Of a DNA stretch of 48,021 bases, positions 1 through 48,021 are shown in pieces. The stretch lies in sequence record PQ900155.1, one strand, 5' to 3'. Below the pieces are notes generated by a model that made no database searches, had not been told where the DNA came from, and saw only the letters and a program-made list of their open reading frames with translations. Source of the stretch: Escherichia phage vB_Eco_CWW26. Position numbers and translations under genes: made by a program. Positions within the stretch are counted from its first letter, which is position 1. Every line of letters begins with the position of its first letter.

Positions 1-300
1 TACTCGTCAACACCTCATTTTACCCCGAAATACCCGAGCTATCGGGGTGGTGAATTTACATTCACAATCATAGGTTTACGCGCATAACCGAAAACCCCGT
101 ACATTCTTCCCTTCTTCCTTCTTATAAACCTTATAAACTATACATTATGTATTATACTACATTTATACTATATATTATATACTTTCTATTACTACTAATT
201 ACTATTTTATAAGGGTATAAGGGTAATAAGTAGTATAGTACTGAAAGGTAAAGAGTTTTTGATACCCCGATGAAGTACCCCGAACGACTTTCAACGGGGT
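1..300. repeat. 300-bp direct repeat, copy A (hairpins, TACCCCGA iterons, ~130-bp AT-rich core)
   Basis: By eye, 1-300 matches 14844-15143; 47945-48021 matches 1-77 (genome wrap). Hairpin CCCCGA-N13-TCGGGG at 23-47; TACCCCGA at 21, 263, 276; AT-rich 111-240. Confidence 0.9.
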
Positions 301-365
301 ATGTGGCAATGACGGTACAGTCATGGTAAAATCGTGGCATTAGAGACAATGACGTGGGGACCATC

Positions 366-824
366 ATGGCAAGGGCTAAACTTAACGAACATGGTGTGAC
401 AGAGCAGCAAGAGAAGTTTGCTCAGGCATTTGTGGAAACGGGTAACGCATCCGAGTCATATCGCCGCTCGTATAACACTTCCCGCATGGCCGTAAACACC
501 ATCGCTAAACGTGCATCTGAAATGCTGGATAACGGGGCAGTTGCGGGGAGAATTGCCTCACTTCGTCAAGTTCATTCAAAGCGCCACAACGTGACAGTTG
601 ATTCACTCGTTGCGGAACTGGAAGAAATTAAAAACGTTGCGCTGTCCGCCGAGACGCCGCAATCATCCGCAGCTGTGGCAGCAGTGCTCGGTAAAGCGAA
701 ACTGATGGGACTGGATAAGCAACTGGTTCAGTTGTCCGGCGGTCTGGATAATGTGAATACAAATATCAACATTACCGCCGAAGATGTGAAAGTATTTAAA
801 AAGGCGTTTAACGATGAATTTTAA
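366..824 (+). CDS. terS: terminase small subunit (putative)
   Basis: ORF 354..824; ATG at 366 preceded by GGGGA. Small protein immediately upstream of and overlapping the terminase large subunit gene. Assignment by position and size. Confidence 0.55.
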   Translation: MARAKLNEHGVTEQQEKFAQAFVETGNASESYRRSYNTSRMAVNTIAKRASEMLDNGAVAGRIASLRQVHSKRHNVTVDSLVAELEEIKNVALSAETPQSSAAVAAVLGKAKLMGLDKQLVQLSGGLDNVNTNINITAEDVKVFKKAFNDEF

Positions 825-2262
825 TTCCCCAAAAGAATTAAAATTACTGCGCCTCGCACTTGAGGAAGATTTTACTTTATTTGCTCGTTTCTTCTTTAAA
901 GTTTTAAAAGGGACTAAATTTGTATTTAGTGACCACCATCATGTAATTTGTGATGCGTTGATGGATGTATTTTACGGTCGCACCACTCATTTAATAATTA
1001 ACATGCCGCCCCGTTATTCGAAAACCGAACTGGCTGTTAAATTATTTTCCGCATGGTGCTACGTTAAGAATCCCAAGTGTGAATTTATTCACCTGTCGTA
1101 TGCTGATATTCTCGCGCTGGATAACTCCGAATCAATCAAATCAGTTTTGAAGTCTGAAGAGTTTCAAAAACTGTGGCCTCATGTGACCATCAAGGCGAAT
1201 AAGGATTCGAAGAAGGCGTGGGGCACTGACCAGGGTGGTGTATTCTATGCGACGGCTGCGGGTGGCCCTATCACTGGTTTTGGTGCTGGCAAACTGGACG
1301 ACTTCGAGAACGGTAATGGGTTTGGTGGTGCAATCATCATCGATGACCCGTTAAAACCAGATGACGCGTATTCTGACCCAAAACGTAACGGTGTTAACCG
1401 TCGCTGGGATGAAACCATCAAATCACGTTTTAACTCCACAAAGACGCCCTGCATTGTCATCATGCAGCGACTTCACGAGGAGGACTTTTGCGGCACCCTG
1501 TTGAAAGACGAGGAGTATAATTTCCGTCATCTGGTGCTTCCTGCCATTGTGGACGAGGGTTTACCGACGGAGCGTGCGTTGTGGCCCCAGAAACACTCTC
1601 TGGAAGCCCTCAAAGCGATGCAGAAGAAAAACTCGTACATGTTCTCCGGTCAGATGCAGCAACGTCCCTCACCGCTCGGGGGCGGCATTCTGAAGGGGTC
1701 ATGGTTCGGACGTTACACCGTTGTGCCAAAGCTGAAATACAGAGCGGTGTTTATCGATACGGCGCAGAAAGCCAAAGAGCATAACGACTATCAGGTCGCC
1801 GAACTGTGGGGACTGGGTGAGGATGGGTATCTGTATCTCCTCGACGTCATGCGTGACAAGTTCGAAGCGTATGAGCTTGAGGTAAAAATTCCCGACTTCT
1901 GGAACAAGCACCGCAATGACAAAAACGGTCGTTTGCGTTACATGGCTGTCGAAGATAAATCATCCGGCACAGAACTTATCCAGAAGATTCGCCGCAAAAT
2001 TAAACCCGTGATACCCGTGCGGGAGATACCACGTGGACCGGCGGCAAATAAATTAACCCGCGTGATGGATGTACAGGGTTACATTGAGTCAGGATATGTT
2101 AAGATACCCGAAGATGCCCCATGGGTTCATGACTTCGTTACGGAGTGTGAAGCGTTCACTGCCGATGATACACACGCTCACGATGACCAGATTGACCCAA
2201 TGTGTGATGCAATTAGTCAAATGCTCCACAATGGCAAAGCAACCGTTTCGGAGATTTTATAA
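814..2262 (+). CDS. terL: terminase large subunit
   Basis: 482 aa; Walker A-like PPRYSKTE, Walker B-like AIIIDDP, C-terminal acidic nuclease-like region; sits between terS and portal. Confidence 0.75.
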   Translation: MNFNSPKELKLLRLALEEDFTLFARFFFKVLKGTKFVFSDHHHVICDALMDVFYGRTTHLIINMPPRYSKTELAVKLFSAWCYVKNPKCEFIHLSYADILALDNSESIKSVLKSEEFQKLWPHVTIKANKDSKKAWGTDQGGVFYATAAGGPITGFGAGKLDDFENGNGFGGAIIIDDPLKPDDAYSDPKRNGVNRRWDETIKSRFNSTKTPCIVIMQRLHEEDFCGTLLKDEEYNFRHLVLPAIVDEGLPTERALWPQKHSLEALKAMQKKNSYMFSGQMQQRPSPLGGGILKGSWFGRYTVVPKLKYRAVFIDTAQKAKEHNDYQVAELWGLGEDGYLYLLDVMRDKFEAYELEVKIPDFWNKHRNDKNGRLRYMAVEDKSSGTELIQKIRRKIKPVIPVREIPRGPAANKLTRVMDVQGYIESGYVKIPEDAPWVHDFVTECEAFTADDTHAHDDQIDPMCDAISQMLHNGKATVSEIL

Positions 2263-2264
2263 AC

Positions 2265-3674
2265 ATGGCTAAGGCTGCTAAAACAAACCTTCATCTCATG
2301 CCAGCTACAACAACCGACGGGCTGGTAAACGTCGTATCTGGTCTCGGAACGTGGAAAGCAAAACGCTCTCACAACGCGTTCCAGTATGCCGCGCTGTCCA
2401 ACTGGCAACAACTTGACGCAGCTTACCAGACTAACTGGCTGGCTCGTCAGATTGTGGAAATACCTGCCGAAGACATGTGTCGTGAGTGGCGCACTATCAA
2501 GTGCAAGGAAGCTGATGACATCCGTATCGAGGAGGACCGACTGATGATACCTGCCGTTGTACAGGAGGCTGTCACATGGGCGCGTCTGTACGGTGGTGGT
2601 GGTATTCTCATGCTGACCGGTCAGGACCTGTCAAAGCCGCTCGACGTGCGCCGTATTCGTAAAGGTGATTTGAAGCGTTGTATCGTGTTTGACCGTCATG
2701 ATATGTCACCTCTCACCATGAACACCTGGGACATTCTGGCACCTAATTACATGATGCCGGAGTATTACACCATTACTGGTGGTGGACAACAAATCCACTG
2801 GACCCATTTTGCGCGTTTCAATGGTAAGCGTTTGCCGCGTCGCCAGATGGTCCAGACTCAGGGATGGGGTGACAGTGAGTTACGCGTGTGCCTCGATGAC
2901 ATCATGGACATGGTTGCGTCGAAGGATGGCATCGCGGAACTGATGCAGGAAGCAAACGTTGATGTGGTCAAGCGTGAAGGGTTGTCCGATGAGTTAGCCA
3001 GTGACCAGGATGACGCGATTGTGTCGCGTTACACTCTGTTCAGTCAGATGAAGTCACTGGTGCAAATGGCCCTGCTGGACGGTGACGAGTCATACGAACG
3101 TAAGACGCTCGACCTGGGCGGCGTTGCACCGGTGCTTGAGACGTTCATGACGTGGATTAGTGGTGCAGCTGACATTCCTGTCACGCGCCTGTTCGGTACT
3201 TCAGCCAAAGGTTTAAACGCCACGGGTGAAGGGGACATGAACAACTATAACAACTCCATCCGTTCTAAACAGTTGACACAAGTTGACCCGGGGTTGCGCC
3301 AGCTTGATGAGGTGCTGGTACGTAGCGCACTGGGTTACTGGCCTGACGACTTCAACTATGTGTGGAATCCACTCGCACAGCCCAATGAGTTACAGATTGC
3401 ACAGGCCGCTAAAACACGCGCTGATAAGGACATGTTGTATCTCGCAGAAGGTGTTATCACCGTGTCACAGGTGCAGCGCAATCTGGAAGCCGCCGAAGAG
3501 TATCAGTTTGAAGACGGTCAGATTGATGAGCAGTCAGAGACTGAGAAAGAAATGTCCACTGTGCAACGCCCTGAGCCTGACGAGCAGACCACGGACGCAT
3601 TCTGGATACGTTACAATGGGTATGTGGCTGACGGACTGTCGCACGATGAGATAATGGCAAAACTGGCCCAGTAA
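2265..3674 (+). CDS. portal protein (putative)
   Basis: 469-aa ORF starting 3 bp after terL stop; size and position typical of portal. No motif verified. Confidence 0.55.
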   Translation: MAKAAKTNLHLMPATTTDGLVNVVSGLGTWKAKRSHNAFQYAALSNWQQLDAAYQTNWLARQIVEIPAEDMCREWRTIKCKEADDIRIEEDRLMIPAVVQEAVTWARLYGGGGILMLTGQDLSKPLDVRRIRKGDLKRCIVFDRHDMSPLTMNTWDILAPNYMMPEYYTITGGGQQIHWTHFARFNGKRLPRRQMVQTQGWGDSELRVCLDDIMDMVASKDGIAELMQEANVDVVKREGLSDELASDQDDAIVSRYTLFSQMKSLVQMALLDGDESYERKTLDLGGVAPVLETFMTWISGAADIPVTRLFGTSAKGLNATGEGDMNNYNNSIRSKQLTQVDPGLRQLDEVLVRSALGYWPDDFNYVWNPLAQPNELQIAQAAKTRADKDMLYLAEGVITVSQVQRNLEAAEEYQFEDGQIDEQSETEKEMSTVQRPEPDEQTTDAFWIRYNGYVADGLSHDEIMAKLAQ

Positions 3675-3688
3675 CGGGCCAGTTTGGT

Positions 3689-3811
3689 TTATTTCTGCTT
3701 CGTAAAGCCACCACAACCACACTTCGGACACATCGTGTAACTCACGCCTTTCTTTTCAACCCGGTCAAGATGGTGATGCTCATGCTTGCATGCTACGCAG
3801 ATGATAATCAT
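3689..3811 (-). CDS. small zinc-ribbon-like protein (40 aa)
   Basis: Hand-translated MIIICVACKHEHHHLDRVEKKGVSYTMCPKCGCGGFTKQK; start overlaps stop of upstream gene (TAATG coupling). Below the 60-aa ORF-track cutoff. Confidence 0.3.
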   Translation of the reverse strand: MIIICVACKHEHHHLDRVEKKGVSYTMCPKCGCGGFTKQK

Positions 3812-4419
3812 TAATCCTCCAGCTTCACGCCGGGAATTTTACCGGCTGCGATGGCGTCGTAGATATGTTTAGCAATGTGCTTGATTTGCTCATTATTGTT
3901 GCTAATTAACTGACTAGCTTTTCCTATCTCGGAAATAGTCTCATCACGCTTGCGCTCTGCTTCGGTGCGGAGTGGGCGGAATCCGCAAACATTACCAACA
4001 AAAAATGGCTGACTTCCGTCAGATGGTTTAAGGCATGCACCATCGCCATCATAAACAAGGACAGTTACTGGAAGCCAATCATGGTCGCCGCTTGCTAGCC
4101 ACTCACACTCGACACCAACCGGCGGAAGACCTTCTCCGTTCCATGCTGGCTTTTGAGATTCGGCTAGTGCTGCTTTGTATTGCCAATAGGTCACTATCGA
4201 CTCCTTGTGGTCGTAAGATAAAGGCATGACCCATTCACCACACCAGAAATACATAAGGCTATTCCCTGTGTGATGTTTCCATGATAATCCATCATAGTGG
4301 GGATCATTCGTGTCCCATACACACAGGGAACCGTCATTATCTTGAGTAATTGACAGCGCACCCTCCGGCCAACCGCCACGCTTTGGTAATTCCTGACACA
4401 ATAGTTCAAGTAATGTCAT
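3811..4419 (-). CDS. hypothetical protein (202 aa)
   Basis: ORF track; second gene of a leftward cassette driven by the promoter at 4646-4674; 4-bp overlap with upstream gene. Confidence 0.5.
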   Translation of the reverse strand: MTLLELLCQELPKRGGWPEGALSITQDNDGSLCVWDTNDPHYDGLSWKHHTGNSLMYFWCGEWVMPLSYDHKESIVTYWQYKAALAESQKPAWNGEGLPPVGVECEWLASGDHDWLPVTVLVYDGDGACLKPSDGSQPFFVGNVCGFRPLRTEAERKRDETISEIGKASQLISNNNEQIKHIAKHIYDAIAAGKIPGVKLED

Positions 4420-4610
4420 TTTGTCTCTCCTGTTGCTTTAAGATAGTGTCGTGCTTTGTCAGTGAGTTGAAAGTTGCCCATCCCGAAGCGAGTTGGTTCT
4501 ATGTAACCTTTGTCCAATAAATCTTCCACTGTCTGAGGTATCACCCGCCAGAAACGTGTATTTTTGAAACTTTTAAGCATGCTAATTTCACGCTTCGTTA
4601 AACTGTCCAT
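4416..4610 (-). CDS. hypothetical protein (64 aa)
   Basis: ORF track; GGGAGGAG SD 5 nt upstream of ATG at 4610; first gene after the leftward promoter. Confidence 0.5.
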   Translation of the reverse strand: MDSLTKREISMLKSFKNTRFWRVIPQTVEDLLDKGYIEPTRFGMGNFQLTDKARHYLKATGETK

Positions 4611-4645
4611 CTCTACTCCTCCCGCTGAATTGTGATAACATGTAC

Positions 4646-4674
4646 ACTCTACTCCATACTGACGAGGCCGTCAA
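4646..4674 (-). promoter_or_regulatory. sigma70-like promoter, palindromic -35 (leftward)
   Basis: Minus strand reads TTGACG-gcctcgtcagtatggag-TAGAGT (17-bp spacer); palindrome CTGACGAGGCCGTCAA at 4659-4674; about 40 bp upstream of ATG 4610. Confidence 0.55.
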
Positions 4675-4676
4675 GC

Positions 4677-5462
4677 ATGTCACGACAAACAGAGCTAAAT
4701 TATTATCGCCAGCTGAAACAGGTTGCACAGCTTGTTCGTGAGGATGTGGACGCCAACATCGTCCCGCTGGTGAAACAGCTTGCGCCGGAGTACACGGCTG
4801 ACGGCTGGAGTGACACTATCACCTCGGCGATTAACCAGTTGCTCACACGGTGGCTTGGTGCGTTTGCTCGTCGTCAGGCTGAGACTATTGCGTCACAGTT
4901 TGTACAGACTGCGGCAAAGGATAACGCCCGCTCATTCGCTATCAATCTGTACGGCGGCGATACACAGCTACAGGAATATCTCAGCGCCGCATCGTATCAG
5001 AACGCTAAACTCATTCAGTCCATTCCGGCTCAGTATCTGGAGCAGGTGCAGAACATCGTCATGACCAACATGCGTAACGGTATGCGCCCCAGTTACATCG
5101 AGGAAGCACTTGTTAAACAATTTGGTATCACGGAGCGTCGTGCCAAACTTATCGCCCGGGACCAGACCAGTAAAATACAGGGCGATATGAACCGCATTCG
5201 CCAGACGAACAGCGGTATTGAGTATTTCAAATGGGTGACGTCACAGGATGAGCGGGTACGTCATAGCCACGTGGAGGTCGCCAAACGCGATGTGGGATTC
5301 GGTGAAGGTGTATTCCGCTGGGATGATTTGCCGGTTGTCGATGGTGTACCAACATTTCCGGGTCAGCCAATAAATTGCCGTTGTGTGGCGAGGCCAGTCA
5401 CAGCGGCACAGGTGGAGCGGAATAAAAGGGCCGGTAAAACCGACCCAAGTGTTAAGCGATGA
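4677..5462 (+). CDS. head morphogenesis protein (Mu gpF / SPP1 gp7-like)
   Basis: C-terminal motif RVRHSH...DG...P...NCRC typical of this family; ATG at 4677 (ORF track begins at GTG 4632, which would overlap the leftward promoter). Confidence 0.65.
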   Translation: MSRQTELNYYRQLKQVAQLVREDVDANIVPLVKQLAPEYTADGWSDTITSAINQLLTRWLGAFARRQAETIASQFVQTAAKDNARSFAINLYGGDTQLQEYLSAASYQNAKLIQSIPAQYLEQVQNIVMTNMRNGMRPSYIEEALVKQFGITERRAKLIARDQTSKIQGDMNRIRQTNSGIEYFKWVTSQDERVRHSHVEVAKRDVGFGEGVFRWDDLPVVDGVPTFPGQPINCRCVARPVTAAQVERNKRAGKTDPSVKR

Positions 5463-5742
5463 TACCGTCGACCACTTTGTACCATTGCTCTTTAATATTA
5501 TCCAGTCGTGCTATATGTCTGGTAATTTGAGTTTCAAGATGAGCATGTGCACCCAGTAAACTACCAAATAACACCCATTTATCTTTGTGCATGTGAATGT
5601 GGACACCTGCGTTTTTACCAGTTCTGACGAAATCATATGAATTTTTATAGCTTCTATTCACATATCCTACAATGATTTCCGCTTGTGATATCTCATCGAT
5701 ATTTATTGGTAACGCAAATCTTATCTCTATCTCTTGCGTCAT
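5452..5742 (-). CDS. hypothetical protein (96 aa)
   Basis: ORF track; last gene of a leftward cassette; His-rich segment GVHIHMH...GAHAHLE. Confidence 0.4.
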   Translation of the reverse strand: MTQEIEIRFALPINIDEISQAEIIVGYVNRSYKNSYDFVRTGKNAGVHIHMHKDKWVLFGSLLGAHAHLETQITRHIARLDNIKEQWYKVVDGIIA

Positions 5743-5852
5743 TATTTACCCTTCCACGTTTCAATTAAACTTTCAATACCCAGGAACAGTAAGTAGCCAA
5801 ATACCAACGTTCCGAACCAGTGGTCAGCAATGAAGTTGAGTACGTCAATCAT
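5742..5852 (-). CDS. small membrane protein (36 aa, putative)
   Basis: MIDVLNFIADHWFGTLVFGYLLFLGIESLIETWKGK; one hydrophobic helix; ATGA overlap with upstream gene. Confidence 0.3.
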   Translation of the reverse strand: MIDVLNFIADHWFGTLVFGYLLFLGIESLIETWKGK

Positions 5853-6037
5853 TTCCCACGTCCTCTGAACACTCGATTCAACACTTCCCACAGTCCGGAA
5901 ATTACAGCAACCGGACCAAATGCGACAATTGTCCATGCCTGCCACTTATATTCCAGTTCCAGAGGCACCGTGGCGATTGTTACTATAATTACCCACCCTG
6001 CAAGCAGGATAATCAGTACACCTTTGGTAATATCCAT
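5849..6037 (-). CDS. small membrane protein (62 aa, two predicted TM helices)
   Basis: ORF track; two hydrophobic stretches (LIILLAGWVIIVTIATV and IVAFGPVAVISGLW). Confidence 0.45.
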   Translation of the reverse strand: MDITKGVLIILLAGWVIIVTIATVPLELEYKWQAWTIVAFGPVAVISGLWEVLNRVFRGRGK

Positions 6038-6234
6038 TAGCCCAACACCTTATTAACAAGTTGGTCCATCGCGGTCCATCGCTTAGATGCCGAACCATCC
6101 TCTTTAGTCGCGGTGAATGTCACAATATCCTCGAGGAAGTTCATTTTAAAGTTTGTCACAGTGATAACACCGTCTGCATCAATAATCCGGTCATTGTTGC
6201 GGAGCATTACCGCTTTAATTGGTTTATAGTTCAT
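6037..6234 (-). CDS. hypothetical protein (65 aa)
   Basis: ORF track; translationally coupled within the leftward cassette. Confidence 0.4.
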   Translation of the reverse strand: MNYKPIKAVMLRNNDRIIDADGVITVTNFKMNFLEDIVTFTATKEDGSASKRWTAMDQLVNKVLG

Positions 6235-6380
6235 TTTCCATACGCCTCACGTAATGCAGCATTAGCGAGCGCCCAATCATCATGCTTGCGCGCAAGCTGC
6301 TGTGCGGTCTGTAACAGTTCTTTATCAATGACCCGCGCCTCTGATACGGGGCGGTCGTAGCCAGGAAGTAATGTGTTCAT
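6231..6380 (-). CDS. hypothetical protein (49 aa)
   Basis: Hand-translated MNTLLPGYDRPVSEARVIDKELLQTAQQLARKHDDWALANAALREAYGK; GAGAGGG SD; stop overlaps next ATG; about 45 bp downstream of the promoter. Confidence 0.35.
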   Translation of the reverse strand: MNTLLPGYDRPVSEARVIDKELLQTAQQLARKHDDWALANAALREAYGK

Positions 6381-6411
6381 CTCTCAAACCCTCTCTGTTG
6401 TTGATGAATTA

Positions 6412-6441
6412 AGTATACGTCATCCCTGACGAACTCGTCAA
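6412..6441 (-). promoter_or_regulatory. sigma70-like promoter, palindromic -35 (leftward)
   Basis: Minus strand TTGACG-N18-TATACT; palindrome CTGACGAACTCGTCAA at 6426-6441. Confidence 0.5.
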
Positions 6442-6447
6442 CTTAAA

Positions 6448-6633
6448 TCACTCCTGCGGCGGCTCGGGTAATGGTTGCCAGTGTGTGGGAGTAAATAAAG
6501 CGCCATAAACTCGCCAGTTACCGCTTAATCCTTCGCTATAGAAACCAGTCTTCATTCCGCAATACTTCTTTGTCACCAGTACATCAACGCCTTCTTCTGG
6601 TAATTTATCACTACACTTAATCCAGTCTGCCAT
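6448..6633 (-). CDS. DUF551-like phage protein
   Basis: C-terminal THWQPLPEPP matches the DUF551 signature as I recall it; upstream KCSDKLPEEG. Confidence 0.5.
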   Translation of the reverse strand: MADWIKCSDKLPEEGVDVLVTKKYCGMKTGFYSEGLSGNWRVYGALFTPTHWQPLPEPPQE

Positions 6634-6814
6634 ACAATGTCCCCACTCGTTTCAAATCGCGCTGTGCGTGACAGCTGTAATTACCATCGTCCCATTTGAC
6701 CCAGTATTGCGGCGGGTCATTTGCGACAACATTTTTAACTGTGCCGGTAACGACACCATCGGGGAATAACTTCACAAGTGTCCCGGTTGGGTAGCGTGGG
6801 ATGGTGCTGGTCAT
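6617..6814 (-). CDS. hypothetical protein (65 aa)
   Basis: ORF track; overlaps neighbours within the leftward cassette. Confidence 0.4.
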   Translation of the reverse strand: MTSTIPRYPTGTLVKLFPDGVVTGTVKNVVANDPPQYWVKWDDGNYSCHAQRDLKRVGTLYGRLD

Positions 6815-7104
6815 TCCAGTTCCTCATCTTTTTGATTAATGTACACTGGTTCACCAAACCATACGGGTGTGACATATCCCTTGATTTCATCAGCAATGCG
6901 ACTGGCGCACGATAGCGCCCCTGATTGTGAATGTATGCGACCGTTGGCATATTCAGTTTGATAGGCGTGAGGCTGCTCACCCTCATACAACGGTTTCAGT
7001 TTATACCCAAACATGACAGCGTTGTTATGCGCCACACTGCCCGCGCGGACCAGATATGTCGTACCGCGATTGGTTGTCACTTCATATGCGTATGGTGTGT
7101 TCAT
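6811..7104 (-). CDS. hypothetical protein (97 aa)
   Basis: ORF track; 4-bp overlap with upstream gene. Confidence 0.4.
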   Translation of the reverse strand: MNTPYAYEVTTNRGTTYLVRAGSVAHNNAVMFGYKLKPLYEGEQPHAYQTEYANGRIHSQSGALSCASRIADEIKGYVTPVWFGEPVYINQKDEELE

Positions 7105-7658
7105 TTGTCACCCTCCGACAGTTCATTAATTAGACGCTCAAGATACCAGCGGGCCTTTTTCACATCTTCCAGGCCGTTCTTCTCTTCATAGCGCCACAGG
7201 TATTTAACAACGTTTGCCACACATACTGCCTCGATACCGGTCTTACCCACCGTGGCAGCGGTGATAGCGTCGATACACTCGATACCGCCTTGTGTGTAGT
7301 GTGACGGGTGGTTGACCATGTCGACATCAATGAGTGGAGTTTGAATGCAACCGAATTGTACAGTACCATCTGGGTGATGAATTGAACGCGGACGATTATC
7401 ATTGGTTGCTACAGGTTCGCGTTGGGCGATGATTTCTATGTTATAGGTAGCGTTAACGTCTCCTTCACCAAGCGTATTACAATCATCAAGACTTGACTCA
7501 CTGGGCCACCAAATTCTGTCCCCCACACTTTGCAAACCGTTACGGTTTTCCTCATATCCGATGTCGCCAGTTCCCAACTCTCTTATCACCTGCTTACACC
7601 AATCCGGCGCACATTCGAAGTCTTTCTCGTCACCTTTAATGTAGTTCCACGTGGTCAT
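7101..7658 (-). CDS. DUF3310-domain protein
   Basis: HPSHYTQGGIECIDAI...VVKYLWRYEEKNGLEDVKKARWYLERL resembles DUF3310; ATG at 7658 with GAGGAGA SD. The ORF-track N-terminus (to 7757) would overlap the promoter. Confidence 0.5.
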   Translation of the reverse strand: MTTWNYIKGDEKDFECAPDWCKQVIRELGTGDIGYEENRNGLQSVGDRIWWPSESSLDDCNTLGEGDVNATYNIEIIAQREPVATNDNRPRSIHHPDGTVQFGCIQTPLIDVDMVNHPSHYTQGGIECIDAITAATVGKTGIEAVCVANVVKYLWRYEEKNGLEDVKKARWYLERLINELSEGDK

Positions 7659-7704
7659 GTTGTATCTCCTCTGAAATATATGTATTATGTGTTTAACGAT
7701 TATC

Positions 7705-7733
7705 ACTATGGCATACTCTGACGGACTCGTCAA
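7705..7733 (-). promoter_or_regulatory. sigma70-like promoter, palindromic -35 (leftward)
   Basis: Minus strand TTGACG-agtccgtcagagtatgc-CATAGT; palindrome CTGACGGACTCGTCAA at 7718-7733. Confidence 0.5.
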
Positions 7734-7734
7734 C

Positions 7735-8829
7735 ATGCAAATCACCGTAACGCACAATGACCGTAAAAGTTTTGCACTGAATTCCCAACGTGTTTACACG
7801 GATGAGGGATTTCTGCGTGTGCCGGGTAAAGCCGCTCGTACTGGTATTCAGGAATATCTCGCTTCGGAACTGGGACTGAAAGGTCGCGCACCGAACGACA
7901 TTATCCGTGTGTACCGTCCCGCCGAAGAAGTGTTTAATGATGAATCACTTCAGAGCTATCTCGGTGCAGATGTCACGAATAACCATCCTCCTACGCTTGT
8001 CAATGCTTCCACATACCGTAATACTTCCGTTGGTGTTGTAACGAGTGTCGGTCGTCAGGACGGCGATTTCGTCATTGTGGATATGGTTATCAAGGATAAA
8101 GACGCGATTAAGGCTGTCGAAACCGGTAAGTGTGAGTTGTCAGCGGGTTACACGGCGGTGTATGATGATACACCGGGGACAACGCCGGAAGGTGAACCAT
8201 ACGACTTCCGACAGACTCAGATTAAAATTAACCACGTTGCAATTGTTGACCGTGCTCGTGCGGGTGCAATGGCGCGTATCTTCGATAATATGGAGAAAAA
8301 ACCCATGTATCAAATCACCACTGACACCGGGCTAAAAGTTGATGTGGCGGATGCTGCGGTAGTAGACGCGTTCAAACGCTTGGAACAGCGTGTCAGTGAC
8401 GCCGAAGCCGCCAAAGAAACCGTACAGGCTCAACTCGACGCAGCAATGGAACAGGTTGCCGACCTGACCACTAAATGCAGCGACGAAGCCCTGAAAGCAC
8501 GCGTGGAAGCAATCGCACGTGTTACCTCCTCAGCGCGTAAAGTTGCTGGCGATGAATTCACCTGTGACAGCATGGACCCGGTTACAATCAAACGTGCCGC
8601 TCTCGCTGTTAAACGTCCGTCTGTTGACTGGGCTGAAAAATCTGCCGCCTATGTTGAAGCCGCTTTCGACATGGCTGTGGAAGAACCGGTGAAACCTGTG
8701 GTAGACTCACAGCTTGAGCAACTGGCTAAAGATGGTGCTAAAGACATCAAACAGCCGGTAGCCGACGCAAAACCTGTACTGTCCCGCGCACAAGAAGCAC
8801 TGCTGCGTCAGACTGGTAAACTTAAATAA
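7735..8829 (+). CDS. head scaffolding / prohead core protein (putative)
   Basis: Directly upstream of capsid genes; C-terminal Ala/Glu-rich helical region. Start ambiguous (7708 or 7735), no clear SD. Confidence 0.4.
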   Translation: MQITVTHNDRKSFALNSQRVYTDEGFLRVPGKAARTGIQEYLASELGLKGRAPNDIIRVYRPAEEVFNDESLQSYLGADVTNNHPPTLVNASTYRNTSVGVVTSVGRQDGDFVIVDMVIKDKDAIKAVETGKCELSAGYTAVYDDTPGTTPEGEPYDFRQTQIKINHVAIVDRARAGAMARIFDNMEKKPMYQITTDTGLKVDVADAAVVDAFKRLEQRVSDAEAAKETVQAQLDAAMEQVADLTTKCSDEALKARVEAIARVTSSARKVAGDEFTCDSMDPVTIKRAALAVKRPSVDWAEKSAAYVEAAFDMAVEEPVKPVVDSQLEQLAKDGAKDIKQPVADAKPVLSRAQEALLRQTGKLK

Positions 8830-8840
8830 GGGTGACATAG

Positions 8841-9329
8841 ATGGCTATTACTGCAACCAGCTACGGTCTGAATCACGACGCAGCCTTTACCGGGATGGTC
8901 GCCGACGGACAAGTAGCGAATATCGTTTCCAAAATCAACGATGACACCGCAACCGTCGCATATGGTAAAGGTGTTGTACGTAGCGGCGAGAAAGGCTTTA
9001 AGGCTGCAACTGCCAGCTCCACAGCTACTGACTTCGTGGGCGTACTGGTTCGTGAACTGAACCGCTCATACGCTGACGGTGCAACTTTTGGTGCTCCGGT
9101 TGATCGTCCGGCATCTGTGCTCACTGCTGGCGTAATCTGGGTAACCGTGGCAGAGGCTGTTGCTGTTGGTGACGCTGCATTCCTGCGTGTTGGTGCGACT
9201 CAGACCGGCGATTTCGCTAAGACAGAGGGTTCCGCAGCAACTCTGTCGGTTGCCATTCCTGGCGCTAAATTCCTCACTGCCGCGACAGCCGGTGGTCTGG
9301 CTAAACTGTCTCTGGTTGTTGGGGGTTAA
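8841..9329 (+). CDS. capsid-associated structural protein (putative decoration or minor capsid)
   Basis: 162-aa Ala/Gly/Val-rich ORF immediately upstream of the major capsid gene; position-based. Confidence 0.35.
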   Translation: MAITATSYGLNHDAAFTGMVADGQVANIVSKINDDTATVAYGKGVVRSGEKGFKAATASSTATDFVGVLVRELNRSYADGATFGAPVDRPASVLTAGVIWVTVAEAVAVGDAAFLRVGATQTGDFAKTEGSAATLSVAIPGAKFLTAATAGGLAKLSLVVGG

Positions 9330-9331
9330 TA

Positions 9332-10366
9332 ATGGATAAGTTAAACAGCGTTGTACTTGACGCACAGACTATCGCGGGTAACCCGTGGGTTAAACAGTAT
9401 CTGGATGGTCAGAATGCTATCAACGTTCCGACTGAATTCCGTGATGCTGACGGCGGTATCGCATTCTACATCTCTCAGCTGGCACAGATTGAGCAGACCA
9501 TCTATGCAACTCCGTATGCGGATATCACTTATCTGCAGGACATCCCGGTTGTATCCGGCATTCCTGAGTTTGCGAACCACTGGAACTACCGGTCATATGA
9601 TGGCGTCACGGTCGGGAAATTCATCGGCGCAAACGCTATGGACCTGCCTCGCGTTGCCCAGTCTGCAAAACTCCACACTGTACCGCTGAACTACGGCGGC
9701 ATCGAGTGTCACTACAGCATCGACGAGCTGCGCACCACTGCGTCTCAGAACATGCCGATTGACACCATGCAGCAGCAGCTGGCATATCGTGGCTATGAAG
9801 AACACAGTCAGAAAGTGGCGTACTTCGGCGACTCACAGCTGGGAATGTCCGGCCTCCTGAATCATCCCAACGTGACAGTTACATCAGCCACTGTCGACTA
9901 TAAAACCGCCACCGGTCAGCAGCTGTTCGACATGATCAACGACCCGTTGTTCAACATCATCAAACTGTCCAAAAACTTCCACCTGCCGAATACCATCCGC
10001 GTATTCCCGGACCTGTGGAAACGCATGAACAGCACGCTGATGACCGGGTATACTGACCGCACCGTTATGGAGCATTTCAAAATCAATAACTCCTTCACCC
10101 TGATGACCGGGCAGGAAATTGATATTCAGGTTCGTTACCAGCTGACCGCTGCGGAACTGGCTGCGGGCGGCGTGTCCAACAGTTCGAAAGACCGCGTGCT
10201 CATTTACGAGAAGAACGACCGCAACCTGGGTGTTGCCAAGCCGATTCCGTTCCGCATGCTGGCGCCGCAGAATAAAGGTCTGGCCGTAACTGTACCGGCA
10301 GAGTATAAGATTTCAGGCACTGAAATTCGCTACCCTCTGAGTGCAATCTACCTCGACATGCTGTAA
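9332..10366 (+). CDS. major capsid protein (putative)
   Basis: 344-aa ORF followed by a strong terminator; position after scaffold; size typical of HK97-fold capsid proteins. Confidence 0.6.
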   Translation: MDKLNSVVLDAQTIAGNPWVKQYLDGQNAINVPTEFRDADGGIAFYISQLAQIEQTIYATPYADITYLQDIPVVSGIPEFANHWNYRSYDGVTVGKFIGANAMDLPRVAQSAKLHTVPLNYGGIECHYSIDELRTTASQNMPIDTMQQQLAYRGYEEHSQKVAYFGDSQLGMSGLLNHPNVTVTSATVDYKTATGQQLFDMINDPLFNIIKLSKNFHLPNTIRVFPDLWKRMNSTLMTGYTDRTVMEHFKINNSFTLMTGQEIDIQVRYQLTAAELAAGGVSNSSKDRVLIYEKNDRNLGVAKPIPFRMLAPQNKGLAVTVPAEYKISGTEIRYPLSAIYLDML

Positions 10367-10388
10367 TACCTACCCTCAGCGACATCCC

Positions 10389-10416
10389 AAGCCCTCTTCG
10401 GAGGGCTTTTCTTTTG
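10389..10416 (+). terminator. rho-independent terminator after capsid gene
   Basis: GCCCTC-TTCG-GAGGGC followed by TTTTCTTTT. Confidence 0.7.
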
Positions 10417-10462
10417 CCTCCTCTTTGGTTATAGTTAACACCATCTCAAGAGGAGCAATTCC

Positions 10463-12043
10463 ATGTTTATAGAAAAAGCAAAAGAAATACATAAAGGAAA
10501 ATATGACTATTCCAAAGTGGAATATGTAAACAACAAAACACCTGTGACGATAGTTTGCCCGGTGCATGGCGATTTCGTTCAACTACCACAGGGACACCTG
10601 AAATGCGAAATAGCGTGCCCAAAATGCAGAATCGACGACGTTTATGACCGAATGATACAACAGGCGCGAGCGATTCATGGTGACAAGTACTCATACGTCC
10701 GGGAATCGTTCATTTCCGTAGTCAAGAAAATGTCCATAGTGTGTCCGGTACACGGGGTGTATTACATGACACTGAATAACCACGTTCACGGGGGTGCGGA
10801 GTGTAAACCCTGCGCACTGGCAAAGCGTGGTGAGTTACACCGAAAGACACTTGATAGTTTTGTAGAAGACGCGAAAAAAGTTCATGGTGACAGGTACGAT
10901 TATTCCAAAGTTGTTTACGAGGGTAACAAAAAGAAAATAACCATCACTTGTGCAAAACATGGTGACTTTAAACAGGAACCATCTTCACATCTTTCAGGAA
11001 GAGGTTGTCCAAAATGCGGCCTTGAGTCAAGAGTAAGCAAAAGCATGAGTACTCTTGAAAGATTCATTCGCAAAAGCAGAGTCATACATGGTGATAAATA
11101 CGATTATTCCAAAGCGGTGTATAAAGGTAGTGACCAAAAATTAACCATAATTTGTCCGGTACATGGTGAATTTTCCCAATACGCAAACAACCACTCTACT
11201 CTTGGCCATCAATGCCCGACGTGTTCTAAAGCTGGTGTGTCCCGGGGTGAATTTGAAGTCTTCAACTTCGTCCGTTCCATCTGTCCCGATGCGGTACAAT
11301 CTGACCGTACAGTCATTGGACCGCTGGAACTTGATGTTGTAGTGCCGTCGCGCAATCTGGCAATTGAATTTAACGGCCTGTACTGGCACGATGAACGCAC
11401 GAAAAACAAGAAGTATCACATCACCAAGCGTCACCGCGTGGAAGCCGCAGGATACCGTCTGATAAGTATCCGTGAGGATGTCTGGAATGAGCGCCGCGAA
11501 CAGGTGGAAAGTATCATTCGCAACGCACTCGGCGTGACATCCGACAAAGTGTTTGCCCGCAAATGTAATATCGTGGAAGTTTCGACGTCTGAAGCGAAGG
11601 TATTTATGGAGAAACACCACGTGCAGGGTTTCCGGGGTGCGACCGTACATTATGGTCTGCAACACGATGATACATTAGTCGCCGTAATCAGTCTGACAAA
11701 CTGGCAGAAAAAGAATGAGTGGGAACTGGTACGATATGCAACCGCGTGTAATGTTCCGGGTGGACTGTCCCGCCTGTGGAAACATGCTACCACGGTTAAC
11801 AACATTGTCCGTGCCTATTCATACGTTGACCGGGATTTGTTCAGTGGTTCCGGTTATATTAATGCCGGTTTCACACTTTCAACCACGACAGTGGGGTTCA
11901 GGATTGTAAATGGTTGCACAACCGAATCGCGTGAGAAGTGGAACCGCGCACCAGATGAAATGACACAGACGCAATGGTACGAATCAGAAGGTGTATCACG
12001 CATCTACGATTCTGGACAGGACAAGCTGTTATGGGTAGAATGA
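10463..12043 (+). CDS. free-standing homing-endonuclease-like protein (4 zinc-ribbon repeats + Vsr/PD-(D/E)xK-like C-terminal domain)
   Basis: Four repeats of HGDKYDYSKV...CP.HG.F...H..G..CPKC; C-terminal LDVVVPSRNLAIEFNGLYWHDE; AT-rich codon usage; AAGAGGAG SD; inserted between capsid terminator and next structural gene. Confidence 0.55.
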   Translation: MFIEKAKEIHKGKYDYSKVEYVNNKTPVTIVCPVHGDFVQLPQGHLKCEIACPKCRIDDVYDRMIQQARAIHGDKYSYVRESFISVVKKMSIVCPVHGVYYMTLNNHVHGGAECKPCALAKRGELHRKTLDSFVEDAKKVHGDRYDYSKVVYEGNKKKITITCAKHGDFKQEPSSHLSGRGCPKCGLESRVSKSMSTLERFIRKSRVIHGDKYDYSKAVYKGSDQKLTIICPVHGEFSQYANNHSTLGHQCPTCSKAGVSRGEFEVFNFVRSICPDAVQSDRTVIGPLELDVVVPSRNLAIEFNGLYWHDERTKNKKYHITKRHRVEAAGYRLISIREDVWNERREQVESIIRNALGVTSDKVFARKCNIVEVSTSEAKVFMEKHHVQGFRGATVHYGLQHDDTLVAVISLTNWQKKNEWELVRYATACNVPGGLSRLWKHATTVNNIVRAYSYVDRDLFSGSGYINAGFTLSTTTVGFRIVNGCTTESREKWNRAPDEMTQTQWYESEGVSRIYDSGQDKLLWVE

Positions 12044-12075
12044 CAACGGGTAAGTATTGCAACTAAAGGTGATTT

Positions 12076-12393
12076 ATGGTTACTGTAAAAAATATTTCCG
12101 CTCGTCCGTTCATGATGCCGGGCGAAGAAGACGTGATGGAACGTATGCTGGCACCGGGTGATTCGAAAGAATTCGAAGTTACTCCGGCAATTTACAGCCT
12201 GGTCAGCGCATATCAGGAAGCAGGTGAACTGGTTGTCATTTCGGGCGAACTGAAGAACCCTGAATCGGACGTCGAGGATGTGACCATCGACAAACTTCGT
12301 GCGGAAGCCGAAGAACTGGGTATCAAAGTTGATACACGCTGGAAGAAGTCACGACTTCAGCAAGAGATTGAGGCAGCAAAAGCCGCCTCTTAA
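12076..12393 (+). CDS. hypothetical structural-module protein with HeH/Rho-N-like C-terminus
   Basis: ORF track; acidic; C-terminal LRAEAEELGIKVDTRWKKSRLQQEIE. Confidence 0.4.
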   Translation: MVTVKNISARPFMMPGEEDVMERMLAPGDSKEFEVTPAIYSLVSAYQEAGELVVISGELKNPESDVEDVTIDKLRAEAEELGIKVDTRWKKSRLQQEIEAAKAAS

Positions 12394-12411
12394 TTAACAT
12401 AGGGGTGTGAA

Positions 12412-12992
12412 ATGGCTTTCCCGTCAAATGTAATTCCACCCTCACAACAGCCCCTGTCTGAACTCCTGGATATCTGGGAGAGACAGGGGTATGTTTTTGA
12501 GGCTTCCACTGTTACCAGCGTTGCTGCGGGTGCATCGAATAAAACTATCTTCGTCGCCGGGTCACGTCCGGTAATCCTCTTTGACCGTCAGTTGTCATAC
12601 GATGGTGTCGGGGTGAACGCCGCAATCTTTCGCGCGCCCACGTACACCGGTGGCACACTTGTTACTGAAATCAACAATGCCAATGACATCATTACACAGA
12701 CCAATACGGCCAATATCTACAGTGGTGCGACGGTGACAGCAGACGGTATCCAGACTCGTTCGGTTCGTTATATTTTCGGCACCACAAGTAACCAGGGCGC
12801 GGGTGACGCATTACGTGCAATCCAAAGTCCACAATTGCTTTTACCCGGCGCAGTGCTTAATCTGGTACTGACGAATCGTGACACCAACGCGGCGCAGAAC
12901 ATCGCATCACATTTGCGCTGGGCCGAACCACCAACAATTCCGGGACTGGTCATTCAGAATGGTCAGTTTGTAAGCTATAACGGGGTCAATCT

Positions 12993-12996
<4 letters not shown>
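12412..12996 (+). CDS. hypothetical head-tail module protein (194 aa)
   Basis: ORF track; rightward operon between capsid and tail genes. Confidence 0.45.
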
Positions 12997-13769
<773 letters not shown>

Positions 13770-13770
<1 letters not shown>

Positions 13771-13790
13771 GCCCCTCACGGGGCTTTGTA
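13770..13790 (+). terminator. hairpin terminator (weak T-tract)
   Basis: AGCCCC-TCAC-GGGGCT then TTGTAAG, between convergent genes. Confidence 0.4.
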
Positions 13791-13865
13791 AGACATGAAT
13801 GCTTTCATGAATTCCGCTGCACCTTTGTCCCATTCGTTACAATGGTTAACCATCCGTATCGTGAG

Positions 13866-14315
13866 TTAACTTCCGGTACTCCCAAAACCACCCTGACGGT
13901 TAGTTTTCTGTTGGGGAGGTTCATTGATTTCATTAAACGTCACTTGTTCGACTGGAATTAGCATCCCCTGTGCGATCCGGTCACCGTGATTAACCCAGAA
14001 CACACCTTCATGATGGTTAACATCCTGCGTCAACTTAACCATTAACTCACCAGTGTAGTCACTGTCAATGACGCCGGTACAATTTGACAGACGGACATCG
14101 CTGTTAAATCCGTGACCACTGCGTGAGTAAATCATCAAAGCATGTCCAACTGGTATATCAAATTTAAGCCCTGTAGGAATGATTACAGGCTCACCGTTGT
14201 GAATTAGCACTGGTTTATCGAGTGCAGCATAAATATCGAAGCACGCGCTTCCTGACGTTGCATACGTTGGGATACGTGCACCAGGACGTGACAGGTAAAC
14301 ATTCATTTCGCTCAT
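13866..14315 (-). CDS. dut: dUTPase (dUTP pyrophosphatase)
   Basis: Motifs PTYATSGSA, YSRSG, GVIDSDYTGEL, GDRIAQ, GGFGSTG. ATG at 14315 with GGAGAG SD gives a typical ~149 aa; the ORF track extends to 14414. Confidence 0.85.
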   Translation of the reverse strand: MSEMNVYLSRPGARIPTYATSGSACFDIYAALDKPVLIHNGEPVIIPTGLKFDIPVGHALMIYSRSGHGFNSDVRLSNCTGVIDSDYTGELMVKLTQDVNHHEGVFWVNHGDRIAQGMLIPVEQVTFNEINEPPQQKTNRQGGFGSTGS

Positions 14316-14394
14316 TTCTTCAACTCTCCAGCCATATTGTGCGCGGTTAAGCGCGATAAATTTATCTTTCGTTGTAAATAAAACTGTTCCGGAC

Positions 14395-14793
14395 TTATGC
14401 ATTACTACCCACATATTTAATCACCATGTATCCTGGTCTGGCGGAAAGTGAGACCTTGTGTCCATATATCCACGCGGTTTTATATACGTATGTCAACTGT
14501 GCGGTGCGCAATTTAATGTCAGAATATGTAGCTTTCGTTCTCCATTCCCATGTAAATTTATCGCCTGGTTTTGCTCTTTCAAGGGCGTCAAGAAGGATGA
14601 TGCGCTCATACGACCTTACTCCACGTGATACGCGTCTCCGGGTTTTGGGCTTCCCTCGTGCCAGACTTCGACCATCTGGTTTTCCACTTTTTGTGATTCG
14701 TATCAGTCTCTGTGATGGCTGTGCGACATCTCGAGGGACACTCTCTTCTGGAACAGAATTTATTTTTTTTAAAATATAAGATGCAAATGACAC
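14395..14793 (-). CDS. hypothetical basic protein
   Basis: GTG at 14793 with AGGAG SD; the ORF-track start at 14856 lies inside the promoter and repeat, so a shorter product is preferred. Confidence 0.4.
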   Translation of the reverse strand: MSFASYILKKINSVPEESVPRDVAQPSQRLIRITKSGKPDGRSLARGKPKTRRRVSRGVRSYERIILLDALERAKPGDKFTWEWRTKATYSDIKLRTAQLTYVYKTAWIYGHKVSLSARPGYMVIKYVGSNA

Positions 14794-14824
14794 TGTGTTA
14801 CTCCTCTCTGTAATTTGTAAAACG

Positions 14825-14853
14825 AGTATATCAATGATTGACGTACTCGTCAA
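14825..14853 (-). promoter_or_regulatory. sigma70-like promoter, palindromic -35 (leftward)
   Basis: Minus strand TTGACG-agtacgtcaatcattga-TATACT (17-bp spacer); palindrome TTGACGTACTCGTCAA 14838-14853 straddles the repeat boundary. Confidence 0.6.
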
Positions 14854-15143
14854 CACCTCATTTTACCCCGAAATACCCGAGCTATCGGGGTGGTGAATTT
14901 ACATTCACAATCATAGGTTTACGCGCATAACCGAAAACCCCGTACATTCTTCCCTTCTTCCTTCTTATAAACCTTATAAACTATACATTATGTATTATAC
15001 TACATTTATACTATATATTATATACTTTCTATTACTACTAATTACTATTTTATAAGGGTATAAGGGTAATAAGTAGTATAGTACTGAAAGGTAAAGAGTT
15101 TTTGATACCCCGATGAAGTACCCCGAACGACTTTCAACGGGGT
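14844..15143. repeat. 300-bp direct repeat, copy B
   Basis: Matches 1-300 by eye; flanks diverge immediately outside. Confidence 0.9.
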
Positions 15144-15198
15144 GTGTGGATACTGACGCAATGCTGTGTGATAATGTCTTGACAAACGAGGGCACACT

Positions 15199-15702
15199 AT
15201 GTCAGTCAACATTACAGAATTGCAAAAGGCTAAAGGCATCATACGCGACAGGCTCGGGAGATTTGTTAAAGCCAGTAATCGTGTGATCACTGTTGGGATA
15301 CATGAGGACGCGGGTGAACATCCTGACTCCAGTATGACAAATGCCCAGCTTGGTGCATTGCTGAATTACGGTAACCCGAATAACAAATTGTACGGTAATC
15401 CTGCACCTATTCCGCCGCGCCCCTGGCTGATACCCGGTGTGGAAAGTGGTAAACAGGACATCATCGACACCATCGCTCACGGTGTAGCCAATGATTTACC
15501 GCTTGACCAGGTTCTGGAACAAGTGGGCGAGTTTGCAGCTGGTGCCGTTCAGCAATACATGACCGATTTACAGCAACCCCCAAACAGTCCCTACACTATT
15601 GCTCAGAAGGGTTCCAGTAATCCACTTATCGATACTGGTGCTTTACGTGCAAGCGTGACGTATAAGGTCAGCAACGAAAAACCTGATGAGGGTATCTTAT
15701 GA
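15199..15702 (+). CDS. head-tail joining / virion morphogenesis protein (HK97 gp10-like, putative)
   Basis: C-terminal IDTGALRASVTYKV motif; first rightward gene after repeat copy B. Confidence 0.4.
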   Translation: MSVNITELQKAKGIIRDRLGRFVKASNRVITVGIHEDAGEHPDSSMTNAQLGALLNYGNPNNKLYGNPAPIPPRPWLIPGVESGKQDIIDTIAHGVANDLPLDQVLEQVGEFAAGAVQQYMTDLQQPPNSPYTIAQKGSSNPLIDTGALRASVTYKVSNEKPDEGIL

Positions 15703-16052
15703 GTCTGTCAATGCGTGGTCATATTGACAACGTGTTTAAATCTGTACCGGCGACACATGTGGGTAAATCTGGCTCATACGTGGACGGTATCTGGACACCC
15801 GTGACATCCGGACCGGTTGCGTTCACGGTGAACATTCAACCACTGAGCGACAAGGAAATTGATTTTCTGCGTCAGGGCGGTCAGCGCATCGTTGACCCGC
15901 GTAAGATATACGTTAACAATGGTGACCTCGACTCAATCGCGCTCGATGGTGAATGGGTATTCCTGGGTCAGCGCTGGAAAGTCATTCGCACTGACAATCG
16001 CCCGTGGCGTAAATACTGTAAGGTAATTGTGGACCGCTATGACCAACAATGA
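15699..16052 (+). CDS. hypothetical tail-module protein (117 aa)
   Basis: ORF track; ATGA overlap with upstream gene. Confidence 0.45.
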   Translation: MSLSMRGHIDNVFKSVPATHVGKSGSYVDGIWTPVTSGPVAFTVNIQPLSDKEIDFLRQGGQRIVDPRKIYVNNGDLDSIALDGEWVFLGQRWKVIRTDNRPWRKYCKVIVDRYDQQ

Positions 16053-16563
16053 AATCTTTGCAGCTCTCAGGCCGCATATACTCAACGTGACGGGTGTCAG
16101 CGAGTGTATCCTTGCCGACCCCAACGGACCGTCTCCGGACGGCCCCTACGCGTCTGTACGCCCACGTCAGAGCATCCGTGAACGCGGTCAGGCGAACATC
16201 ATCATGACCGACGGCGCAAATGACACCATCGTGTACGAAATTCGTGCGCAGATTGTCGCATCCTGTGAAATTAATTTCTTCCGCGGTGAAGCAATGCAGT
16301 ACGCTGAAATGCTGAAGGAATGTCACAAGCGCCCGGACGTGTGCTGGTCCCTGTGGCAAAAGGGGATTGGCTGGGGTGGGACTGAACCAGTTAATAACCT
16401 GACAGCGCTACAGGCGAGCAACTTTGAACAGCGTGCACAAATCATCGTTAAACTACTTTACGAAGCGGTAAATACGGTGACAGTAAATAATATTCTGCAC
16501 GCTCCGGTTAATGTGTGGGACGAGTACAACAGAGTATTACTTTCTGATGAAATTTCGATATAA
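16039..16563 (+). CDS. hypothetical tail-module protein (174 aa)
   Basis: ATG at 16039 within ORF-track frame 16027..16563. Confidence 0.4.
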   Translation: MTNNEIFAALRPHILNVTGVSECILADPNGPSPDGPYASVRPRQSIRERGQANIIMTDGANDTIVYEIRAQIVASCEINFFRGEAMQYAEMLKECHKRPDVCWSLWQKGIGWGGTEPVNNLTALQASNFEQRAQIIVKLLYEAVNTVTVNNILHAPVNVWDEYNRVLLSDEISI

Positions 16564-16603
16564 TGGTCAACGTGTGCACACTGTAACTTACGAGGACTCG
16601 TAA

Positions 16604-17740
16604 ATGTCTTTTCCAGTTGAACAAATCATCCCAATCACGACCCGGATTTCTCCGGCGGGGTTAGGTACGGCAAACTTCGCTTCCGCGATGTTGTTTGCTA
16701 AAAACTCCGAACTCCCGAGCAGTTTCACCAAAGACACTGTTCGTACCTACTATTCCACCTCTTCTCTCGCCGCTGACTTTGCCCCTACGACTGAGACGTA
16801 CAAGGCTGGTGCCAAGTTCCTCGGCTCCACCCCCGCTGTACCGAAACTTACCGTGTGGGCTACCGCTGACGATGATGCCGATATCAAAGCAACGCTGACC
16901 AAAGCATTTGACAAGCATTACTGGTACTGGACACTTTTCACCAAAGACGTGCTGGCAACAGAGGCAAACGTATTGTCGATCGCATCCTGGTGTGAAGAGA
17001 ACAGCATCATGTTCCCGAACAGTCAGACTGGTGAGGCTGTGGTTAAAATTCGCAACCCTGACGCCAGCGATGACATCTGTTCACAGCTGAACACGCTGGG
17101 CTATCGTCACGCGTTTACCGTCGCTCACGCAACTGACCCATATGCGGCTTATGCGCTTATCAAGCATTCTGCTTCAGTCAATTACAGTGCTGACAACAGT
17201 ACCATTGATACCGAGTTCAAGAAATCTCCTGGTGTTGCTGCTGAAGACCTGTCCGACACCGAACAGAACGCGATGGTTGCCAAACGCTGCGCATTCTACA
17301 GTGTGCTCGACCTGCAAGGTAGCGCTGACAGTGGTCGCTGGTTACAGACGTGGTCGCACAGCACCTACGGTGAGTCTATTTCCGATATCGTCGATTTGGA
17401 TGCATTTGTGAACTCTCTGCGTGTGGAACTATACAACACCATCGTTAACCAGACCACCAAACTTCCGCAGACTCCTGTCGGTCAGGAAGCGCTCATTGGC
17501 GCCGCCAAACGTGTCGGTAAACAGTACATCCGTAACCGTTATCTCGGCCCGCGCAATTACACCAGTCCTGACACTGGTCTGGAAGCGTACACCGATGGCT
17601 TCGAAGTGCTGACTAAAGCGACGGATATTCTCGACTTGTCCGATTCTGACCGCGCGGCACGCAAGTCTGCACCGATTAACATGCGTGTGTTCAAAGCCGG
17701 CAGTATTCGCATCTGTGATGTCACCGTAGACGTTTATTAA
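16604..17740 (+). CDS. tail sheath-like protein (DUF3383-like, putative)
   Basis: 378-aa ORF followed by a 138-aa ORF, the sheath/tube arrangement; family from memory only. Confidence 0.45.
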   Translation: MSFPVEQIIPITTRISPAGLGTANFASAMLFAKNSELPSSFTKDTVRTYYSTSSLAADFAPTTETYKAGAKFLGSTPAVPKLTVWATADDDADIKATLTKAFDKHYWYWTLFTKDVLATEANVLSIASWCEENSIMFPNSQTGEAVVKIRNPDASDDICSQLNTLGYRHAFTVAHATDPYAAYALIKHSASVNYSADNSTIDTEFKKSPGVAAEDLSDTEQNAMVAKRCAFYSVLDLQGSADSGRWLQTWSHSTYGESISDIVDLDAFVNSLRVELYNTIVNQTTKLPQTPVGQEALIGAAKRVGKQYIRNRYLGPRNYTSPDTGLEAYTDGFEVLTKATDILDLSDSDRAARKSAPINMRVFKAGSIRICDVTVDVY

Positions 17741-17753
17741 TGGAGAATGACCG

Positions 17754-18170
17754 ATGTCATTAGAAAACTTTTCCACAAGTAACACGGTCATTACTATAAA
17801 TGGCCGAATCATTACTGATTTCGGGGAGTCTGACCCGCCGTACACTGACGAGCCGATTGACGCATCCACTGCGTTACGTCGTGGTCTCGGCGGTAACGCT
17901 ATTCGTCTGGACCGTATCAACCCGGGTCGTCGTGTCACGCTGAACCTCAACCCCGGCTCGGCTGACTCCGCGTATATTAACGGGCTGTTTCTGAGCAAGG
18001 CTAACATCGAGTTGACCTATACTCAGATTGGCACACTTGACGCCGCTGTTGGTGCAGAAGGTGTGATTGTGAACGATGGTCCGCGTGGGCGTGGTGGTCA
18101 GACAATTACCGATGACCAGTGGATTTTTGAGTTCAATTCATGGACTGCGTCAAAGGGTCCGGCAAGCTAA
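17754..18170 (+). CDS. tail tube-like protein (putative)
   Basis: 138-aa ORF after the sheath-like gene, followed by a bidirectional terminator. Confidence 0.45.
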   Translation: MSLENFSTSNTVITINGRIITDFGESDPPYTDEPIDASTALRRGLGGNAIRLDRINPGRRVTLNLNPGSADSAYINGLFLSKANIELTYTQIGTLDAAVGAEGVIVNDGPRGRGGQTITDDQWIFEFNSWTASKGPAS

Positions 18171-18174
18171 ACAA

Positions 18175-18194
18175 AAGGGGCCTGATGGCCCCTT
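18175..18194. terminator. bidirectional rho-independent terminator
   Basis: AAGGGGCC-TGAT-GGCCCCTT between convergent genes; T-rich on both sides. Confidence 0.65.
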
Positions 18195-18196
18195 AG

Positions 18197-18532
18197 TTAT
18201 TTCTGGTTGAGCATGGCGGTGCGGTAGGATTCATCCTCACCAAATATAGCCGCCTCCAGTACATCAATGGCTTGCGATGGTGAGTGTGAATATTTATCGA
18301 AGGTCGGACCTTTGATGAACTGTGCGATTTTGAACAGTCGTTTTTCTTGCGCGTGATACAAATCACTTAGTTTCTTATATCTCTCATCGGACTCACTATC
18401 CATCGTCGCCAGGAGCATTTTATACACCTGAAGATTGTATTCACCGTTCATCGATAGCTGACCTTGCTCATCTTTTATTTTGTACAGTCGGTCGATTTGT
18501 GTAATCAGGTTTTCTTTTGTCACTCTTCTCAT
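18197..18532 (-). CDS. hypothetical protein (111 aa)
   Basis: ORF track; second gene of a leftward two-gene cassette in the tail module. Confidence 0.45.
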   Translation of the reverse strand: MRRVTKENLITQIDRLYKIKDEQGQLSMNGEYNLQVYKMLLATMDSESDERYKKLSDLYHAQEKRLFKIAQFIKGPTFDKYSHSPSQAIDVLEAAIFGEDESYRTAMLNQK

Positions 18533-18777
18533 TTTCTTTTACTCCGAATGTGAAAGTCTGCTTTATCCATCATATCTTTACGCCAGCAAACGCCGGTACC
18601 CATATACGCCGGGTCGTCACTTTCCGCATAACCAAATTCATTTTCATGATACGTGCAAATCGTGTCGGTCTGTCCGTCATAAATCTGGAACTGATCACCT
18701 TGTGCAGCGTGGGCACCGCTGCAGTAAATTGTCGCAGCCATGATGACTGCTAACTGAATTTTAAATTTGTGAATCAT
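18529..18777 (-). CDS. small secreted protein with signal peptide
   Basis: MIHKFKIQLAVIMAATIYCSGAHA then mature part with 3 Cys; ATG at 18777 with AGGAGA SD. The ORF-track TTG at 18837 is the promoter -35. Confidence 0.5.
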   Translation of the reverse strand: MIHKFKIQLAVIMAATIYCSGAHAAQGDQFQIYDGQTDTICTYHENEFGYAESDDPAYMGTGVCWRKDMMDKADFHIRSKRK

Positions 18778-18808
18778 TTCTCTACTCTCCTGTTGTTCTG
18801 CTGAGGTA

Positions 18809-18837
18809 ACTATAACCCACCTTGACGAGTCCGTCAA
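18809..18837 (-). promoter_or_regulatory. sigma70-like promoter, palindromic -35 (leftward)
   Basis: Minus strand TTGACG-gactcgtcaaggtgggt-TATAGT; palindrome TTGACGAGTCCGTCAA 18822-18837. Confidence 0.6.
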
Positions 18838-18897
18838 TAATTGATTGATGATTTCGTCAGGGGTACACTGTAACGACTAACAACCGGAGAAATAAGA

Positions 18898-19272
18898 ATG
18901 TCACTCATTAAAACTTTTACCGCTGGCGACATCACCGTAAACGCCGCGATGCCTTCCGCAATCGAGCAGGACGAACTATTATCCCTGGTGAGCGCACAGT
19001 TTATCGCACATGCCGCCAACGTTTACAAAAACGGCGGCGAACTCGGTGTCAAAGATGTAACCCTGTTGCTCACTGCTGTACCGCATCACATCAAGCAACG
19101 TATTACCGATGTACTTCTGAGTAAAGCAATGACGGCTGGTACTAACACTAAAATCACAGTGAATGATTTCCCCGGTAAAATGATGACGCTAAACACTCTG
19201 CTGGCAGAATTGTTTCTGTGGGTTTATGCTGATTTTTTCGATTACGTGCAAAACGCAAACAAAGACGAGTAA
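18898..19272 (+). CDS. tail assembly chaperone (putative, zero-frame product)
   Basis: 124-aa ORF between tube and tape measure genes; slippery heptamer near its 3' end. Confidence 0.45.
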   Translation: MSLIKTFTAGDITVNAAMPSAIEQDELLSLVSAQFIAHAANVYKNGGELGVKDVTLLLTAVPHHIKQRITDVLLSKAMTAGTNTKITVNDFPGKMMTLNTLLAELFLWVYADFFDYVQNANKDE

Positions 19273-19481
19273 GGGACACCGGGCGACCCAGCCCGGTTAA
19301 CTGGTACTTTATGCGGGTTTGCACGGGTATCGAGGGAGTGTGCCCACCTCTTTGTACATGGGCGCAGTTAAAAGATGGTACAATATCGCTTGCTGAAGTC
19401 GAACAATTTCACTTTGCGATGGATGAATTGCAGGGTAAGTATATCGAGGCGATGAACAATGCAAGAAATTCCCCTAAATAA
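18898..19481 (+). CDS. tail chaperone frameshift fusion product (putative, ~194 aa)
   Basis: Predicted product of a -1 shift at 19233-19239; the extension begins RLRAKRKQRRVR. Confidence 0.3.
19233..19239 (+). other. candidate -1 programmed frameshift site T_TTT_TTC
   Basis: Canonical X_XXY_YYZ heptamer 11 codons before the chaperone stop; the -1 frame is open for 80 further codons to TAA at 19479-19481. Confidence 0.4.
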
Positions 19482-19755
19482 TGGCGCGGCTAACGCTCAT
19501 CAGACTTTCACGGTTAAGCTGGGTGACAACGTTCTCGACTTTGCGCTGGATTACATCAGCTATACCGACAAGCCCGCGTGGACAATGACTGTCTCACAGG
19601 ATGGTATCAACTACATCACCGGTGCAATGCTTGTCCCAAATGCTGAGGTCAGCAAAGCATACCGCGCCGGACTGGGTCGTTTTTTCTTTGTGGGCGATGA
19701 GGTAACCATCGACAACCTCGGCGTTGATAACCATCTTCTGTGGGTGCCCGAATAA
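19459..19755 (+). CDS. hypothetical tail protein (98 aa)
   Basis: ORF track; stop overlaps the tape measure ATG (TAATG). Confidence 0.4.
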   Translation: MQEIPLNNGAANAHQTFTVKLGDNVLDFALDYISYTDKPAWTMTVSQDGINYITGAMLVPNAEVSKAYRAGLGRFFFVGDEVTIDNLGVDNHLLWVPE

Positions 19756-21092
19756 TGGCTAATGTGATTACGCAGTTTCTGGTCGGTCTCGGCATCTCTT
19801 ACGATGGTAAAGGTGCTGAACAGGCTGAAAAAGATATCGACAACCTCGGCAAATCGGCGGAGCAAGCCGGTAGTCGGATGGACGATGTCGGCAAGTCCCT
19901 CGACCAGGGTGTTAAAACCGGTGTAGAAAATTCAAAATCACGCATCATGAGTCTGGTCGCTACGTTCAAAGGAGCAGGACTTGCGATGTCCGGTGTTGCT
20001 GCGGGTGTCGGCGCAGCGTGGGCGTTTGAGTCGAAGAAAGCGCAACAGGCTTACGACCTGAACAACCAGCTTGCAACCAGTCAGTTCGGACCAACTGAGG
20101 TTTACGGACTTGGTGCACTGGCTGAACAGCGTGGCGGCGACCGGCAAGCAACAACAAACAGCCTTTTAAATATTGAGCGTGGAATTAACCGCATTCAGAC
20201 CGGTGACGCCGGGATGATTCAACAACTGGCGGTCGCAGGAATCCGTGTCGATAACCCTACGGGGCGTACACGCGAAGATATTTACAGCGACATCGCCGGA
20301 CAGTTCCAGCACCTCGATACGACGCGTCAGAGCAACGTAGCGGATATTTTAGGTCTCGACCCGGCTACCGTCAGAGTATGGCAGGAGTTCGGCACTACAA
20401 CGCTGGAAGTGTCAAAAGCCCGTGCCGCTGAACTGGGTTACACCGAGAAACATAATGCAGCACTGGATGCAATCAATCAGACCATAATTGACACGCAACA
20501 GAAAATGGAAGGACTGGGTAACACTATTGCAGATGTTCTCGCACCCAGTATTAAAACCTTGTCCGATAGTTTCCTGTCTGCTGCCACGGGTTTTACAAAC
20601 TGGCTGAAAGCACACCCTGATTTACCGACGGATATCGTAAGTGGTAACTGGTATGATAAGTATATTGTTGGTAGTGCCAATAATACAGCGGAGTGGATCA
20701 AGGAGAAAACAGGATTCGATACCCGTGATATTGGGAGGTCTTTTAGCGCCGAGAATAATCCACCAAAACCAGATTACGACTACACCAGGAAGCCAGAAGA
20801 TAAACCACAACAATCATTTGTGTGGCAGCAACCACAGCAGGAGAATATCATCTCCAACGACGGTTCATACGGTGCCGAAGCAAGCCCGGTAACGAACAAT
20901 TACGCGCAGCAAAGCCAGCAGATGAGTCAGATTATGGAGTCCATAAACCGTCCGATTCAGCTTAACGGTAATTTTACCACACAGGGCGACGTGATACTGG
21001 ACGGTAATGCGATTGGTCGTTATACCGTGAATCATCTTGAGACGCAGGTGTATCCACAGGCGATTGACCAGACCCGGCAAAGGAGTTACTGA
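19755..21092 (+). CDS. tape measure protein (putative, short)
   Basis: 445 aa; Ala/Gly-rich hydrophobic segment GLAMSGVAAGVGAAW; position after chaperone genes. Confidence 0.45.
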   Translation: MANVITQFLVGLGISYDGKGAEQAEKDIDNLGKSAEQAGSRMDDVGKSLDQGVKTGVENSKSRIMSLVATFKGAGLAMSGVAAGVGAAWAFESKKAQQAYDLNNQLATSQFGPTEVYGLGALAEQRGGDRQATTNSLLNIERGINRIQTGDAGMIQQLAVAGIRVDNPTGRTREDIYSDIAGQFQHLDTTRQSNVADILGLDPATVRVWQEFGTTTLEVSKARAAELGYTEKHNAALDAINQTIIDTQQKMEGLGNTIADVLAPSIKTLSDSFLSAATGFTNWLKAHPDLPTDIVSGNWYDKYIVGSANNTAEWIKEKTGFDTRDIGRSFSAENNPPKPDYDYTRKPEDKPQQSFVWQQPQQENIISNDGSYGAEASPVTNNYAQQSQQMSQIMESINRPIQLNGNFTTQGDVILDGNAIGRYTVNHLETQVYPQAIDQTRQRSY

Positions 21093-21094
21093 TA

Positions 21095-22519
21095 ATGGAT
21101 TTGCGCCAGTATGAGATACTCATTGATACAAAGAATTTCATCACTCAGTCGTACCCGATGCTCCGGTGCTCGTTCGATGTAACAACGTATACCGGCGACA
21201 GTCTGAGTACCTGTGAGTTTCGCTTGTGGAACCTCGCACCGACAACGAAGATTGAACCTAATCAGACCGTTGTTTTTCGCGCCGGGTATCAGTCGCGCAT
21301 GGGTCAGATTTTTACTGGATTTGTTACCAACGTTTTCACTATTCGTGACGGTACTGACATTATTACACGTGTGACGTGTCGCAGCGGTAGCAACGTGCTC
21401 GACGGTGGGACAACGAGTGCAAGTTTCGGTAAGGGGGTGACATTGTTTGACGTCCTGACCAGCCTCGCACAGGACTGGTCAAAACCGCTATATCTTGTCA
21501 ATAGCGTGGACAAATTTACCTCTATTGTCATGGTTAGCGGCTACAACGTCAGCTCCGACATTAGTAAAGAACTCGATATTCTGGCCAAAGCGTATGGCTT
21601 CGAATGGCATCTGTACGCTGGACAGGTGTTTGTCGGATTCCCGTCTGATGACCGTAAAGCCACACCTGTTAAAATCAGTTCCGCCACCGGGATGATTGAT
21701 GCTCCCACGCTTCACGGCGGTATTGATGGTGTATTCTGTGACGTTAAAATGCGTCTTGACCCCCGTATGACACCCGCATCGGTGCTCAATATCGAGTCAA
21801 AATGGCCTAAATTCGATTTCGGAGCAGTGGAGTTCCAGACAACCGTCGACGCTAAACTGGAAGGTGACTGGAACGTTCAGACCATTCAACACACTGGCGA
21901 TACACATGGTCCCGACTGGTACACATTTGTCAAAGCTGTGCGCGCCGGGTCAATGGATACCACCACGGCAAATGCTGACGTTGGTAATCGTCTTATTTAC
22001 GGTCGCGTGGGTGTGCAGGGTGAGGATGCCAGTCAGCAACAGGATTTCCGTACTGAGGTGCGTAAACTTGGGCAAAGTCTGGGTATCAGTCCTAACTGGA
22101 TTATGGCTGTAATCTCTGCCGAGTCTAACTTCAATCCACAGTCAAAGAACAGCAAATCCGGCGCGGTAGGACTGATTCAGTTTACTAATGCCGGTTGGAC
22201 GAGTGCGTTTCAGAGTAAGTACGGTCGCAATAAAAATATCATCCTGTCAATGACTGCAGCCGAACAGGTGAGGGGTCCGATTACTGATTATCTCAATCAA
22301 TATAAAGGGCGTTACAAGACAATGGGGGATGTATACATGGCGGTATTCAGTCCGGCATTTATCGGTAAACCTTCAACAACCGTGATGTACACGTCACCGT
22401 CCAAAGCGTACAATCAGAATGCAGGGCTTGACACGGAGCATAAAGGTTACATTACTGTCGGTGACGTGTGGCGGCGTGTTGAGGAACGATTCAGACAAGG
22501 TAAGGCGTACATGTTATGA
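21095..22519 (+). CDS. tail protein with lytic transglycosylase (SLT) domain
   Basis: C-terminal AVISAESNFNPQSKNSKSGAVGLIQFTNAGW matches the SLT signature (E-S...GLMQ). Confidence 0.55.
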   Translation: MDLRQYEILIDTKNFITQSYPMLRCSFDVTTYTGDSLSTCEFRLWNLAPTTKIEPNQTVVFRAGYQSRMGQIFTGFVTNVFTIRDGTDIITRVTCRSGSNVLDGGTTSASFGKGVTLFDVLTSLAQDWSKPLYLVNSVDKFTSIVMVSGYNVSSDISKELDILAKAYGFEWHLYAGQVFVGFPSDDRKATPVKISSATGMIDAPTLHGGIDGVFCDVKMRLDPRMTPASVLNIESKWPKFDFGAVEFQTTVDAKLEGDWNVQTIQHTGDTHGPDWYTFVKAVRAGSMDTTTANADVGNRLIYGRVGVQGEDASQQQDFRTEVRKLGQSLGISPNWIMAVISAESNFNPQSKNSKSGAVGLIQFTNAGWTSAFQSKYGRNKNIILSMTAAEQVRGPITDYLNQYKGRYKTMGDVYMAVFSPAFIGKPSTTVMYTSPSKAYNQNAGLDTEHKGYITVGDVWRRVEERFRQGKAYML

Positions 22520-23166
22520 GTTTAATTAACCTTCTGGTAAAGCGCGGTCCACAGCTTGGGTCGCTTCAGTTCGATGCCGTCCTGTCTGATGACCTTGATG
22601 CCAGCGTGGATATCGTGCAGTACCCCATTGAGACAGGTACGCCAATTGCAGACCACATTATCTATCAGCCTATTCGTTACACGATGACAGGTGCAGTATC
22701 GAACAACCCGTTGAAAGTTAGTATCACCGATTTCACCGGGGCATTGACAAATCTTGTCGATGACAATCCGTTCATTGCAGCGGGTGCCGGTCTGTTCGCG
22801 GGGTGGTTGAGCGGCTCAAATGAAACTCGCTCCAGTACGACACTGAATACTTTGCTCGATTTCATGTACTCCGGTCAGGTATTCACAGTGGATACGGGCG
22901 AAATTACGCTGAACAATATGGTCATTCAGCGTATTGGGCGCTCTAAAGACCCGGAGAATGAGAACGGATTGATATTTGTTGCTGAACTACAGCAGATTGT
23001 CACGCTTGACCGCGTGGCGAACGGTTCACAACCGGCACAATATCAGCTGAACAGTAACGACGTTTCCAGCACGTCCATATCAGGACTGATTGAGCGTGGT
23101 TATATCAATGTGAAGACAGCTGCAACGAATGTTGCCGACCAGGTTACGACACTTTTGGATTTGTAA
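22516..23166 (+). CDS. hypothetical tail / baseplate hub protein
   Basis: ORF track; last gene before the non-coding island. Confidence 0.4.
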   Translation: MSLINLLVKRGPQLGSLQFDAVLSDDLDASVDIVQYPIETGTPIADHIIYQPIRYTMTGAVSNNPLKVSITDFTGALTNLVDDNPFIAAGAGLFAGWLSGSNETRSSTTLNTLLDFMYSGQVFTVDTGEITLNNMVIQRIGRSKDPENENGLIFVAELQQIVTLDRVANGSQPAQYQLNSNDVSSTSISGLIERGYINVKTAATNVADQVTTLLDL

Positions 23167-23193
23167 AAAAAAAAAAGCCCCGTACTCCGGGGC
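23165..23193 (-). terminator. rho-independent terminator for leftward transcription
   Basis: Hairpin GCCCCG-TACTC-CGGGGC (23177-23193) preceded on + strand by A12, so on the minus strand it is followed by U12. Confidence 0.6.
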
Positions 23194-23677
23194 AAACATA
23201 CTGAAGCGCAATGGAGAGAGAGTATGGTTTACAGTTGTGGCGGCCGGTGCTGATCTCCGGCTTGTATATGGACTACCCGTCGTCGCCATGGTGAGCCATT
23301 ACCTCACCATCTAGCTGATAAGTTAGCGCATCAGCCCGCGCATTCACCACAACTCTAAACCATCGTCGCAACTGTTGTTATGTTTCACAACATTACCCCA
23401 GTCACTTACGGCTTACCCGTCAGCAAGATTGGACCACCTCCTCGGGGGTTACAACAGGAAAGAGCATTCAGTTGTACCTGCCAGTTGTGCCACTAGGAAA
23501 CGCTTTCGCAGACCGTTAAGCTCTTTGCAAGTTCTTTAATGCTCTTACCTGTTGTATTGGTCGAACCGCCACGGTGACCAACCGCATTCGTGCATGCCTG
23601 GCTACACATTCCGGCTACCCGCTGGTGCGAAGGAATAGGACACCCCGGACCGCTAAGACACATGTGCTATATGCCTG
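23194..23677 (-). ncRNA. putative leftward non-coding transcript (~480 nt)
   Basis: Region has no ORF of 60 aa or more; bracketed by a leftward promoter (23685-23713) and terminator; several hairpins. Class not recognised. Confidence 0.25.
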
Positions 23678-23684
23678 TGAATAA

Positions 23685-23713
23685 ATAATTACATTGTTTG
23701 ACGTGATTGTCAA
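23685..23713 (-). promoter_or_regulatory. sigma70-like promoter, variant palindromic -35 (leftward)
   Basis: Minus strand TTGACA-atcacgtcaaacaatgt-AATTAT; + strand palindrome TTGACGTGATTGTCAA 23698-23713; weak -10. Confidence 0.35.
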
Positions 23714-23748
23714 TAGTATACTTGACATTATTTTCACAGGAGGGCGAC

Positions 23749-24423
23749 ATGACCGACATTAACCAGCGCCGCTCGTTTTTACAGAACGTCACCAATGACA
23801 CGTTTTTCGAGAACATGAAGGACGTGTACACGTGCATCCCGGGTTACGTGCTGACGTTCGACCCGGACACACAGCGCGCACAAATTCAACTGGGAATCAC
23901 CCGGACTGATGATGTCGCTAAAACTACATTTGACCCGCCGCCCATCGTGGACGTTCCAGTAAGTTTCCCGGGCGATGACTTCGTACTGGAATTTGCCGTC
24001 AATCCGGGTTGTGAAGGTATGGTACATTTCAGTCAACGTTGCATTGATGGATGGAAGCAGACCGGCGGCATTGCTGCCAATCCAGTTAAACGCTTTCACC
24101 ACAAACAGGACGCAATGTTTGTACCTGGAATTCGTTCGCTCGATAACCTGATTGCAAGTTTTTCCAACGATGGGATACGTCTGCGTAATGCCGACGCGTC
24201 ACAGCACGTCTGGTTAAAGGGTGACGGTTCGTGCATAATGGCTAACGGGAACGGCAACGTTCAACTTCTTGCAAACGGCACGGTGAGTATCAATGGCGTG
24301 ACCATTGATAAAGACGGGAATATCACCGCTCTGAATTCTCTGGTGCTGGATGGCAAAGAACTCAACGGTCACACTCATGGCGGCGTTGCTTCCGGTGGTG
24401 CTAATACGGGGCCGAATAACTGA
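23749..24423 (+). CDS. baseplate spike / gpV-like protein (putative)
   Basis: C-terminal LDGKELNGHTHGGVASGGANTGP; ATG at 23749 with AGGAGGG SD. Confidence 0.45.
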   Translation: MTDINQRRSFLQNVTNDTFFENMKDVYTCIPGYVLTFDPDTQRAQIQLGITRTDDVAKTTFDPPPIVDVPVSFPGDDFVLEFAVNPGCEGMVHFSQRCIDGWKQTGGIAANPVKRFHHKQDAMFVPGIRSLDNLIASFSNDGIRLRNADASQHVWLKGDGSCIMANGNGNVQLLANGTVSINGVTIDKDGNITALNSLVLDGKELNGHTHGGVASGGANTGPNN

Positions 24424-24770
24424 TGACAGTACGTAAATTAGATGAAGATGGTGACATTGTTACCCAGGGTTCGATGTTCATCACTGAACAACTGGAAATA
24501 GAACAGACGATACGTACTCGTCTACGTCTGTTTTTGGGTGAGTATTTCCGGGATGTGACCGACGGCACACCGTGGTTTCAGGAGATACTCAACAAACAAA
24601 CTTCTATGGATGTCCGCGAAGCGCGTCTTCGTGAACGCATCGCTGGTACTCCGGGCGTCCAGCAGTTAACCAGTTTTAGTACGAACTTCGACATCGACAA
24701 CAAAACTTATACGGTCACCGCCAGCGTGTTGACCTCCTACGGATTATTAACGGTGACCGAGAATGGCTGA
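24423..24770 (+). CDS. baseplate gpW/gp25-like protein (putative)
   Basis: 115 aa; position between V-like and J-like genes; ATGA overlap. Confidence 0.4.
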   Translation: MTVRKLDEDGDIVTQGSMFITEQLEIEQTIRTRLRLFLGEYFRDVTDGTPWFQEILNKQTSMDVREARLRERIAGTPGVQQLTSFSTNFDIDNKTYTVTASVLTSYGLLTVTENG

Positions 24771-25971
24771 ATTAACCAGTACCGGCTATAGCGTAAAATC
24801 ACAGAATGACTGGTTCGACGAAGAAAAACAGTTATATCTGGATATTGACAGTAACTGGAATCTTGACCCGTCTACACCAGACGGGCTGAAGATAGCGCAC
24901 GATGCTGAAATCTTCTCCGCGCTCGATGAGGTGTTGCAACAGGCATACAACTCCAAAGACCCGAACAAAGCCAGCGGCTATGACCTCGATGTGATTTGTG
25001 CGCTGACAGGTACCGTCAGAAGTGAAGGTACCGCGTCAACTGTTACAGGGTTTGTGTTAACGGGTACACCTGGCACTCAGGTTCCCGCAGGTACACGCTT
25101 TGAATCATCTGTAACGGGTTATCGATTCACACTCGACCAGACGTGGACACTGGACAGTACAGGCACTGCAACGGTTGATATCACGTGTACTACGGTTGGC
25201 GAAATTGAAGCAGACGCCAACACCATTACAACCATTGTGGATACGGTTGCCGGTCTGGTGTCAGTCAATAACCCTACTCCCGCAACACCCGGTACATCCG
25301 TTGAATCAGATGGGTCATTACGTCTTAAACGAGCGACAGCGGTGGGATTACCCGGTAACAACCAGGTTGATTCAATGCTGGGTCAGTTGTTCAAAGTGGA
25401 CGGTGTACGTCGAGTACATGTCTATGAGAACGACGAAGCCACAACCGACAGCAATGGTCAGCCCGGTCACAGTATTGCACCCATTATCGATGGTGGTACA
25501 GACGACGACGTAGCAATGGCCATCTACCTTAAAAAAAATCCGGGCGTTACACTTTATCAGGCTGGCACACCAGTAACGGTCACTGTTACGTCGCCTACTT
25601 ACCCCACGATGACCAAAAATATCAAATTCAGTCGCCCTGTATATGTGGACATGGTCGTGACCATCGAAATCAAAGATGATGGTTCTCTACCGTCTCAGGC
25701 AACTCTCGAACCACTTATTCAGGACGCAATCATGGAATATGCCGCGGGTGGCCTGATTCCGACGGAGTACGGCTTTAAACCCGACGGGTTTGATATCGGT
25801 GAAACAGTCCCATACAGTTCACTTTACACACCCATTAACAAAGTCATTGGCTCATACGGCAATAGTTACGTCAACAGCATGACGTTGAATAGCGGTACTG
25901 CGAATGTTACCATTAAGTTTAACGAATTATCCCGCTGGACAACCTCAAACATCACGGTGACCATCGTATGA
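24763..25971 (+). CDS. baseplate J-like protein (putative)
   Basis: 402 aa; position and size typical of baseplate J. Confidence 0.45.
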   Translation: MAELTSTGYSVKSQNDWFDEEKQLYLDIDSNWNLDPSTPDGLKIAHDAEIFSALDEVLQQAYNSKDPNKASGYDLDVICALTGTVRSEGTASTVTGFVLTGTPGTQVPAGTRFESSVTGYRFTLDQTWTLDSTGTATVDITCTTVGEIEADANTITTIVDTVAGLVSVNNPTPATPGTSVESDGSLRLKRATAVGLPGNNQVDSMLGQLFKVDGVRRVHVYENDEATTDSNGQPGHSIAPIIDGGTDDDVAMAIYLKKNPGVTLYQAGTPVTVTVTSPTYPTMTKNIKFSRPVYVDMVVTIEIKDDGSLPSQATLEPLIQDAIMEYAAGGLIPTEYGFKPDGFDIGETVPYSSLYTPINKVIGSYGNSYVNSMTLNSGTANVTIKFNELSRWTTSNITVTIV

Positions 25972-28013
25972 CCATTATCAAACGCGCAGACCTGGGTCGA
26001 CCCTTAACTTGGGACGAACTGGATGATAACTTTCAGCAGGTTGATAATTTGACAGCCGCCGCATCAGCGGCTGTATCAAGTGCAGCTGCTTCAGCTACAG
26101 CCGCCGCAACCAGCGCCACTGCATCTGCAACCAGCGCAACAGATGCAGCTAACTCCGCAGCTAACGCAGCTGCGGCAATTGTGAGCGCTGTCAAGAGTAC
26201 CATCACATTCACGACTGGTGGTACTTTAAATAGTAATCTTGACCGTATCAGTGACGGTACTTATCTGTATTATTGGACTGGTGCGTACCCAGTAACTGTT
26301 GCTGCTGCTTCCACTGTAGAGAGTACGGGTGGGATTGCACCGGGGTTTTGGGCGGTTGACAATGACCAATTAATGAGGAACTTACTCACCACAGTGGGCG
26401 ATGGTACAGGTGCCGATTACATTCCGTTACCCGGAGGCGGTACCGTACAGGATGCGTTGTGGTACAAAACAGTGGAAATGTTCGGTGCGGTAGGGGACGG
26501 AGTAACTGACGATTCTTCAGCACTCCAGTCCGCATTGAATTGGGTATGTGGAGCGTCATACCGTAAATTAGTGTTCAGTTCTGGAAAAAAATACAGACAC
26601 TCTGTAGGTCTTACGGCCACTTTCGGCGCATCTTCTACCATATTTTGCCACATTGACATGTGCGGGGCGTTATACCCCGATGCAACTGTGGGTGATGCAC
26701 TCACCATTTCGGAAGCAACGTATTGCTTCTTCGACCTCAACATAGTTGGTGATGGGTATGATGTCTCCACCATGCCAGATTATTCTCTGCCTGACCCCGA
26801 TGGAGCACAGCAGGGCATCGTCGTGAATTCTTGTCGTGGATGTCGGGTGCATGTCAATGGTAACGGCTATGCTGGTCGAGTGCTGAGGACGAAGGGAACC
26901 GGTACCGTCAAGTTGTCATTCCTCACCATCCAGATCATAACTGGTGAGGGTTCGTGTGGGCAAGCCGCATATCTGGAAGCAACCTCGGATGCATTTGGTC
27001 GAATCTCGCACGCACAAACACAGTGGGATTATTACGGCAGCGTGCTTAAATCATTAACCGACGTTACGATTTCTTACTGGGAGTACGGTAATAAGAACTC
27101 TGCTGTACCAGCACTCTTGATTGATAATTGCGGCAGTTTGGATGGTTCAAACATTACCGGCGGGTCTACGTGGGACGCCGACACATCCACCACACTCAAG
27201 ATTGTAAATGGCCAAGGTATTCATTTCACACGAGTGCAGGTTGGCGAAGCGTATAATGGGTTGGTCATAGAAGGCGAAGGTACTGTTGACGATAAACCTA
27301 CTGTCGTCATTGATTATCTACTCAGCTATAAAACCAACACCGCTGTCACGCTCAATAATACAACAGGTGTTCAGATTAAATCGGGATTGATGGACAACAC
27401 ATATGACGGTGTCGTGTATCGGGGTAATATTCATAATTGTAGCGTGAATATCGATGGTCGTAACAATTTCACTAGGATGCATTTTGCCGGAACGGGCGTG
27501 AACATTGATTCCCTTCGGATTGGTGGTGGGCTGTATACCACGACTACAGCACCGTTCATTAGTATGGTGAACGCAACGGTTAACCAATTGTCGGTAGTGG
27601 ATACTGTCGTCAATACCGCAGGTCTGTACTTGAACATCCCAACAAGTAACCAGTGCGTCGTGCGTGGTGGGATGTGGTCTGGCTCTGCATCTGCCACACC
27701 GATACCTGCTCGCCCTAAGCACATAAGCGGTGTTGTCGGGGTCAAAACCGTATATCTCAGCGCTGCCGCAAGTTTCCCCATTGGGACAGTACAGGGGGAT
27801 ACTTTAACATTGACTCATGGTCTATGGGCAACCCCATATCAGTTGAATGTGACTCCTTTCAACGTTAGTTTGGGTACTACTTTTGCCAATGGTAATATCG
27901 TCGTCAAAACTTTATCATCTACTCAGGTTGTTCTAATGTACACGGGGGCCACTACTTTGACTGAGAGCATACCTCTCATCGTAGAGATGAGATCTGAATC
28001 GAGACTGGATTGA
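25968..28013 (+). CDS. tailspike / tail fiber with predicted beta-helix domain
   Basis: N-terminal Ala/Ser/Thr-rich region typical of fiber N-termini, then a long Gly/Asn/Thr-rich region suggesting a beta-helix. Confidence 0.5.
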   Translation: MTIIKRADLGRPLTWDELDDNFQQVDNLTAAASAAVSSAAASATAAATSATASATSATDAANSAANAAAAIVSAVKSTITFTTGGTLNSNLDRISDGTYLYYWTGAYPVTVAAASTVESTGGIAPGFWAVDNDQLMRNLLTTVGDGTGADYIPLPGGGTVQDALWYKTVEMFGAVGDGVTDDSSALQSALNWVCGASYRKLVFSSGKKYRHSVGLTATFGASSTIFCHIDMCGALYPDATVGDALTISEATYCFFDLNIVGDGYDVSTMPDYSLPDPDGAQQGIVVNSCRGCRVHVNGNGYAGRVLRTKGTGTVKLSFLTIQIITGEGSCGQAAYLEATSDAFGRISHAQTQWDYYGSVLKSLTDVTISYWEYGNKNSAVPALLIDNCGSLDGSNITGGSTWDADTSTTLKIVNGQGIHFTRVQVGEAYNGLVIEGEGTVDDKPTVVIDYLLSYKTNTAVTLNNTTGVQIKSGLMDNTYDGVVYRGNIHNCSVNIDGRNNFTRMHFAGTGVNIDSLRIGGGLYTTTTAPFISMVNATVNQLSVVDTVVNTAGLYLNIPTSNQCVVRGGMWSGSASATPIPARPKHISGVVGVKTVYLSAAASFPIGTVQGDTLTLTHGLWATPYQLNVTPFNVSLGTTFANGNIVVKTLSSTQVVLMYTGATTLTESIPLIVEMRSESRLD

Positions 28014-28726
28014 TGAACTTCTTCCCCGCTCCCTACTTCGTACCGCTGACAATTGTCAGCGGCTACGTCGCAAATGAGTCAGATGCTCCGAATCGCATCT
28101 ACGCTCAGTACCGTAACAAGCCAAAGGCTATCGCATGGTATAACATCACGTGTAGCCTGGCTACACAGATTGCAGACGTAGCTACAGCTGTGCGCATAAT
28201 GTATGCGATTGATTATGCACAGGGTGAACAGCTCGACGTTATCGGACGCATTGTGGTGATACCCCGGGATTTTATGGGTGAAGTCACGATGAAAACAGCG
28301 ATGTGTGCCAGTGATGTTAATGGTCCGGCTGAATTCGGTGACACTGCTGCGATGTGTAGTGTACCATCGATTGACCAGTCGATGATGATGTCGGATAACT
28401 TATATCGCCTGGCAATTAAATCTAAGATTTTAAAAAATAACTCATACTCGACCATTGAGGACATTATTAATGGGTTGAATTTCCTGTTACCAAACGCACG
28501 GGCCACCCGTCTGGTCGATGGTGAGGACATGAGTTTCTCCGTCGAATTTTACGGACAAATCACAGACCTTGAACGGTGGGCGCTCGTTAATGCGTCTTTC
28601 ATTCCGAAGCCGCAGGGGGTAAAATTCAATGGTTTCCTTGAGGCTTACGATTATGTACAGGCAGGCGATTCATCAATGCAATTTGGTGACTCACTGGCGC
28701 AAGCGACCGGATTTATAGGAGTTTGA
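28010..28726 (+). CDS. hypothetical tail fiber-associated protein (238 aa)
   Basis: ORF track; between tailspike and Gly-rich fiber. Confidence 0.4.
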   Translation: MMNFFPAPYFVPLTIVSGYVANESDAPNRIYAQYRNKPKAIAWYNITCSLATQIADVATAVRIMYAIDYAQGEQLDVIGRIVVIPRDFMGEVTMKTAMCASDVNGPAEFGDTAAMCSVPSIDQSMMMSDNLYRLAIKSKILKNNSYSTIEDIINGLNFLLPNARATRLVDGEDMSFSVEFYGQITDLERWALVNASFIPKPQGVKFNGFLEAYDYVQAGDSSMQFGDSLAQATGFIGV

Positions 28727-28729
28727 ATA

Positions 28730-29587
28730 ATGGCTTTAGACCGCAGCAACCGTTACCCGGGAAGGTTTGAGAATCCCACAACTGTATCACCCCAGGGAGC
28801 ATTTAAAAACCGCACATCACCAACGGCGGAAGATGGTTCGTATTTCGAGGCTGACTGGGCCAATGACTGGGATGGTTTTTTTGCTCGCATCCTCAACGTG
28901 GCGGGTGTTACGCCAAATGGAACCGTCGATAACGGTACGTCGAGCCAGCTTTACGACGCACTCATGACTGCCACACCGGGTCGGTTGTTGAATGTGCGTA
29001 CACTCACATCGTCTGGGATTTATACCCCGACAACAGGTACGAAGGCCATTAAGGTGACTCTCACCGGTGGTGGTGGCGGTGGTGGTGGTTGTCAGGCAAC
29101 TAGTACATCCGATACGTTCTCTGGTGCCGGTGGTGGCGCAGGTGGGACTGTTGTCGCCTGGATTACTTCCCCAGCGTCGTCATACTCTGTAACGATTGGT
29201 GCTGGTGGTGCCGGCGGCGTGGGTGCAAACGCGGGTTCTGCTGGTGGAAACAGTGTATTCGGCACACTAACAGCGGGTGGTGGTGGTGGTGGTCTGAAAT
29301 CATCTGTTACGTCCACGCCAGGTGGTTTGAGTGGTACAGCAACCGGCGGCCTAATAAACATTCGTGGTGGTGATGGTAGTGATGGTCAGAACGGTACGTA
29401 TTTCGTCACCGGTAACGGTGGGTCATCCTTCTGGGGCGGTGGCGGTCGTGCCGGTGCGTTAGGTGGGGTTACCGGGAAAGCCCCTGGTAGTGGTGGCGGC
29501 GGTGCATATGATGTTGGTGTGAGTGGTACATCATACACCGGTGGAGCGGGTGCTGCCGGTATCGTAATGATTGAGGAATACTCATAA
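28730..29587 (+). CDS. Gly-rich tail fiber protein
   Basis: Glycine runs (TGGGGGGGGC, GAGGGAGG, GGGGGGL) after a fiber-like N-terminus. Confidence 0.5.
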   Translation: MALDRSNRYPGRFENPTTVSPQGAFKNRTSPTAEDGSYFEADWANDWDGFFARILNVAGVTPNGTVDNGTSSQLYDALMTATPGRLLNVRTLTSSGIYTPTTGTKAIKVTLTGGGGGGGGCQATSTSDTFSGAGGGAGGTVVAWITSPASSYSVTIGAGGAGGVGANAGSAGGNSVFGTLTAGGGGGGLKSSVTSTPGGLSGTATGGLINIRGGDGSDGQNGTYFVTGNGGSSFWGGGGRAGALGGVTGKAPGSGGGGAYDVGVSGTSYTGGAGAAGIVMIEEYS

Positions 29588-29818
29588 GGTTTTACAACCT
29601 TCCCACCAGTTTTGCCACCGGGACACTCTGTCCCGGTCGGACATCAGAACTTCCCCGTTATGTGGAATTACCGTAGCGGCTCGTTCAGGGTCGCCATTAA
29701 TCGTCCACAATTCACCACTCGGCGTAAGCAGGTCGTTAGATGGCGGCGGACATTTGCGTACTTCCTGAGTACACGCGGCTAAAGTAAGTACAGATATCAG
29801 CAGGATAAGTTTTTTCAT
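29582..29818 (-). CDS. o-spanin (Rz1-like outer-membrane lipoprotein)
   Basis: Signal peptide with lipobox LTLAAC; proline-rich mature part; ATGA overlap with i-spanin. Confidence 0.6.
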   Translation of the reverse strand: MKKLILLISVLTLAACTQEVRKCPPPSNDLLTPSGELWTINGDPERAATVIPHNGEVLMSDRDRVSRWQNWWEGCKTL

Positions 29819-30129
29819 TTTACAGTCGCATCATACAGGTCGAGGATACCGCTTTCTTTGACACACTGAGCGGTGGCGGAGTCTTTGATTCGGTCACGGT
29901 AGATGGCGACTTTTTCAACGACTTTTTTGGAACGAGCTTCTTTCAGTTCCTGTTGCTTTTTCTGCAATTCCACATCGGAAGCATTGAGTTTTTCTTGTAG
30001 CGCATTACGGGCTTCAACGACTGTCTTATATTCTTTGAAATCGTCCAACTTGACCGACTGCTTCCCTTGTGAATATCCCCACCAGAACGCCAGCGCAAGC
30101 AACACAAGTGCTGGTATAATTGTGCGCAT
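29815..30129 (-). CDS. i-spanin (Rz-like)
   Basis: N-terminal TM helix IIPALVLLALAFWWGY, then a charged coiled-coil region; start overlaps endolysin stop. Confidence 0.6.
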   Translation of the reverse strand: MRTIIPALVLLALAFWWGYSQGKQSVKLDDFKEYKTVVEARNALQEKLNASDVELQKKQQELKEARSKKVVEKVAIYRDRIKDSATAQCVKESGILDLYDATVK

Positions 30130-30671
30130 CATTTCTCCCCCAGTGTATACAGGCACAAATACTCTTCCTGCTCCCGACGAATTGGCTGCCCGGAACAGTT
30201 GTTGCTTTTGATACGGCAGTCTTTACCGCCATCAAAAACCCAACGTGGAATCTGTTTACACGCATTCTTCCAGTCGCCTTTTTGCAGTAACTTAAAGAAT
30301 GTTGACCCCTTACATTTGGTAGGTCCAATGTTGTACGGGCAGAACGATGCAATACCGACCTGTTGCACCGGGTTCAGTTTTACCGGAATATTCTCACGTA
30401 CCCATTCGAGTGACTTCTGCGCTTCCTTATCGTTCAGAAGGTCACATTGCTTTTCGGTAAGTCGCATACCCTTTGTGACTGGTTTACCATCAATGCGTGT
30501 GATTCCACGACAGATGGTCCAGATACCTTTACCGTCCCGGTACGCAGTGGTGCGGTTACCTTCCTTCTCGTTCAGGAACTGGTTGAACAGGTCCGTCTGC
30601 GTGACTACTCCCCCCCCTAATGCAAATACTGCCAGGAGTGCCGTCATTTGCTTACTTAAAGGATTTTTCAT
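30129..30671 (-). CDS. SAR endolysin (GH24 / T4-lysozyme-like)
   Basis: Catalytic signature EKEGNRTTAYRDGKGIWTICRGI; N-terminal Gly/Ala-rich weakly hydrophobic segment TALLAVFALGGGVV typical of a signal-anchor-release domain. Confidence 0.7.
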   Translation of the reverse strand: MKNPLSKQMTALLAVFALGGGVVTQTDLFNQFLNEKEGNRTTAYRDGKGIWTICRGITRIDGKPVTKGMRLTEKQCDLLNDKEAQKSLEWVRENIPVKLNPVQQVGIASFCPYNIGPTKCKGSTFFKLLQKGDWKNACKQIPRWVFDGGKDCRIKSNNCSGQPIRREQEEYLCLYTLGEK

Positions 30672-30725
30672 TTTGTTACACTCGTTGTACAATTAAGCTT
30701 AATCCTAACATATAAAGGCGACAAA

Positions 30726-30836
30726 ATGTACAAGACTAAACCACGTAAAGCAGGTGACGCCGGTGGGACATGTGTTAAACCCCGTGGTAAAACAGGTGAC
30801 GCGGGCGGTTCCAAAGTAAAACGCCGGACCAAATAA
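30726..30836 (+). CDS. small basic Gly-rich peptide (36 aa, putative)
   Basis: Hand-translated MYKTKPRKAGDAGGTCVKPRGKTGDAGGSKVKRRTK with internal repeat K(A/T)GDAGG; weak SD. Confidence 0.2.
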   Translation: MYKTKPRKAGDAGGTCVKPRGKTGDAGGSKVKRRTK

Positions 30837-30839
30837 ACA

Positions 30840-31250
30840 ATGTACACCTTCCTGATTGCCTCGCTAATCGTCAGACCCCGGAGAGCCTCGTTTCTCTTCG
30901 TGCTGGTGGCAACTCTCTTTCAGGAGTTATGTGGTAATATGGATGGTTCGATTTATTTTTTCCTCGCCGCATTTTGTGATTTCATCGTAGCCGGTGTTCT
31001 GTACCATTTTGGAACATCCCGAAAGTCTCTCGACATGATGCTCATCAGCATTGTTTCCATGTCGATCAATCTGACAGGCTGGCTCCTGTGGTTTTTCTAT
31101 CAACCGCTCGATGTCTATGTGGCAATGTTCACGGTGCTGTACTGTGCGGCAATCCTCACGATACTGAAAAAGGATAGTGACGATGCTGGAGGTATTGCGG
31201 TTCATATCGACAACTCTGGTCATCATCCTTATGCTGGCGCAGGTCGTTGA
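30840..31250 (+). CDS. integral membrane protein (3-4 TM; holin or exclusion candidate)
   Basis: Several hydrophobic helices; divergent from the lysis cassette. Confidence 0.4.
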   Translation: MYTFLIASLIVRPRRASFLFVLVATLFQELCGNMDGSIYFFLAAFCDFIVAGVLYHFGTSRKSLDMMLISIVSMSINLTGWLLWFFYQPLDVYVAMFTVLYCAAILTILKKDSDDAGGIAVHIDNSGHHPYAGAGR

Positions 31251-31276
31251 GTGGTATATCAAAGCGAGAAAACATT

Positions 31277-31558
31277 ATGAGCTTTACCGGAAACACACAA
31301 GCCGGAACGGTAGTAGCAAGCGGAACGACGGTAACGGGTCTAATGACTAAGTACGGTATCACCCCGGAAACCATCGGTATCTTCGCAACATTAGTGGGTA
31401 TCGTACTTTCTCTGGTGATGATTTACGGTCACATCAAGCGTATCAGAAATGAATCGGCGGAACGCAAGGAAAAGGAAGCCATTGCGAGAATTGAAAAGGA
31501 AAAGGCAGAGATTGAACTTGCTGAAATGCGCCGAAGGATGAACAACCCGGCGCAGTGA
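31277..31558 (+). CDS. holin-like protein (one TM helix, charged C-terminal tail)
   Basis: TM IGIFATLVGIVLSLVMIYG followed by KRIRNESAERKEKEAIARIEKEKAEIELAEMRRR; start ambiguous (TTG 31247 or ATG 31277). Confidence 0.4.
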   Translation: MSFTGNTQAGTVVASGTTVTGLMTKYGITPETIGIFATLVGIVLSLVMIYGHIKRIRNESAERKEKEAIARIEKEKAEIELAEMRRRMNNPAQ

Positions 31559-31574
31559 CGCGCCGGTAATTTCA

Positions 31575-31916
31575 CTACCCGTAAGGCTTCCACACGACCA
31601 CGGATGCTTTTTCGCATTGCCTTACCATATCCGCAGTCCCATTACCGCCGGGAAACGCAACACAGTAATCGGGTTTTCCAAAGTTTAACATTGCCCAATT
31701 TCGTTTCGGTCCGGCCCCTTTACCATGTGCATTCCACAGGGCATCCATTCTCATAACGAACACGCCGTGTTTCTTAGCCCACATGTCAGCGATGCTATCC
31801 GCACCTCTCGCACCACCGTGGATAATTAGTTCAATTTTGAACGGCAACATCTCCATAGCTTTTTCGAACGCATCAAAATCCGAATAACCCCGCCCACCTG
31901 TTATGAGAACTTTCAT
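31575..31916 (-). CDS. SLOG/DUF2493-like Rossmann-fold protein
   Basis: LITGGRGYSD...HGGARGAD...AFPGGNGT pattern; ATGA overlap with the polymerase gene. Confidence 0.45.
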   Translation of the reverse strand: MKVLITGGRGYSDFDAFEKAMEMLPFKIELIIHGGARGADSIADMWAKKHGVFVMRMDALWNAHGKGAGPKRNWAMLNFGKPDYCVAFPGGNGTADMVRQCEKASVVVWKPYG

Positions 31917-34027
31917 TTTGTGACCCCCAACAACGGCAGAACTAACTTTTCCGCTTCCTGAATGTACCAGTCATAATTTAGTGCACCCCAGTCAAAATCC
32001 TTAGCGTCGGCACACTCTGTCACCTTCCATCCTACATACATCCCGGTTTCACGCACTGCATCATGCTTGCTGCGGCTTTTCGTGTGGATACGCTCGTCCC
32101 ACGGTGTGCCGATGCTGTCGAGTTCTCCAGGTTGACCGGTAATCTCACACATTACCTCGTTGTACACGTCGTCCTTGATACCATTCTTACGCTTCCATGT
32201 GCCCGGTACACCGGTTGGCGGTAACAGCTTAACCAGTGACCCACCATTACGCGAGATAAACACACGTGTGGTATTCTGCATCTCCTGTTCAGCACCCCAC
32301 TCAGGCCAACGCATGACCAGACGTGCGCTTCTGGGCACCTTAGCACGTAGCATAAAGTCGAACGGGTCACGGTGCTGTGTGATGAATGTGCGAATGTCCA
32401 CACCGTGTACGAGGGCTGCTTCAGCTGCGCGGGCAACAATCATCGCCGATGGGTCCTGATGCCACTGGTAATTGTACTCGTAAGCGCCTTTACGCTTGAT
32501 TTTACCGTCCGTACCAACCTGAATATAGTTGTTCACATCTCGCTGATAAACCGAGGCGATATCCTCGCATTCCAGATTCAGTTGTGTGACATCCATCCAC
32601 CACTGACACACATTGTCAACGTGTTCCAGGCATTGCGCCGGGTGGTGCAGGATGAGGCCATCGGTGTTAGTCTGCACGATGGTCATCTGTGGGACTTTAC
32701 GCAACTGTTCGACCAGCATCGCCATACTCAACTGACCAGTAATGGTAATGCTCAACAGACATTTGTGGTCACAGAAAGGGCTGAAGCGACTACCCATATT
32801 CCCGAATGTACCGTTTAGTGCTAGTTTGAGCGTGGCATCGACTACCTTATCACCCGCACGCTTTGCATCACGGCGGCGAAAAAATAACTGTTCGTACACA
32901 TCGCAAAATGTTTCACCAAGGTGCTCGGGATAGTACCGGTTTTTAATGGCGAGCGACGGATACAGACTTGTCACATCGCGCGCGCTCATAACGAAACCGT
33001 CACCGGATTTATAAATGCAGTTCGGAATCCCACTGTGGATACCACCCAGCCCGAATGTATATTCAATACCATCAACAGTGGCGACCATGTCACTAAATAC
33101 GCCTTTGGTGGTCAGTAATTCATCCTGTTGCTTTTTGGTCAACACTACCGATTTCATTCTGTTCATGATATCGGTGAACTCTGTTGTCTCCAGCTTGACA
33201 TATGGAGGAATCACATCGGTGAGCGCAATACGTTCACGAATGGTTACCCCGGAGCAATCTACCCCGGCCTTTTCCAGTTCGTGAACGAATATATCTTTGC
33301 CGATTTTTGTATCGGCGTGGTTCATAAAGTTACGTCCGTATTGCTTTGTCAGTTCCTCGCGGAAATGAATTTTGTCGAGTGAACGTACAAAGAATTTAAG
33401 TGTTTCGCGAACGTCGTGCTTGTTGTATGCGATGAGAATGTCTTTCTGCTGGTCGTTTAGCACCATTCCGACCGGGAATGGCAGGTCTTTTACGTTAGGG
33501 GACTGCATACCCACTTCTAACGCCTTCAGACTAGTGCGTCGGGCTTTATTATCGAAGTGGTTTATTTTGTACAGATCAATCTGCTCGAAAATCTGGTCGC
33601 GGTCCCATATAATTTCTGGCCACTGACCTTCGGGCTTAATCTGTGATTGCGCTTTTGCGTAAATCTGTTCCAGTGTACAACCCGGTGCATTGACCACGTA
33701 GTGCAGCACTGGATAGTCGAATGCCAGGTTATTAAATCCAATCCCACGGGCCTTACTACGTCCCAGGTTGAATACGAATTCGATTAATTGCGACTGCTCG
33801 TTTTTGCGGTCACTGATTTCGAAGATTAACTCCATACCCGTCGCAGCGTGAATAAATGAGGCGGTGAAGATGTTAGGATATGTTTCGATGTCCCACCCCC
33901 AGTCCCGCGGGTCCAGTGGTGCGATGCTGGAGAACGCCGAATCAGCCCCACAGTGGGGGCAATTGTGGAGGTCAGCGGGATAATTTTTGCCACACGTTGC
34001 ATCCTCGCATTTTGATAAATAGTGCAT
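31913..34027 (-). CDS. DNA polymerase (family-B-like motifs, N-terminal zinc ribbon)
   Basis: Exo DxE WGWDIETYPN; motif A DVTSLYPSLAI; motif B-like KLALNGTFGNMG; TDG. ATG at 34027 with GGAGAGGA SD (ORF track starts TTG 34057). Confidence 0.65.
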   Translation of the reverse strand: MHYLSKCEDATCGKNYPADLHNCPHCGADSAFSSIAPLDPRDWGWDIETYPNIFTASFIHAATGMELIFEISDRKNEQSQLIEFVFNLGRSKARGIGFNNLAFDYPVLHYVVNAPGCTLEQIYAKAQSQIKPEGQWPEIIWDRDQIFEQIDLYKINHFDNKARRTSLKALEVGMQSPNVKDLPFPVGMVLNDQQKDILIAYNKHDVRETLKFFVRSLDKIHFREELTKQYGRNFMNHADTKIGKDIFVHELEKAGVDCSGVTIRERIALTDVIPPYVKLETTEFTDIMNRMKSVVLTKKQQDELLTTKGVFSDMVATVDGIEYTFGLGGIHSGIPNCIYKSGDGFVMSARDVTSLYPSLAIKNRYYPEHLGETFCDVYEQLFFRRRDAKRAGDKVVDATLKLALNGTFGNMGSRFSPFCDHKCLLSITITGQLSMAMLVEQLRKVPQMTIVQTNTDGLILHHPAQCLEHVDNVCQWWMDVTQLNLECEDIASVYQRDVNNYIQVGTDGKIKRKGAYEYNYQWHQDPSAMIVARAAEAALVHGVDIRTFITQHRDPFDFMLRAKVPRSARLVMRWPEWGAEQEMQNTTRVFISRNGGSLVKLLPPTGVPGTWKRKNGIKDDVYNEVMCEITGQPGELDSIGTPWDERIHTKSRSKHDAVRETGMYVGWKVTECADAKDFDWGALNYDWYIQEAEKLVLPLLGVTK

Positions 34028-34065
34028 CTCTGTTCCTCTCCGTAAGAAAAGCCCCAATTAAGGGG

Positions 34066-34245
34066 CTAAACGATAATAGTGTCACCTACTTTTAAAGCGT
34101 AGGCTTCATTTCGGTCTTTGAACCATCTTTCTGTATTTGAAACACTTCCCCAGCAGTTGTATTCAATCTTGACACGGTATGTTTGATACTCTTCATCCCA
34201 CATCGGTTCTTCCACTTTGGTTACCGTTGCATTAAGATTATTCAT
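34066..34245 (-). CDS. hypothetical small protein (59 aa)
   Basis: Hand-translated MNNLNATVTKVEEPMWDEEYQTYRVKIEYNCWGSV...; ATGA-coupled to upstream small ORF. Confidence 0.3.
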   Translation of the reverse strand: MNNLNATVTKVEEPMWDEEYQTYRVKIEYNCWGSVSNTERWFKDRNEAYALKVGDTIIV

Positions 34246-34391
34246 CCCCGTGTATACTCCGTATCATTTGTTTTATTTAACCCATTCTGGTTAATGTATT
34301 CCCGGCGTTGCTCCTGCACCTGTTTAATAGCCTTTTCCAGTTCGGCTAACTTGTCATCAAACTGTTTCAGTCGTTGGTCGTGTTCGGTCAT
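34242..34391 (-). CDS. hypothetical small coiled-coil protein (49 aa)
   Basis: Hand-translated MTEHDQRLKQFDDKLAELEKAIKQVQEQRREYINQ...; ATG overlaps the exonuclease stop. Confidence 0.3.
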   Translation of the reverse strand: MTEHDQRLKQFDDKLAELEKAIKQVQEQRREYINQNGLNKTNDTEYTRG

Positions 34392-34921
34392 AATTTCACC
34401 CCGTGCTTTTCACAAATTTCAATTAAGTGCCACGCTTGCGTGCGAGCGTCATCCAACGCATTATGATGCGTACCGAAACGGTCGCACTTAACGTCTGGAA
34501 ACAGCGATTTCATTGTGCGATAACAACGGTCATTCCAGAATTTCCACGGTTGGTTTTGACCGCATTTACGATATGCAGCACTGAGAATGGTGTTATCGAA
34601 TGCAGCACCGTTCCCCCACATCTGAACATCGCCGAATTTTTCCAACCAGGTTGCAAAATCATTAAGAACGGTTGCGAGAGATTGGGCTTTTTCGTTGTTC
34701 TCAAATGCAGCACGTGCGGCATCGGATTGTTGCAACCACCACAGCACTGTAGAAGTGTCCATTTCAAGTCCCTGACGCACTGAGCTATCAAGCGACACTT
34801 GCGCATAAAACCCTTCTTGCTCAACATTCTGAGCATCAAAAATAACCGCACCAATGGCAATAATTGCTGCACGATTACCGTTGCCCATTGTCTCAAGGTC
34901 TAACATGCAATGTTTCATCAT
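34388..34921 (-). CDS. 3'-5' exonuclease (DnaQ-like DEDD family)
   Basis: N-terminal MLDLETMG (Exo I D-x-E) and C-terminal HNALDDAR (Exo III). Confidence 0.6.
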   Translation of the reverse strand: MMKHCMLDLETMGNGNRAAIIAIGAVIFDAQNVEQEGFYAQVSLDSSVRQGLEMDTSTVLWWLQQSDAARAAFENNEKAQSLATVLNDFATWLEKFGDVQMWGNGAAFDNTILSAAYRKCGQNQPWKFWNDRCYRTMKSLFPDVKCDRFGTHHNALDDARTQAWHLIEICEKHGVKL

Positions 34922-34964
34922 CTCTCCGGATTAAATTACCCCGGCTCGCACCGGGGCGTTGTAG

Positions 34965-35768
34965 TTATGCTACTTTCTGACAGTGTTGTGCGATTAACTC
35001 TTCGCTCCAGCCTGGCATATTGAGCAACTGTGCTTTGGTATACACCGCGCCGTTGTAGCTGTACTTCTCTTCGACAACCGGCGGCGGTGTTACTAACAGG
35101 TCAGTTGCTGGCGGCGGTGTTGCAGGTGCCGGAGCAGCCGGAGCCGGGGTTGGAACAGGTGCGCCGCCGCCGAATACACTTGCCGCATCCGGACCGCTGC
35201 CTTCACGAACAATCGCTTCACCGGGGCGTGACAGTTCGAGCAGGTTTGGGTTCAGATATACGCCCGGAGACTTTGCTGGTTTATTGCCTTTAGCCACGAT
35301 ATTTACGCGTACATAGTCACCCAGCTTGATAGCGTTTGCGTCCTGAATTGCGTCCAGCGGGCTATATTTGCCAACGTGGTAGCAGTTGTAGGGAATTCGA
35401 GTATTAAGATGTAATACCCAGTGGCCGCGTTTGTAAGGGTCACTATTAGGAACATTACCTTCCTTGTTGGGAATGTCGCTATCGCCGTCAACTACCTTCC
35501 ATGAGAAATCGTTACGACGGGTCATTGCCTCATCGTAACCATGTTCAGCATCCAGTGCCGCCATGACGATTTGTTTGCCCCATTCGGTATCTTTCCAGTC
35601 TGCTTCACCAGTTTTAGGAATTGCAATACCGATGTAAATTTCCTTAACTGGCTGACCATCTTTACCGATGACCGGCTGTTTTGTGACTTTATCGGTGCGT
35701 ACATTTTGCTTCAGCGGGTGACCATGAATCAGACGAGCAACAGGGGTAACGAAAGTAAATTGAGCCAT
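34965..35768 (-). CDS. putative ssDNA-binding protein (DUF2815-like) with Pro/Ala-rich linker
   Basis: Position next to the Cas4-like nuclease; linker PVPTPAPAAPAPATPPPA; family from memory only. Confidence 0.35.
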   Translation of the reverse strand: MAQFTFVTPVARLIHGHPLKQNVRTDKVTKQPVIGKDGQPVKEIYIGIAIPKTGEADWKDTEWGKQIVMAALDAEHGYDEAMTRRNDFSWKVVDGDSDIPNKEGNVPNSDPYKRGHWVLHLNTRIPYNCYHVGKYSPLDAIQDANAIKLGDYVRVNIVAKGNKPAKSPGVYLNPNLLELSRPGEAIVREGSGPDAASVFGGGAPVPTPAPAAPAPATPPPATDLLVTPPPVVEEKYSYNGAVYTKAQLLNMPGWSEELIAQHCQKVA

Positions 35769-35822
35769 CTTGTAAATCCTCTCTGCTAAGTGTGGGAGAC
35801 CCTCTGTCTCCCGGTGATTTGA

Positions 35823-35851
35823 ATACTACGTTGGTTTGACGAGTACGTCAA
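35823..35851 (-). promoter_or_regulatory. sigma70-like promoter, palindromic -35 (leftward)
   Basis: Minus strand TTGACG-tactcgtcaaaccaacg-TAGTAT; palindrome TTGACGAGTACGTCAA 35836-35851; 5'UTR hairpin GGGAGAC-N5-GTCTCCC. Confidence 0.55.
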
Positions 35852-35854
35852 CAA

Positions 35855-37030
35855 CTATTTTCGGGAAAATACATTTTTAATTGCACGTTCATCGACCTGT
35901 TCCAGCTTGACACCTGTCACAGGTGTTTCGGAGTACTGCTCAATAATGGACGGGTCGATACCTTTTTTGACACACTGTGCGGGTGTGTCCAGTTCCTGCG
36001 GCTTACGAAGATTCTGACCGAGTAAATCCCCCATCATAATCACCTGGTCAACCGGAACATCTTTCTTCCAGCGCTTACGACCGTATGTGGTTTTGGCGCT
36101 ATAGAATGTCACGTGTTGCCCCTGCTTAATCTCGTGCAGTGCCTGTTCCTCCAGACCACTGAGACGCATTTTAATCATCTCCTGAGCACGCTGCAGGAGT
36201 CGCAATTCAACACCCAGGGCATGACCGGACAGGTTGTGCGTCTGTAACGACTGCACGTAGTCCACACCGGCATAACTTTGTTGCTTCAGCGTGTCACAGT
36301 GTGCGCGTGCGCTACAGTCGAGACAGTGTGGCCCCGGCGTACACATCGGCGCGGTGTCCAGCACGCGGGGCATCGTCTCGTTCACCTGCTGCCGGTATAC
36401 ACACAGTTCATCGTATGTGAGCGCCCATTTGCGTACCGTACCGTCACTGGTGAATCCGCGAGGCTGCACGATGACCAGTTCAATAACGTCCGGCGGCGTC
36501 TGGAATTGCTCACAAATACTGAACGCTTCAATCAATAGCTGCCAGTTTTCAAACGGGTCAACAATGCGATGACCGAATTTAGCGTCCCAGACACGTAGTA
36601 CCTTTTCTTCCGGTACGTACACCCACGCGTCAGGAATACAGTACCAGTCGCCGTAACCCGGGACGGGACACGCTTCCTCAACGTGAAGTCCCTGAGTGCA
36701 GTCATGACTGTTACAGTAACCCCACACCTCGTTAAAATACTCACGAGCGGCGTCAAACAGTTCATCCGTGATAACAATTCCATCCTTTGACAGACTGCCC
36801 ACCAGTTCACCAAACGGCTCATTACGGAACAGTTTCTGAGCCACTTCGTGACATGCCCGGCCCTCTAGCCGGGATTGTGACGGTTCGACGTCCAGTGGTG
36901 GATAAGCCTGCTGCGCACGGAACGACCCGTTACAGTTCATCCACGTACCAGCGTCGGATACTTTGGGTAAATTAGTCATGTTTACTCCAACCCATCCATT
37001 ACGACCAGACGCAATCCCGCAATTAGGCAA
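35855..37030 (-). CDS. Cas4-like PD-(D/E)xK nuclease (DUF2800-like) with C-terminal Cys cluster
   Basis: Cys cluster CTPGPHCLDCSARAHC near the C-terminus; adjacency to the SSB-like gene. Confidence 0.45.
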   Translation of the reverse strand: MPNCGIASGRNGWVGVNMTNLPKVSDAGTWMNCNGSFRAQQAYPPLDVEPSQSRLEGRACHEVAQKLFRNEPFGELVGSLSKDGIVITDELFDAAREYFNEVWGYCNSHDCTQGLHVEEACPVPGYGDWYCIPDAWVYVPEEKVLRVWDAKFGHRIVDPFENWQLLIEAFSICEQFQTPPDVIELVIVQPRGFTSDGTVRKWALTYDELCVYRQQVNETMPRVLDTAPMCTPGPHCLDCSARAHCDTLKQQSYAGVDYVQSLQTHNLSGHALGVELRLLQRAQEMIKMRLSGLEEQALHEIKQGQHVTFYSAKTTYGRKRWKKDVPVDQVIMMGDLLGQNLRKPQELDTPAQCVKKGIDPSIIEQYSETPVTGVKLEQVDERAIKNVFSRK

Positions 37031-37311
37031 TTATCACCGTATGCAAAATTTGCGGTATGTGGTGATTTAGCCATCACACTGGTGTCAGAAACCCATTCAA
37101 AATCGATTCCCTGTTTTTCGATGATTTCCATACCAATACCATAAGCGTTAGAAGGGCAAAACGGTTGCCAGTGGTCTTGCTCATTTCTTACGAATAAACA
37201 ATCACCGTGATGTTCCCGAATTATGAAACCATTCACTTGTTCACCCGGTTTGAAAATCTTGTAATTTAGTTTCAGCGCTTTTGCGACATTTAAGTCTAGT
37301 TCTTTGTCCAT
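36982..37311 (-). CDS. hypothetical protein (109 aa)
   Basis: ATG at 37311 (MDKELDL) within ORF-track frame; overlaps the downstream gene start. Confidence 0.4.
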   Translation of the reverse strand: MDKELDLNVAKALKLNYKIFKPGEQVNGFIIREHHGDCLFVRNEQDHWQPFCPSNAYGIGMEIIEKQGIDFEWVSDTSVMAKSPHTANFAYGDNCLIAGLRLVVMDGLE

Positions 37312-37315
37312 TGTC

Positions 37316-38350
37316 TCACTCCCCCAAATGCGCTTTAACACGTGCCACAAACGGACCGATTTTATCCGGGTGGGCGTTCAGTTCCTGCACCGACGACATA
37401 CCGTCCTGCGCCAGCAGCGTGTTCACCGTTGCCACATCAATCTTACCGTGACGCTCGGTCAGGAAGGTCATGAGGCGTGGGAAGTCCCAGTCGGTTACTT
37501 CCGGTACAGGCGGTGCAACAACTACCGGCGGCGGTACAGGTTTCTCGTATGCAGGAGCACCACCGTGACCATTTTCACACGTTACGCCGCTGGGCGATGA
37601 AAATTGAGGTTTCATGCACACTGAACACAGGTCACCAGTTTCAGGATGTGTCACTTCCGATTTCCAGTCATCAGTAGGAGGCGGCACAGGAAGTGGCGGA
37701 ATACCTGCAACGGTCTGCTCGGTTACCACGCCAGCGTCAGTGTGGAAGTCATCGGCCGGAGGTGTTACCGATGGTTCAGGAGTGACGCAAATATGTGGAG
37801 TTCCGTGATGGTCACAACCTTCATCAATGCACAATTCTTCACCGGATGGTGTCACCGGTACAGGTTCTTGAGGGAAACGTAATTCATCCTGTACTCGCTG
37901 AATAGTTGCCGCCCACTGCTCCTCATCCATGCCCTTCGGCTTACGACGCAGACGCCACGTACCGTCCGCATTAAGCGCCTTACTGGTGGAGTGGATACGC
38001 TCGTCCCACGGTGTACCGGTTGAGTCGGTAGTGGGTGGGTCGATATCCGGTTTAACTGGTACGCACAATTCAACCATTTCGCGAGTTACTTCAATACTTC
38101 TCCCGTCACGGGGAGCCAGCGACTCAACCTGTTGAGCAGTCGTGTCGACTTCCGGCTCATCCATCATTTGTGGCGCGGATTGTTGCAGTAATTCAGTGCT
38201 GATAACCAATGGGGTTACGGTCACATCGACTGGGTGACCATCTTTTTTGCTGGCAATTTCGATAAGCGCTTTACCGAATTGAAGCAATGCGATGGTATCG
38301 TCGTTCGGGATGGTTAAAGTGATAAGGTTGGTCATTGTTCTACGCTCCAT
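37316..38350 (-). CDS. modular Pro-rich zinc-binding replication-module protein
   Basis: 344 aa; Cys/His clusters CIDEGCDHHGTPHIC and CSVCMK...CENGHGG; contains GTPWDERIH also found in the polymerase C-terminus. Confidence 0.5.
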   Translation of the reverse strand: MERRTMTNLITLTIPNDDTIALLQFGKALIEIASKKDGHPVDVTVTPLVISTELLQQSAPQMMDEPEVDTTAQQVESLAPRDGRSIEVTREMVELCVPVKPDIDPPTTDSTGTPWDERIHSTSKALNADGTWRLRRKPKGMDEEQWAATIQRVQDELRFPQEPVPVTPSGEELCIDEGCDHHGTPHICVTPEPSVTPPADDFHTDAGVVTEQTVAGIPPLPVPPPTDDWKSEVTHPETGDLCSVCMKPQFSSPSGVTCENGHGGAPAYEKPVPPPVVVAPPVPEVTDWDFPRLMTFLTERHGKIDVATVNTLLAQDGMSSVQELNAHPDKIGPFVARVKAHLGE

Positions 38351-38622
38351 AATAAAGTTTCTTCAATCACTTCGAATTCGATTTCATCAACGTAACCGGT
38401 TTCCCAGTCTGTACCGACATTTAAGTTGCATTTCCACTTGTAAACGCCGGGAATTTTATCTTCTACCTCAAACGGTAAACCGATTTCCTCAGCGTTGCCG
38501 GGGTCAAGCAAGCTGTAATGAATGTTGGGGGTTTTAAGAATTGTAACTGTGCCCCATTTATCAACCGCCACGATCCACTCGGACCCGTTGGGTGAGTCGT
38601 ATTGTTCATCATTTTCTTGCAT
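38332..38622 (-). CDS. small highly acidic protein (96 aa)
   Basis: About 21 Asp/Glu versus about 5 Lys/Arg; ATG at 38622 with GGAGGA SD; first gene after the promoter. Confidence 0.45.
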   Translation of the reverse strand: MQENDEQYDSPNGSEWIVAVDKWGTVTILKTPNIHYSLLDPGNAEEIGLPFEVEDKIPGVYKWKCNLNVGTDWETGYVDEIEFEVIEETLLWSVEQ

Positions 38623-38654
38623 CTCTCTGTCCTCCATTGTTGTCGATGTGGTGA

Positions 38655-38683
38655 ACTCTATATCACCATGACGCAACCGTCAA
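38655..38683 (-). promoter_or_regulatory. sigma70-like promoter, palindromic -35 (leftward)
   Basis: Minus strand TTGACG-gttgcgtcatggtgata-TAGAGT; + strand palindrome ATGACGCAACCGTCAA 38668-38683. Confidence 0.5.
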
Positions 38684-38697
38684 CACTAATTTTAAAT

Positions 38698-38726
38698 TTG
38701 ACACGGGGTGGGTGGTGCGACATAAT
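38698..38726 (+). promoter_or_regulatory. sigma70-like promoter (rightward)
   Basis: TTGACA-cggggtgggtggtgcga-CATAAT (17-bp spacer), about 35 bp upstream of ATG 38761. Confidence 0.55.
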
Positions 38727-38760
38727 GACGCCATCGTCAATAGTTGAGAGGAAGTGAGAG

Positions 38761-38964
38761 ATGAGTAATATTAAACCCGGCAAAGACCTTGCACCTTACT
38801 GTCATTTTAGACCGATGACGTACCATCAATGCGACAGCCGTTGCGACGATTATTATGATGGATGGGAATGTGACTTCTGTGGTCACGTTATCCCCGCTCC
38901 AGAATGGAATGCAAAGTTAAAAGTAAAATATGACGGTGGGGATTTAACCAATGACACAAATTAA
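38761..38964 (+). CDS. small Cys-rich protein (67 aa)
   Basis: ORF track; GAGAGGAAGTGAGAG SD; CHF...CDSRCDD...CDFCGH. Confidence 0.45.
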   Translation: MSNIKPGKDLAPYCHFRPMTYHQCDSRCDDYYDGWECDFCGHVIPAPEWNAKLKVKYDGGDLTNDTN

Positions 38965-39124
38965 ACAACTGCTCCGGCCATCTTACGGCTGGTACAACTC
39001 GGTCAGTAAGAAGGATAAGTGGTTTCTCGACGATGTGCAGATACCGATGTATGTGGCACGTAAACTAATCAGAAAAGCACGTATGGTCGAGTCGAACGAC
39101 GTGCGCAAAGTGTGGGAGATGTAG
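38951..39124 (+). CDS. hypothetical small protein (57 aa)
   Basis: Hand-translated MTQIKQLLRPSYGWYNSVSKKDKWFLDD...; overlaps neighbours in a coupled array. Confidence 0.3.
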   Translation: MTQIKQLLRPSYGWYNSVSKKDKWFLDDVQIPMYVARKLIRKARMVESNDVRKVWEM

Positions 39125-39126
39125 AG

Positions 39127-39315
39127 ATGGGAACAGGGCGTATACGAGCCGCTTTACAAGCTATCGATGTCGAACTGAAGATATGTGAACTCGGTGTCAT
39201 AGGGTGGAGTCATTTTTATGATACTCCGTTAAAGAAAAAGAAAAGACAGCTTAAAGCTCACACGAAGGGATTAATAAATCACGACAGGATTATCACGTGG
39301 AGCGACCGTAAATGA
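39127..39315 (+). CDS. hypothetical small protein (62 aa)
   Basis: ATG at 39127 within ORF-track frame 39112..39315; stop overlaps the helicase ATG. Confidence 0.35.
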   Translation: MGTGRIRAALQAIDVELKICELGVIGWSHFYDTPLKKKKRQLKAHTKGLINHDRIITWSDRK

Positions 39316-40955
39316 TACCAACACTCCGACCCTATCAGGAAAAACTGGTCAAAGACACGTACCAGCAGTGGGACGCCGGTAAGCAGTTTGTGGCAATGGT
39401 GAGCGCTACCGGCTCCGGCAAGTCAATGACCCTGACCGCTATTGTCGCAAAAGAGCGTGACCGGGGTCAGTATGTGCTGGTGCTGGCGCATCGTCAGGAG
39501 CTTATAACACAGTTGAGCGACACGATGGGACGTATGGAAATCCGCCACCAGGTTATCGCTGCTAATAAAGTGGTACGCTTCGCCGCTAAACAGTCGATGG
39601 AAAACCACGGGGTTAATTATGTTGACCCGAATGCGCGGGTAATGGTTGCGTCCGTACAATCAATGCGTGAGGCTAAAATTGCTGACCTGGCAAAGCTGGG
39701 TAATAAGCTGACCGTTGTGCAGGATGAATTCCACCATGCCACGAAGAAATCGAAGACCTGGGGAGGTGTGCTGACACCCCTGCTTAACGCTGGTGCACGC
39801 GGACTTGGACCGACCGCCACACCTTGTCGTGCGGATGGACAGGGTTTATCACGCGAGACGGACGGTTACGCGGATGTGATTGTTGAAGGTCCGTCAATGC
39901 GCTGGCTTATCGACAACGGATATCTTAGTCAGTACAAAATTTACTGCCCGCCGACCGACCTACAACTGGATAACGTGGAAACCAGTAAAACCACGGGGGA
40001 CTATAAAGAGAAGGAACTCAAAGCGGAGATTGGGCGTTCACATATCGTCGGCGACATTGTGAGTCACTATCTCAAAATCTGCCCGGGTAAACGCGGCATC
40101 ACCTTTACCGTCGGCGTGGATACGGCAGAGGAAGTAGCGGAAGAATATCGTAAGCGTGGTGTACCAGCAATTGCATTGTCCGGGCGCAATGCAGATGAAG
40201 AACGTGTACAGGCTATCCGTGATTTGAAGTCTGGAAAGATTTTGCAAATTGTTAATGATTCGTTAATAGGGGAAGGAGTGGACATTCCCGCAGTGGAAGT
40301 AGTGTCTTTCGCCAGACCGACACAGAGTTATGCACTTTATGCACAAATGTTCGGTCGTGCGCTGCGTCCGTTCGAGGGAAAATCACACGCTATCATTATC
40401 GACGCAGTATCAAACGTCATGCGCCACGGTTTACCGGATGCACCGCGTGAGTGGAGTCTTGACCGTCGGGAGCGTCGCACGGGTAAAAGTGAACCATCGA
40501 CGGTGCGCGTGTGTACAGCTTGCGCGGCAGTGTATGAGCGGTTCCGTGACGCATGTCCGGACTGCGGTGAGCCTGTACCTAAACCGGCGCAACGTAGTGG
40601 TCCAGAGTTTGTAGACGGTGACCTTTACGAGCTTGACCCGGACGTACTGGCGCAGATGCGTAATGAGGTTGTGGGGGCACGTGAGACACCCGAGGCAATG
40701 CGTGACAGACTGACCGCACAACATGCGCCGCCTGCTGGAGTAATGGCTAACGTCAAACGTCAGAGAGAAAGGCTTGACGCGCTCGTCAAATTGGACCTAA
40801 AATTAGCGGAGTGGGCCGGGTATCGTCGTGCGGAAGGTCTGAGCGACAATGAAATATTTCGCAAGTTTTACCTGACGTATGGCGTGTCATGGCTGGAGGC
40901 GCAGGCGCTCAAATCGGCTGATGCGGATAAATTAAGAGAGAGGATTGGGTTATGA
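39312..40955 (+). CDS. SF2 DNA helicase (DEAD/DEAH-like)
   Basis: Walker A SATGSGKS; motif II VVQDEFHH; C-terminal zinc-ribbon-like CTACAAVYERFRDACPDCGEP. Confidence 0.65.
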   Translation: MIPTLRPYQEKLVKDTYQQWDAGKQFVAMVSATGSGKSMTLTAIVAKERDRGQYVLVLAHRQELITQLSDTMGRMEIRHQVIAANKVVRFAAKQSMENHGVNYVDPNARVMVASVQSMREAKIADLAKLGNKLTVVQDEFHHATKKSKTWGGVLTPLLNAGARGLGPTATPCRADGQGLSRETDGYADVIVEGPSMRWLIDNGYLSQYKIYCPPTDLQLDNVETSKTTGDYKEKELKAEIGRSHIVGDIVSHYLKICPGKRGITFTVGVDTAEEVAEEYRKRGVPAIALSGRNADEERVQAIRDLKSGKILQIVNDSLIGEGVDIPAVEVVSFARPTQSYALYAQMFGRALRPFEGKSHAIIIDAVSNVMRHGLPDAPREWSLDRRERRTGKSEPSTVRVCTACAAVYERFRDACPDCGEPVPKPAQRSGPEFVDGDLYELDPDVLAQMRNEVVGARETPEAMRDRLTAQHAPPAGVMANVKRQRERLDALVKLDLKLAEWAGYRRAEGLSDNEIFRKFYLTYGVSWLEAQALKSADADKLRERIGL

Positions 40956-41251
40956 GCAATATGTGCGACTGTCATTCCTGTGGTCTAAGAAGTAGTGCGG
41001 CACCCGAAAAGAACAAGGAATACGAAAAAATAATCAATATGTTAATCGACTCTGGTGGGGAGAAACAACTTGTTGAGTTAATTAGAATTTTTACGAATAA
41101 AATTTCCACGGAAATATCCACATCTCGTGGTCCGAATCTGCTTGCATATGAAAACAAAGAATTAGCACGAGTAGATGTAATTACGCGGGCAGCTGAACAA
41201 TTGAAAAGTCTTCTCACCTCTCGCATTCAGGATGGGGGTGACACAAAATGA
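40952..41251 (+). CDS. hypothetical protein (99 aa, AT-rich codons)
   Basis: ORF track; ATGA overlap with helicase. Confidence 0.4.
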   Translation: MSNMCDCHSCGLRSSAAPEKNKEYEKIINMLIDSGGEKQLVELIRIFTNKISTEISTSRGPNLLAYENKELARVDVITRAAEQLKSLLTSRIQDGGDTK

Positions 41252-41721
41252 CACCAACACTTCTCGAATGGCAACGTAAGCACGGTATCACGGCTGAGGC
41301 GCTGGCTGACCTTGTGACAATGGTGGGACTGGATGTCCCACGCTCAACCAAAGATACGCCCGAAGCGCGTGTACAGGATGAGGCGCGACTGCTGGCAAGT
41401 AAGATGGGCTGGCGACTTTTTCGCAATAATGTGGGTGTCCTGAAGGATGAGCGGGGTGTACCGGTACGTTACGGTATCGCAAATGACTCCCCGGCGATGA
41501 ACAAACGTATCAAGTCAAGCGACCTCATCGGCATTCGCCCCGTGGTTATCACACCCGATATGGTCGGGTCAACCATTGGTCAGTTTGTGGCGCGTGAGGT
41601 GAAAAAAGCCGGGTGGAAGTATAAAGGTACGGAACACGAAAAGGCACAGCTCGCATTTGGGACGCTGATTATCGGGCTGGGCGGTGATTTTAAATTTTAT
41701 AGTGGTGAGGGGGAATTGTGA
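41248..41721 (+). CDS. VRR-NUC domain nuclease
   Basis: LFRNNVGV...RYGIANDSPAM...SDLIGIRP...QFVAREVKKAG matches VRR-NUC (PD-(D/E)xK). Confidence 0.6.
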   Translation: MTPTLLEWQRKHGITAEALADLVTMVGLDVPRSTKDTPEARVQDEARLLASKMGWRLFRNNVGVLKDERGVPVRYGIANDSPAMNKRIKSSDLIGIRPVVITPDMVGSTIGQFVAREVKKAGWKYKGTEHEKAQLAFGTLIIGLGGDFKFYSGEGEL

Positions 41722-41996
41722 TGGCTGTTATTACACTTGAGCAAATTATCGAACTTCAATATCGAAGACACAACAACGTGTCGAATCAACAATTCAAACA
41801 ACTTAACGGAAAATATTCTTCCAGAGGTTTGAGAAATGCGCACCGTTACGCCGATATTGAGCGCCACAAATGTTGGCCACGCGGTAAAACTTATTACCGT
41901 CTCTACCGTCGCCAGATGAATCCACACATCAACTTTACTGTTTCACCGGGTCATCCGGACAGATATAAACACATGTCGTTGCGGATGTGGAGTTGA
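41718..41996 (+). CDS. hypothetical basic protein (92 aa)
   Basis: ORF track; ATGA overlap with VRR-NUC gene. Confidence 0.4.
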   Translation: MMAVITLEQIIELQYRRHNNVSNQQFKQLNGKYSSRGLRNAHRYADIERHKCWPRGKTYYRLYRRQMNPHINFTVSPGHPDRYKHMSLRMWS

Positions 41997-42050
41997 CCAC
42001 TCCGTCAACCTGTGCCATACTGCAACAAATTACCTAATGGAACCGAACTC

Positions 42051-42329
42051 ATGAGCAAAGAGCATATTTTAGAAGTAGCTTACACGATGGCACAGCGCGA
42101 CGGCTTTGGTACTCTTACCCGCGATGGTGTCGCTGCCGAGGCTGGTGTGGCGATGGGAAGCGTTAACCATCACTGGGGTAAGATGTCCGCACTTCGTGAA
42201 GCAGTGATGCAACGGGCGGTAGAAGAAGAAAACCTCGAATTGATTGGGCAGGGGATGGCGCTGGGTGATAGCGTTGCCAAATCCGCCCCACTGGAGCTAC
42301 GCACACGCGCGTTGACAACCCTGCTTTAA
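42051..42329 (+). CDS. small HTH protein (TetR-type N-terminal HTH, no ligand domain)
   Basis: SKEHILEVAYTMAQRDGFGTLTRDGVAAEAGVAMGSVNHHWGKMSALREAV fits the TetR HTH pattern; ATG at 42051 (ORF-track frame 42012). Confidence 0.45.
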   Translation: MSKEHILEVAYTMAQRDGFGTLTRDGVAAEAGVAMGSVNHHWGKMSALREAVMQRAVEEENLELIGQGMALGDSVAKSAPLELRTRALTTLL

Positions 42330-42353
42330 TAACTAAAACAGAGAGAGACAGAG

Positions 42354-44711
42354 ATGACACATGTGAATCCCCCGGTGCAGGGGGCCGATTCCCTGCACTT
42401 TATCGTCTGCAAAACAGTATCTTCACAGAAGAAGCCCGGGCGCACGGAGAAGATGCCATGTAATGCCGCTGGTGATGTAGTCAGTCTGCACGTTGCGGAC
42501 CGTATGACTCATGCTCAGGCGGTTGCGGCGGCTTCTGCACTGGGTGAGTCATATCGCCCCGCAGTCATTCTCACGGGTGACGGTCGTTTCTGCGTGGATA
42601 TCGACGGTGCACTACAGGATGATAACACCTGGTCACCGCTCGCGCTGGAGTTGTGCACCACTTTTGCCGGTTGTTACGTGGAAGTGAGTAACAGCGGTAA
42701 AGGCTTGCACATTTTTGGTTACAGTCCGTCCATCCCTGAGCATAGCTGTAAAAATATTTCGCTGCACATCGAACTGTACACGTCTGACCGTTTTATCTGT
42801 CTGGGAAGTGGTGCACGGGGTGACATGATGTTTAACGCGTCTGTACCACTCAACGCCACGGTTGCACGTTATTTCCCACAGACCGAGCAAGTTACGGCGA
42901 CGGAATGGACCACAACTCACGTCGAAGGCTCATGTCCGATTGAGGACGATGCGAAACTCATCGAAAAAGCCTGTTCGAGTAAAGGTGGTGTCGCGGCTGT
43001 TTTCGGTGGCAAAGCAACATTCAAAGACCTGTGGACGCGTAATGTTGAGGTACTGAGTGATGCGTATCCAGATGAGGACCGCGAGTATGACGGGTCGAGC
43101 GCCGATGCCGCACTGGCCCAACATTTATCGTTCTGGACCGGTGGTAACTGTGAACGTATCGAACGCCTGATGTGTCTGTCTGCGCTGGCACGTCCTAAAT
43201 GGGACAGTCACAAATCGTACATGCGACGTACCATTCTGGGTGCTTGCGCGCGTCAGACAACTTATTACAGTGTCGGCGCACCGATTGAACTGGTGACCCC
43301 TGCTCAGGTCATTGAGACGGGTGCACCAGTTATCCGCAGTGGGTATCAATTTATTGGTGGCTCGCAGCTTGTTGACCACTTCAAAGGTTGTGTATATGTG
43401 GCAGACAGTCACCGTATTCTCACCCCCAACGGTCAGATGCTGAAGTCTGAGCAGTTTAACGCGATGTACGGTGGCTATGTGTTTGCGCTGGATGATGGTA
43501 ATGAGAAGACCACTAAAAAGGCTTTCGAAGCGTTCACCGAGAACCAGTGTATCATGTTTCCGAAAGTTGACCGCTCAACGTTCCGTCCGGACCTGCCGCA
43601 GGGTGCTATCATCGAAGAAGATGGTCTGCGTCATGTCAACGCATACGTACCGGTGACAGTAGCAAGCGTCCCGGGCGATGTGACACCTTTCCTTACTCAT
43701 CTGGCCAAACTGTTACCCGTCGAGCGTGACCGCGACATCCTGCTGTCCTACATGGCAGCATGCGTACAGTACAAAGGGACCAAGTTCAAATGGGCACCAT
43801 TGTTGCAGGGCGTCGAGGGTAACGGTAAAACACTGTTCACACTGTGCGTAATGGAAGCGGTTGGTTCACGCTACAGCCACATGCCGCCAGCGCAGGAAAT
43901 CGGTGAGAAGTTCAACGCCTGGCTGTTCGATAAAATATTTATCGGCGTGGAAGATATTTACGTTCCGGAGCAGAAACTTGAACTGATTGAAACACTCAAG
44001 CCAATGATTACCGGTGAGTACCTCGCTAAGCGTGCGATGCAGCAGGACCAGGTAATGCACCGCCTGTGTGCTAACTTCATGTTTAACAGTAACCACAAGA
44101 ACGCCGTGCGCAAGACCGCTAATGACCGCCGGTTCGCTATTTTCTACACCGCGCAGCAGGAGCATATGGACATTGTGCGCGATGGCATGGGTGGCGACTA
44201 CTTCCCCAACCTGTACGACTGGCTCAAACGTGGCGGTGGATTTGCAGCCGTAACGCATTATCTGGAGAACTACGCCATTCCCGCACAACTTAACCCGGCG
44301 ACACATTGTCAGCGTGCCCCGGAAACAAGTAGCACCCATGAGGCTGTGACAGCATCGCTCGGTAGTGTCGAGCAGGAAATCATGGAAGCAATCGACGAGG
44401 GTCGCCAGGGCTTTGCGGGCGGTTGGGTGAGTAGTAAGGCACTGGATAATCTGTTACGCCAGATGCGCGCTGACCGCGCTGTACCGGTAGGTAAACGTCG
44501 TGACATGATGCGTCAACTGGGTTACGACTGGCACCCGGCGCTTAAAGACGGACGTGTGAACAATGTGATAATGATTGACGGTGGTAAGCCGCGGTTGTAC
44601 ATCAAGATTGGACACATTCACGCTAACCTCACAAATGCGGCGGACGTGGCGCGCCATTACGCAGCGGCACAGGGTGATACAAGTGCGTTAGCCTTTGCAG
44701 AAACTAAATAA
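42354..44711 (+). CDS. primase-polymerase (AEP) fused to SF3/D5-like helicase
   Basis: AEP motifs CVDIDG and SNSGKGLHIFG in N-terminal half; Walker A GVEGNGKT in C-terminal half. Confidence 0.65.
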   Translation: MTHVNPPVQGADSLHFIVCKTVSSQKKPGRTEKMPCNAAGDVVSLHVADRMTHAQAVAAASALGESYRPAVILTGDGRFCVDIDGALQDDNTWSPLALELCTTFAGCYVEVSNSGKGLHIFGYSPSIPEHSCKNISLHIELYTSDRFICLGSGARGDMMFNASVPLNATVARYFPQTEQVTATEWTTTHVEGSCPIEDDAKLIEKACSSKGGVAAVFGGKATFKDLWTRNVEVLSDAYPDEDREYDGSSADAALAQHLSFWTGGNCERIERLMCLSALARPKWDSHKSYMRRTILGACARQTTYYSVGAPIELVTPAQVIETGAPVIRSGYQFIGGSQLVDHFKGCVYVADSHRILTPNGQMLKSEQFNAMYGGYVFALDDGNEKTTKKAFEAFTENQCIMFPKVDRSTFRPDLPQGAIIEEDGLRHVNAYVPVTVASVPGDVTPFLTHLAKLLPVERDRDILLSYMAACVQYKGTKFKWAPLLQGVEGNGKTLFTLCVMEAVGSRYSHMPPAQEIGEKFNAWLFDKIFIGVEDIYVPEQKLELIETLKPMITGEYLAKRAMQQDQVMHRLCANFMFNSNHKNAVRKTANDRRFAIFYTAQQEHMDIVRDGMGGDYFPNLYDWLKRGGGFAAVTHYLENYAIPAQLNPATHCQRAPETSSTHEAVTASLGSVEQEIMEAIDEGRQGFAGGWVSSKALDNLLRQMRADRAVPVGKRRDMMRQLGYDWHPALKDGRVNNVIMIDGGKPRLYIKIGHIHANLTNAADVARHYAAAQGDTSALAFAETK

Positions 44712-44735
44712 GCCCTTCGGGGCTTTTTTTTTTTT
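44711..44735 (+). terminator. rho-independent terminator after primase-helicase
   Basis: AGCCC-TTCG-GGGCT followed by T12. Confidence 0.75.
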
Positions 44736-44745
44736 GCAATTAGTG

Positions 44746-44774
44746 TTGACGAGTTCGTCAATGGGGAGTATAGT
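44746..44774 (+). promoter_or_regulatory. sigma70-like promoter, palindromic -35 (rightward)
   Basis: TTGACG-agttcgtcaatggggag-TATAGT (17-bp spacer); palindrome TTGACGAGTTCGTCAA 44746-44761; about 30 bp upstream of ATG 44805. Confidence 0.65.
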
Positions 44775-44804
44775 TAGTTCATCGACAACAGAGAGGTGAT
44801 GAAG

Positions 44805-44912
44805 ATGAGCAAGAAAACACAATTTTCAGTAAGCAACTACCATAACGAGCACGTCATGCGCTGGCACTGGCAGAAACTCAAAGAGCGCTACCTGGCAACG
44901 CAGGGTAAATAA
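44805..44912 (+). CDS. hypothetical small protein (35 aa)
   Basis: Hand-translated MSKKTQFSVSNYHNEHVMRWHWQKLKERYLATQGK; GAGAGGTGA SD; followed by hairpin GCGCCAC-CGAA-GTGGCGC. Confidence 0.35.
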   Translation: MSKKTQFSVSNYHNEHVMRWHWQKLKERYLATQGK

Positions 44913-44956
44913 ATAACATAGCGCCACCGAAGTGGCGCATAACCAGAGATAAGACC

Positions 44957-45130
44957 ATGAAAAACATTATCAATCATCACAAATTGTCTGACCTTCTGCG
45001 TGATATGACCGAGGTTCAGGCGTTGAACGCACTGTCACGTATGCGCACACAAGCTGACCGGGAGGGACTGTGTGTCACTCGTCTCATTGTTGAAGGTAAA
45101 GTTGTGGAGCAATGGATATGGAAACATTGA
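44957..45130 (+). CDS. hypothetical small protein (57 aa)
   Basis: Hand-translated MKNIINHHKLSDLLRDMTEVQALNALSRMRTQADREGLCVTRLIVEGK...; weak SD. Confidence 0.3.
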   Translation: MKNIINHHKLSDLLRDMTEVQALNALSRMRTQADREGLCVTRLIVEGKVVEQWIWKH

Positions 45131-45333
45131 GTTATTGTCAGCTGATGGAGCGCATGTTAGCGGCTGAAGCGCGGGTGGTGGAACTGGAGAAATATAAAGC
45201 TGCATTTATAACGTGGCAAGACAAAACAGAATGGGTACAGAAGGATTCACGCTTTGACATTTTATTACCCTGGGGTAAACATCGCGCGGACGTACTGAAA
45301 GAGTACATTGAATTGCTGGAGCGTAAACCATGA
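45112..45333 (+). CDS. hypothetical protein (73 aa)
   Basis: ORF track; coupled (ATGA) to downstream gene. Confidence 0.4.
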   Translation: MDMETLSYCQLMERMLAAEARVVELEKYKAAFITWQDKTEWVQKDSRFDILLPWGKHRADVLKEYIELLERKP

Positions 45334-45626
45334 TTAAATATTTACCACTTGTAGCGCTCCTGGTGGGCGCTCAGGTTAACGCAGCTGTTACTGCTGAAAC
45401 AAATGAGTCACAGGTTGCTAACCTGCTCTTTAACGGCTGTAGCGCTCAACGTGCACAAATGGGCGTACAGGAAATTATTAAACAGGCTAACCCCGGCGGC
45501 AATCCAGCAGTGACTGACCTTATCATCAAAGGTTACAAGTTCGGCATTGATTACCCGAACGTCGGATGTAACCAGTTCTTCACGGTTGTCATTGACCAGT
45601 TAGTTAAAAGCCGGAGTAAAGCGTAA
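45330..45626 (+). CDS. small secreted / periplasmic protein with signal peptide
   Basis: MIKYLPLVALLVGAQVNAAVTAE signal-peptide-like N-terminus; two Cys in mature part. Confidence 0.45.
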   Translation: MIKYLPLVALLVGAQVNAAVTAETNESQVANLLFNGCSAQRAQMGVQEIIKQANPGGNPAVTDLIIKGYKFGIDYPNVGCNQFFTVVIDQLVKSRSKA

Positions 45627-45961
45627 TGACTGTACCAGTATTCATTGAAGTATCTGGAGGATACAACAGGCCACCAGTATTGTGCGAATTCGTGATAACC
45701 AAAATGGGGCGGAAATACGCATACGGGTACCGTACGGATATTCCCTATAAAATCGAAGAAAAAATCGACATTGATAACTGGTGGTACTCGCGTGAAGAGT
45801 ACGAACACGAAGTAGTCCGACGGAAATTAGCTGACGCAATAAAGAAGCGATTAAGCGAGTTCATGGGACTGGAATCAATAACGCGCGCATCTGCTTCTGA
45901 TTTACACGGATTAGTTTTGCAACTGAAGAAATGTGGGATAGAGGTGAAATTTGATGATTAG
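45626..45961 (+). CDS. hypothetical protein (111 aa)
   Basis: ORF track; start overlaps upstream stop. Confidence 0.4.
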   Translation: MTVPVFIEVSGGYNRPPVLCEFVITKMGRKYAYGYRTDIPYKIEEKIDIDNWWYSREEYEHEVVRRKLADAIKKRLSEFMGLESITRASASDLHGLVLQLKKCGIEVKFDD

Positions 45962-47096
45962 ATTGACAGACGAACAATTGATTACGGATGTCACATCTGG
46001 AATGAGTGGTCACGCTATTGCGAGAAAGTATGGTATGACCCCCGGCAACATTAACCGCCGCATCAAACGTCTCGGTGCGCGCGGTCTTGGTCACGGTGGT
46101 GATGTGTCTCGCTTTGTGCCGGACGGTTACAAGGTGAAAGGTACATCATCACTGGTGAAGGAGGATGGGACTGTAGCGCTACAATGGGTTAAAACCGACG
46201 TAGACGCCGAGCGTCAGCTGAAAATGATGCAGGAAGCGATTGTGGCACTTACAGAGTGCTTATCCCCACTAGAGGAAATCAATTTAATATCCCATGATGA
46301 GGATAGCACTCTCCTGAACATGTACACAGTAACAGATGCACACATTGGTATGTTGGCATGTGAAGAAGAGGGTGGAGACGATTACGACACCAATATCGCG
46401 GAACATCTCATATCATCGTGGTTCAAATCAGCGACAACATTGGCACCCAATGCAACAGAATGCCTCATTAACCTTCAGGGGGATTTCCTGCACTTCGACG
46501 GACTGAAGGCAGTTACACCAACATCCGGACACATTCTCGACTCTGATACGCGTTTCTTCAAAGTGGTACAGACTGCTATCCGCGTGATTAAACGAGCCGT
46601 GAATATGTGTCTGGAGAAGCATCGGAAAGTGACGCTGCTAATCGCCACTGGTAACCATGACCTCGCGTCCGCCGTGTGGTTGCGAGAGATGTTTAAAGAG
46701 GTGTATTGCGGTAATCCCCGCGTGACCATTGTAGACGAACAAAGTCCCTACTACGCAATCGAATTCGGTAAAGTGATGATTGGTGTCCATCACGGGCATT
46801 GTTCCAGAATGGAAAAGTTGGACGCAGTATTTGCCAGTAAGTTCCGGGAGATTTATGGCCGTACTAAGTTCGGCTACCTACACATGGGACACTATCATCA
46901 TCGGAAAGTGTCAGAGAGCAACATGTTCGTTACCGAGATGCACCAAACTCTGGCGGCCAAAGACGAGTATTCAAGTAACGGAGGTTACGACTCCGGAAGA
47001 AGCGCCACTGTCATAACATATCATCGAGACTATGGTGAGATTGGCAGAATATCAATTCCCGTAGAGATGATTAAGGACCAGTATGGACTGGAATAG
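45954..47096 (+). CDS. HTH domain fused to calcineurin-like metallophosphoesterase (putative)
   Basis: N-terminal HTH-like SGHAIARKYGMTPGNINRRIKRLG; ordered phosphoesterase motifs VTDAHIG, LQGDFLHFDG, IATGNHD, GVHHGH, GHYHH; GAGGTGA SD before ATG 45954. Confidence 0.45.
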   Translation: MIRLTDEQLITDVTSGMSGHAIARKYGMTPGNINRRIKRLGARGLGHGGDVSRFVPDGYKVKGTSSLVKEDGTVALQWVKTDVDAERQLKMMQEAIVALTECLSPLEEINLISHDEDSTLLNMYTVTDAHIGMLACEEEGGDDYDTNIAEHLISSWFKSATTLAPNATECLINLQGDFLHFDGLKAVTPTSGHILDSDTRFFKVVQTAIRVIKRAVNMCLEKHRKVTLLIATGNHDLASAVWLREMFKEVYCGNPRVTIVDEQSPYYAIEFGKVMIGVHHGHCSRMEKLDAVFASKFREIYGRTKFGYLHMGHYHHRKVSESNMFVTEMHQTLAAKDEYSSNGGYDSGRSATVITYHRDYGEIGRISIPVEMIKDQYGLE

Positions 47097-47111
47097 TATC
47101 AGGTAAATAAA

Positions 47112-47138
47112 AGGCCCGCATTTAGCGGGCTTTGTTTT
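47112..47138. terminator. bidirectional rho-independent terminator
   Basis: GCCCGC-ATTTA-GCGGGC followed by TTTGTTTT; T-rich on the minus side too; between convergent genes. Confidence 0.7.
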
Positions 47139-47316
47139 ATCCAAGTGGAAATTTTTTATCAATCCATTCGTTCATCCTAATTCTCAATCTCTTCACGGAG
47201 TAACTCCAGTCATCGGCCTTATTTAGTATCGACTCAACAACTAAAATAATAATGAATACAGGTAGTACGATTATCCTTCCTGTGAGACTTTTCTTACTCA
47301 TCTTGTGCCATTGCAT
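47137..47316 (-). CDS. small membrane protein (59 aa, putative)
   Basis: ATG at 47316 (MQWHKMSKK...) with GGAAGA SD; TM IIVLPVFIIILVVESIL; within ORF-track frame 47137..47484. Confidence 0.35.
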   Translation of the reverse strand: MQWHKMSKKSLTGRIIVLPVFIIILVVESILNKADDWSYSVKRLRIRMNEWIDKKFPLG

Positions 47317-47320
47317 TTTA

Positions 47321-47899
47321 TTATCTTCCACAGTTGCGGCATTCACCATTTGCCACATAACGTTCCGCAATAATATTACAATGCTTGCAAGGCTCATACG
47401 GAATATACCAGCGTTTGCCGTCAGCGATGGCCTGCTGGCGCGGTGATTTAATTTTAATGACTCCAACGTGAATTCCCGATTCACTCAGTAACAGGGCGTT
47501 TTTCATCGTCTCCAACTGTTCATTTAAAACAGAAATATTATGCTCAATCATGGCGATGTTTTCACGCAGTGCATCGACCTCACCAGCGGTGTCAACAATG
47601 GCTGCTTTTGGTTTTTTCCATTCCCCCGTCATGCGTTGTTCGGTTAAGCAGAAGACACATTTACCAGCAGTGTTACGGACGCCCGGATGTCCACATTCAC
47701 TGTTCGGTTTCTTCTGTACTCTCCACGAGCGACCATCATTAAGACCGTCGAGAACTTTTTGATAGAGTTCGTTGCGTGCAGGAAGACCCATGTTTTTCGC
47801 TTTCACAAAATCATGATGGTCATGAAGTGCACAAATACTACACAATTCTGTTTCTTTAAATTTTGTAGTGCCGTGACAATTATCTATAAGATGAATCAT
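47321..47899 (-). CDS. Cys-rich zinc-finger protein (192 aa)
   Basis: Three CxxC-type clusters (C-x8-C-x2-C; C-x11-C-x2-C; C-x2-C-x12-C-x2-C) and a central coiled-coil-like region; first gene downstream of the repeat-associated leftward promoter. Confidence 0.45.
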   Translation of the reverse strand: MIHLIDNCHGTTKFKETELCSICALHDHHDFVKAKNMGLPARNELYQKVLDGLNDGRSWRVQKKPNSECGHPGVRNTAGKCVFCLTEQRMTGEWKKPKAAIVDTAGEVDALRENIAMIEHNISVLNEQLETMKNALLLSESGIHVGVIKIKSPRQQAIADGKRWYIPYEPCKHCNIIAERYVANGECRNCGR

Positions 47900-47924
47900 G
47901 TTTCTCTCCTTTTGTAGAGTATAT

Positions 47925-47954
47925 ACTATAAAATAATAGAGAATTACTCGTCAA
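47925..47954 (-). promoter_or_regulatory. sigma70-like promoter, half-palindrome -35 at repeat boundary (leftward)
   Basis: Minus strand TTGACG-N18-TATAGT; -35 is the first 10 nt of repeat copy C; the second half-site is absent here. Confidence 0.45.
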
Positions 47955-48021
47955 CACCTCATTTTACCCCGAAATACCCGAGCTATCGGGGTGGTGAATT
48001 TACATTCACAATCATAGGTTT
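47945..48021. repeat. start of 300-bp repeat (wrap-around copy of 1-77)
   Basis: 47945-48021 matches 1-77 by eye; implies a 47,944-bp circular or permuted unit. Confidence 0.9.

Follow-up and report, generated by a model that had tools for sequence, protein, structure and literature searches.

A paired 300-bp non-coding element upstream of the head and tail operons of Jedunavirus phages: a candidate control region for late transcription

A 300-bp non-coding sequence is present twice in the genome of Escherichia phage ZCEC13 (ON086804 / NC_071140, genus Jedunavirus). Our preferred reading, in which we place about even confidence, is that this element is a composite cis-regulatory region for late promoters, heading the operons of virion genes, with a left edge that also belongs to an early leftward promoter. 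This reading is favoured because the position, orientation and copy number of the element track the starts of the late operons, and because of a conserved extended -10. The original prediction had called the sequence origin-like or a regulatory hub. The layout it described is real and is conserved across several genera, and the same features, from operon-start position to extended -10, support the hub half better.

Jedunavirus phages are often isolated as candidate therapeutic phages against Klebsiella. No other non-coding signal in their genomes is as clear as the element, which also occurs in phages of Pectobacterium, Pantoea, Edwardsiella and Shewanella. It supplies concrete targets, namely two sites, two box types and one conserved neighbour gene. 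In the searchable literature on Jedunavirus and related phages, neither a description of the repeat nor transcript data or mapped transcription starts were found. In what follows, the window is the whole stretch of DNA analysed, that is, the 48021 bp of the ZCEC13 record, which is marked circular.

The two copies and their neighbourhood

Comparison of the window with itself bore out the predicted repeat, as positions 1-300 and 14844-15143 are 100% identical. The left border is sharp (47944 is t, 14843 is g), and the right border consists of a single mismatch at 301/15144, after which five further bases are identical. The perfect identity of the ZCEC13 copies is possibly due in part to the collapse of repeats in short-read assembly; within other genomes the two copies are 90-100% identical. 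The copies and the genes that follow them are given below.

1..300, plus strand: copy A, an exact repeat upstream of terS at the start of the packaging/head late operon; a homologous copy lies in the same place in Jedunavirus, PEAT2, AAM22, MSW-3 and SppYZU01.
14844..15143, plus strand: copy B, an exact repeat upstream of the neck/tail-completion gene at the start of the tail late operon; found in the same place in PEAT2, AAM22 and MSW-3.
366..824, plus strand: terS, the first gene 3' of copy A (annotation; Pfam Terminase_2).
15199..15702, plus strand: the neck/tail-completion gene, the first gene 3' of copy B (annotation; tblastn family).
47945..48021, plus strand: overlap of the record's ends, not a third copy; identical to 1-77 in a record marked circular.

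As had been proposed, both copies occupy divergent intergenic regions. By annotation, the leftward genes beside copies A and B end at 47899 and 14853, and on the other side of each copy a rightward late gene begins just past the right edge. For the leftward gene at 14395-14853, the annotated start overlaps its own promoter, and a GTG near 14787, after GAGGAG, is the more likely start.

The exact match of bases 47945-48021 to 1-77 might suggest a further copy of the element. This was rejected; it is copy A seen twice, across the ends of a circular assembly. An overlap of 77 bases is what a circular contig assembled from short reads with k=77 typically shows, and the real genome of ZCEC13 is therefore about 47,944 bp long. 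A terminal repeat or cos end was likewise rejected, since two copies are internal, the 77-base overlap is an assembly artefact and the relative IME346 has no fixed termini.

Several small open reading frames are annotated within the repeat (39-104, 202-324, 14882-14947 and 14995-15195, all on the minus strand, besides the gene at 14395-14853). They run on beyond the repeat into unrelated flanks, and no conserved reading frame was found for them, as the alignment of relatives contains gaps of 1, 6, 12 and 19 columns inside the element. These frames are probably spurious, because indels break them in relatives.

The 300-bp direct repeat is also a built-in recombination site that flanks the whole head module, which is relevant to phage engineering and to the understanding of module exchange. 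Because of this repeat, short-read assemblies of these phages break or start here, and many metagenome contigs end inside it. The perfect identity and sharp edges in ZCEC13 could thus be inflated by repeat collapse, and one may ask whether the duplication is neutral or an artefact, its similarity kept by recombination alone and with no function of its own. We regard this as very improbable. Independently sequenced genomes of five genera carry diverged but paired copies at the same sites. In AAM22 the degree of conservation of this non-coding sequence is close to that of the genes around it, and a direct repeat around essential head genes carries a cost in deletions.

Anatomy of the element

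Read in the direction of the late genes, the element of ZCEC13 is made of the following parts.

21..49, no strand: left box pair, TACCCCGA at 21-28 (plus) and CACCCCGA at 42-49 (minus), originally described as the first hairpin; the boxes are conserved and the pairing is not; in copy B 14864-14892.
66..78, plus strand: IHF-like site AATCATAGGTTTA, part of the invariant TTCACAATCA..TTACG block; in most relatives it reads AATCAGCAGCTTA, which is a perfect WATCARNNNNTTR; in copy B 14909-14921.
93..100, plus strand: box AACCCCGT within the invariant GCATAACCGAAAACCCCGTACATT; GAAAACCCCGTA is found in MSW-3 as well; in copy B 14936-14943.
103..138, plus strand: pyrimidine tract, followed by CTTATAAAC twice (121-138); the tract occurs in all genera, and the CTTATAAAC pair is missing from a second variant class.
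112..211, no strand: AT-rich core with a GC content of 17%; this core and its twin in copy B (14955-15054) are the two 100-bp windows of lowest stability in the genome.
196..245, plus strand: purine-rich block TAATTACTATTTTATAAGGGTATAAGGGTAATAAGTAGTATAGTACTG, which contains two AAGGGTA boxes; no other part is as well conserved across genera, and as a search pattern it recovered the family.
263..301, no strand: right box cluster, TACCCCGA at 263-270 and 276-283 (plus) and TACCCCGT at 294-301 (minus), originally described as the second hairpin or dyad; in copy B 15106-15144.

The boxes are strongly concentrated here. ACCCCG occurs six times per copy, and the whole window holds 47 matches against 21 expected. 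When ACCCC/GGGGT boxes are counted together, the ZCEC13 element has 6 per 300 bp, the mean being 0.54 (sd 0.8). The element copies are the two densest windows for these boxes in ZCEC13, PEAT2, AAM22 and MSW-3, and the single copy of SppYZU01 is the densest there. The boxes stand on both sides of the AT-rich core and in both orientations, with irregular spacing. As predicted, TACCCCGA is found twice near the right end, in addition to the exact match at 21-28. Both predicted hairpins appear in DNA and RNA folds, the first as a stem of ACCCCGA at 22-28 with TCGGGGT at 42-48, and the second as ACCCCG at 277-282 with CGGGGT at 295-300.

The AT-rich tract noticed originally is the extreme of the genome. 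The core and its twin in copy B have a stability of -98.4 kcal, whereas the mean of 100-bp windows is -140.6 (sd 7.5) and the next window reaches -112. In PEAT2, AAM22, MSW-3 and SppYZU01, too, the least stable 100-bp windows are the element copies. The IHF-like site varies among relatives only at the positions that are N in the consensus, and the count of its motif in the window is at chance, which makes the evidence for it weak. Both of the short direct repeats that had been reported are present, CTTATAAAC twice and TATAAGGG twice (208-223); the TATAAGGG pair is kept among relatives and CTTATAAAC is absent from a variant class. Long-range pairing of the two CTTATAAAC with the two TATAAGGG is possible in ZCEC13 by inspection, and was set aside as the left partner is not conserved.

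This anatomy leads to the most serious alternative, that the element is a replication origin, either on its own or with the late promoters coupled to it. In this reading the AT-rich core would melt and the TACCCCG boxes would serve as iterons for an origin-binding protein, either the neighbouring zinc-ribbon protein or the prim-pol/helicase encoded at 42354-44711, after which the prim-pol/helicase would start DNA synthesis on the strands laid bare. Box clusters around the least stable DNA are indeed a textbook origin layout as well, which counts against the late-promoter reading, and 300 bp far exceeds what a simple activator site needs. In the five genomes the densest box clusters, in both orientations and on both sides, coincide with the least stable windows, and the conservation pattern of the IHF-like site is suggestive. 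However, the spacing of the boxes is irregular, no DnaA box lies inside the element, and the genome-wide count of DnaA boxes is not above chance. GC skew merely tracks gene orientation, its cumulative minimum lying at about 37-38 kb, at the divergent junction of the replication genes. An origin, moreover, would not have to stand strictly 5' of late operons, in a fixed orientation and followed by a conserved -10. We consider an origin possible and rather unlikely, and return to it below.

Iteron origins, such as lambda ori, those of iteron plasmids, and P4 ori plus crr, resemble the element in having clustered short repeats in both orientations beside the DNA that melts most easily, an IHF-like site and an adjacent gene transcribed away from it. 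The satellite phage P4, with its pair of ori and crr, has two separated cis elements and offers a possible parallel for the two copies. The element is unlike these origins in its irregular box spacing, its lack of DnaA boxes and its locked position 5' of late operons with a conserved -10; further, one Edwardsiella copy has no AT-rich part.

Conservation and exchange between the copies

Alignments revealed a grammar that is common to the genera. In the direction of the late genes, it begins with at least one (T)ACCCCG box, the invariant TTCACAATCA-N5-TTACG and GAAAACCCCGTA. A pyrimidine tract comes next, followed by a variable centre, which is usually extremely AT-rich and falls into at least two unrelated sequence classes, one of them without CTTATAAAC. 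Then comes a purine-rich, nearly C-free block with at least two AAGGGTA boxes. Direct and inverted ACCCC/GGGGT boxes follow; after another 21-35 bp there is an extended -10 resembling GTGTGGTAnnAT, before the RBS and the start codon. Between ZCEC13 and AAM22, the element aligns at 71.6% over 141 bp. Coding DNA of the two phages aligns at only 65-75%, which argues that this non-coding block is under selection.

The TACCCCG boxes are among the features kept by relatives, and the hairpins are not. The hairpin at 23-47, which had been taken for a characteristic part of the element, is broken in 16 of the 25 aligned copies, and another at 50-65 is specific to ZCEC13. In four candidate helices across these 25 copies, no covariation was found; the score was 0.049 against 0.044 in shuffles, and 56 of 500 shuffles scored as high. 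Conserved structure was thus dropped for the 23-47 and 50-65 hairpins. A structured RNA had been raised as a possibility at the outset; the Rfam scan gave no match at the gathering score and only chance-level matches at E<1, and scans for tRNA and tmRNA gave nothing. Sites for a protein fit better than an RNA structure, because the boxes are kept as sequence and not as pairing.

The right-hand dyad deserves separate consideration, as it raises the idea of a leader that acts at the level of RNA. Transcription would start in or upstream of the AAGGGTA block, and a TACCCCG..CGGGGTA stem-loop would be present in both late 5' leaders, where it could act in antitermination, processing or stability. 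The dyad occurs in all genera, and its variable loop (12 to >20 nt) suits a stem-loop better than a site for a fixed dimer. One copy has a compensatory change, ACCCTG/CAGGGT, the only such change seen. In copy B of the Edwardsiella phages the stem-loop abuts the RBS and hence must be transcribed there, and in a Vibrio relative the order is promoter, small hairpin and RBS. Late transcripts of these phages must also pass antisense gene cassettes and terminators. The evidence against an RNA leader is the negative outcome of the Rfam and covariation analyses given above, together with the promoter itself: the promoter scan found no sigma70-like promoter inside the element, hexamers in the purine block that could serve as a -10 are not conserved, and the conserved -10 lies downstream of the stem-loop in most genomes. 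Taken together, we hold this to be improbable, and more so than an origin.

The paired leader RNAs putL and putR of phage HK022 provide a comparison. They too are two near-identical non-coding copies that open two long operons which must cross terminators. The element is unlike them in that no promoter was found upstream of its stem-loop, covariation is absent and the -10 is mostly downstream.

The two copies within a genome exchange sequence. The A copies and the B copies do not fall into clades of their own; in comparisons across genomes, A copies are on average 82.4% identical to A copies, B to B 76.7% and A to B 79.3%. The other copy of the same genome ranks between first and fourth out of 24, private alleles are shared by both partners in two genomes, and in the distant genera the members of a pair are closer to each other than to their counterparts elsewhere. 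It is on this absence of separate clades, the shared private alleles and the likeness of within-genome pairs that the exchange is concluded. The non-separation of A and B and the high rank of the partner suggest, therefore, that both copies serve one shared specificity.

Distribution and copy number among relatives

About 70 Jedunavirus records contain the element, and almost all of them have it in two places. Whole-genome checks showed the same pair at the same two sites in PEAT2 (Pectobacterium), AAM22 (Pantoea) and MSW-3 (Edwardsiella), and a further contig of Edwardsiella type and contigs resembling AAM22 have the pair as well. The copies of AAM22 are 75% identical over 247 bp and those of MSW-3 94% over 108 nt. 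In the two-copy genomes and in two metagenome contigs, the element always directly precedes terS and the neck gene, in the same orientation as these genes.

Two relatives show how the copies follow the organisation of the virion genes. In the Shewanella phage SppYZU01, these genes form one unbroken block, and a single copy of the element, with the same grammar, lies at the head of that block. What this phage has in common with ZCEC13 is only the early/replication module and the neighbouring zinc-ribbon gene; no homologue of ZCEC13 TerS or TerL was detectable in it. The contig L022 has structural genes of the ZCEC13 type, in which head and neck genes abut, and at this junction no element copy, AT-rich window or box cluster was found. 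Thus, the copies correspond in number and place to the points where late transcription units start. ZCEC13 also has other rightward blocks, and these are without the element.

For an origin, these data point in both directions. In SppYZU01 the element goes with the replication module and not with the structural module, which speaks for an origin. Against this, copy B is missing where head and neck genes abut, and the centre of copy B in the Edwardsiella phages is GC-rich, so that the AT-rich unwinding region is weak in copy B of MSW-3.

The constant place of copy A directly 5' of terS in all genomes brings up another explanation, in which the element is a pac region bound by the small terminase and copy B is a second or decoy site. 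Phage SPP1 is the precedent, with its pac at the promoter region of terS. TerS stays with the element while the large terminase is swapped. The lack of fixed genome termini in the relative IME346 (PMC9007800) fits headful packaging. On the other hand, copy B lies at the neck gene, far from the terminase genes, and SppYZU01 keeps the element without a detectable homologue of ZCEC13 TerS or TerL. The TerS variants are 64-100% alike, which is too similar for a comparison of co-variation. A pac region is, on balance, quite unlikely.

As for the terminase itself, the large terminase gene at 814-2262 has no detectable counterpart in PEAT2, AAM22 and MSW-3, which have terS, the portal gene and the upstream element in common with ZCEC13. 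Related contigs carry Terminase_6C or Terminase_3. It appears that terL was swapped as a single gene, because the contigs differ in terminase family while terS, portal and element stay.

Promoter-like sites at both edges

Promoter-like sites were located at both edges of each copy.

5..10, minus strand: -35 TTGACG of the leftward early-type promoter of copy A (promoter scan).
14825..14853, minus strand: leftward sigma70-like promoter at copy B, which reads TTGACG-17-TATACT and has a TG; one half of the palindrome TTGACGTACTCGTCAA (14838-14853) forms its -35.
303..332, plus strand: rightward site of copy A that resembles a promoter, GTGGCA-18-TAAAAT; a TG at 324-325 makes the -10 an extended one, and the distance from the last box is 23 bp.
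15147..15175, plus strand: rightward site of copy B that resembles a promoter, TGGATA-17-GATAAT, likewise with a TG and at a distance of 23 bp from the last box.

The leftward -35 that had been predicted at the left edge of both copies is thus confirmed as a sequence feature. In copy A the complete sigma70-like site, TTGACG-18-TATAGT, extends over 47954..47925 with 10 of 12 matches, and its -10 (47925-47930) is outside the repeat. The palindrome TTGACG-N4-CGTCAA, of which the -35 of copy B is part, is enriched in the window (16 against 3.3 expected). With 16-mers at 4659, 6426, 7718, 14838, 18822, 18845, 23698, 35836, 38668, 38725, 41993 and 44746, it is found mainly at intergenic sigma70-like promoters, including the left edge of copy B, and occurs also in PEAT2 and AAM22. 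The palindrome looks like a shared operator that overlaps the -35. A plausible binder is the 92-aa protein encoded at 42051-42329, which consists of a TetR-type DNA-binding domain (TetR_N) alone.

On the rightward side, both ZCEC13 copies have a site that scores as a promoter, in which the -10 is extended and the -35 is poor. An extended -10 resembling GTGTGGTAnnAT is present in both copies of AAM22, in L052, in copy A of the Edwardsiella phage and in SppYZU01 (where it reads GTGTGGTATTAT), and in each of these no other candidate of this kind lies in the stretch from the boxes to the start codon. In all the copies examined that have an extended -10, the TACCCC..GGGGTA dyad lies 21-35 bp before its TG. 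Against the late-promoter reading, copy B of the Edwardsiella phages stands between two rightward genes and cannot act through a downstream -10, because it ends 19 bp before the start codon and no -10 follows it. A sigma54 promoter was considered by eye and rejected, the spacing being unfit in both right flanks. The GenBank record of KpV52 marks only two predicted promoters.

A possible control region for the late operons

From the anatomy, conservation, positions, copy number and sequence exchange that were observed, we infer promoter activity, an activating factor and DNA looping. In the reading that we prefer, the right end of the element would provide the upstream half of a promoter for the host RNA polymerase, with an extended -10 and no good -35. 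The direct and inverted TACCCCG boxes just upstream would be bound by a factor of the phage that activates this promoter late in infection. Another group of these boxes is found some 170-240 bp farther away on the upstream side, past the AT-rich, deformable spacer with its IHF-like site, and the two groups may cooperate, for example via a DNA loop. The left edge would provide the -35 of the early leftward promoter, which in copy B is within a palindromic operator. The ancestral unit was presumably the one between the conserved zinc-ribbon gene and terS. The second copy would have given the tail operon the same control after leftward gene cassettes split the tail from the head operon, and recombination between A and B may keep the copies alike.

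Late promoters of other phages provide the closest parallels. Those of P2/186 (Ogr/B), Mu (C) and P1 (Lpa) likewise have a -10 without a good -35, a dyad just upstream and repetition before each late operon, and a small phage-encoded, often zinc-binding activator is expected for them as for the element. They differ in the size of the conserved block, which here is about 300 bp and not about 40 bp. The second box cluster, the extreme AT-rich spacer and the restriction to only one or two copies per genome are also unlike these systems, and the TACCCCG box and the AAGGGTA pair match none of them.

Vibrio phage 1.278.O, a distant relative, has four late-promoter-like repeats of 57 nt, and this supports the late-promoter reading, since it suggests that phages of this group habitually repeat their late-promoter elements. 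These repeats stand directly before late blocks and have AATTACTAT and GTATA(G)TACTG in common with positions 196-245 of the element. They differ in being short, in having four copies without box clusters or an AT-rich core, and in belonging to a genome with a different replication module. The 57-nt repeats are at 6403, 21642, 23432 and 26627 and consist of TGCAATTACTATAAC-N13-GTATACTGTGA, a small GTGA..TCAC hairpin and TTGGA. Matching bidirectional terminators are found at the ends of the late blocks in this phage.

Candidate factors and the replication genes

Which protein might act on the boxes is suggested by the gene on the other side of copy A.

47321..47899, minus strand: 192-aa protein with two Cys/His zinc-ribbon-like motifs, divergent from copy A; it adjoins the element in ZCEC13, PEAT2, AAM22, MSW-3, SppYZU01 and two metagenome contigs.

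Its motifs are C..GH..C..C and SPRQxAIxxGxxWYxPxxPCxxC..AExxV..GxCRxC, accompanied by a long helix. It has only 26 relatives in the database, and no known family, solved relative or informative fold match was found for it. From its position, this protein is a candidate trans-acting factor of the element. Among the proteins scanned, there was no homologue of Ogr, C or Lpa.

The other candidate belongs to the origin reading. The 785-aa prim-pol/helicase at 42354-44711 has a helix-bundle domain of the NrS-1 type and an SF3 helicase domain. The polymerase of the deep-sea phage NrS-1 requires a specific template sequence, proposed as its origin, which occurs once per strand near the genome centre (PMC7102993, PMC8718748). 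Both systems thus combine a prim-pol/helicase that has this helix bundle with a short specific sequence on both strands. The NrS-1 sequence, however, is TTTGGTTA or GTG(A/G) (PMC8718748) and not TACCCCG, and has no link to late operons.

The two functions could also be combined, the element being both an origin and a gate for late transcription. The boxes for the zinc-ribbon protein or the NrS-1-like prim-pol/helicase would flank the DNA that melts most easily, the start of replication would turn on the head and tail operons, and gene conversion would keep both sites matched to one initiator. We judge this dual role unlikely, somewhat more so than an origin as such and less so than an RNA leader.

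Near the replication genes, a 43-nt inverted repeat (72%; 38654-38696 and 44733-44775) brackets the rightward early replication operon, with the TTGACG..CGTCAA promoter motif in both of its arms.

Other observations in the window

Leftward cassettes of small genes are interspersed among the rightward virion genes (3689-4610, 5452-7658, 13776-14853, 18197-18777 and 23273-23587). Their content varies between relatives, as is expected of accessory cassettes. Because the cassettes interleave with rightward virion genes, late transcripts must cross antisense regions.

A direct repeat of 87 nt (10883-10969 and 11087-11173, 74% identity) lies inside the 526-aa 'endonuclease-like' gene at 10463-12043, meaning a repeated protein module; a homologue is also found in SppYZU01. 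Finally, stem-loops with flanking A and T runs stand at module borders at 23166-23200 (AAAAAAAAAAAAGCCCCGTACTCCGGGGC) and 44711-44735 (GCCCTTCGGGGCTTTTTTTTTTTT). Both look like strong terminators, the first of them bidirectional.

Follow-up and report, generated by a model that had tools for sequence, protein, structure and literature searches.

Leftward gene blocks among the virion genes

The window, that is, the whole stretch of 48,021 nucleotides that was analysed (Escherichia phage vB_Eco_CWW26, PQ900155.1), corresponds to practically the complete genome of Escherichia phage ZCEC13 (Jedunavirus), to which it is 100% identical over 3400-8000. It is a Klebsiella/E. coli phage. As an earlier note on this DNA had described, leftward blocks, here cassettes A to D, break the rightward virion region, and the RefSeq annotation has the same strand alternation.

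3689-4610, minus: cassette A, slot S1 (portal/MuF), three genes
3689-3811, minus: cassette A gene, Cys-rich protein of 40 aa, in 0/10 relatives
3811-4419, minus: cassette A gene, 202 aa, phrog_7798, in 9/10 relatives at about 40% identity
4416-4610, minus: cassette A gene, 64 aa, in 1/10 relatives
4677-5462, plus: MuF-like head morphogenesis gene, a lone rightward gene with leftward cassettes A and B on either side
5452-7658, minus: cassette B, slot S2 (MuF/protease), nine genes
5452-5742, minus: cassette B gene, in 0/10 relatives
5742-5852 and 5849-6037, minus: two small membrane proteins of cassette B
6448-6633, minus: DUF551 protein of cassette B, Pfam domain (E=8e-15)
7101-7658, minus: DUF3310 protein, promoter-proximal gene of cassette B, Pfam domain (E=3e-19)
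13866-14793, minus: cassette C, slot S4 (head-tail gp27/neck)
13866-14414 (also delimited as 13866-14315), minus: dUTPase of cassette C, Pfam (E=3e-20), in 2/10 relatives
14395-14793, minus: basic protein of cassette C, 132 aa
18197-18777, minus: cassette D, slot S5 (tube/chaperone), two genes
18197-18532, minus: cassette D gene, 111-aa protein
18529-18777, minus: signal-peptide protein of cassette D, 82 aa

The contents claimed for the blocks (membrane, DUF551, DUF3310, dUTPase and secreted proteins) were all found, either by Pfam matches or as predicted membrane and signal-peptide proteins; DUF3310 is annotated as nucleotide kinase in PHROGs. The cassette D protein at 18197-18532 gave no Pfam DUF551 match. 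The boundary of cassette C at 14793 is preferable to 14853 of RefSeq, because the RefSeq start lies inside the promoter and GTG 14793 follows AGAGAGGAG.

It is hardly credible that the leftward ORFs are an annotation artefact, namely non-coding shadows. Two of the annotated ORFs indeed appear spurious: 14995-15195, with substitutions of 49/43/39 by codon position (20 synonymous vs 86 non-synonymous), and 13776-13853, which had no coding signature in the substitution analysis. On the other hand, the cassettes have Pfam domains above cut-offs and PHROG families, substitutions in the conserved small ORFs favour third positions (e.g., 19/9/107 by codon position for 7101-7658), the 202-aa protein has 2990 homologues, and strong Shine-Dalgarno sites lie downstream of every cassette promoter.

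Palindromic promoters and the ends of the blocks

The claim that each block has its own palindromic promoter is borne out: TTGACG-N4-CGTCA, followed by TAnnnT after a spacer of 17-18 nt, precedes all four, and the minus-strand -35 boxes of blocks A-D start at 4674, 7733, 14853 and 18837. The full palindrome is 16 bp, TTGACG-N4-CGTCAA, and its left arm is the -35 hexamer of a near-consensus sigma-70 promoter. Genome-wide, the motif gave 25 strand-matches representing 13 sites, against 1.49 expected, and none of 100 shuffles had as many. A simple promoter scan found 31 sites overall vs 28.2 in shuffles, which is no excess; the palindromic subclass alone is enriched. Among 82 instances in 11 genomes, the arms TTGACG/CGTCA are kept in 75-82 and the central 4 nt are variable. 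A palindrome spanning -35 to -20 could also be another protein's site, or a mere stem-loop or linker.

4646-4674, minus: cassette A promoter, TTGACGgcctCGTCAgtatggagTAGAGT; the palindrome stops 2 nt short of the ATG of MuF (4677), and ten relatives share the block unchanged
6412-6441, minus: cassette B internal promoter, TTGACGagttCGTCAgggatgacgTATACT, then the 5'UTR CATCAACAACAGAGAGG; palindrome at the equivalent place in 10/10 relatives
7705-7733, minus: cassette B distal promoter, TTGACGagtcCGTCAgagtatgcCATAGT
14825-14853, minus: cassette C promoter, TTGACGagtaCGTCAAtcattgaTATACT, a perfect 16-bp palindrome
18809-18837, minus: cassette D promoter, TTGACGgactCGTCAAggtgggtTATAGT
35823-35851, minus: replication-region promoter of the palindromic class
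38655-38683, minus: replication-region promoter of the palindromic class
40774-40803, plus: replication-region promoter of the palindromic class
44746-44774, plus: replication-region promoter of the palindromic class
38725-38740: palindrome copy in operator position, overlying -10/+1 of TTGACA(38697)-17-CATAAT
3660-3685, both strands: GC-rich hairpin at the end of cassette A, 3 nt from it and overlapping the portal stop codon
5428-5446, minus: leftward-only, terminator-like hairpin at the end of cassette B, within the MuF coding 3' end
13770-13787: weak hairpin at the end of cassette C
18175-18194, both strands: terminator-like hairpin at the end of cassette D, between the tail tube gene and the cassette
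14844-15143, plus: 300-bp element identical to 1-300, upstream of rightward operons headed by neck1 (15199) and terS (366)
18841-18869, plus: candidate promoter putatively assigned to the chaperone/tape-measure operon, TTGATT-17-TACACT, with the imperfect palindrome TTGATGatttCGTCA in its spacer

Each slot is shown by its sequence to have the layout expected of an autonomous leftward transcription unit, running from a palindromic sigma-70-type promoter to a GC-rich hairpin. The hairpin at 3660-3685 resembles a bidirectional terminator, because either strand carries a T-tract, and slots A and D seem to be insulated by bidirectional hairpins. Collisions of transcription could plausibly occur at slot B, where MuF lacks a rightward terminator. 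The true start of the protease/scaffold gene is probably ATG 7735, immediately 3' of the palindrome. With regard to rightward transcription, no convincing promoter was found for MuF, and the head-operon candidate TTGTAT-17-TATTAT (7660-7688) is weak. The rightward virion operons appear to use other promoter-like sites, either extended -10 sites behind the 300-bp repeat (15147-15175 and 303-332) or a spacer-shifted palindrome. Within the 300-bp element itself are repeats of TACCCCG and of the AT-rich TATAAGGG.

Conservation of the slots and their early-type character

Slots S1, S2, S4 and S5 are present in 10/10 Jedunavirus/Peatvirus genomes with the palindrome at each right-hand end. Slot lengths vary among these relatives (S1 633-1284, S2 1198-2422, S4 1258-2248 and S5 695-2511 bp), and promoter modules are near-invariant even where the first downstream gene differs. 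Both MuF-flanking slots are visible in 34 metagenomic (IMG/VR) loci, where the palindrome stops 4 nt short of the ATG of MuF in 20/23 close relatives. Among distant relatives, Pantoea phage AAM22 keeps the MuF/protease slot, with DUF3310 as its first gene, and the dUTPase slot, and Vibrio phage 1.256.O (MuF 44% identical) has the same interleaved layout. HNH genes are sporadic in S0, S2, S3, S4 and S5 of the relatives, and the S1-type promoter module was found at S5 in KpV52 and Geezett. By comparison of these sequences, the borders (promoter and terminator) are conserved across the clade and the genes between them turn over, which suggests that the four blocks are old, conserved accessory-gene slots of Jedunavirus-like myoviruses, located at fixed junctions of the virion-gene operons and with changing genes. 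The moron-like mosaic of the earlier note therefore holds for the contents, which are mosaic across relatives, and fails for recent insertion, since the four slots are in all ten. Of the same interleaving with conserved content, which that note had set against its own view, the interleaving is shared and the content is part core, part variable.

The label 'early-type' was substantiated in several ways. The promoter class is common to the replication-region operons (35851, 38683, 40774, 41993 and 44746), GC content is 45.2% in the cassettes vs 50.3% in structural genes and 45.4% in small early genes, codon usage is closer to early genes (JSD 0.017) than to structural genes (0.034), and dUTPase and a DUF3310 protein are among the contents.

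Two alternatives bear on these data. It is quite improbable that the cassettes are classical morons, that is, recent independent horizontal insertions in ZCEC13 late operons, each with its own promoter and terminator. Their own promoters and hairpins, their lower GC, the genes at 3689-3811 and 5452-5742 shared with no relative, the dUTPase shared with two, and the empty S1 of AAM22 and one IMG/VR contig would fit such an origin, but the slots and near-invariant promoter modules occur in 10/10 relatives and most IMG/VR loci, the promoters copy the genome-wide class of the phage itself and are not imported, and 5 of the 16 ZCEC13 cassette genes were found in at least 9/10 relatives. Moreover, the phage is virulent, so that there is no prophage state for moron expression. 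Recent insertion of whole cassettes is largely refuted by the slots and promoters conserved in relatives. It is also unlikely, though less so, that the leftward units are real but constitutive or late, with a neutral strand alternation set by tolerated insertion sites. Our literature search found no transcript data for any Jedunavirus, the bidirectional hairpins at S1 and S5 would insulate whatever the timing, and an IMG/VR group with 52-58% MuF identity has a rightward ORF in S1, so orientation is not obligatory. Nevertheless, the shared promoter class, the composition like that of early genes, the need of replication for nucleotide-metabolism functions and the consistently leftward direction of the four slots across more than 30 genomes argue for early-type units.

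A candidate repressor and related systems

Our preferred reading, to which we give a probability of about 60%, is that the slots are conserved units transcribed early or in the middle of infection by the host polymerase, shut off by gp78 and shuffled through promoter linkers. Host RNA polymerase would transcribe them early or mid infection alongside the replication genes, and they would provide nucleotide-metabolism enzymes (dUTPase; DUF3310) and small host-interaction proteins. The palindrome TTGACGnnnnCGTCAA may be the operator of a dimeric phage repressor, for which gp78 is the likeliest candidate; its accumulation would turn off the leftward units, so that late transcription could proceed rightward. 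Cassette content may also be shuffled by recombination, with the conserved promoter modules as linkers and the sporadic HNH homing endonucleases as helpers.

42051-42329, plus: gp78, candidate regulator gene, 92 aa, in the unit 41993-42329 with the variant palindrome TTGACCactcCGTCAA in its own promoter

The gp78 protein has a TetR_N helix-turn-helix (31.3 bits vs a cut-off of 24), matches solved TetR structures, is conserved at 83-100% across all Jedunaviruses and has no ligand-binding domain. AAM22 has a TetR homologue (52% identical) and the same palindrome at 10-13 equivalent places, with a TTGACCA-type variant at its tetR gene. The box of RutR, an E. coli protein of the TetR family, is TTGACCAnnTGGTCAA (PMC2475637). 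Both this box and the phage palindrome are 16 bp with the same outer arms TTGAC/GTCAA, and they agree at 10/14 consensus positions, critical positions 4 and 13 included. Positions 6/11 are G6/C11 in all phage sites vs Y6/G11 in the listed RutR sites.

It is possible, though doubtful, that the palindrome is not a gp78 operator and instead is a PeSL-like stem-loop/promoter cassette acting in attenuation and recombination, or is bound by a host factor, for instance RutR of Enterobacterales, or by another phage protein. In T4-type phages, PeSLs combine a sigma-70 promoter with a stem-loop over -35/-10, are repeated before variable ORFs and mediate shuffling (PMC2839356). The swapping of promoter modules between slots and the RutR agreement point the same way. 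Moreover, Vibrio phage 1.256.O has no TetR homologue and carries 11 copies of another palindrome, TGTGA-N6-TCACA, apparently a CRP box of host type with class II geometry (TGTGA-N6-TCACA-N21-TATAnT), and the link between TetR and the palindrome is not general, because a TetR homologue (46% identical) occurs in Shewanella phage SppYZU01 without any enriched TGACG palindrome. On the other hand, strict arms with a free 4-nt centre are typical of a protein site and not of a structural stem, the stem of 6 bp without a U-tract would be a poor terminator, the difference at positions 6/11 speaks against RutR, and one palindrome lies at -10/+1 of a different promoter.

Among known kinds, the nearest are morons and, in T4-type phages, the PeSL regulatory cassettes. 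Morons (Juhala/Hendrix) are independent units between virion genes, with their own promoter and terminator and a GC content unlike that of their neighbours, the first one being described between tail chaperone and tape measure; by definition they are additions that close relatives lack, and repressed prophages express them (PMC3594210). The slots resemble them in independence and GC shift, and S5 adjoins the equivalent of the first moron's place, but they are clade-wide in virulent phages, hold multi-gene operons under the phage's own promoter class and vary only in contents. The PeSLs of RB49 and phi1 (Arbiol et al. 2010) are repeated early sigma-70-like promoters before variable genes of unknown function, with a few of them in virion modules, and were proposed to insulate late genes and drive modular shuffling by recombination; their stems are variable G/C tracts with terminator action, at about 50 per genome in hyperplastic regions (PMC2839356). 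A repeated promoter with stem-loop-capable sequence at -35/-10 ahead of variable genes is common to both, whereas in the present genome one fixed, operator-like 16-bp palindrome, its 4 central nt free to vary, recurs 10-13 times, its short stem lacks a U-tract, and distinct hairpins at the distal end of each cassette would serve as terminators. RutR/TetR pairs are similar in the 16-bp palindrome with TTGAC...GTCAA arms, in the encoded TetR_N protein and in the TTGACCA half-site at its gene; the differences are that gp78, a putative binder of the palindrome, has only 92 aa and no ligand-binding domain, and that the phage sites have G/C vs Y/G of RutR sites at positions 6/11.

The interdigitation of early-type and virion units on opposite strands is also like that of T4-like phages. 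In those phages, late virion clusters are transcribed opposite to the early/middle units, and the switch uses modification of RNA polymerase and late promoters dependent on the phage sigma factor gp55. The present genome has no annotated gene for a phage sigma factor or RNA polymerase and, unlike T4, carries an operator-like palindrome on its early class.

Finally, there is a fifth leftward unit that was absent from the earlier list.

23165-23713, minus: promoter-like TTGACA(23713)-17-AATTAT within a degenerate palindrome

No convincing ORF was found in this unit; it ends in a strong leftward-only terminator at 23165-23193 and probably encodes a non-coding RNA.

Leftward gene blocks among the virion genes

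The strand arrangement of this phage is already visible in public annotations. Over positions 3400-8000, the window and the database entry for Escherichia phage ZCEC13 (ON086804.1 / NC_071140.1, Jedunavirus) share 100% identity, and the strand alternation in the window is also present in the RefSeq annotation of ZCEC13. Mechanical ORF lists together with the RefSeq annotation, on which the listing below is based, bear out the view of the earlier note that four leftward blocks (A-D) lie among rightward virion genes. The places that they occupy are called slots S1, S2, S4 and S5.

Leftward blocks, notable genes and distal hairpins
3689-4610, minus strand: block A (S1), flanked by the portal gene and the MuF-like gene
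5452-7658, minus strand: block B (S2), flanked by MuF and the DUF2213 protease/scaffold gene
13866-14793, minus strand: block C (S4), flanked by the head-tail gene gp27 and neck1
18197-18777, minus strand: block D (S5), flanked by the tail tube and chaperone genes
5742-5852 and 5849-6037, minus strand: two small membrane proteins (hydropathy)
6448-6633, minus strand: DUF551 in block B (Pfam)
7101-7658, minus strand: DUF3310 in block B (Pfam)
13866-14414, minus strand: dUTPase in block C (Pfam)
18529-18777, minus strand: signal-peptide protein (hydropathy)
3660-3685: GC-rich hairpin at the distal end of A, bidirectional
5428-5446: GC-rich hairpin at the distal end of B, leftward only, within the 3' end of MuF
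13770-13787: weak hairpin at the distal end of C
18175-18194: GC-rich hairpin at the distal end of D, bidirectional

The cassette content named in the earlier note (DUF551, DUF3310, dUTPase, small membrane proteins and a secreted protein) was recovered by Pfam and hydropathy, and the DUF3310 families carry the PHROGs label 'nucleotide kinase'. The conserved small ORFs of the blocks are regarded as real genes because they show third-position substitution bias. The same bias was looked for in the annotated ORFs 14995-15195 and 13776-13853 and was absent, and these two are probably not genes. With regard to gene starts, the protease/scaffold gene is annotated as beginning at 7687, which falls within the leftward promoter. 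The start codons of MuF and the protease sit 2 nt and 1 nt past their palindromes, respectively, and this position directly after the palindrome, together with conservation in relatives, suggests ATG 7735 as the real protease/scaffold start. Similarly, RefSeq begins gp30 within a promoter, at 14853, and the gene probably starts at GTG 14793.

One very large family is represented in S1. The 202-aa protein encoded there (3811-4419, minus strand) has 2990 homologues without any Pfam domain, many of them on 46-49 kb contigs, a sign that much of the diversity of Jedunavirus-like phages is still unsampled. The protein is about 40% identical between isolates whose flanking virion proteins are more than 95% identical, and it looks like a fast-evolving, arms-race-like gene. 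Its AlphaFold2 model was only moderate (pLDDT 69, pTM 0.43), and Foldseek of this model against PDB returned only generic SH3/Tudor-like small barrels, none with E<=0.001.

The label 'early-type' in the earlier note is supported by base composition and codon use, by a promoter class common to the replication operons and by genes of nucleotide metabolism. The GC content is 45.2% in cassette genes, 50.3% in virion genes and 45.4% in small genes of the replication region; GC3 of the cassette genes differs from that of virion genes (p=0.001, Mann-Whitney) but not from that of early genes (p=0.26), and their codon-usage divergence is 0.017 to early genes versus 0.034 to virion genes. From these sequence features we infer early timing of the leftward units. 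Our literature search found neither a published account of Jedunavirus transcription, including transcriptomics, nor any paper that describes the interleaving or the palindrome.

Conserved slots with variable genes

Ten relatives were compared (KpV52, IME346, PEAT2, KB2, 1611E-K2-1, Geezett, cmc20193, JYSS3, RCIP0108 and Pantoea AAM22). All four leftward slots were found in 9/9 Jedunavirus/Peatvirus genomes with a palindromic promoter at each right end, and all nine also carry the internal palindromic promoter within S2. The promoter modules hardly change between genomes, even if they precede different first genes, and the edges of variable DNA coincide with the module ends; slot length varies two- to three-fold. 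Gene families obtained by longest-ORF picking in the slots include opposite-strand shadow ORFs and were used qualitatively, with presence re-checked by tblastn. In this check, the genes 6037-6234, 6231-6380, 6617-6814, 18529-18777 and the DUF3310 gene were present in 9-10 of the 10 relatives, the dUTPase in two, and 3689-3811 and 5452-5742 in none. HNH endonucleases occur sporadically in the slots of relatives. Moreover, KpV52 and Geezett have an S1-type promoter module at S5, a hint of recombination between modules.

A wider survey covered 34 IMG/VR loci grouped by MuF identity. At identities of at least 82%, S1 spans 251-1621 bp and S2 1142-2801 bp, and the palindrome lies 4 nt upstream of the MuF ATG in 20 of 23 loci. 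S1 is absent from one contig with 69% MuF identity; at 52-58%, S1 holds a rightward ORF and S2 is still leftward with palindromes; at 31%, the slots are absent. Pantoea AAM22 is without S1 and retains S2, with DUF3310 as the first gene, and S4 with the dUTPase. The interleaving recurs, at even more junctions, in Vibrio phage 1.256.O (MuF 44% identical); Rhizobium RHEph05 and Shewanella SppYZU01 are colinear.

Because the slots recur in the relatives, most of the IMG/VR loci, AAM22 and Vibrio 1.256.O, the interleaving is an old trait of the clade in which genes turn over within the slots, rather than a set of recent morons. This synteny comparison divides the proposal of a moron-like mosaic: gene turnover within the slots stands, but the slots themselves are kept across relatives. 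The Pantoea and Vibrio comparison shows an island architecture that is much older than the genus and a regulatory wiring that differs.

Morons as described previously (PMC3594210) carry their own promoter and terminator, and both are predicted at all four blocks. They also deviate in base composition from flanking genes, as do the cassettes (45.2% vs 50.3% GC; GC3 p=0.001). On the other hand, a moron is an addition between genes that are adjacent in related phages, whereas the slots here are occupied in the relatives and in most of the 34 IMG/VR loci, the sole empty slot being S1 in AAM22 and in the 69%-identity contig. It is the individual genes within slots that behave as additions, judging from their presence or absence in relatives. 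Morons are, moreover, expressed from a repressed prophage and benefit the host, whereas this phage is virulent; the RefSeq annotation lists no integrase or repressor in the genome, and Jedunavirus is a lytic genus according to the literature. The closest concept is the PeSL, a regulatory cassette of T4-type phages, in which repeated sigma-70 promoters with overlapping stem-loops precede variable genes and mediate their shuffling (PMC2839356). A repeated sigma-70-like putative early promoter overlapping a stem-loop-capable sequence is likewise seen here. The PeSL stem-loop serves as a terminator or attenuator, but such a role is unlikely for the palindrome, which would form a 6-bp stem around a 4-nt loop and lacks a U-tract. 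Unlike the PeSL, it has a fixed, seemingly operator-like sequence.

The palindromic promoter and its candidate binder

In a pattern search, every block was preceded on the minus strand by TTGACG-N4-CGTCA(A), 7-8 nt and TAnnnT, so that the left palindrome arm forms the -35 box with a spacer of 17-18 nt. A strong Shine-Dalgarno site and then the first gene follow all five leftward promoters. The claim that each block has its own palindromic promoter was confirmed in that this module heads all four.

Palindromic promoters and palindrome copies
4674, 7733, 14853 and 18837, minus strand: site starts of the leftward block promoters
6441, minus strand: site start of the internal promoter of block B
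35851 and 38683, minus strand: copies heading replication-region operons
40774 and 44746, plus strand: copies heading replication-region operons
41993, plus strand: copy heading the TetR-like gene

With one mismatch allowed, the palindrome gave 25 strand-matches (13 sites vs 1.49 expected from shuffles), a number reached in 0/100 shuffles. The full promoter occurs 10 times in the window and 82 times across 11 genomes. The palindrome looks like a protein site, since its arms are fixed across the 82 instances while the central 4 nt vary. Another copy (38725-38740) covers -10/+1 of a different promoter, in what is, as far as position tells, operator geometry. A generic promoter scan of the window showed no overall enrichment (31 vs 28.2 in shuffles), and enrichment was limited to the palindromic subclass. 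Use of the palindrome as -35 on both strands was rejected: there is no properly spaced plus-strand -10 at 4659 or 18822.

As a binder of this 16-bp palindrome (TTGACGagtaCGTCAA, a candidate operator by sequence), we considered gp78 (42051-42329), which has a TetR_N helix-turn-helix (PF00440, 31.3 bits vs cut-off 24) and matches solved TetR structures in PDB. It is kept at 83-100% in all Jedunaviruses, and the site upstream of its gene is TTGACCactcCGTCAA. It lacks the C-terminal ligand-binding/dimerisation domain of about 130 aa, having 92 aa in total with about 40 residues after the helix-turn-helix. In Pantoea AAM22, the gp78 homologue is 52% identical, and TGACG-N4-CGTCA is by far the commonest palindrome and lies at equivalent places, including TTGACCATACCGTCAA at the tetR gene. 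Vibrio 1.256.O has no TetR homologue and carries 11 copies of TGTGA-N6-TCACA in its genome. This box stands 21 nt ahead of TATAnT at each leftward cassette (e.g. 2928, 5383 and 20124 of its sequence L004), which corresponds to the CRP consensus in a predicted class II (-41.5) geometry. Here the same island architecture seems to be under another regulator, possibly one from the host. Shewanella SppYZU01, which has a 46% TetR homologue yet no enrichment of the palindrome, counts against the link. TetR and palindrome thus occur together in ZCEC13 and AAM22, Vibrio 1.256.O fits the link, and Shewanella SppYZU01 does not; we put binding by gp78 at slightly below even odds. In keeping with a TetR-like binder, the box of RutR, a TetR-family protein, is TTGACCAnnTGGTCAA (PMC2475637) and agrees with the phage palindrome in length and outer arms. 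A minor alternative is that host RutR itself binds the palindrome. FNR and CRP were rejected as binders of the Jedunavirus palindrome, as spacing and arms differ from their consensus sites.

Rightward transcription, a possible switch and other features

The terS and neck1 operons are each preceded by a copy of a perfect 300-bp direct repeat (1-300 = 14844-15143, part also at 47945-48021). Relatives have kept this repeat, and copies from the same genome are more alike than those from different genomes, a pattern of concerted evolution. The repeat holds TACCCCG repeats (15 in the window vs 4.55 expected), AT-rich TATAAGGG repeats and a hairpin, and may serve as a late promoter or as a binding region for an activator. 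No coding signature was seen in ORF 14995-15195, which is annotated inside one copy.

Rightward promoter candidates
303-332 and 15147-15175, plus strand: extended -10 sites after the 300-bp repeat (sequence scan)
18841-18869 and 23694-23722, plus strand: TTGnTT-17-TAyACT for the chaperone and baseplate operons, the spacer containing an imperfect palindrome
7660-7688, plus strand: weak candidate, the only one for the head operon

For MuF, no conserved rightward candidate was found except a possible TACACT -10 overlapping the leftward -10. Because no convincing promoter was found for MuF and that of the head operon is weak, late transcripts may need antisense passage through A and B, and we infer that shut-off of the leftward promoters would be functionally relevant if they do.

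One possibility, to which we assign a probability of roughly 0.3, is that gp78 and the 16-bp operator together time gene expression across the whole genome as a switch. This TetR-like protein, minimal at 92 aa, would then control at least ten host-type promoters in a virulent myovirus, including those of four or five backward-facing accessory islands between virion operons, and island shut-off would be what lets late transcription cross the head-gene region; in the Vibrio relatives, the homologous architecture would have been rewired to the CRP-type box. If so, the island layout is the conserved trait and the regulator the replaceable part. The common palindromic promoter and the candidate mini-TetR provide a concrete, testable model of an early-to-late switch. 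Jedunaviruses are widely isolated as therapeutic Klebsiella phages. Their variable, unannotated genes are concentrated in a small number of slots whose positions are fixed and whose promoter and terminator modules at the borders do not vary, and these slots mark exchange sites for accessory or host-interaction genes and candidate cargo sites in phage engineering.

A fifth leftward unit (23165-23713, minus strand) has a promoter-like site in a degenerate palindrome, no convincing ORF and a strong leftward-only terminator (GCCCCG..CGGGGC then T12), and its RNA folds better than shuffles (z=-3.15). Its segment 23276-23322 matches a small-subunit rRNA helix in Rfam, with a score (33.4 bits, E=1e-7) short of the gathering score; with gathering thresholds applied, Rfam found nothing in the whole window, and neither did a tRNA scan. 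Two modules of about 100 nt (23236-23353 and 23454-23555) have counterparts with 91-94% identity in lambdoid phage HK633 and in about 115 E. coli prophages; there they lie in unannotated DNA that separates the Q antiterminator gene from the holin gene, and they are transcribed in the same sense. The unit may represent a non-coding RNA; alternatively, it may be what is left of a mobile element, as its second module can be read as an HTH-like peptide with a terminal stop codon.

Alignment of the window with the public ZCEC13 record gave 249 substitutions and 0 indels, confined to 18541-22548 and 46000-47462. These patches are about 96% identical to ZCEC13, most of the changes being synonymous and at third positions, and the phage collection contains no closer record; their pattern looks like natural recombination from an unsampled relative. 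The second gene of cassette D and its 5'UTR are touched. The last 77 bases (47945-48021) equal the first 77 exactly, apparently an assembler k-mer overlap (k=77) left uncollapsed where the genome was circularised; the true genome would then be 47,944 bp. Finally, an HNH/homing-endonuclease-like gene (10463-12043, plus strand, 526 aa, phrog_559) with an internal 87-nt repeat (10883-10969 and 11087-11173) is flanked by the major capsid gene and gp24. Some relatives have kept it; IME346 and KB2, with a 104-bp gap, lack it, and PEAT2 and JYSS3 carry a leftward Cas4-like nuclease in its place.

Follow-up and report, generated by a model that had tools for sequence, protein, structure and literature searches.

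Hef, a free-standing endonuclease of phage U5, is said to cut near its own locus, in DNA with and without the gene alike. Phage endonucleases of the Hef type have been placed in the Vsr-like 'EDxHD' family, typified by I-Bth0305I (Taylor et al. 2011). Repeated zinc-finger units of the CapR, DUF723 and DUF4379 kinds are found in T5orf172 homing endonucleases, and it was anticipated that these units bind DNA and that the modular arrays they form are readily exchangeable (Barth et al. 2023, PMC10448857). A further element comes from the Mom protein of phage Mu, in which residues R111, D149, Y159 and W48 are reported as critical for activity, R111 being conserved among Mom homologues and not across GNATs generally (PMC13219725, PMC7261163); in 2026, Mom was found to modify DNA using Gly-tRNA. 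Fusions of Mom to a restriction endonuclease have been described in jumbo phages, and a conflict-system reading was proposed for them (Iyer et al. 2021, PMC7824862). Fusions of Mom to nucleases, like the modular zinc-finger arrays of homing endonuclease genes in phages, are already on record in the literature, and they foreshadow both the three-domain anatomy and the array swapping described below.

The window (the whole stretch of DNA analysed, 48,021 bp) shows 100% identity to Escherichia phage ZCEC13 (complete genome, ON086804 / NC_071140; genus Jedunavirus). The 526-aa open reading frame that the initial annotation had reported at 10463-12043 is present exactly as described, on the + strand and with an ATG start. 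It corresponds to gp23, labelled 'endonuclease-like protein' in NC_071140, and its counterparts in related phages carry the labels 'putative Hef-like homing endonuclease' or 'homing endonuclease'. Since the record and its relatives already annotate it, gp23 counts as known: the family to which it belongs is known and very large, and the gene call adds nothing new. On its 5' side lie the genes for a head maturation protease (DUF2213), a cement or minor capsid protein and the major capsid protein (PF09950, phrog_264), and 32 nt after its end begins gp24, which encodes a 105-aa protein of unknown function (phrog_10035). Other variable cassettes, for example gp25-gp26, are found nearby. A tblastn search of the window returned only gp23 itself and its internal repeats, hence no paralogue, and no other homing endonuclease is listed in the annotation of the record. 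The GC content of gp23 is 45.9%, compared to 49 to 55% for its neighbours and 48.9% for the genome. The gene is thus AT-rich relative to its surroundings, as had been remarked, but not over its whole length: the deficit sits mainly in the zinc-ribbon array (41.9% GC, 39.8% GC3), the remainder of the gene being at 48 to 52%.

Three regions follow one another in gp23: four zinc-ribbon units, a Vsr-like PD-(D/E)xK nuclease and a GNAT domain. The zinc-ribbon units, of the DUF723/DUF4379/CapR type (10463-11248, + strand), were delimited using Pfam, PHROG, and alignments of the repeats and of homologues; they span aa 1-58, 59-125, 126-193 and 194-262. The count of four tandem repeats given earlier holds, with a period of 58 to 69 aa (about 65) instead of about 50. 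Each unit carries the pattern HG-KYDYS...C-x2-HG...H...C-x2-C, pairwise identity among units is 29 to 51%, and in an alignment with about 37 to 38 homologues the C/H/H/C/C ligand positions of every unit vary little or not at all. The Pfam model DUF723 matches gp23 at E 9e-13 (48.4 bits, above the cutoff of 20.9), DUF4379 ('probable treble-clef zinc finger') and CapR score just under their Pfam cutoffs, and phrog_4605 matches the array in four stretches (E 1.7e-39). The AF2 model of gp23 has a pLDDT of 91.5 and a pTM of 0.51, and modelling suggests that the units fold independently on flexible linkers. By analogy with the arrays of Barth et al. (PMC10448857), the array is presumed to be a sequence-specific DNA-binding module.

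The nuclease domain (11240-11533, + strand; aa ~260-357) is of the EDxHD/I-Bth0305I kind. The resemblance to Vsr/PD-(D/E)xK nucleases noticed at the outset was borne out by sequence and fold comparison, and the search for a nuclease fold, which had been proposed as a check, returned a Vsr-like/EDxHD match by both routes. The domain had been placed at the C terminus; it is in fact central, the C terminus being occupied by the GNAT domain. The catalytic domain of I-Bth0305I (3r3p) was matched at E 0.0035 when the gp23 sequence was used by itself, and at E 7.8e-6 when a profile of the family was used. Residues E263, D291, E302, N304, H309, H319 and K322 are conserved in the family. Four of them, E263 (56 of 62 homologues), D291 (62/62), N304 (48/62, with D in 13) and H309 (62/62), align to E170, D196, N208 and H213 of I-Bth0305I. 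D222 of I-Bth0305I, the fifth EDxHD residue, aligns with H319 (60/62) in both HMMER sequence alignments. The REase family MTES_1575 matches 42 of the 62 homologues and Vsr matches three. A search of gp23 against NCBIfam gave nothing significant (Vsr at E 0.061, plus a spurious dTMP-kinase match). An HNH endonuclease, as the label of phrog_559 has it, was considered and rejected: no HNH family in Pfam matched at E 0.1, and the fold is PD-(D/E)xK/Vsr-like. The 'HNH endonuclease' label of PHROG is a misnomer and, like the neighbouring 'endonuclease VII' annotation, is unreliable.

The C-terminal third of gp23 (aa 361-526; 11543-12040, + strand) is a Mom-like GNAT-fold domain. Its best Foldseek match in the PDB was Mom of phage Mu (8BV8, E 3.7e-7), ahead of ordinary acetyltransferases, and the family profile could be aligned to Mu Mom by hhalign with E 6e-5. 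The Pfam Mom model (PF25680) gave no match to aa 360-526 of gp23 even at E 10; it matches 9 of the 62 homologues (best E 7.6e-7). Conserved GNAT residues in the family are R366, F381, H386, Q388, G389, R424, G433, D456, Y465, G469, F470, D516 and G518. In the hhalign alignment, the Mom-critical residues fall on positions that are among the best conserved in Hef-like proteins: R111 with R424 (62/62 homologues), D149 with D456 (59/62), Y159 with Y465 (61/62) and W48 with F381 (61/62). G433, a residue of the GNAT-type glycine loop, is kept in 61 of 62 homologues. Two further essential residues of Mom were located by sequence alignment. R151 aligns with D458 in the ZCEC13 clade, the position being R in 37 of the 62 homologues and D in 23; for S124 no counterpart was found at the aligned position, which is the variable P432, beside the conserved G433. 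We conclude that the Mom-like domain is an integral, selected part of gp23. In our view its most likely role is the binding of nucleic acid, and it may also have transferase activity; that it enzymatically marks DNA is rather unlikely. Neither this domain nor the swapped zinc-ribbon arrays described below had been noticed in the initial annotation.

The homing-endonuclease reading offered initially is supported by the homing families of PHROG and PADLOC, together with the Hef-like annotation of relatives. gp23 matches phrog_559 (E 8e-126, aa 64-524), phrog_3339 'homing endonuclease' (E 1e-71, aa 205-519) and the PADLOC model HEase. The family is abundant: in a library of 1.84 billion metagenome proteins, the nuclease and GNAT pair was found in 19,680 cluster representatives (50% identity) at E <= 1e-3, and among the 150 best matches listed, almost every one has the pair at its C terminus, behind an N-terminal region of variable length. 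In phages, homologues were found at 981 places in 414 records, with up to 12 copies per genome in Campylobacter phages. By tblastn, genes annotated as Hef-like were reached in the T4-type phages Acj9 (E 2e-28) and N2 (an Escherichia phage), in Jerseyvirus demigod (53% identity) and in Campylobacter CP220/NCTC12673, as well as the LIMEstone-type F-Lim genes; 'nuclease/acetyltransferase' genes of Acinetobacter phages were also among the matches. In Jerseyvirus demigod the homologue lies between portal and terminase, in phiL7 it separates small genes of the tail module from the main tape measure gene, and in Jedunavirus PCCM_KpPS2 a different Hef-like gene is found at a tail-module site.

We then compared alleles at the junction between the major capsid gene and gp24, using an alignment of 12 genomes (7 occupied and 5 empty alleles). 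From this alignment and from coverage gaps, a mobile cassette of about 1620 bp could be delimited (10415-12034, + strand), made of a 5' leader and the endonuclease gene. The left boundary (...GGGCTTTTCTTT) and the right boundary (GTA(G/A)AAT...) are common to the 12 genomes, and the last codons and stop of gp23 overlap sequence that is also present in empty alleles. In these, a 14-nt filler of one of two versions (ACCCGTTCAAGGAT or GATTATCGGAAAGG) takes the place of the cassette, SBP and KB2 having one version, JD001 and KpV79 the other. The left edge of the insertion site is the intrinsic terminator of the major capsid gene (10389-10414, + strand; a stem-loop AAGCCCTC-TTCG-GAGGGCTT followed by a T run), identical in 12/12 genomes up to the left boundary; in the records of KpV52 and KpV79 it is labelled a rho-independent terminator. 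The terminator-like hairpin itself spans 10389-10408, in agreement with the location after a capsid terminator that had been proposed for the gene.

Among 72 related phage records matching the flanks, 34 carry gp23 DNA (36 raw matches, of which two, short and spurious, were left out). In the others, the capsid gene and gp24 are about 100 nt apart. Relatives lacking the gene at the same junction, for which the initial annotation had proposed to look, are therefore common. The possibility that gp23 encodes a structural or decoration protein was rejected, because about half of the relatives are without the gene. Presence or absence at this one precise site does not follow relatedness, since empty genomes nest among carriers: the phage nearest to ZCEC13 in its flanks, SBP, is without the cassette (5.2% and 2.8% divergence), and the empty VLCpiM12a and KB2 cluster with the carriers 1611E-K2-1, BUCT_49532 and LAPP1 in flank similarity. 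We looked in the left flank (400 nt) and in the right flank (356 nt) for 'immunity' polymorphisms separating carriers from non-carriers, and found none. As no flank difference is fixed, the junction is the only consistent difference between the two allele states, as it should be for a target that straddles the point of insertion.

Seven alleles were examined, and each is intact, full-length and free of internal stops. The three domains are all under purifying selection, with dN/dS values (at a dS of about 0.3) of 0.064 in the zinc-ribbon array, 0.058 in the nuclease and 0.079 in the GNAT domain. Between phages, the core of gp23 has diverged to much the same degree as the flanks, and it follows the same groupings, which fits long residence or co-conversion with the flanks. 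A recent horizontal sweep of gp23 was also considered; given this comparable divergence of core and flanks, there is no sign of it.

The four-repeat form of the gene was encountered in only 9 records, and a form of 465 aa in about 25. The DNA of the latter matches ZCEC13 only from position ~11255 of the window on (megablast matches start at query position 841). At least two forms of 465 aa exist, a KpV52-type and a BUCT_47333-type; both have three zinc-ribbon units and start with GTG, and each has a distinct 5' leader. The three arrays are 34 to 38% identical to each other at the amino acid level, no closer than units within one protein, and they are joined to a nuclease and GNAT core (266 aa) that is >93% identical. 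Sliding identity and megablast place the recombination breakpoint between allele types at 11250-11260 (+ strand). Identity to the three-repeat alleles per 30-nt block (ungapped) is 13 to 70% upstream of the breakpoint and 83 to 100% downstream, so that the switch is abrupt and falls at the boundary between array and nuclease. KpV52 (three repeats) and RCIP0030 (four repeats) are 2.2 to 3.8% apart in their flanks and 3.8% apart in their cores; given such small divergences, the exchange of arrays between these two is recent. We conclude that the DNA-binding array is exchangeable, one nuclease and GNAT core being found with three unrelated arrays in Jedunavirus.

Features that might control expression were also found around the gene. 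A hairpin is predicted in the leader RNA (10414-10458, + strand), in which CTCCTCTT (10419-10426) pairs with the Shine-Dalgarno sequence AAGAGGAG (10448-10455). Its folding energy is -15.2 kcal/mol (z -2.15; 6 of 200 shuffles fold as well), and both arms are retained in the other four-repeat alleles. According to this predicted fold, the hairpin could mask the ribosome-binding site in read-through transcripts, and since the Shine-Dalgarno sequence is paired in it, transcripts reading through from the capsid operon might be poorly translated. Homing endonuclease genes of T4 use the same device of a hairpin hiding the Shine-Dalgarno sequence. Downstream, a promoter-like consensus match facing gp24 (TGGACA-17-TAGAAT; 12013-12041, + strand) has its -35 within the 3' end of gp23 and its -10 within sequence common to empty alleles. 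The scan yielded one promoter-like site where 3.5 were expected from shuffles, and this match is therefore without statistical support.

Taken together, we favour the view that gp23 belongs to the Hef-like branch of the Vsr-like (EDxHD) family and acts as a free-standing homing endonuclease, and give this reading, with the mechanism that follows, a probability of roughly 0.78. The four zinc-ribbon units would recognise an extended DNA site in a co-infecting relative, at its empty capsid-gp24 junction or close to it. The Vsr-like nuclease, judging from its homology to I-Bth0305I and Hef, would cut at that junction, and the break would be repaired from the occupied allele by homologous recombination; the pattern of alleles suggests that the 1.62 kb cassette would be copied in this way with some of the flank. 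The cassette sits just 3' of the capsid terminator, and its ribosome-binding site could be hidden in the leader hairpin, so that expression would be limited and the structural operon left undisturbed. In sequence comparisons, support for the homing reading comes from the family and fold matches, presence or absence at a fixed site, intact and selected alleles, and the behaviour of the family elsewhere. Several observations count against it. Presence and absence at a fixed site, with carriers interleaved, is equally what one would see for any accessory gene moving by recombination in the flanks. Three different arrays at one site are awkward if the array alone defines the target. The aspartate D222 of I-Bth0305I is aligned with a histidine, H319, in gp23; the divergence of the core is like that of the flanks, with no sign of a recent sweep; and the conserved Mom-like domain is without a place in the classical homing model.

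That last domain is central to the alternative we consider next, that gp23 is a single-chain conflict system resembling restriction-modification, in which the GNAT would modify adenines of the phage's own DNA and the fused nuclease would attack unmodified DNA of the host or of a superinfecting phage. The idea is already published for fusions of this kind (PMC7824862). It draws on the GNAT domain being closest to Mom, on the conservation of R424, D456, Y465 and F381 at positions aligned to R111, D149, Y159 and W48 of Mom, on the glycine loop being kept (G433), and on a dN/dS of 0.08 in this domain. Long sequence-reading zinc-ribbon arrays, however, are better suited to a rare specific target than to genome-wide restriction, and the family acts like selfish DNA, being multi-copy, located between conserved genes and variable at fixed sites. 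Moreover, the position of the essential R151 of Mom is an Asp (D458) in the ZCEC13 clade, the Pfam Mom model does not match gp23, and half of the close relatives are without the gene. We regard this alternative as improbable.

Less probable still is a domesticated or accessory nuclease (a 'moron') kept for the benefit of the phage, for example to exclude related phages or degrade host DNA, and moving passively by recombination in the flanks. Strong purifying selection would agree with such a role, as would the equal divergence of gene and flanks, which suggests long residence, and the presence of other variable cassettes in the vicinity such as gp25-gp26. On the other hand, gp23 is homologous to I-Bth0305I, an enzyme for which homing-type cleavage has been shown, and the same has reportedly been shown for Hef, another of its homologues. 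The boundaries are also clean and do not differ between genomes, and nothing but the junction consistently distinguishes the two allele states. This alternative overlaps with the homing reading, because free-standing homing endonucleases also cause marker exclusion. Finally, a low-GC array and a patchy distribution could suggest a foreign gene that is being lost, and gp23 would then be a decaying, inactive remnant of a homing endonuclease. With seven of seven alleles full-length and without internal stops, dN/dS values of 0.06 to 0.08 in every domain and invariant catalytic residues, this is very improbable indeed. The homing reading is therefore the one we retain.

The finding of one core on three unrelated arrays at one site bears on how phage homing endonucleases change targets. 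The conservation of the Mom-critical residues, together with the 2026 finding on Gly-tRNA, makes a specific biochemical test possible on an abundant and neglected family. A more speculative proposal, which we put forward tentatively and consider unlikely as it stands, is that the GNAT domain has transferase activity on nucleic acids, drawing like Mom on acyl-CoA or aminoacyl-tRNA, and marks DNA at or near the recognition site of the enzyme itself. Hef-like genes would then be single-chain 'cut and mark' elements, and the array swaps of Jedunavirus the natural retargeting of one such core. If this were true, it would apply to selfish genes of great abundance, since they form about 20,000 clusters at 50% identity.

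With respect to known systems, the closest are Hef of phage U5 and the Hef-like enzymes of T4-like, ViI-like, Campylobacter and further phages, which belong to the same sequence family as gp23 (phrog_559, phrog_3339) and are likewise free-standing between conserved genes. gp23 differs from them by the phage genus (Jedunavirus), by the insertion site (the capsid-gp24 junction), and by the number and sequence of its zinc-ribbon units. I-Bth0305I (PDB 3R3P; PMC3239194), the EDxHD prototype, has a catalytic domain homologous to that of gp23 (profile E 7.8e-6), with D222 in place of His319 at the aligned position; unlike gp23, it is intron-encoded, has DNA-binding regions of the NUMOD/HTH type and is without a GNAT domain. 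Mom of phage Mu (PF25680; PDB 8BV8), a tRNA-dependent DNA adenine-modifying GNAT, has its fold in common with the C-terminal domain of gp23, whereas the latter, known from sequence and model, is fused to a nuclease and zinc ribbons. The Mom-REase fusions of jumbo phages (PMC7824862) show the same pairing as gp23 of a Mom-family GNAT with a restriction-endonuclease fold, but they have been read as restriction-modification-like, whereas gp23 is a variably present cassette in a 48 kb phage, with population genetics of the homing type. Lastly, the CapR/DUF723/DUF4379 arrays of T5orf172 homing endonucleases (PMC10448857) consist of the same kind of repeated modular zinc-finger unit as that of gp23. 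They are attached to a T5orf172 (GIY-YIG-like) domain, whereas the gp23 array is attached to a Vsr-like nuclease and a GNAT domain, and the array swap in Jedunavirus is a direct example of the modular exchange suggested by Barth et al. 2023 (PMC10448857).

A few hundred nucleotides 3' of gp23, the endonuclease gene, lies a second cassette that some of the phages have and others lack, about 0.94 kb long. It is made up of gp25 and gp26 (window 12412-13349), which encode products of 194 aa (phrog_5335, function unknown) and 118 aa, respectively. Genome comparison showed that both genes are missing in the related phages KpV52, RCIP0030 and BUCT_47333, where the gp27 homologue directly follows gp24. 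The gene content beside gp27 also varies among relatives: a dUTPase gene is found there in ZCEC13, the phage whose genome is identical to the window, and other phages have a methyltransferase gene or an Srd-like one. The plus-strand structural module of ZCEC13 was moreover seen to be broken up by islands of small minus-strand genes (window 3689-4610, 5452-7658, 13776-15195 and 18197-18777). Several of the island ORFs, 36 to 65 aa long, carry implausible labels, such as 'NADH-ubiquinone oxidoreductase chain 3' or 'glycosyltransferase'.

The gene immediately 3' of gp23, gp24 (window 12076-12393), is labelled 'dimeris T4 recombination endonuclease VII' in the record. No significant match to Pfam was obtained for gp24, the sole PHROG family matched was phrog_10035 (function unknown), and there were weak matches to short profiles of the Arc-like type and of the endonuclease VII C-terminus. 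Among relatives, its nucleotide divergence reached 27%, compared to at most 12% for the cement and capsid genes upstream of gp23. As for gp23 itself, its best PHROG match, phrog_559, is labelled 'HNH endonuclease'. This assignment was ruled out, the nuclease domain being of the Vsr-like PD-(D/E)xK type, and annotations passed on from the phrog_559 label will be wrong.

Free-standing homing endonuclease genes of the gp23 family (Hef-like) were also encountered elsewhere. Klebsiella phage PCCM_KpPS2, also a Jedunavirus, carries a distinct one of 482 aa at another site, in the tail module (1922-3370 of the stretch examined), with 37% identity to gp23 over the nuclease and GNAT domains, and phage Geezett has two places matching the family. 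The family has thus entered Jedunavirus more than once. The same four-repeat gene as in ZCEC13 is present in 'Acinetobacter phage LAPP1' (MN923124), whose recorded host is Acinetobacter pittii. Over the endonuclease region, LAPP1 shares 92.5% identity with ZCEC13 and with the Jedunavirus phages of Klebsiella.

Upstream of gp23, a leader hairpin was predicted (window 10414-10458; -15.2 kcal/mol, z -2.15), in which the Shine-Dalgarno sequence pairs with an upstream complement. The three-repeat allele of KpV52, in contrast, has its own, unrelated leader, with an annotated sigma-70-type promoter.

Follow-up and report, generated by a model that had tools for sequence, protein, structure and literature searches.

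A 300-bp non-coding repeat present twice in a Jedunavirus genome: a possible control cassette for the head and tail operons

A 300-bp sequence occurs twice, in identical form, in the genome of an Escherichia phage, and our comparison with related phages indicates that it is an old, conserved non-coding control region. Judging from the sequence, it most likely switches on the head-gene and tail-gene blocks. As a specific model, we tentatively favor a duplicated divergent-promoter control cassette, which serves two morphogenesis operons and is bound by a putative protein. A pair of replication elements is the main rival of this model. Of the Klebsiella phages isolated for therapy, Jedunaviruses are some of the most frequent and, to our knowledge, nothing is known about the timing of their gene expression or their replication start sites. 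The repeat provides a defined cis element for this group, with exact boxes, four predicted promoters, two loci, and a short list of candidate proteins.

The window analyzed was the whole 48,021-nt stretch of DNA (sequence record PQ900155.1), which we treated as Escherichia phage ZCEC13 (Jedunavirus), with gp numbers following the RefSeq annotation. The repeat is found at these positions:

1-300, plus strand: copy A of the cassette, between gp88 (leftward) and terS (rightward), 100% identical to 14844-15143
14844-15143, plus strand: copy B of the cassette, between gp30/dUTPase (leftward) and the neck/tail-completion gene (rightward)
47945-48021, plus strand: wrap of copy A (bases 1-77 again), an assembly overlap and no third copy

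A repeat search confirmed the 300-bp repeat reported in the initial annotation, with 100% identity over 300 nt and a start-to-start spacing of 14,843. An exact repeat of this length within 48 kb cannot have arisen by chance. The same search found 47945-48021 to be identical to 1-77 in a record annotated as circular, in agreement with its earlier reading as the wrap of copy A. Because these last 77 nt are a circular-assembly overlap, the true unit is 47,944 bp. The flanks had been said to diverge immediately, which is correct for the left side only. On the right, the blastn match between the copies reaches 306 nt, with a single mismatch, A (copy A) versus G (copy B) at 301, and a common TGTGG after it, so that five of the next six bases are shared and the flanks diverge only after them. 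The copies divide the 47,944-bp circle into arcs of 14.8 kb and 33.1 kb, with the gene content originally described: the short arc carries terS through capsid plus dUTPase and the long arc carries the tail, lysis, and replication genes (RefSeq annotation). Recombination between the direct repeats to give 14.8-kb and 33.1-kb sub-circles is formally possible, and the products would be defective because both arcs carry essential genes.

Both copies occupy divergent intergenic regions in the RefSeq annotation. Copy A marks the boundary of the replication/early genes and the head-packaging genes and precedes terS-terL-portal, and copy B marks the boundary of the head and tail genes and precedes the neck, sheath, and tube genes, likewise in 12 relatives. 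The repeat had been called non-coding, and this description stands with a qualification, as RefSeq calls tiny ORFs inside it (gp01-03 and gp31-32). The two longest ORFs in the repeat lie in different frames in copies A and B and enter different flanks. The annotated mini-ORFs are probably spurious, since their frames, their extents, and the flanks that they enter differ between the copies.

About 70 phage records carry the cassette twice, with one copy preceding terS and the other preceding the neck gene. The two-copy state, always at these syntenic positions, extends across Jedunavirus and also beyond it, to Peatvirus PEAT2 and the unclassified vB_KsaM-C1 and Pantoea phage AAM22. A comparison with related phages had been proposed as a check, and both copies were kept, upstream of terS and of the neck gene, in all 12 relatives examined. 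This distribution argues against recent duplication, one of three explanations that the initial annotation had offered for the perfect identity of the copies. phiPLPE, tried as a deeper relative, had no equivalent two-copy cassette and only a short promoter-type repeat. We found no description of the repeat in the literature on Jedunavirus and related phages or in a dwarf-myovirus comparison; the GenBank records of KpV52 and KpV79 already carry predicted promoters at these loci.

Each copy contains about nine TACCCCG/CGGGGTA boxes, which form two dyads, one tandem pair, and single sites around a core of 19% GC. The elements are listed here with the numbering of copy A:

21-49 (copy B: +14843), no strand assigned: left box cluster, with TACCCCG at 21-27, degenerate TACCCGA at 31-37, and inverted CGGGGTG at 43-49
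93-99, plus strand: single box AACCCCG, then a pyrimidine tract CTTCCCTTCTTCCTTCTT (bases 105-122)
119-238, no strand assigned: AT-rich core of 120 nt with 19% G+C, the genome-wide minimum for this window size (outside the repeats, no window is below 28%)
211-225, minus strand: two tandem degenerate boxes, AAGGGTAT-AAGGGTAA
263-301, no strand assigned: right box cluster, with TACCCCG at 263-269 and 276-282 and inverted CGGGGT at 295-300

The boxes are strongly concentrated in the cassettes. The sequence TACCCCGA has 10 occurrences compared to 1.2 expected, seven of them in the repeat (six from copies A and B and one from the wrap). When 13 genomes were taken together, the two 340-nt regions contained 83 of the 169 TACCCCG boxes, a density that is 68-fold higher (binomial p ~1e-105). 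In vB_KsaM-C1 and AAM22, the boxes have retained their identity, their order, and the 13-nt and 8-nt spacings, although the DNA between them has diverged, as one would expect if proteins bind there. The 13-nt spacing of the TACCCCG pair is the same in KsaM-C1 and in copy B of AAM22. The single box at 93-99 is kept in most copies and appears as AAAACCCCG in KsaM-C1, and the tandem boxes at 211-225 read GGGGTAT-GGGGTAA in JD001 and MEW1 and CGGGGTAT-CGGGGTAT in KsaM-C1. In copy A of pKp383, both arms of the right dyad are changed in the same way (TACCCTGA...TCAGGGTA).

Four sigma-70-like predicted promoters flank the two copies symmetrically and face outward:

47925-47954, minus strand: P_L(A), leftward sigma-70-like promoter, with -35 TTGACG in the repeat (bases 5-10), an 18-nt spacer, and -10 TATAGT in the unique flank
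14825-14853, minus strand: P_L(B), leftward promoter, with -35 TTGACG inside the repeat, a 17-nt spacer, and TG-extended -10 TATACT in the unique flank
303-332, plus strand: P_R(A), for terS-terL-portal, with weak -35 GTGGCA and extended -10 TGgTAAAAT, beginning 3 nt past the repeat
15147-15175, plus strand: P_R(B), for the neck/tail operon, with weak -35 TGGATA and extended -10 TGtGATAAT, beginning 4 nt past the repeat

All four are consensus matches, and their number per scanned region is not above that in shuffled sequence. The leftward promoters have a near-consensus -35 within the repeat, and P_L(A) matches the consensus at 10 of 12 positions. They belong to a promoter class that recurs in this genome, as they share GTGTTGACG exactly with two other intergenic promoters, at 38678 and 44743, and P_L(B) overlaps the palindrome TGACGTACTCGTCA at 14839-14852. 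The rightward promoters combine a weak -35 with a TG-extended -10. Dyad distances were computed from inferred starts, assumed to lie 7 nt after the -10 and thus near 339 and 15182 for the rightward and near 47918 and 14818 for the leftward promoters. On this basis, the left dyad (ACCCCG/CGGGGT, centered at 35) falls about -60 from the P_L start, and the right dyad (centered at 288.5) falls about -50 from the P_R start in both copies. Both rightward promoters therefore pair a poor -35 (GTGGCA or TGGATA) with a dyad located in the range of roughly -40 to -62. The distance from the right unit to P_R is constant in 20 of 22 aligned copies. The flank containing P_R(A), 301-345, is 97% identical across genomes and that of P_R(B) is 90% identical. 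The P_R(A) core is kept even though terS is 67-97% identical and terL has been replaced in four of 10 relatives.

Gene conversion, the second explanation offered for the perfect identity, was supported by the comparison of genomes. The identity of copies A and B is 0.81 within a genome versus 0.72 between genomes (permutation p<1e-4), and for the AT-rich core it is 0.745 versus 0.565. Copies that are more alike within than between genomes indicate gene conversion. The nearest neighbor is the copy's own paralogue for 13 of 22 copies, and copy A of ZCEC13 has a B-type left end. Two regulatory copies evolving in concert in a 48-kb virulent phage offer a clean, small system to study phage gene conversion. 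The third explanation, functional constraint, is supported for the right ~125 nt and the adjacent promoter cores, which are conserved; the perfect identity of the central ~150 nt may be due in part to assembly. The segment 200-262 is the most conserved stretch of the repeat (92% over all 22 copies) and consists only partly of boxes. Its conservation is left unexplained by the control-cassette model. The AT-rich core is 58% identical between copies, with indels, and its sequence and length differ between genomes and are common to both copies of one genome. Its composition, rather than its sequence, appears to be constrained. The left 175 nt are mosaic, and unrelated sequence takes their place in KB2, KLPPOU148, and copy A of PEAT2.

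We propose that a cis-acting cassette fills the whole gap between two divergent promoters and that the genome carries two copies because two morphogenesis operons need co-regulation. The boxes would be occupied by a sequence-specific DNA-binding protein, with gp88, gp78, and gp72 as candidates. When bound at the dyad near -50, this protein would activate the weak rightward promoters of the head and tail operons and, at the dyad near -60, it would modulate the leftward promoters of accessory genes, possibly by bridging the cassette ends over the flexible AT-rich core. The near-identity of the copies would result from repeated gene conversion during replication/recombination together with purifying selection on the right ~125 nt. 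Leftward gene islands interrupt the structural genes, and the two late promoters would therefore need read-through or the help of further promoters. A region of 300 bp, with about nine boxes and a 120-bp core of 19% GC, also exceeds the needs of most activator-dependent promoters, and an iteron origin fits these features too.

Several known systems resemble the proposed cassette. In the phi29 early/late switch, the divergent promoters A2c/A2b and A3 are controlled from multiple p4 sites, with a phage regulator activating the late promoter and repressing the early one. The two systems share a region of a few hundred bp, strong and weak divergent promoters, and a repeated short recognition sequence, and in phi29 the regulator acts through a multimeric nucleoprotein complex on bendable DNA. 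In contrast to phi29, where there is one region and the regulator is known, ZCEC13 has two regions and promoter timing inferred from sequence, and no sequence or protein homology was found between them. Late promoters of the P2 family are activated by the zinc-finger proteins Ogr, Delta, and B at a dyad centered near -55. The likeness here is the same dyad element just upstream of promoters with a poor -35 at several morphogenesis operons, and a small cysteine-rich protein, gp88, as candidate activator. The P2 motif is TGT-N12-ACA, whereas that of ZCEC13 is TACCCCG-N10-CGGGGTA, gp88 has no Pfam match including Ogr_Delta, and the element of ZCEC13, which comprises about nine boxes and an AT-rich core, is much the larger of the two. 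The stoperators of cluster A actinobacteriophages and the start-associated sequences of cluster K are 13-17-bp sites present in tens of copies. They are also short motifs at many gene starts or promoters, and the TGACG-N4-CGTCA palindrome of ZCEC13 is of that kind. The cassette differs in being a composite 300-bp element, with exactly two copies that evolve in concert.

The protein encoded next to copy A was considered as a possible partner of the boxes:

47321-47899, minus strand: gp88, first gene read from P_L(A); its conserved product has a coiled coil and two motifs resembling zinc ribbons

gp88 adjoins copy A in every relative. It is a speculative candidate for the box-binding protein, and its candidacy is only positional. 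Searches of Pfam (including Ogr_Delta), PHROGs, and PDB sequences, and a Foldseek search with its AlphaFold model (pLDDT 84), gave no informative match to a family, sequence, or fold. We therefore set gp88 aside as an identifiable regulator, as it had no recognizable DNA-binding fold in the sequence or model searches. Its identity among relatives ranges from 36 to 99% while the boxes stay unchanged, an observation that, like the missing fold, sits poorly with the control-cassette model. Pfam also gave nothing for gp30, and the sole clear HTH was the TetR_N domain of gp78. No cognate activator of a known family (Ogr_Delta zinc finger, p4, or Mu C) was found with Pfam or, for gp88, with the PDB fold search. 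The TetR-like HTH protein gp78 and the small conserved gp72 are other phage candidates for box binding.

The main rival is that the copies are two cis-acting replication elements, in which TACCCCG iterons flank an AT-rich core that unwinds when a phage initiator binds. We consider this possible, though unlikely. The copies could be two origins, or one origin and one helper region, and the flanking divergent transcription would help to open the core. Short repeats beside an AT-rich element are what an iteron origin has, and here about nine boxes, in either orientation, surround the 120 nt richest in A+T in the genome (19% GC; next lowest outside the repeats, 28%), a core constrained in composition and not in sequence. 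Precedents exist in SPP1, whose oriL and oriR are bound by G38P, and in P4, whose ori and crr are bound by the alpha primase-helicase. As in ZCEC13, two separated loci have common short boxes beside an AT-rich segment; SPP1 also has a pac-type genome of ~45 kb, and the P4 replicon has a primase-helicase. In those phages, however, the initiator is known and its gene contains or adjoins one locus, whereas no initiator gene adjoins either copy here. The neighbors are gp88, terS, dUTPase, and the neck gene, and the replication genes are located at 31.5-47 kb. No homology to G38P or to the DNA-binding domain of P4 alpha was found, and in ZCEC13 both copies are tied to the promoters of late operons. 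At each locus the rightward promoter lies at a fixed distance of 3-4 nt, a constraint that an origin would not need. There is no exact DnaA box and no DnaA-box cluster at the repeats. Cumulative GC skew reaches its minimum away from the repeats, near 38 kb, where the replication genes diverge, a result of little weight because skew in this genome depends on gene orientation. ZCEC13 does encode its own primase-polymerase/helicase (gp79), DNA polymerase, and helicase, in favor of an origin. gp79 was examined as an origin binder like P4 alpha and rejected, since it matches only NrS-1-type primase-polymerase and DUF5906 helicase domains and its sequence matched neither the origin-binding domain of P4 alpha nor any origin binder with a solved structure. 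The recognition sequences of NrS-1 are TTTGGTTA and GTGG (PMC8718748). They are unrelated to the TACCCCG boxes.

Control and replication could also be combined in dual-purpose sites, where the protein that binds the TACCCCG boxes opens the AT-rich core for replication and switches on the head and tail operons. We regard this as doubtful. If it were true, late transcription would be coupled to replication from two origins at module boundaries, and the enforced similarity of the cassettes would make them preferred crossover points for module exchange in co-infection.

It is improbable that the promoters alone matter and that what remains of the 300 nt was duplicated as a passenger, is homogenized by gene conversion, and serves mainly as a conserved junction for module exchange in co-infection. 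The concerted evolution demonstrated above and the mosaic, replaceable left 175 nt would agree with this, as would the terS/terL module swaps that begin right beside the conserved P_R(A) core. However, at least four genera retain the array of boxes with the same order and spacings, even where the DNA between the boxes differs and where the left parts have been replaced, and 200-262 is as conserved as structural genes. Whatever its role, a 300-bp direct repeat is a site where engineered or evolving genomes can lose 14.8 kb or swap modules.

We see little chance that the cassette is a pac region bound by the small terminase, with copy B as a second initiation site that is tolerated because packaging is headful. 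Copy A immediately precedes terS, where a pac or cosB site is usually found. The pac sites of P1 and SPP1 have two clusters of short boxes around a bendable centre, which the cassette resembles. TerS belongs to Pfam Terminase_2, TerL has pac-type relatives (T1-like phages and Aaphi23), and the relative IME346 is without fixed termini (PMC9007800). Instead of the single site expected of a pac, there is a copy B, 14.8 kb from terS and before the tail genes. Furthermore, the boxes do not co-vary with the terminase: they are constant while TerS is only ~60-65% identical in PEAT2, KsaM-C1, and AAM22, and they are the same in several genomes where TerL has been replaced. Several GenBank records begin within the AT-rich core of copy A. 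Physical termini at this location were considered and rejected, as the break points of KpV52 and cmc20193 are 3 nt apart and located at A/B mismatches. Because they differ and coincide with such mismatches, these record starts are read as assembly-graph node ends.

A structured RNA (such as an antitermination element like HK022 put), a small protein, or a miniature mobile element is very unlikely. The GC-rich dyads could form hairpins, but the best Rfam match was at chance level (E 0.66), fold z-scores were weak (-1.79 and -1.43 compared to shuffled sequence), and the predicted promoters would fire away from the repeat; a structured RNA was rejected on the first two grounds. RefSeq does call small ORFs in the repeat but, as described above, they differ in frame and extent between the copies. 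A miniature transposable element or insertion sequence was rejected since there is no target-site duplication in the flanks, the sites are syntenic in all relatives, and searches of E. coli genomes and plasmids with the 300-mer gave no match.

An assembly artefact, with a single true copy or a second one created by a misjoin, is extremely improbable: the record does start exactly at the repeat with a 77-nt end overlap, as if the assembler took the repeat as one graph node, but the ~70 records come from many laboratories and assemblers, gene order over both junctions is alike in all relatives, and copy-specific differences are present in several of these records (A-B identity of 95.8% in JD001, 95.4% in KpV52, and 88% in cmc20193). 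The initial annotation had named an artefact or chimera as what would refute the second copy. On the evidence of these records this origin is excluded, because they were assembled independently and show both copies. A direct terminal repeat was rejected as well, as the 77-nt end overlap belongs to copy A of a circular record and the second full copy is internal. The record opens at base 1 of the repeat and closes 77 nt into it, which resembles what a de Bruijn assembler (k=77) produces when its path crosses a repeat that has been collapsed into one node. In that case, k-mers reaching into the flanks would anchor ~76 nt on either outer side, but bubble-popping could have homogenized the ~150 nt in the center, which would help to explain the perfect identity. 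An exact-pattern scan of IMG/VR returned seven fragments only, mostly contigs broken at the repeat. The cassette accounts for short-read assemblies of these phages breaking or starting here.

The window of 48,021 bases matched Escherichia phage ZCEC13 (ON086804.1 / NC_071140.1) base for base; this phage is a virulent myovirus in the genus Jedunavirus. The two copies of the repeat, copy A (1-300, between gp88 and terS) and copy B (14844-15143, between gp30/dUTPase and the neck gene), are 100% identical, as first noted, a perfect identity that carries a caveat because the central ~150 nt may have been homogenised during assembly. Their flanks had been described as diverging immediately. This held on the left, from the first outside base, but on the right a mismatch at 301 is followed by five common bases before the copies diverge. 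The final 77 bases (47945-48021) equal the first 77, and the record is annotated as circular; its end is therefore the wrap of copy A, as had been supposed, which leaves a unit genome of 47,944 bp. Owing to the overlap the deposited length is greater, and RefSeq gp01 is a join across the same artefact. Since the record opens at the repeat's first base and self-overlaps by 77 nt, we infer that its ends are characteristic of a de Bruijn contig (k=77) crossing one collapsed repeat node twice. In that case, the outer ~76 nt of each repeat end would be anchored by flank-spanning k-mers, and bubble-popping could have erased differences that the copies had in their central ~150 nt. The gene content of the two arcs was as described, with terS, terL, portal, protease, capsid, head-completion genes and dUTPase on the short arc and neck, tail, baseplate, lysis and replication genes on the long arc.

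A blastn search with the 300-mer matched 70 phage records, nearly all at two places (three where record ends split a copy). Almost all were Klebsiella Jedunavirus, plus Pectobacterium phage PEAT2 (genus Peatvirus). So many independent records contradict an assembly artefact or chimera as the origin of the pair. In 10 of 10 fetched relatives, copy A immediately precedes terS and copy B immediately precedes the neck gene. The gene order of ZCEC13 is also found in vB_KsaM-C1 and Pantoea phage AAM22, both missed by blastn, and the two intergenic regions again share sequence (blocks of 88-90% in KsaM-C1; 78% over 195 nt in AAM22). This two-copy state at syntenic sites contradicts recent duplication, one of three causes suggested in the initial annotation. 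No such pair was seen in Iodobacter phage phiPLPE, a more distant dwarf myovirus. The repeat is real and conserved, and it is useful for the annotation and engineering of these therapy-relevant phages; our literature search found no published description of it. Two cassette matches each were also seen in Klebsiella phage Kpn112 (KJ021043.1, 35,560 bp) and IMG/VR contig 3300045988_050704 (35,164 bp), members of the same phage group. Either record may be an incomplete assembly or a deletion variant; Kpn112 retains the head arc and, thus, is not the simple sub-circle product.

Similarity between copies A and B varies among the relatives, as listed below.

Identity of copy A to copy B within relatives
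RCIP0080: 100% over 300 nt
pKp383: 100% over 233 nt
KB2: 100% over 150 nt
JD001 and KpV52: about 95%
cmc20193: 88%
PEAT2: 86% over 84 nt

The unit common to every copy is the right ~125 nt (ZCEC13 176-300), in which segment 200-262 averages 92% identity across all 22 copies and is conserved like the capsid and sheath genes. The left 175 nt are a mosaic among genomes. In KB2, KLPPOU148 and PEAT2 a different sequence is substituted in the left part of copy A, and it still holds a TACCCCG...CAGGGTA dyad and an AT-rich stretch. Mean A-B identity over positions 1-300 was 0.81 within genomes and 0.72 between genomes (10,000 permutations, p<1e-4), and in the AT-rich core it was 0.745 and 0.565, respectively; for 13 of the 22 copies the nearest neighbour was the other copy in the same genome. 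Some variant blocks occur in both copies of one genome, such as the pKp383/MEW1 core and the choice between GGGG and AGGG within the tandem boxes. At its left end, ZCEC13 copy A has TCGTCAA, the form typical of copy B, where other A copies have AGGTCAA; this suggests a B-to-A conversion tract extending to base 1. Because the flank is close enough to be spanned together with these bases, the B-type end is not an assembly effect. Together with the higher within-genome identity, it bears out the proposed gene conversion between copies, whose source is likely the same recombination activity between the 300-nt direct repeats. As a formal consequence, such recombination would split the circle into 14.8-kb and 33.1-kb products, as had been pointed out; in concatemers it would delete or duplicate arcs. 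We treat sub-circle formation as a cost and not a function, since essential genes would be missing from each product, both copies are stably inherited together, and the analysis gave no sign of such products.

Each copy is bounded by outward-facing predicted sigma-70-like promoters, leftward (P_L) and rightward (P_R).

Predicted promoters flanking copies A and B
P_L(A), minus strand: -35 TTGACG at 47954, spacer 18, -10 TATAGT ending 47925
P_L(B), minus strand: -35 TTGACG at 14853, spacer 17, -10 TG-TATACT ending 14825
P_R(A), plus strand: -35 GTGGCA at 303, spacer 18, -10 TG-TAAAAT ending 332
P_R(B), plus strand: -35 TGGATA at 15147, spacer 17, -10 TG-GATAAT ending 15175

Repeat bases 5-10 form the -35 of both leftward promoters, and the rightward -35 elements begin 3-4 nt past base 300. 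Matches to the promoter consensus were not above the count in shuffled sequence; the predictions are supported by symmetry, conservation and recurrence. The leftward-promoter nonamer GTGTTGACG occurs elsewhere only at 38678 (minus) and 44743 (plus), and from its exact recurrence, intergenic position and shared downstream layout these sites look like one promoter class. The rightward cores are copy-specific yet near-invariant across genomes (A 97%, B 90%), P_R(A) being conserved although the adjacent terS is 67-97% identical among relatives. In four of the ten relatives (cmc20193, PEAT2, KpV52 and RCIP0080), terL has no detectable nucleotide similarity to the ZCEC13 gene (814-2262) and terS is divergent too. 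Set against the conserved promoter core just upstream, this points to a module-exchange breakpoint directly beside copy A. The GenBank records of KpV52 and KpV79 carry predicted promoters at the cassette loci.

A 14-bp palindrome, TGACG-N4-CGTCA, was found at 17 sites (≤1 mismatch; 10 exact) versus 2.3 expected, including 310-323, 4660-4673, 6427-6440, 7719-7732, 14839-14852, 18823-18836, 23699-23712, 35837-35850, 38669-38682, 38726-38739 and 44747-44760, among others. The majority of inspected sites are intergenic or in promoters, often overlapping a TTGACG -35, and the palindrome resembles an operator or promoter element used across the genome, perhaps with the TetR-like HTH protein gp78 as candidate partner. 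It is also repeated in vB_KsaM-C1, and phiPLPE has a related motif. Strong hairpins with long A or T runs at operon ends (23166-23200, AAAAAAAAAAAAGCCCCGTACTCCGGGGC; 44711-44745, AAGCCCTTCGGGGCTTTTTTTTTTTT) are probably terminators, the second being directly followed by a GTGTTGACG promoter.

Within the repeat, TACCCCG/CGGGGTA boxes surround an AT-rich core.

Layout of the repeat (copy A coordinates)
22-27 and 43-48: left dyad, ACCCCG / CGGGGT
93-99: single box, followed by a pyrimidine tract
AT-rich core: 120 nt, 19% G+C
211-225: two tandem degenerate boxes
263, 276 and 295-300: right cluster, TACCCCG (first two) and CGGGGT

The core is the genome's lowest-GC window, the next lowest outside the repeats having 28%. 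TACCCCGA occurs 10 times in the window versus 1.2 expected, with seven matches in the repeat (six in the two copies and one wrap duplicate). Across 13 genomes, the two 340-nt regions hold 83 of 169 TACCCCG boxes, and box density is 68-fold higher there (p about 1e-105). KsaM-C1 has perfect tandem boxes (CGGGGTAT-CGGGGTAT); in KsaM-C1 and AAM22 the boxes retain their order and their spacings of 13 and 8 nt while the sequence between boxes has drifted. Both right-dyad arms are altered together in pKp383 copy A (TACCCTGA...TCAGGGTA). Assuming transcription starts 7 nt past the -10, the computed dyad centres lie at about -50 from both P_R promoters (right dyad) and about -60 from both P_L promoters (left dyad). 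MEW1 copy A (near 38343) and pKp383 copy B (near 41913) each have an extra GGGGTAT-box-rich segment of ~100 nt (…GGGTAGGGGTATTAGGGGTATCG…) between cassette and rightward promoter.

The simplest account, which we favour tentatively, is that the repeat acts as a control cassette for two divergent promoters, with one cassette per morphogenesis operon. A putative protein that binds the boxes would switch on the weak rightward promoters and adjust the activity of the stronger leftward ones. Such a cassette would follow a logic like that of the phi29 p4 switch region and of P2-family late promoters; as the searches gave no homologous regulator, it is not a member of either family. Elements of this kind are familiar; the presence of two copies that evolve in concert is unusual.

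The main rival, that the cassettes are iteron-type replication origin elements, is doubtful. Boxes on both sides of an extremely AT-rich core do look like an iteron origin, and SPP1 (oriL/oriR) and P4 (ori/crr), which carry the same iterons in two distant regions of a small genome, would be precedents. However, no initiator gene adjoins either copy, and gp79 matches are limited to primase-polymerase (NrS-1-type) and helicase (DUF5906) domains. The cumulative GC skew reaches its minimum near 38 kb, DnaA boxes form no cluster, and the fixed register to the promoters is nothing an origin would require. Control and origin functions could also coexist in the cassette. A pac site is unlikely, given the equivalent internal copy and boxes that do not co-vary with TerS. 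The only relative examined for termini lacks fixed ends (PMC9007800). RNA, peptide, mobile-element and artefact readings all failed their tests. The 300-mer had zero matches among 5,426 E. coli genomes and 72,556 plasmids.

As to regulators for the control cassette, Pfam gave no match for gp88 or gp30, and for gp78 it gave only a TetR_N HTH. gp88 (47321-47899, minus strand) is the conserved gene read from predicted P_L(A) in every relative, and its family is confined to the ZCEC13 phage group and a few relatives (Pantoea, Edwardsiella and Shewanella phages). It has a central coiled coil and two invariant zinc-ribbon-like motifs, C-x-H-P-G-V...C-x-x-C and S-P-R-Q-x-A...K-W-Y...C-x-x-C...Y-V-A-N-G-x-C-x-x-C. 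Its predicted model (pLDDT 84) had no fold match in the PDB. Among relatives its sequence identity ranges from 36 to 99% while the boxes are constant.

RefSeq lists many tiny ORFs (20-40 aa) with implausible names, such as NADH-ubiquinone oxidoreductase chain 3, glycosyltransferase and restriction-modification S subunit (39-104, 202-324, 14882-14947, 14995-15195 and many others). Five fall inside the repeat, and the tiny ORFs are probably spurious. Lastly, the endonuclease-like gene gp23 contains an 87-nt internal direct repeat (10883-10969 and 11087-11173; 74% identity, 204 nt apart), which suggests a duplicated domain.

Follow-up and report, generated by a model that had tools for sequence, protein, structure and literature searches.

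A probable programmed -1 ribosomal frameshift in the tail assembly chaperone gene of a Jedunavirus myophage

The frameshift of tail chaperone genes is conserved, as Xu, Hendrix and Duda reportedly showed in 2004, and a -1 frameshift in the FETUD tail operon of phage P2, the source of the pair gpE/gpE+E', is said to have been described by Christie et al. in 2002. The slippery heptamer of phage lambda is G_GGA_AAG. In the gpG/gpGT arrangement of lambda, the tape measure gene is preceded by two overlapping ORFs, an X_XXY_YYZ sequence is found near the end of the first ORF, the second ORF is without its own start, and the expected ratio is low (PMC5009743). In this study, a locus of Escherichia phage vB_Eco_CWW26 (PQ900155.1) was compared with these systems; the window is the whole 48,021-nucleotide stretch of DNA that was analysed. 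At this locus, ribosomes that translate the tail assembly chaperone gene of the phage, a Jedunavirus myophage, very probably undergo a programmed -1 frameshift, and a fusion protein is predicted on the basis of the sequence. As in the lambda G/GT type, two overlapping ORFs are located between the tube and tape measure genes, with two minus-strand genes and a plug-like gene interposed. The features of the region are:

16604-17740: DUF3383-type sheath gene, upstream of the tube gene.
17754-18170, plus strand: tail tube gene (context), phrog_280, annotated as virion structural protein, downstream of the sheath gene.
18197-18532, minus strand: DUF551-like gene, between the tube and chaperone genes.
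18529-18837, minus strand: hypothetical gene, between the tube and chaperone genes.
18898-19272, plus strand: 0-frame tail assembly chaperone ORF, 124 aa, gpG/gpE analogue, from the ORF and its translation.
19233-19239, plus strand: slippery heptamer T_TTT_TTC, in the X_XXY_YYZ register of the chaperone ORF.
19239-19295, plus strand: Arg/Lys-rich linker of the -1 frame, RLRAKRKQRRVRDTGRPSP, its first 19 codons, overlapping the last 10 0-frame sense codons and the stop.
19245-19325, plus strand: candidate stimulatory RNA, an irregular 81-nt hairpin of -34.7 kcal/mol.
19270-19272, plus strand: 0-frame stop TAA, ending the 124-aa product, presumably the abundant one.
19296-19481, plus strand: conserved C-terminal domain of the -1 frame (VNWYFMRVCTGIEGVCPPLCTWAQLKDGTISLAEVE...) with its TAA, gpT/E' analogue, phrog_4364 / DUF6889.
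19459-19755: Pam3_gp18-like plug gene, between the extension and the tape measure gene.
19755-21092, plus strand: tape measure protein gene (context), by annotation and by its match to phrog_21358, tail length tape measure protein (E 5e-259).
21095-22519: SLT-domain hub gene of the tail module.

The neighbourhood of the chaperone gene is a myophage tail module. The chaperone ORF 18898-19272 is preceded by a GGAG Shine-Dalgarno sequence, and its product matches phrog_9141 with an E value of 6e-57. Searched alone against Pfam at E <= 0.1, the chaperone of the window gave no direct match. PF21822 (Phage_TAC_15) was matched by 14 of 22 aligned chaperone homologues, with a best E value of 2.9e-17, and a profile that included the chaperone of the window retrieved proteins labelled PF21822 at E values of 7.6e-33 to 1.8e-6. 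Transitive homology through these homologues suggests that the chaperone belongs to the Phage_TAC_15 family. An AF2 model of the 124-aa chaperone reached a pLDDT of 91.5, and the solved chaperone folds HK97 2ob9 and B. subtilis YqbN 3klu were considered for comparison. The top Foldseek match of the model was the HK97 tail assembly chaperone 2ob9, a weak match with an E value of 0.24 and a TM score of ~0.4, and a search of the PDB sequences with the profile of the chaperone alignment yielded nothing below E 0.4. Position, size, family link and frameshift all agree in identifying the upstream ORF as the chaperone, with the fold as a suggestive addition.

The chaperone gene lies directly downstream of the tube gene in MSW-3, phiPLPE, vB_VpP_1 and pOW20-A. 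Because these phages lack the two minus-strand genes found at this place in the window, the two genes look like an inserted moron. In FZ14 an anti-repressor Ant gene occupies the same slot. A promoter-like site was observed at 18837-18809, by the two minus-strand genes (18197-18837).

The codons around the heptamer in the chaperone ORF read GCT GAT TTT TTC GAT TAC, and ten 0-frame sense codons follow the heptamer before the TAA at 19270-19272. The -1 frame is closed by TGA at 19230-19232 and opens exactly at 19233; from 19239 it runs for 80 sense codons to the TAA at 19479-19481. The predicted fusion accordingly has 114 + 80 = 194 aa. A preliminary description of this DNA had placed T_TTT_TTC at 19233-19239 near the chaperone stop, followed by a -1 frame open for 80 codons, and these coordinates were confirmed. 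The +1 frame was rejected as an alternative, as it closes 9 codons past the chaperone stop and is unconserved. No convincing dnaX-like upstream stimulator of the Shine-Dalgarno type was seen by eye in 19215-19232.

The heptamer alone is not beyond chance, with TTTTTTY occurring 30 times within the window against about 17 expected. A second in-register T_TTT_TTC is found at 19680-19686, inside the plug-like gene, where the -1 frame is shut after 4 codons by TGA at 19698-19700. The GenBank record of phage ZCEC13 reads CGC TTC TTC at the same positions, and this second heptamer is thus unconserved, probably fortuitous, and serves as a negative control. The abundance of T6Y heptamers and the presence of an in-register copy so clearly fortuitous lend some weight to the reading that the heptamer and the open -1 frame in the chaperone gene are coincidental and the extension unexpressed. 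The case exceeds chance through the combination of features and their conservation, and not through the heptamer by itself.

Conservation was assessed in relatives taken from GenBank phages, IMG/VR and four distant DUF6889 loci. For the slip site, 73 distinct related sequences were compared, and clustering of the chaperones at ~55% identity gave 17 lineages. In these 73 sequences the extension is always -1 relative to an upstream ORF of 124-172 aa, and between slip site and conserved domain a stop never occurs in any lineage examined. A T-run of at least four was present in 71 of the 73, each starting at codon position 3 of a homologous xFF motif; the run types include T6C in 52 distinct relatives, T7A in 12, and T8 and T9 in one each. 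The codon before TTT is GAT, GGT, AGT, CGT or CCT, so that the T stays and the amino acid varies; the background in these genes is 46% TTT among Phe codons and 20% T at third positions. Loss of the heptamer or of the open -1 frame in relatives had been named beforehand as a possible refutation. The outcome was favourable: NNT TTT TTN occurs at the homologous site in 15 of the 17 lineages, and all are -1.

Slip site and open -1 frame are retained from close Jedunavirus relatives to chaperones that are ~12-30% identical, and the four distant DUF6889 loci show both the -1 relation and the synteny sheath-tube-Phage_TAC_15-DUF6889-TMP. The slip site itself differs in a few groups. One subgroup of the largest 55% cluster carries GAT TTT TCN (T5) or GAT TTC TCG, in which only a U_UUY tetramer is left; vB_VpP_1 has A_AAT_TTT and A_AAG_GGC, and the pOW20-A group has GGT TTT or G_GGT_TTT. 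The end of the 0-frame was also seen to differ. In many relatives outside Jedunavirus (L004-L010, L042-L093) the 0-frame stop (TAA or TAG) falls within the -1 codons GTA AAY/GAY TGG (V-N/D-W); the 0-frame of Jedunavirus ends ~10 codons earlier and the sequence reads GTT AAC TGG there (window 19296-19304).

The extension of the window matched phrog_4364 with an E value of 1.1e-19 over residues 21-79. All ten aligned extension homologues matched Pfam PF21829 (DUF6889), with a best E value of 4.1e-11, and the window's own extension scored 20.2 bits against DUF6889, under the gathering cut-off of 23.9 bits. The conserved domain comprises ~55 aa and follows the pattern (V/I)(N/D)W...PPLCTW...DGTYSLA(D/E)VE. 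Variation was counted among 26 distinct Jedunavirus variants. Past the 0-frame stop 23 columns vary, 18 of them being third codon positions in the -1 frame, and in the 40-nt dual-coding overlap 2 of 40 columns are variable. Judged from these comparisons, the -1 ORF encodes a genuine protein family on which purifying selection acts. The -1 frameshift proposed in the preliminary description gains support from this and from the conservation of site and open frame. A coincidental, unexpressed extension does not fit a recognised protein family under such selection, in an arrangement conserved in 17 lineages; the sequence comparisons effectively refute it and leave it a negligible probability. All 104 database proteins of the extension family are orphan ORFs of 40-91 aa, none of them fused, which is what would result from gene callers overlooking the frameshift.

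The Arg/Lys-rich start of the extension had earlier been regarded as a low-complexity stretch that weakened the case. It is indeed present, and its basic character proved to be conserved: past the slip site, a basic stretch of ~19-21 aa is found in all aligned relatives, for example LMAGRRRKKRQ, LLGRRRKHQ, AASRRKSRA and LAAKRRKRRSAG. The chaperone half and the extension half were modelled separately. In the AlphaFold model the linker has a pLDDT of 57-62 and no secondary structure, and the C-terminal domain after it is compact and helical with a pLDDT of 84-91. The model suggests that the Arg/Lys-rich stretch is probably a conserved linker that is flexible or disordered, which resolves the earlier caveat.

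The same ORF could be read without any recoding, as a separate small gene that starts at ATG 19311 and encodes a free 56-aa DUF6889 protein. It is so annotated in GenBank and in several relatives, the folded domain lies mostly downstream of the Met, and the Met is kept in 81 of 85 distinct relatives. However, the other four have Ala, Trp or Leu at this position, and in the window no Shine-Dalgarno sequence was found upstream of the ATG (19311-19313), two bases of which are paired in a helix of the predicted hairpin. An upstream start is not available either, as the -1 frame from 19239 to ATG 19311 is without ATG, GTG or TTG, and the stretch from slip site to conserved VNW motif is likewise devoid of start codons in 70 of 85 distinct relatives. 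Selection has also preserved VNWYF and the basic linker, both upstream of the Met: among the 26 Jedunavirus variants, 10 of the 14 variable columns in 19273-19310 are -1-frame third positions. A free-standing gene also leaves unexplained why the -1 frame is unbroken from slip site to domain in every lineage and the ORF always -1 to the chaperone. A scan for promoters and terminators detected no terminator, and its promoter-like sites did not exceed chance level, so that nothing points to transcription of the small ORF on its own. An independent gene in place of the frameshift is accordingly very improbable, while some free 56-aa product initiated at ATG 19311 may be made besides the fusion.

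The programmed frameshift would be assisted by RNA structure downstream of the slip site. The basal helix of the 81-nt hairpin, 8 bp between CGUGCAAA (19245-19252) and UUUGCACG (19318-19325), has its base 5 nt past the heptamer. The apex is a GC hairpin at 19278-19297, 39 nt past the heptamer, in which CCGGGC (19279-19284) pairs with GCCCGG (19291-19296), and the internal AUG 19311-19313 is buried in the structure. A CCGGG/CCCGG stem about 40 nt away had been pointed out before as the nearest structure, farther from the slip site than usual. The stem is real and its distance correct, with a spacing of 8 nt instead of the 7 nt given; the supposed remoteness does not hold, as only the apex of the longer hairpin had been seen. 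The fold of 19200-19340 has a z-score of -5.3, and the 95 nt past the heptamer, at -38.1 kcal/mol, are among the most stable 0.7% when 3978 windows of the genome are compared. Among the 26 Jedunavirus variants 98.5% of the pair cells are kept, the one-sided changes being G-C/G-U or A-U/G-U, and double compensatory changes were not found. Because the hairpin lies within coding sequence, its conservation alone is no proof of an RNA role, and it is a plausible but not proven frameshift stimulator.

In other clades unrelated local hairpins occur 4-7 nt past the heptamer, such as GGCUGCC/GGCAGCC, GGCUGGAC/GUCCAGC and GGUUGC/GCAACC. No consensus structure emerged from RNAalifold for 48 diverse cassettes from outside Jedunavirus, the register of the hairpin shifting by at least one base between clades, and each sequence was folded instead against the background of its own locus. 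In about one third of the sequences tested, a 50-nt window fell at or below the 5th percentile of the own locus, and the marine Vibrio clades showed no significant downstream structure by this comparison. No Rfam family was found in 18800-19800.

The main mechanistic rival to ribosomal frameshifting is transcriptional slippage, in which RNA polymerase adds an extra U at the T6 run and a subset of the mRNAs encodes the fusion in one frame. It would yield an identical fusion, and selection for a long T-run of the form NNT TTT TTN fits it too. Bacterial RNA polymerase usually needs runs of ~8-9 or more to slip. Relatives with T7 (12 sequences), T8 and T9 approach such lengths, whereas the window and 52 of the 73 distinct relatives have only T6. 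A site of programmed transcriptional slippage would have a homopolymeric A or T run of ~8-9 or more, or else a shorter run immediately preceded by a hairpin, and neither is found at the slip site of the window. A small upstream hairpin (GCUGGCAGAAUUGUUUCUGUGGGU) was observed at 19200-19223; it is weak and G-U rich, and 9 nt separate its end from the run, a distance at which it could not invade the RNA-DNA hybrid. Moreover, the clade with GAT TTT TCN (T5) or GAT TTC TCG keeps the arrangement with only U_UUY in the ribosomal register, and a stable hairpin 5 nt downstream has the geometry of a ribosomal stimulator. The heptamer UUUUUUU is avoided in all frames, possibly owing to transcriptional slippage (Sharma et al., PMC4066793). 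For the T6 sites and the T5/T3 clade, transcriptional slippage is considered quite unlikely, and it could contribute in relatives with T8-T9. One of these, Vibrio phage 1.186.O (L008), has nine consecutive T at its slip site (1435-1443). Since nine T are long enough for RNA polymerase to slip, ribosomal and transcriptional recoding may be mixed there, or the run may be heterogeneous in length.

By the preferred route, a programmed -1 shift of the ribosome, most ribosomes would read 18898-19272 and release the 124-aa chaperone. A presumed minority would pause at U_UUU_UUC with tRNA-Phe on UUU in the P site and on UUC in the A site, and during the pause the 81-nt hairpin would be positioned at the mRNA entrance. 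Both tRNAs would then slip by -1 and re-pair to UUU UUU, and reading would resume at CGA (19239). The tRNA-Phe with anticodon GAA decodes both UUU and UUC, so that both tRNAs would be cognate after the slip from UUU UUC to UUU UUU. The product would be a 194-aa fusion of the chaperone domain, the disordered basic linker and the small helical DUF6889 domain. In E. coli, U_UU.U_UU.C and U_UU.U_UU.U are among the efficient heptamers, giving >0.1% even without a stimulator, and U_UU.Y was ranked second-best tetramer class (Sharma et al., PMC4066793). The rank of the tetramer would explain the clade in which only the tetramer is left.

If lambda gpG/gpGT and P2 gpE/gpE+E' are taken as models, the N-terminal domain common to both products would coat the tape measure protein (19755-21092), and the rare C-terminal domain would recruit the tube protein (17754-18170). 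From the same two phages it may be expected that tail assembly needs a fixed ratio of the products and that neither product stays in the virion. The 124-aa chaperone is predicted to give the 0-frame peptide MMTLNTLLAELFLWVYADFFDYVQNANK, and the fusion the tryptic junction peptide MMTLNTLLAELFLWVYADFFR and, as an example from the -1 frame, DTGRPSPVNWYFMR.

The window matches Escherichia phage ZCEC13 (Jedunavirus, 48,021 bp; ON086804 / NC_071140) coordinate for coordinate. Within 15701-22800 the two differ by 186 mostly synonymous substitutions, all in 18541-22548, of which 146 are transitions and most fall at third codon positions. The substitutions change no amino acid in the chaperone, 2 in the plug, 17 in the tape measure and 4 in the hub protein, and no differences are found in 15701-18540 or in the frameshift cassette 19216-19505. 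From its sequence, the 4-kb patch 18541-22548 seems to represent a recombinant or mosaic allele, or else a different isolate.

In GenBank ON086804 the -1 ORF (19311-19481) is labelled 'tetracycline resistance leader peptide', a feature that was dropped in RefSeq NC_071140. The label is spurious, the ORF being the C-terminal part of the chaperone frameshift product, and it sends a misleading signal about a phage that is considered for therapy. A joined CDS for chaperone and extension was absent from all 12 annotated records examined. A search of the literature on DUF6889, Jedunavirus, ZCEC13 and JD001/phiPLPE/CP-T1 gave no report of a frameshift or fusion protein in this phage or its relatives; the X29 frameshift (PMC5690320) was set aside as that of an unrelated phage. 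The locus is a new, unannotated case of the lambda G/GT and P2 E/E+E' kind, the mechanism itself being already known. The understanding of recoding is unchanged by it, and its practical value lies in annotation: DUF6889/phrog_4364 would obtain a function as the frameshifted C-terminal domain of Phage_TAC_15 chaperones. It also offers a lineage-specific long-range hairpin as a candidate stimulator, and a comparative series on stimulator turnover, with the same slip site followed by clade-specific downstream RNA structures or by none.

A wider reading is put forward only tentatively and is rather doubtful at present. DUF6889 might be the unrecognised 'T domain' of a clade of small myophages with Phage_TAC_15 chaperones (Jedunavirus, phiPLPE, CP-T1, MSW-3 and E217-like prophages), always made by -1 frameshifting, with the recoding signal itself evolving. 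Most clades may use a local hairpin, for which Jedunavirus may have swapped in the 81-nt long-range hairpin that hides the internal AUG. In one clade the heptamer may have decayed to the U_UUY tetramer, implying slippage of a single tRNA, and relatives with a T9 run may add transcriptional slippage.

Compared with known systems, lambda gpG/gpGT shares with the window the logic of a frameshifted chaperone pair. Lambda differs in its heptamer and in being a siphovirus, and the protein families are unrelated in sequence. The PF21822 Phage_TAC_15 and PF21829 DUF6889 pairs of E217/phiPLPE/CP-T1-like myophages are the family to which the window's genes belong, with the synteny sheath (DUF3383/E217_gp31_N), tube, TAC_15, DUF6889 and tape measure; the two ORFs of a pair are always related by -1, and their slip site, at the homologous xFF motif, is T-rich. 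Jedunavirus differs from the other TAC_15/DUF6889 clades in a 0-frame tail that is ~10 codons shorter, in the 81-nt long-range hairpin instead of a local one, and in the two minus-strand genes inserted between tube and chaperone.

P2 gpE/gpE+E' shares with the window a contractile tail and a small chaperone ORF between the tube and tape measure genes. The slip run of P2, GGT TTT TTG (annotated T_TTT_TTG), is almost identical to GAT TTT TTC of the window and in the same register, and in both, a few codons separate the shift from the 0-frame stop, and the extension has ~50-80 aa. In contrast, P2 E' and the extension of the window have no detectable similarity (hhalign probability 0.1%), and neither the extension nor its aligned homologues matched the P2 GpE family PF06528. 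The chaperone has 124 aa in the window and 91 in P2, the extension of the window opens with the 19-aa basic linker, and the plug-like gene 19459-19755 stands between this extension and the tape measure gene. As far as the sequences indicate, the site works like that of P2 E/E+E' and the extension lies outside that protein family. P2 E/E+E' is the closest characterised case.
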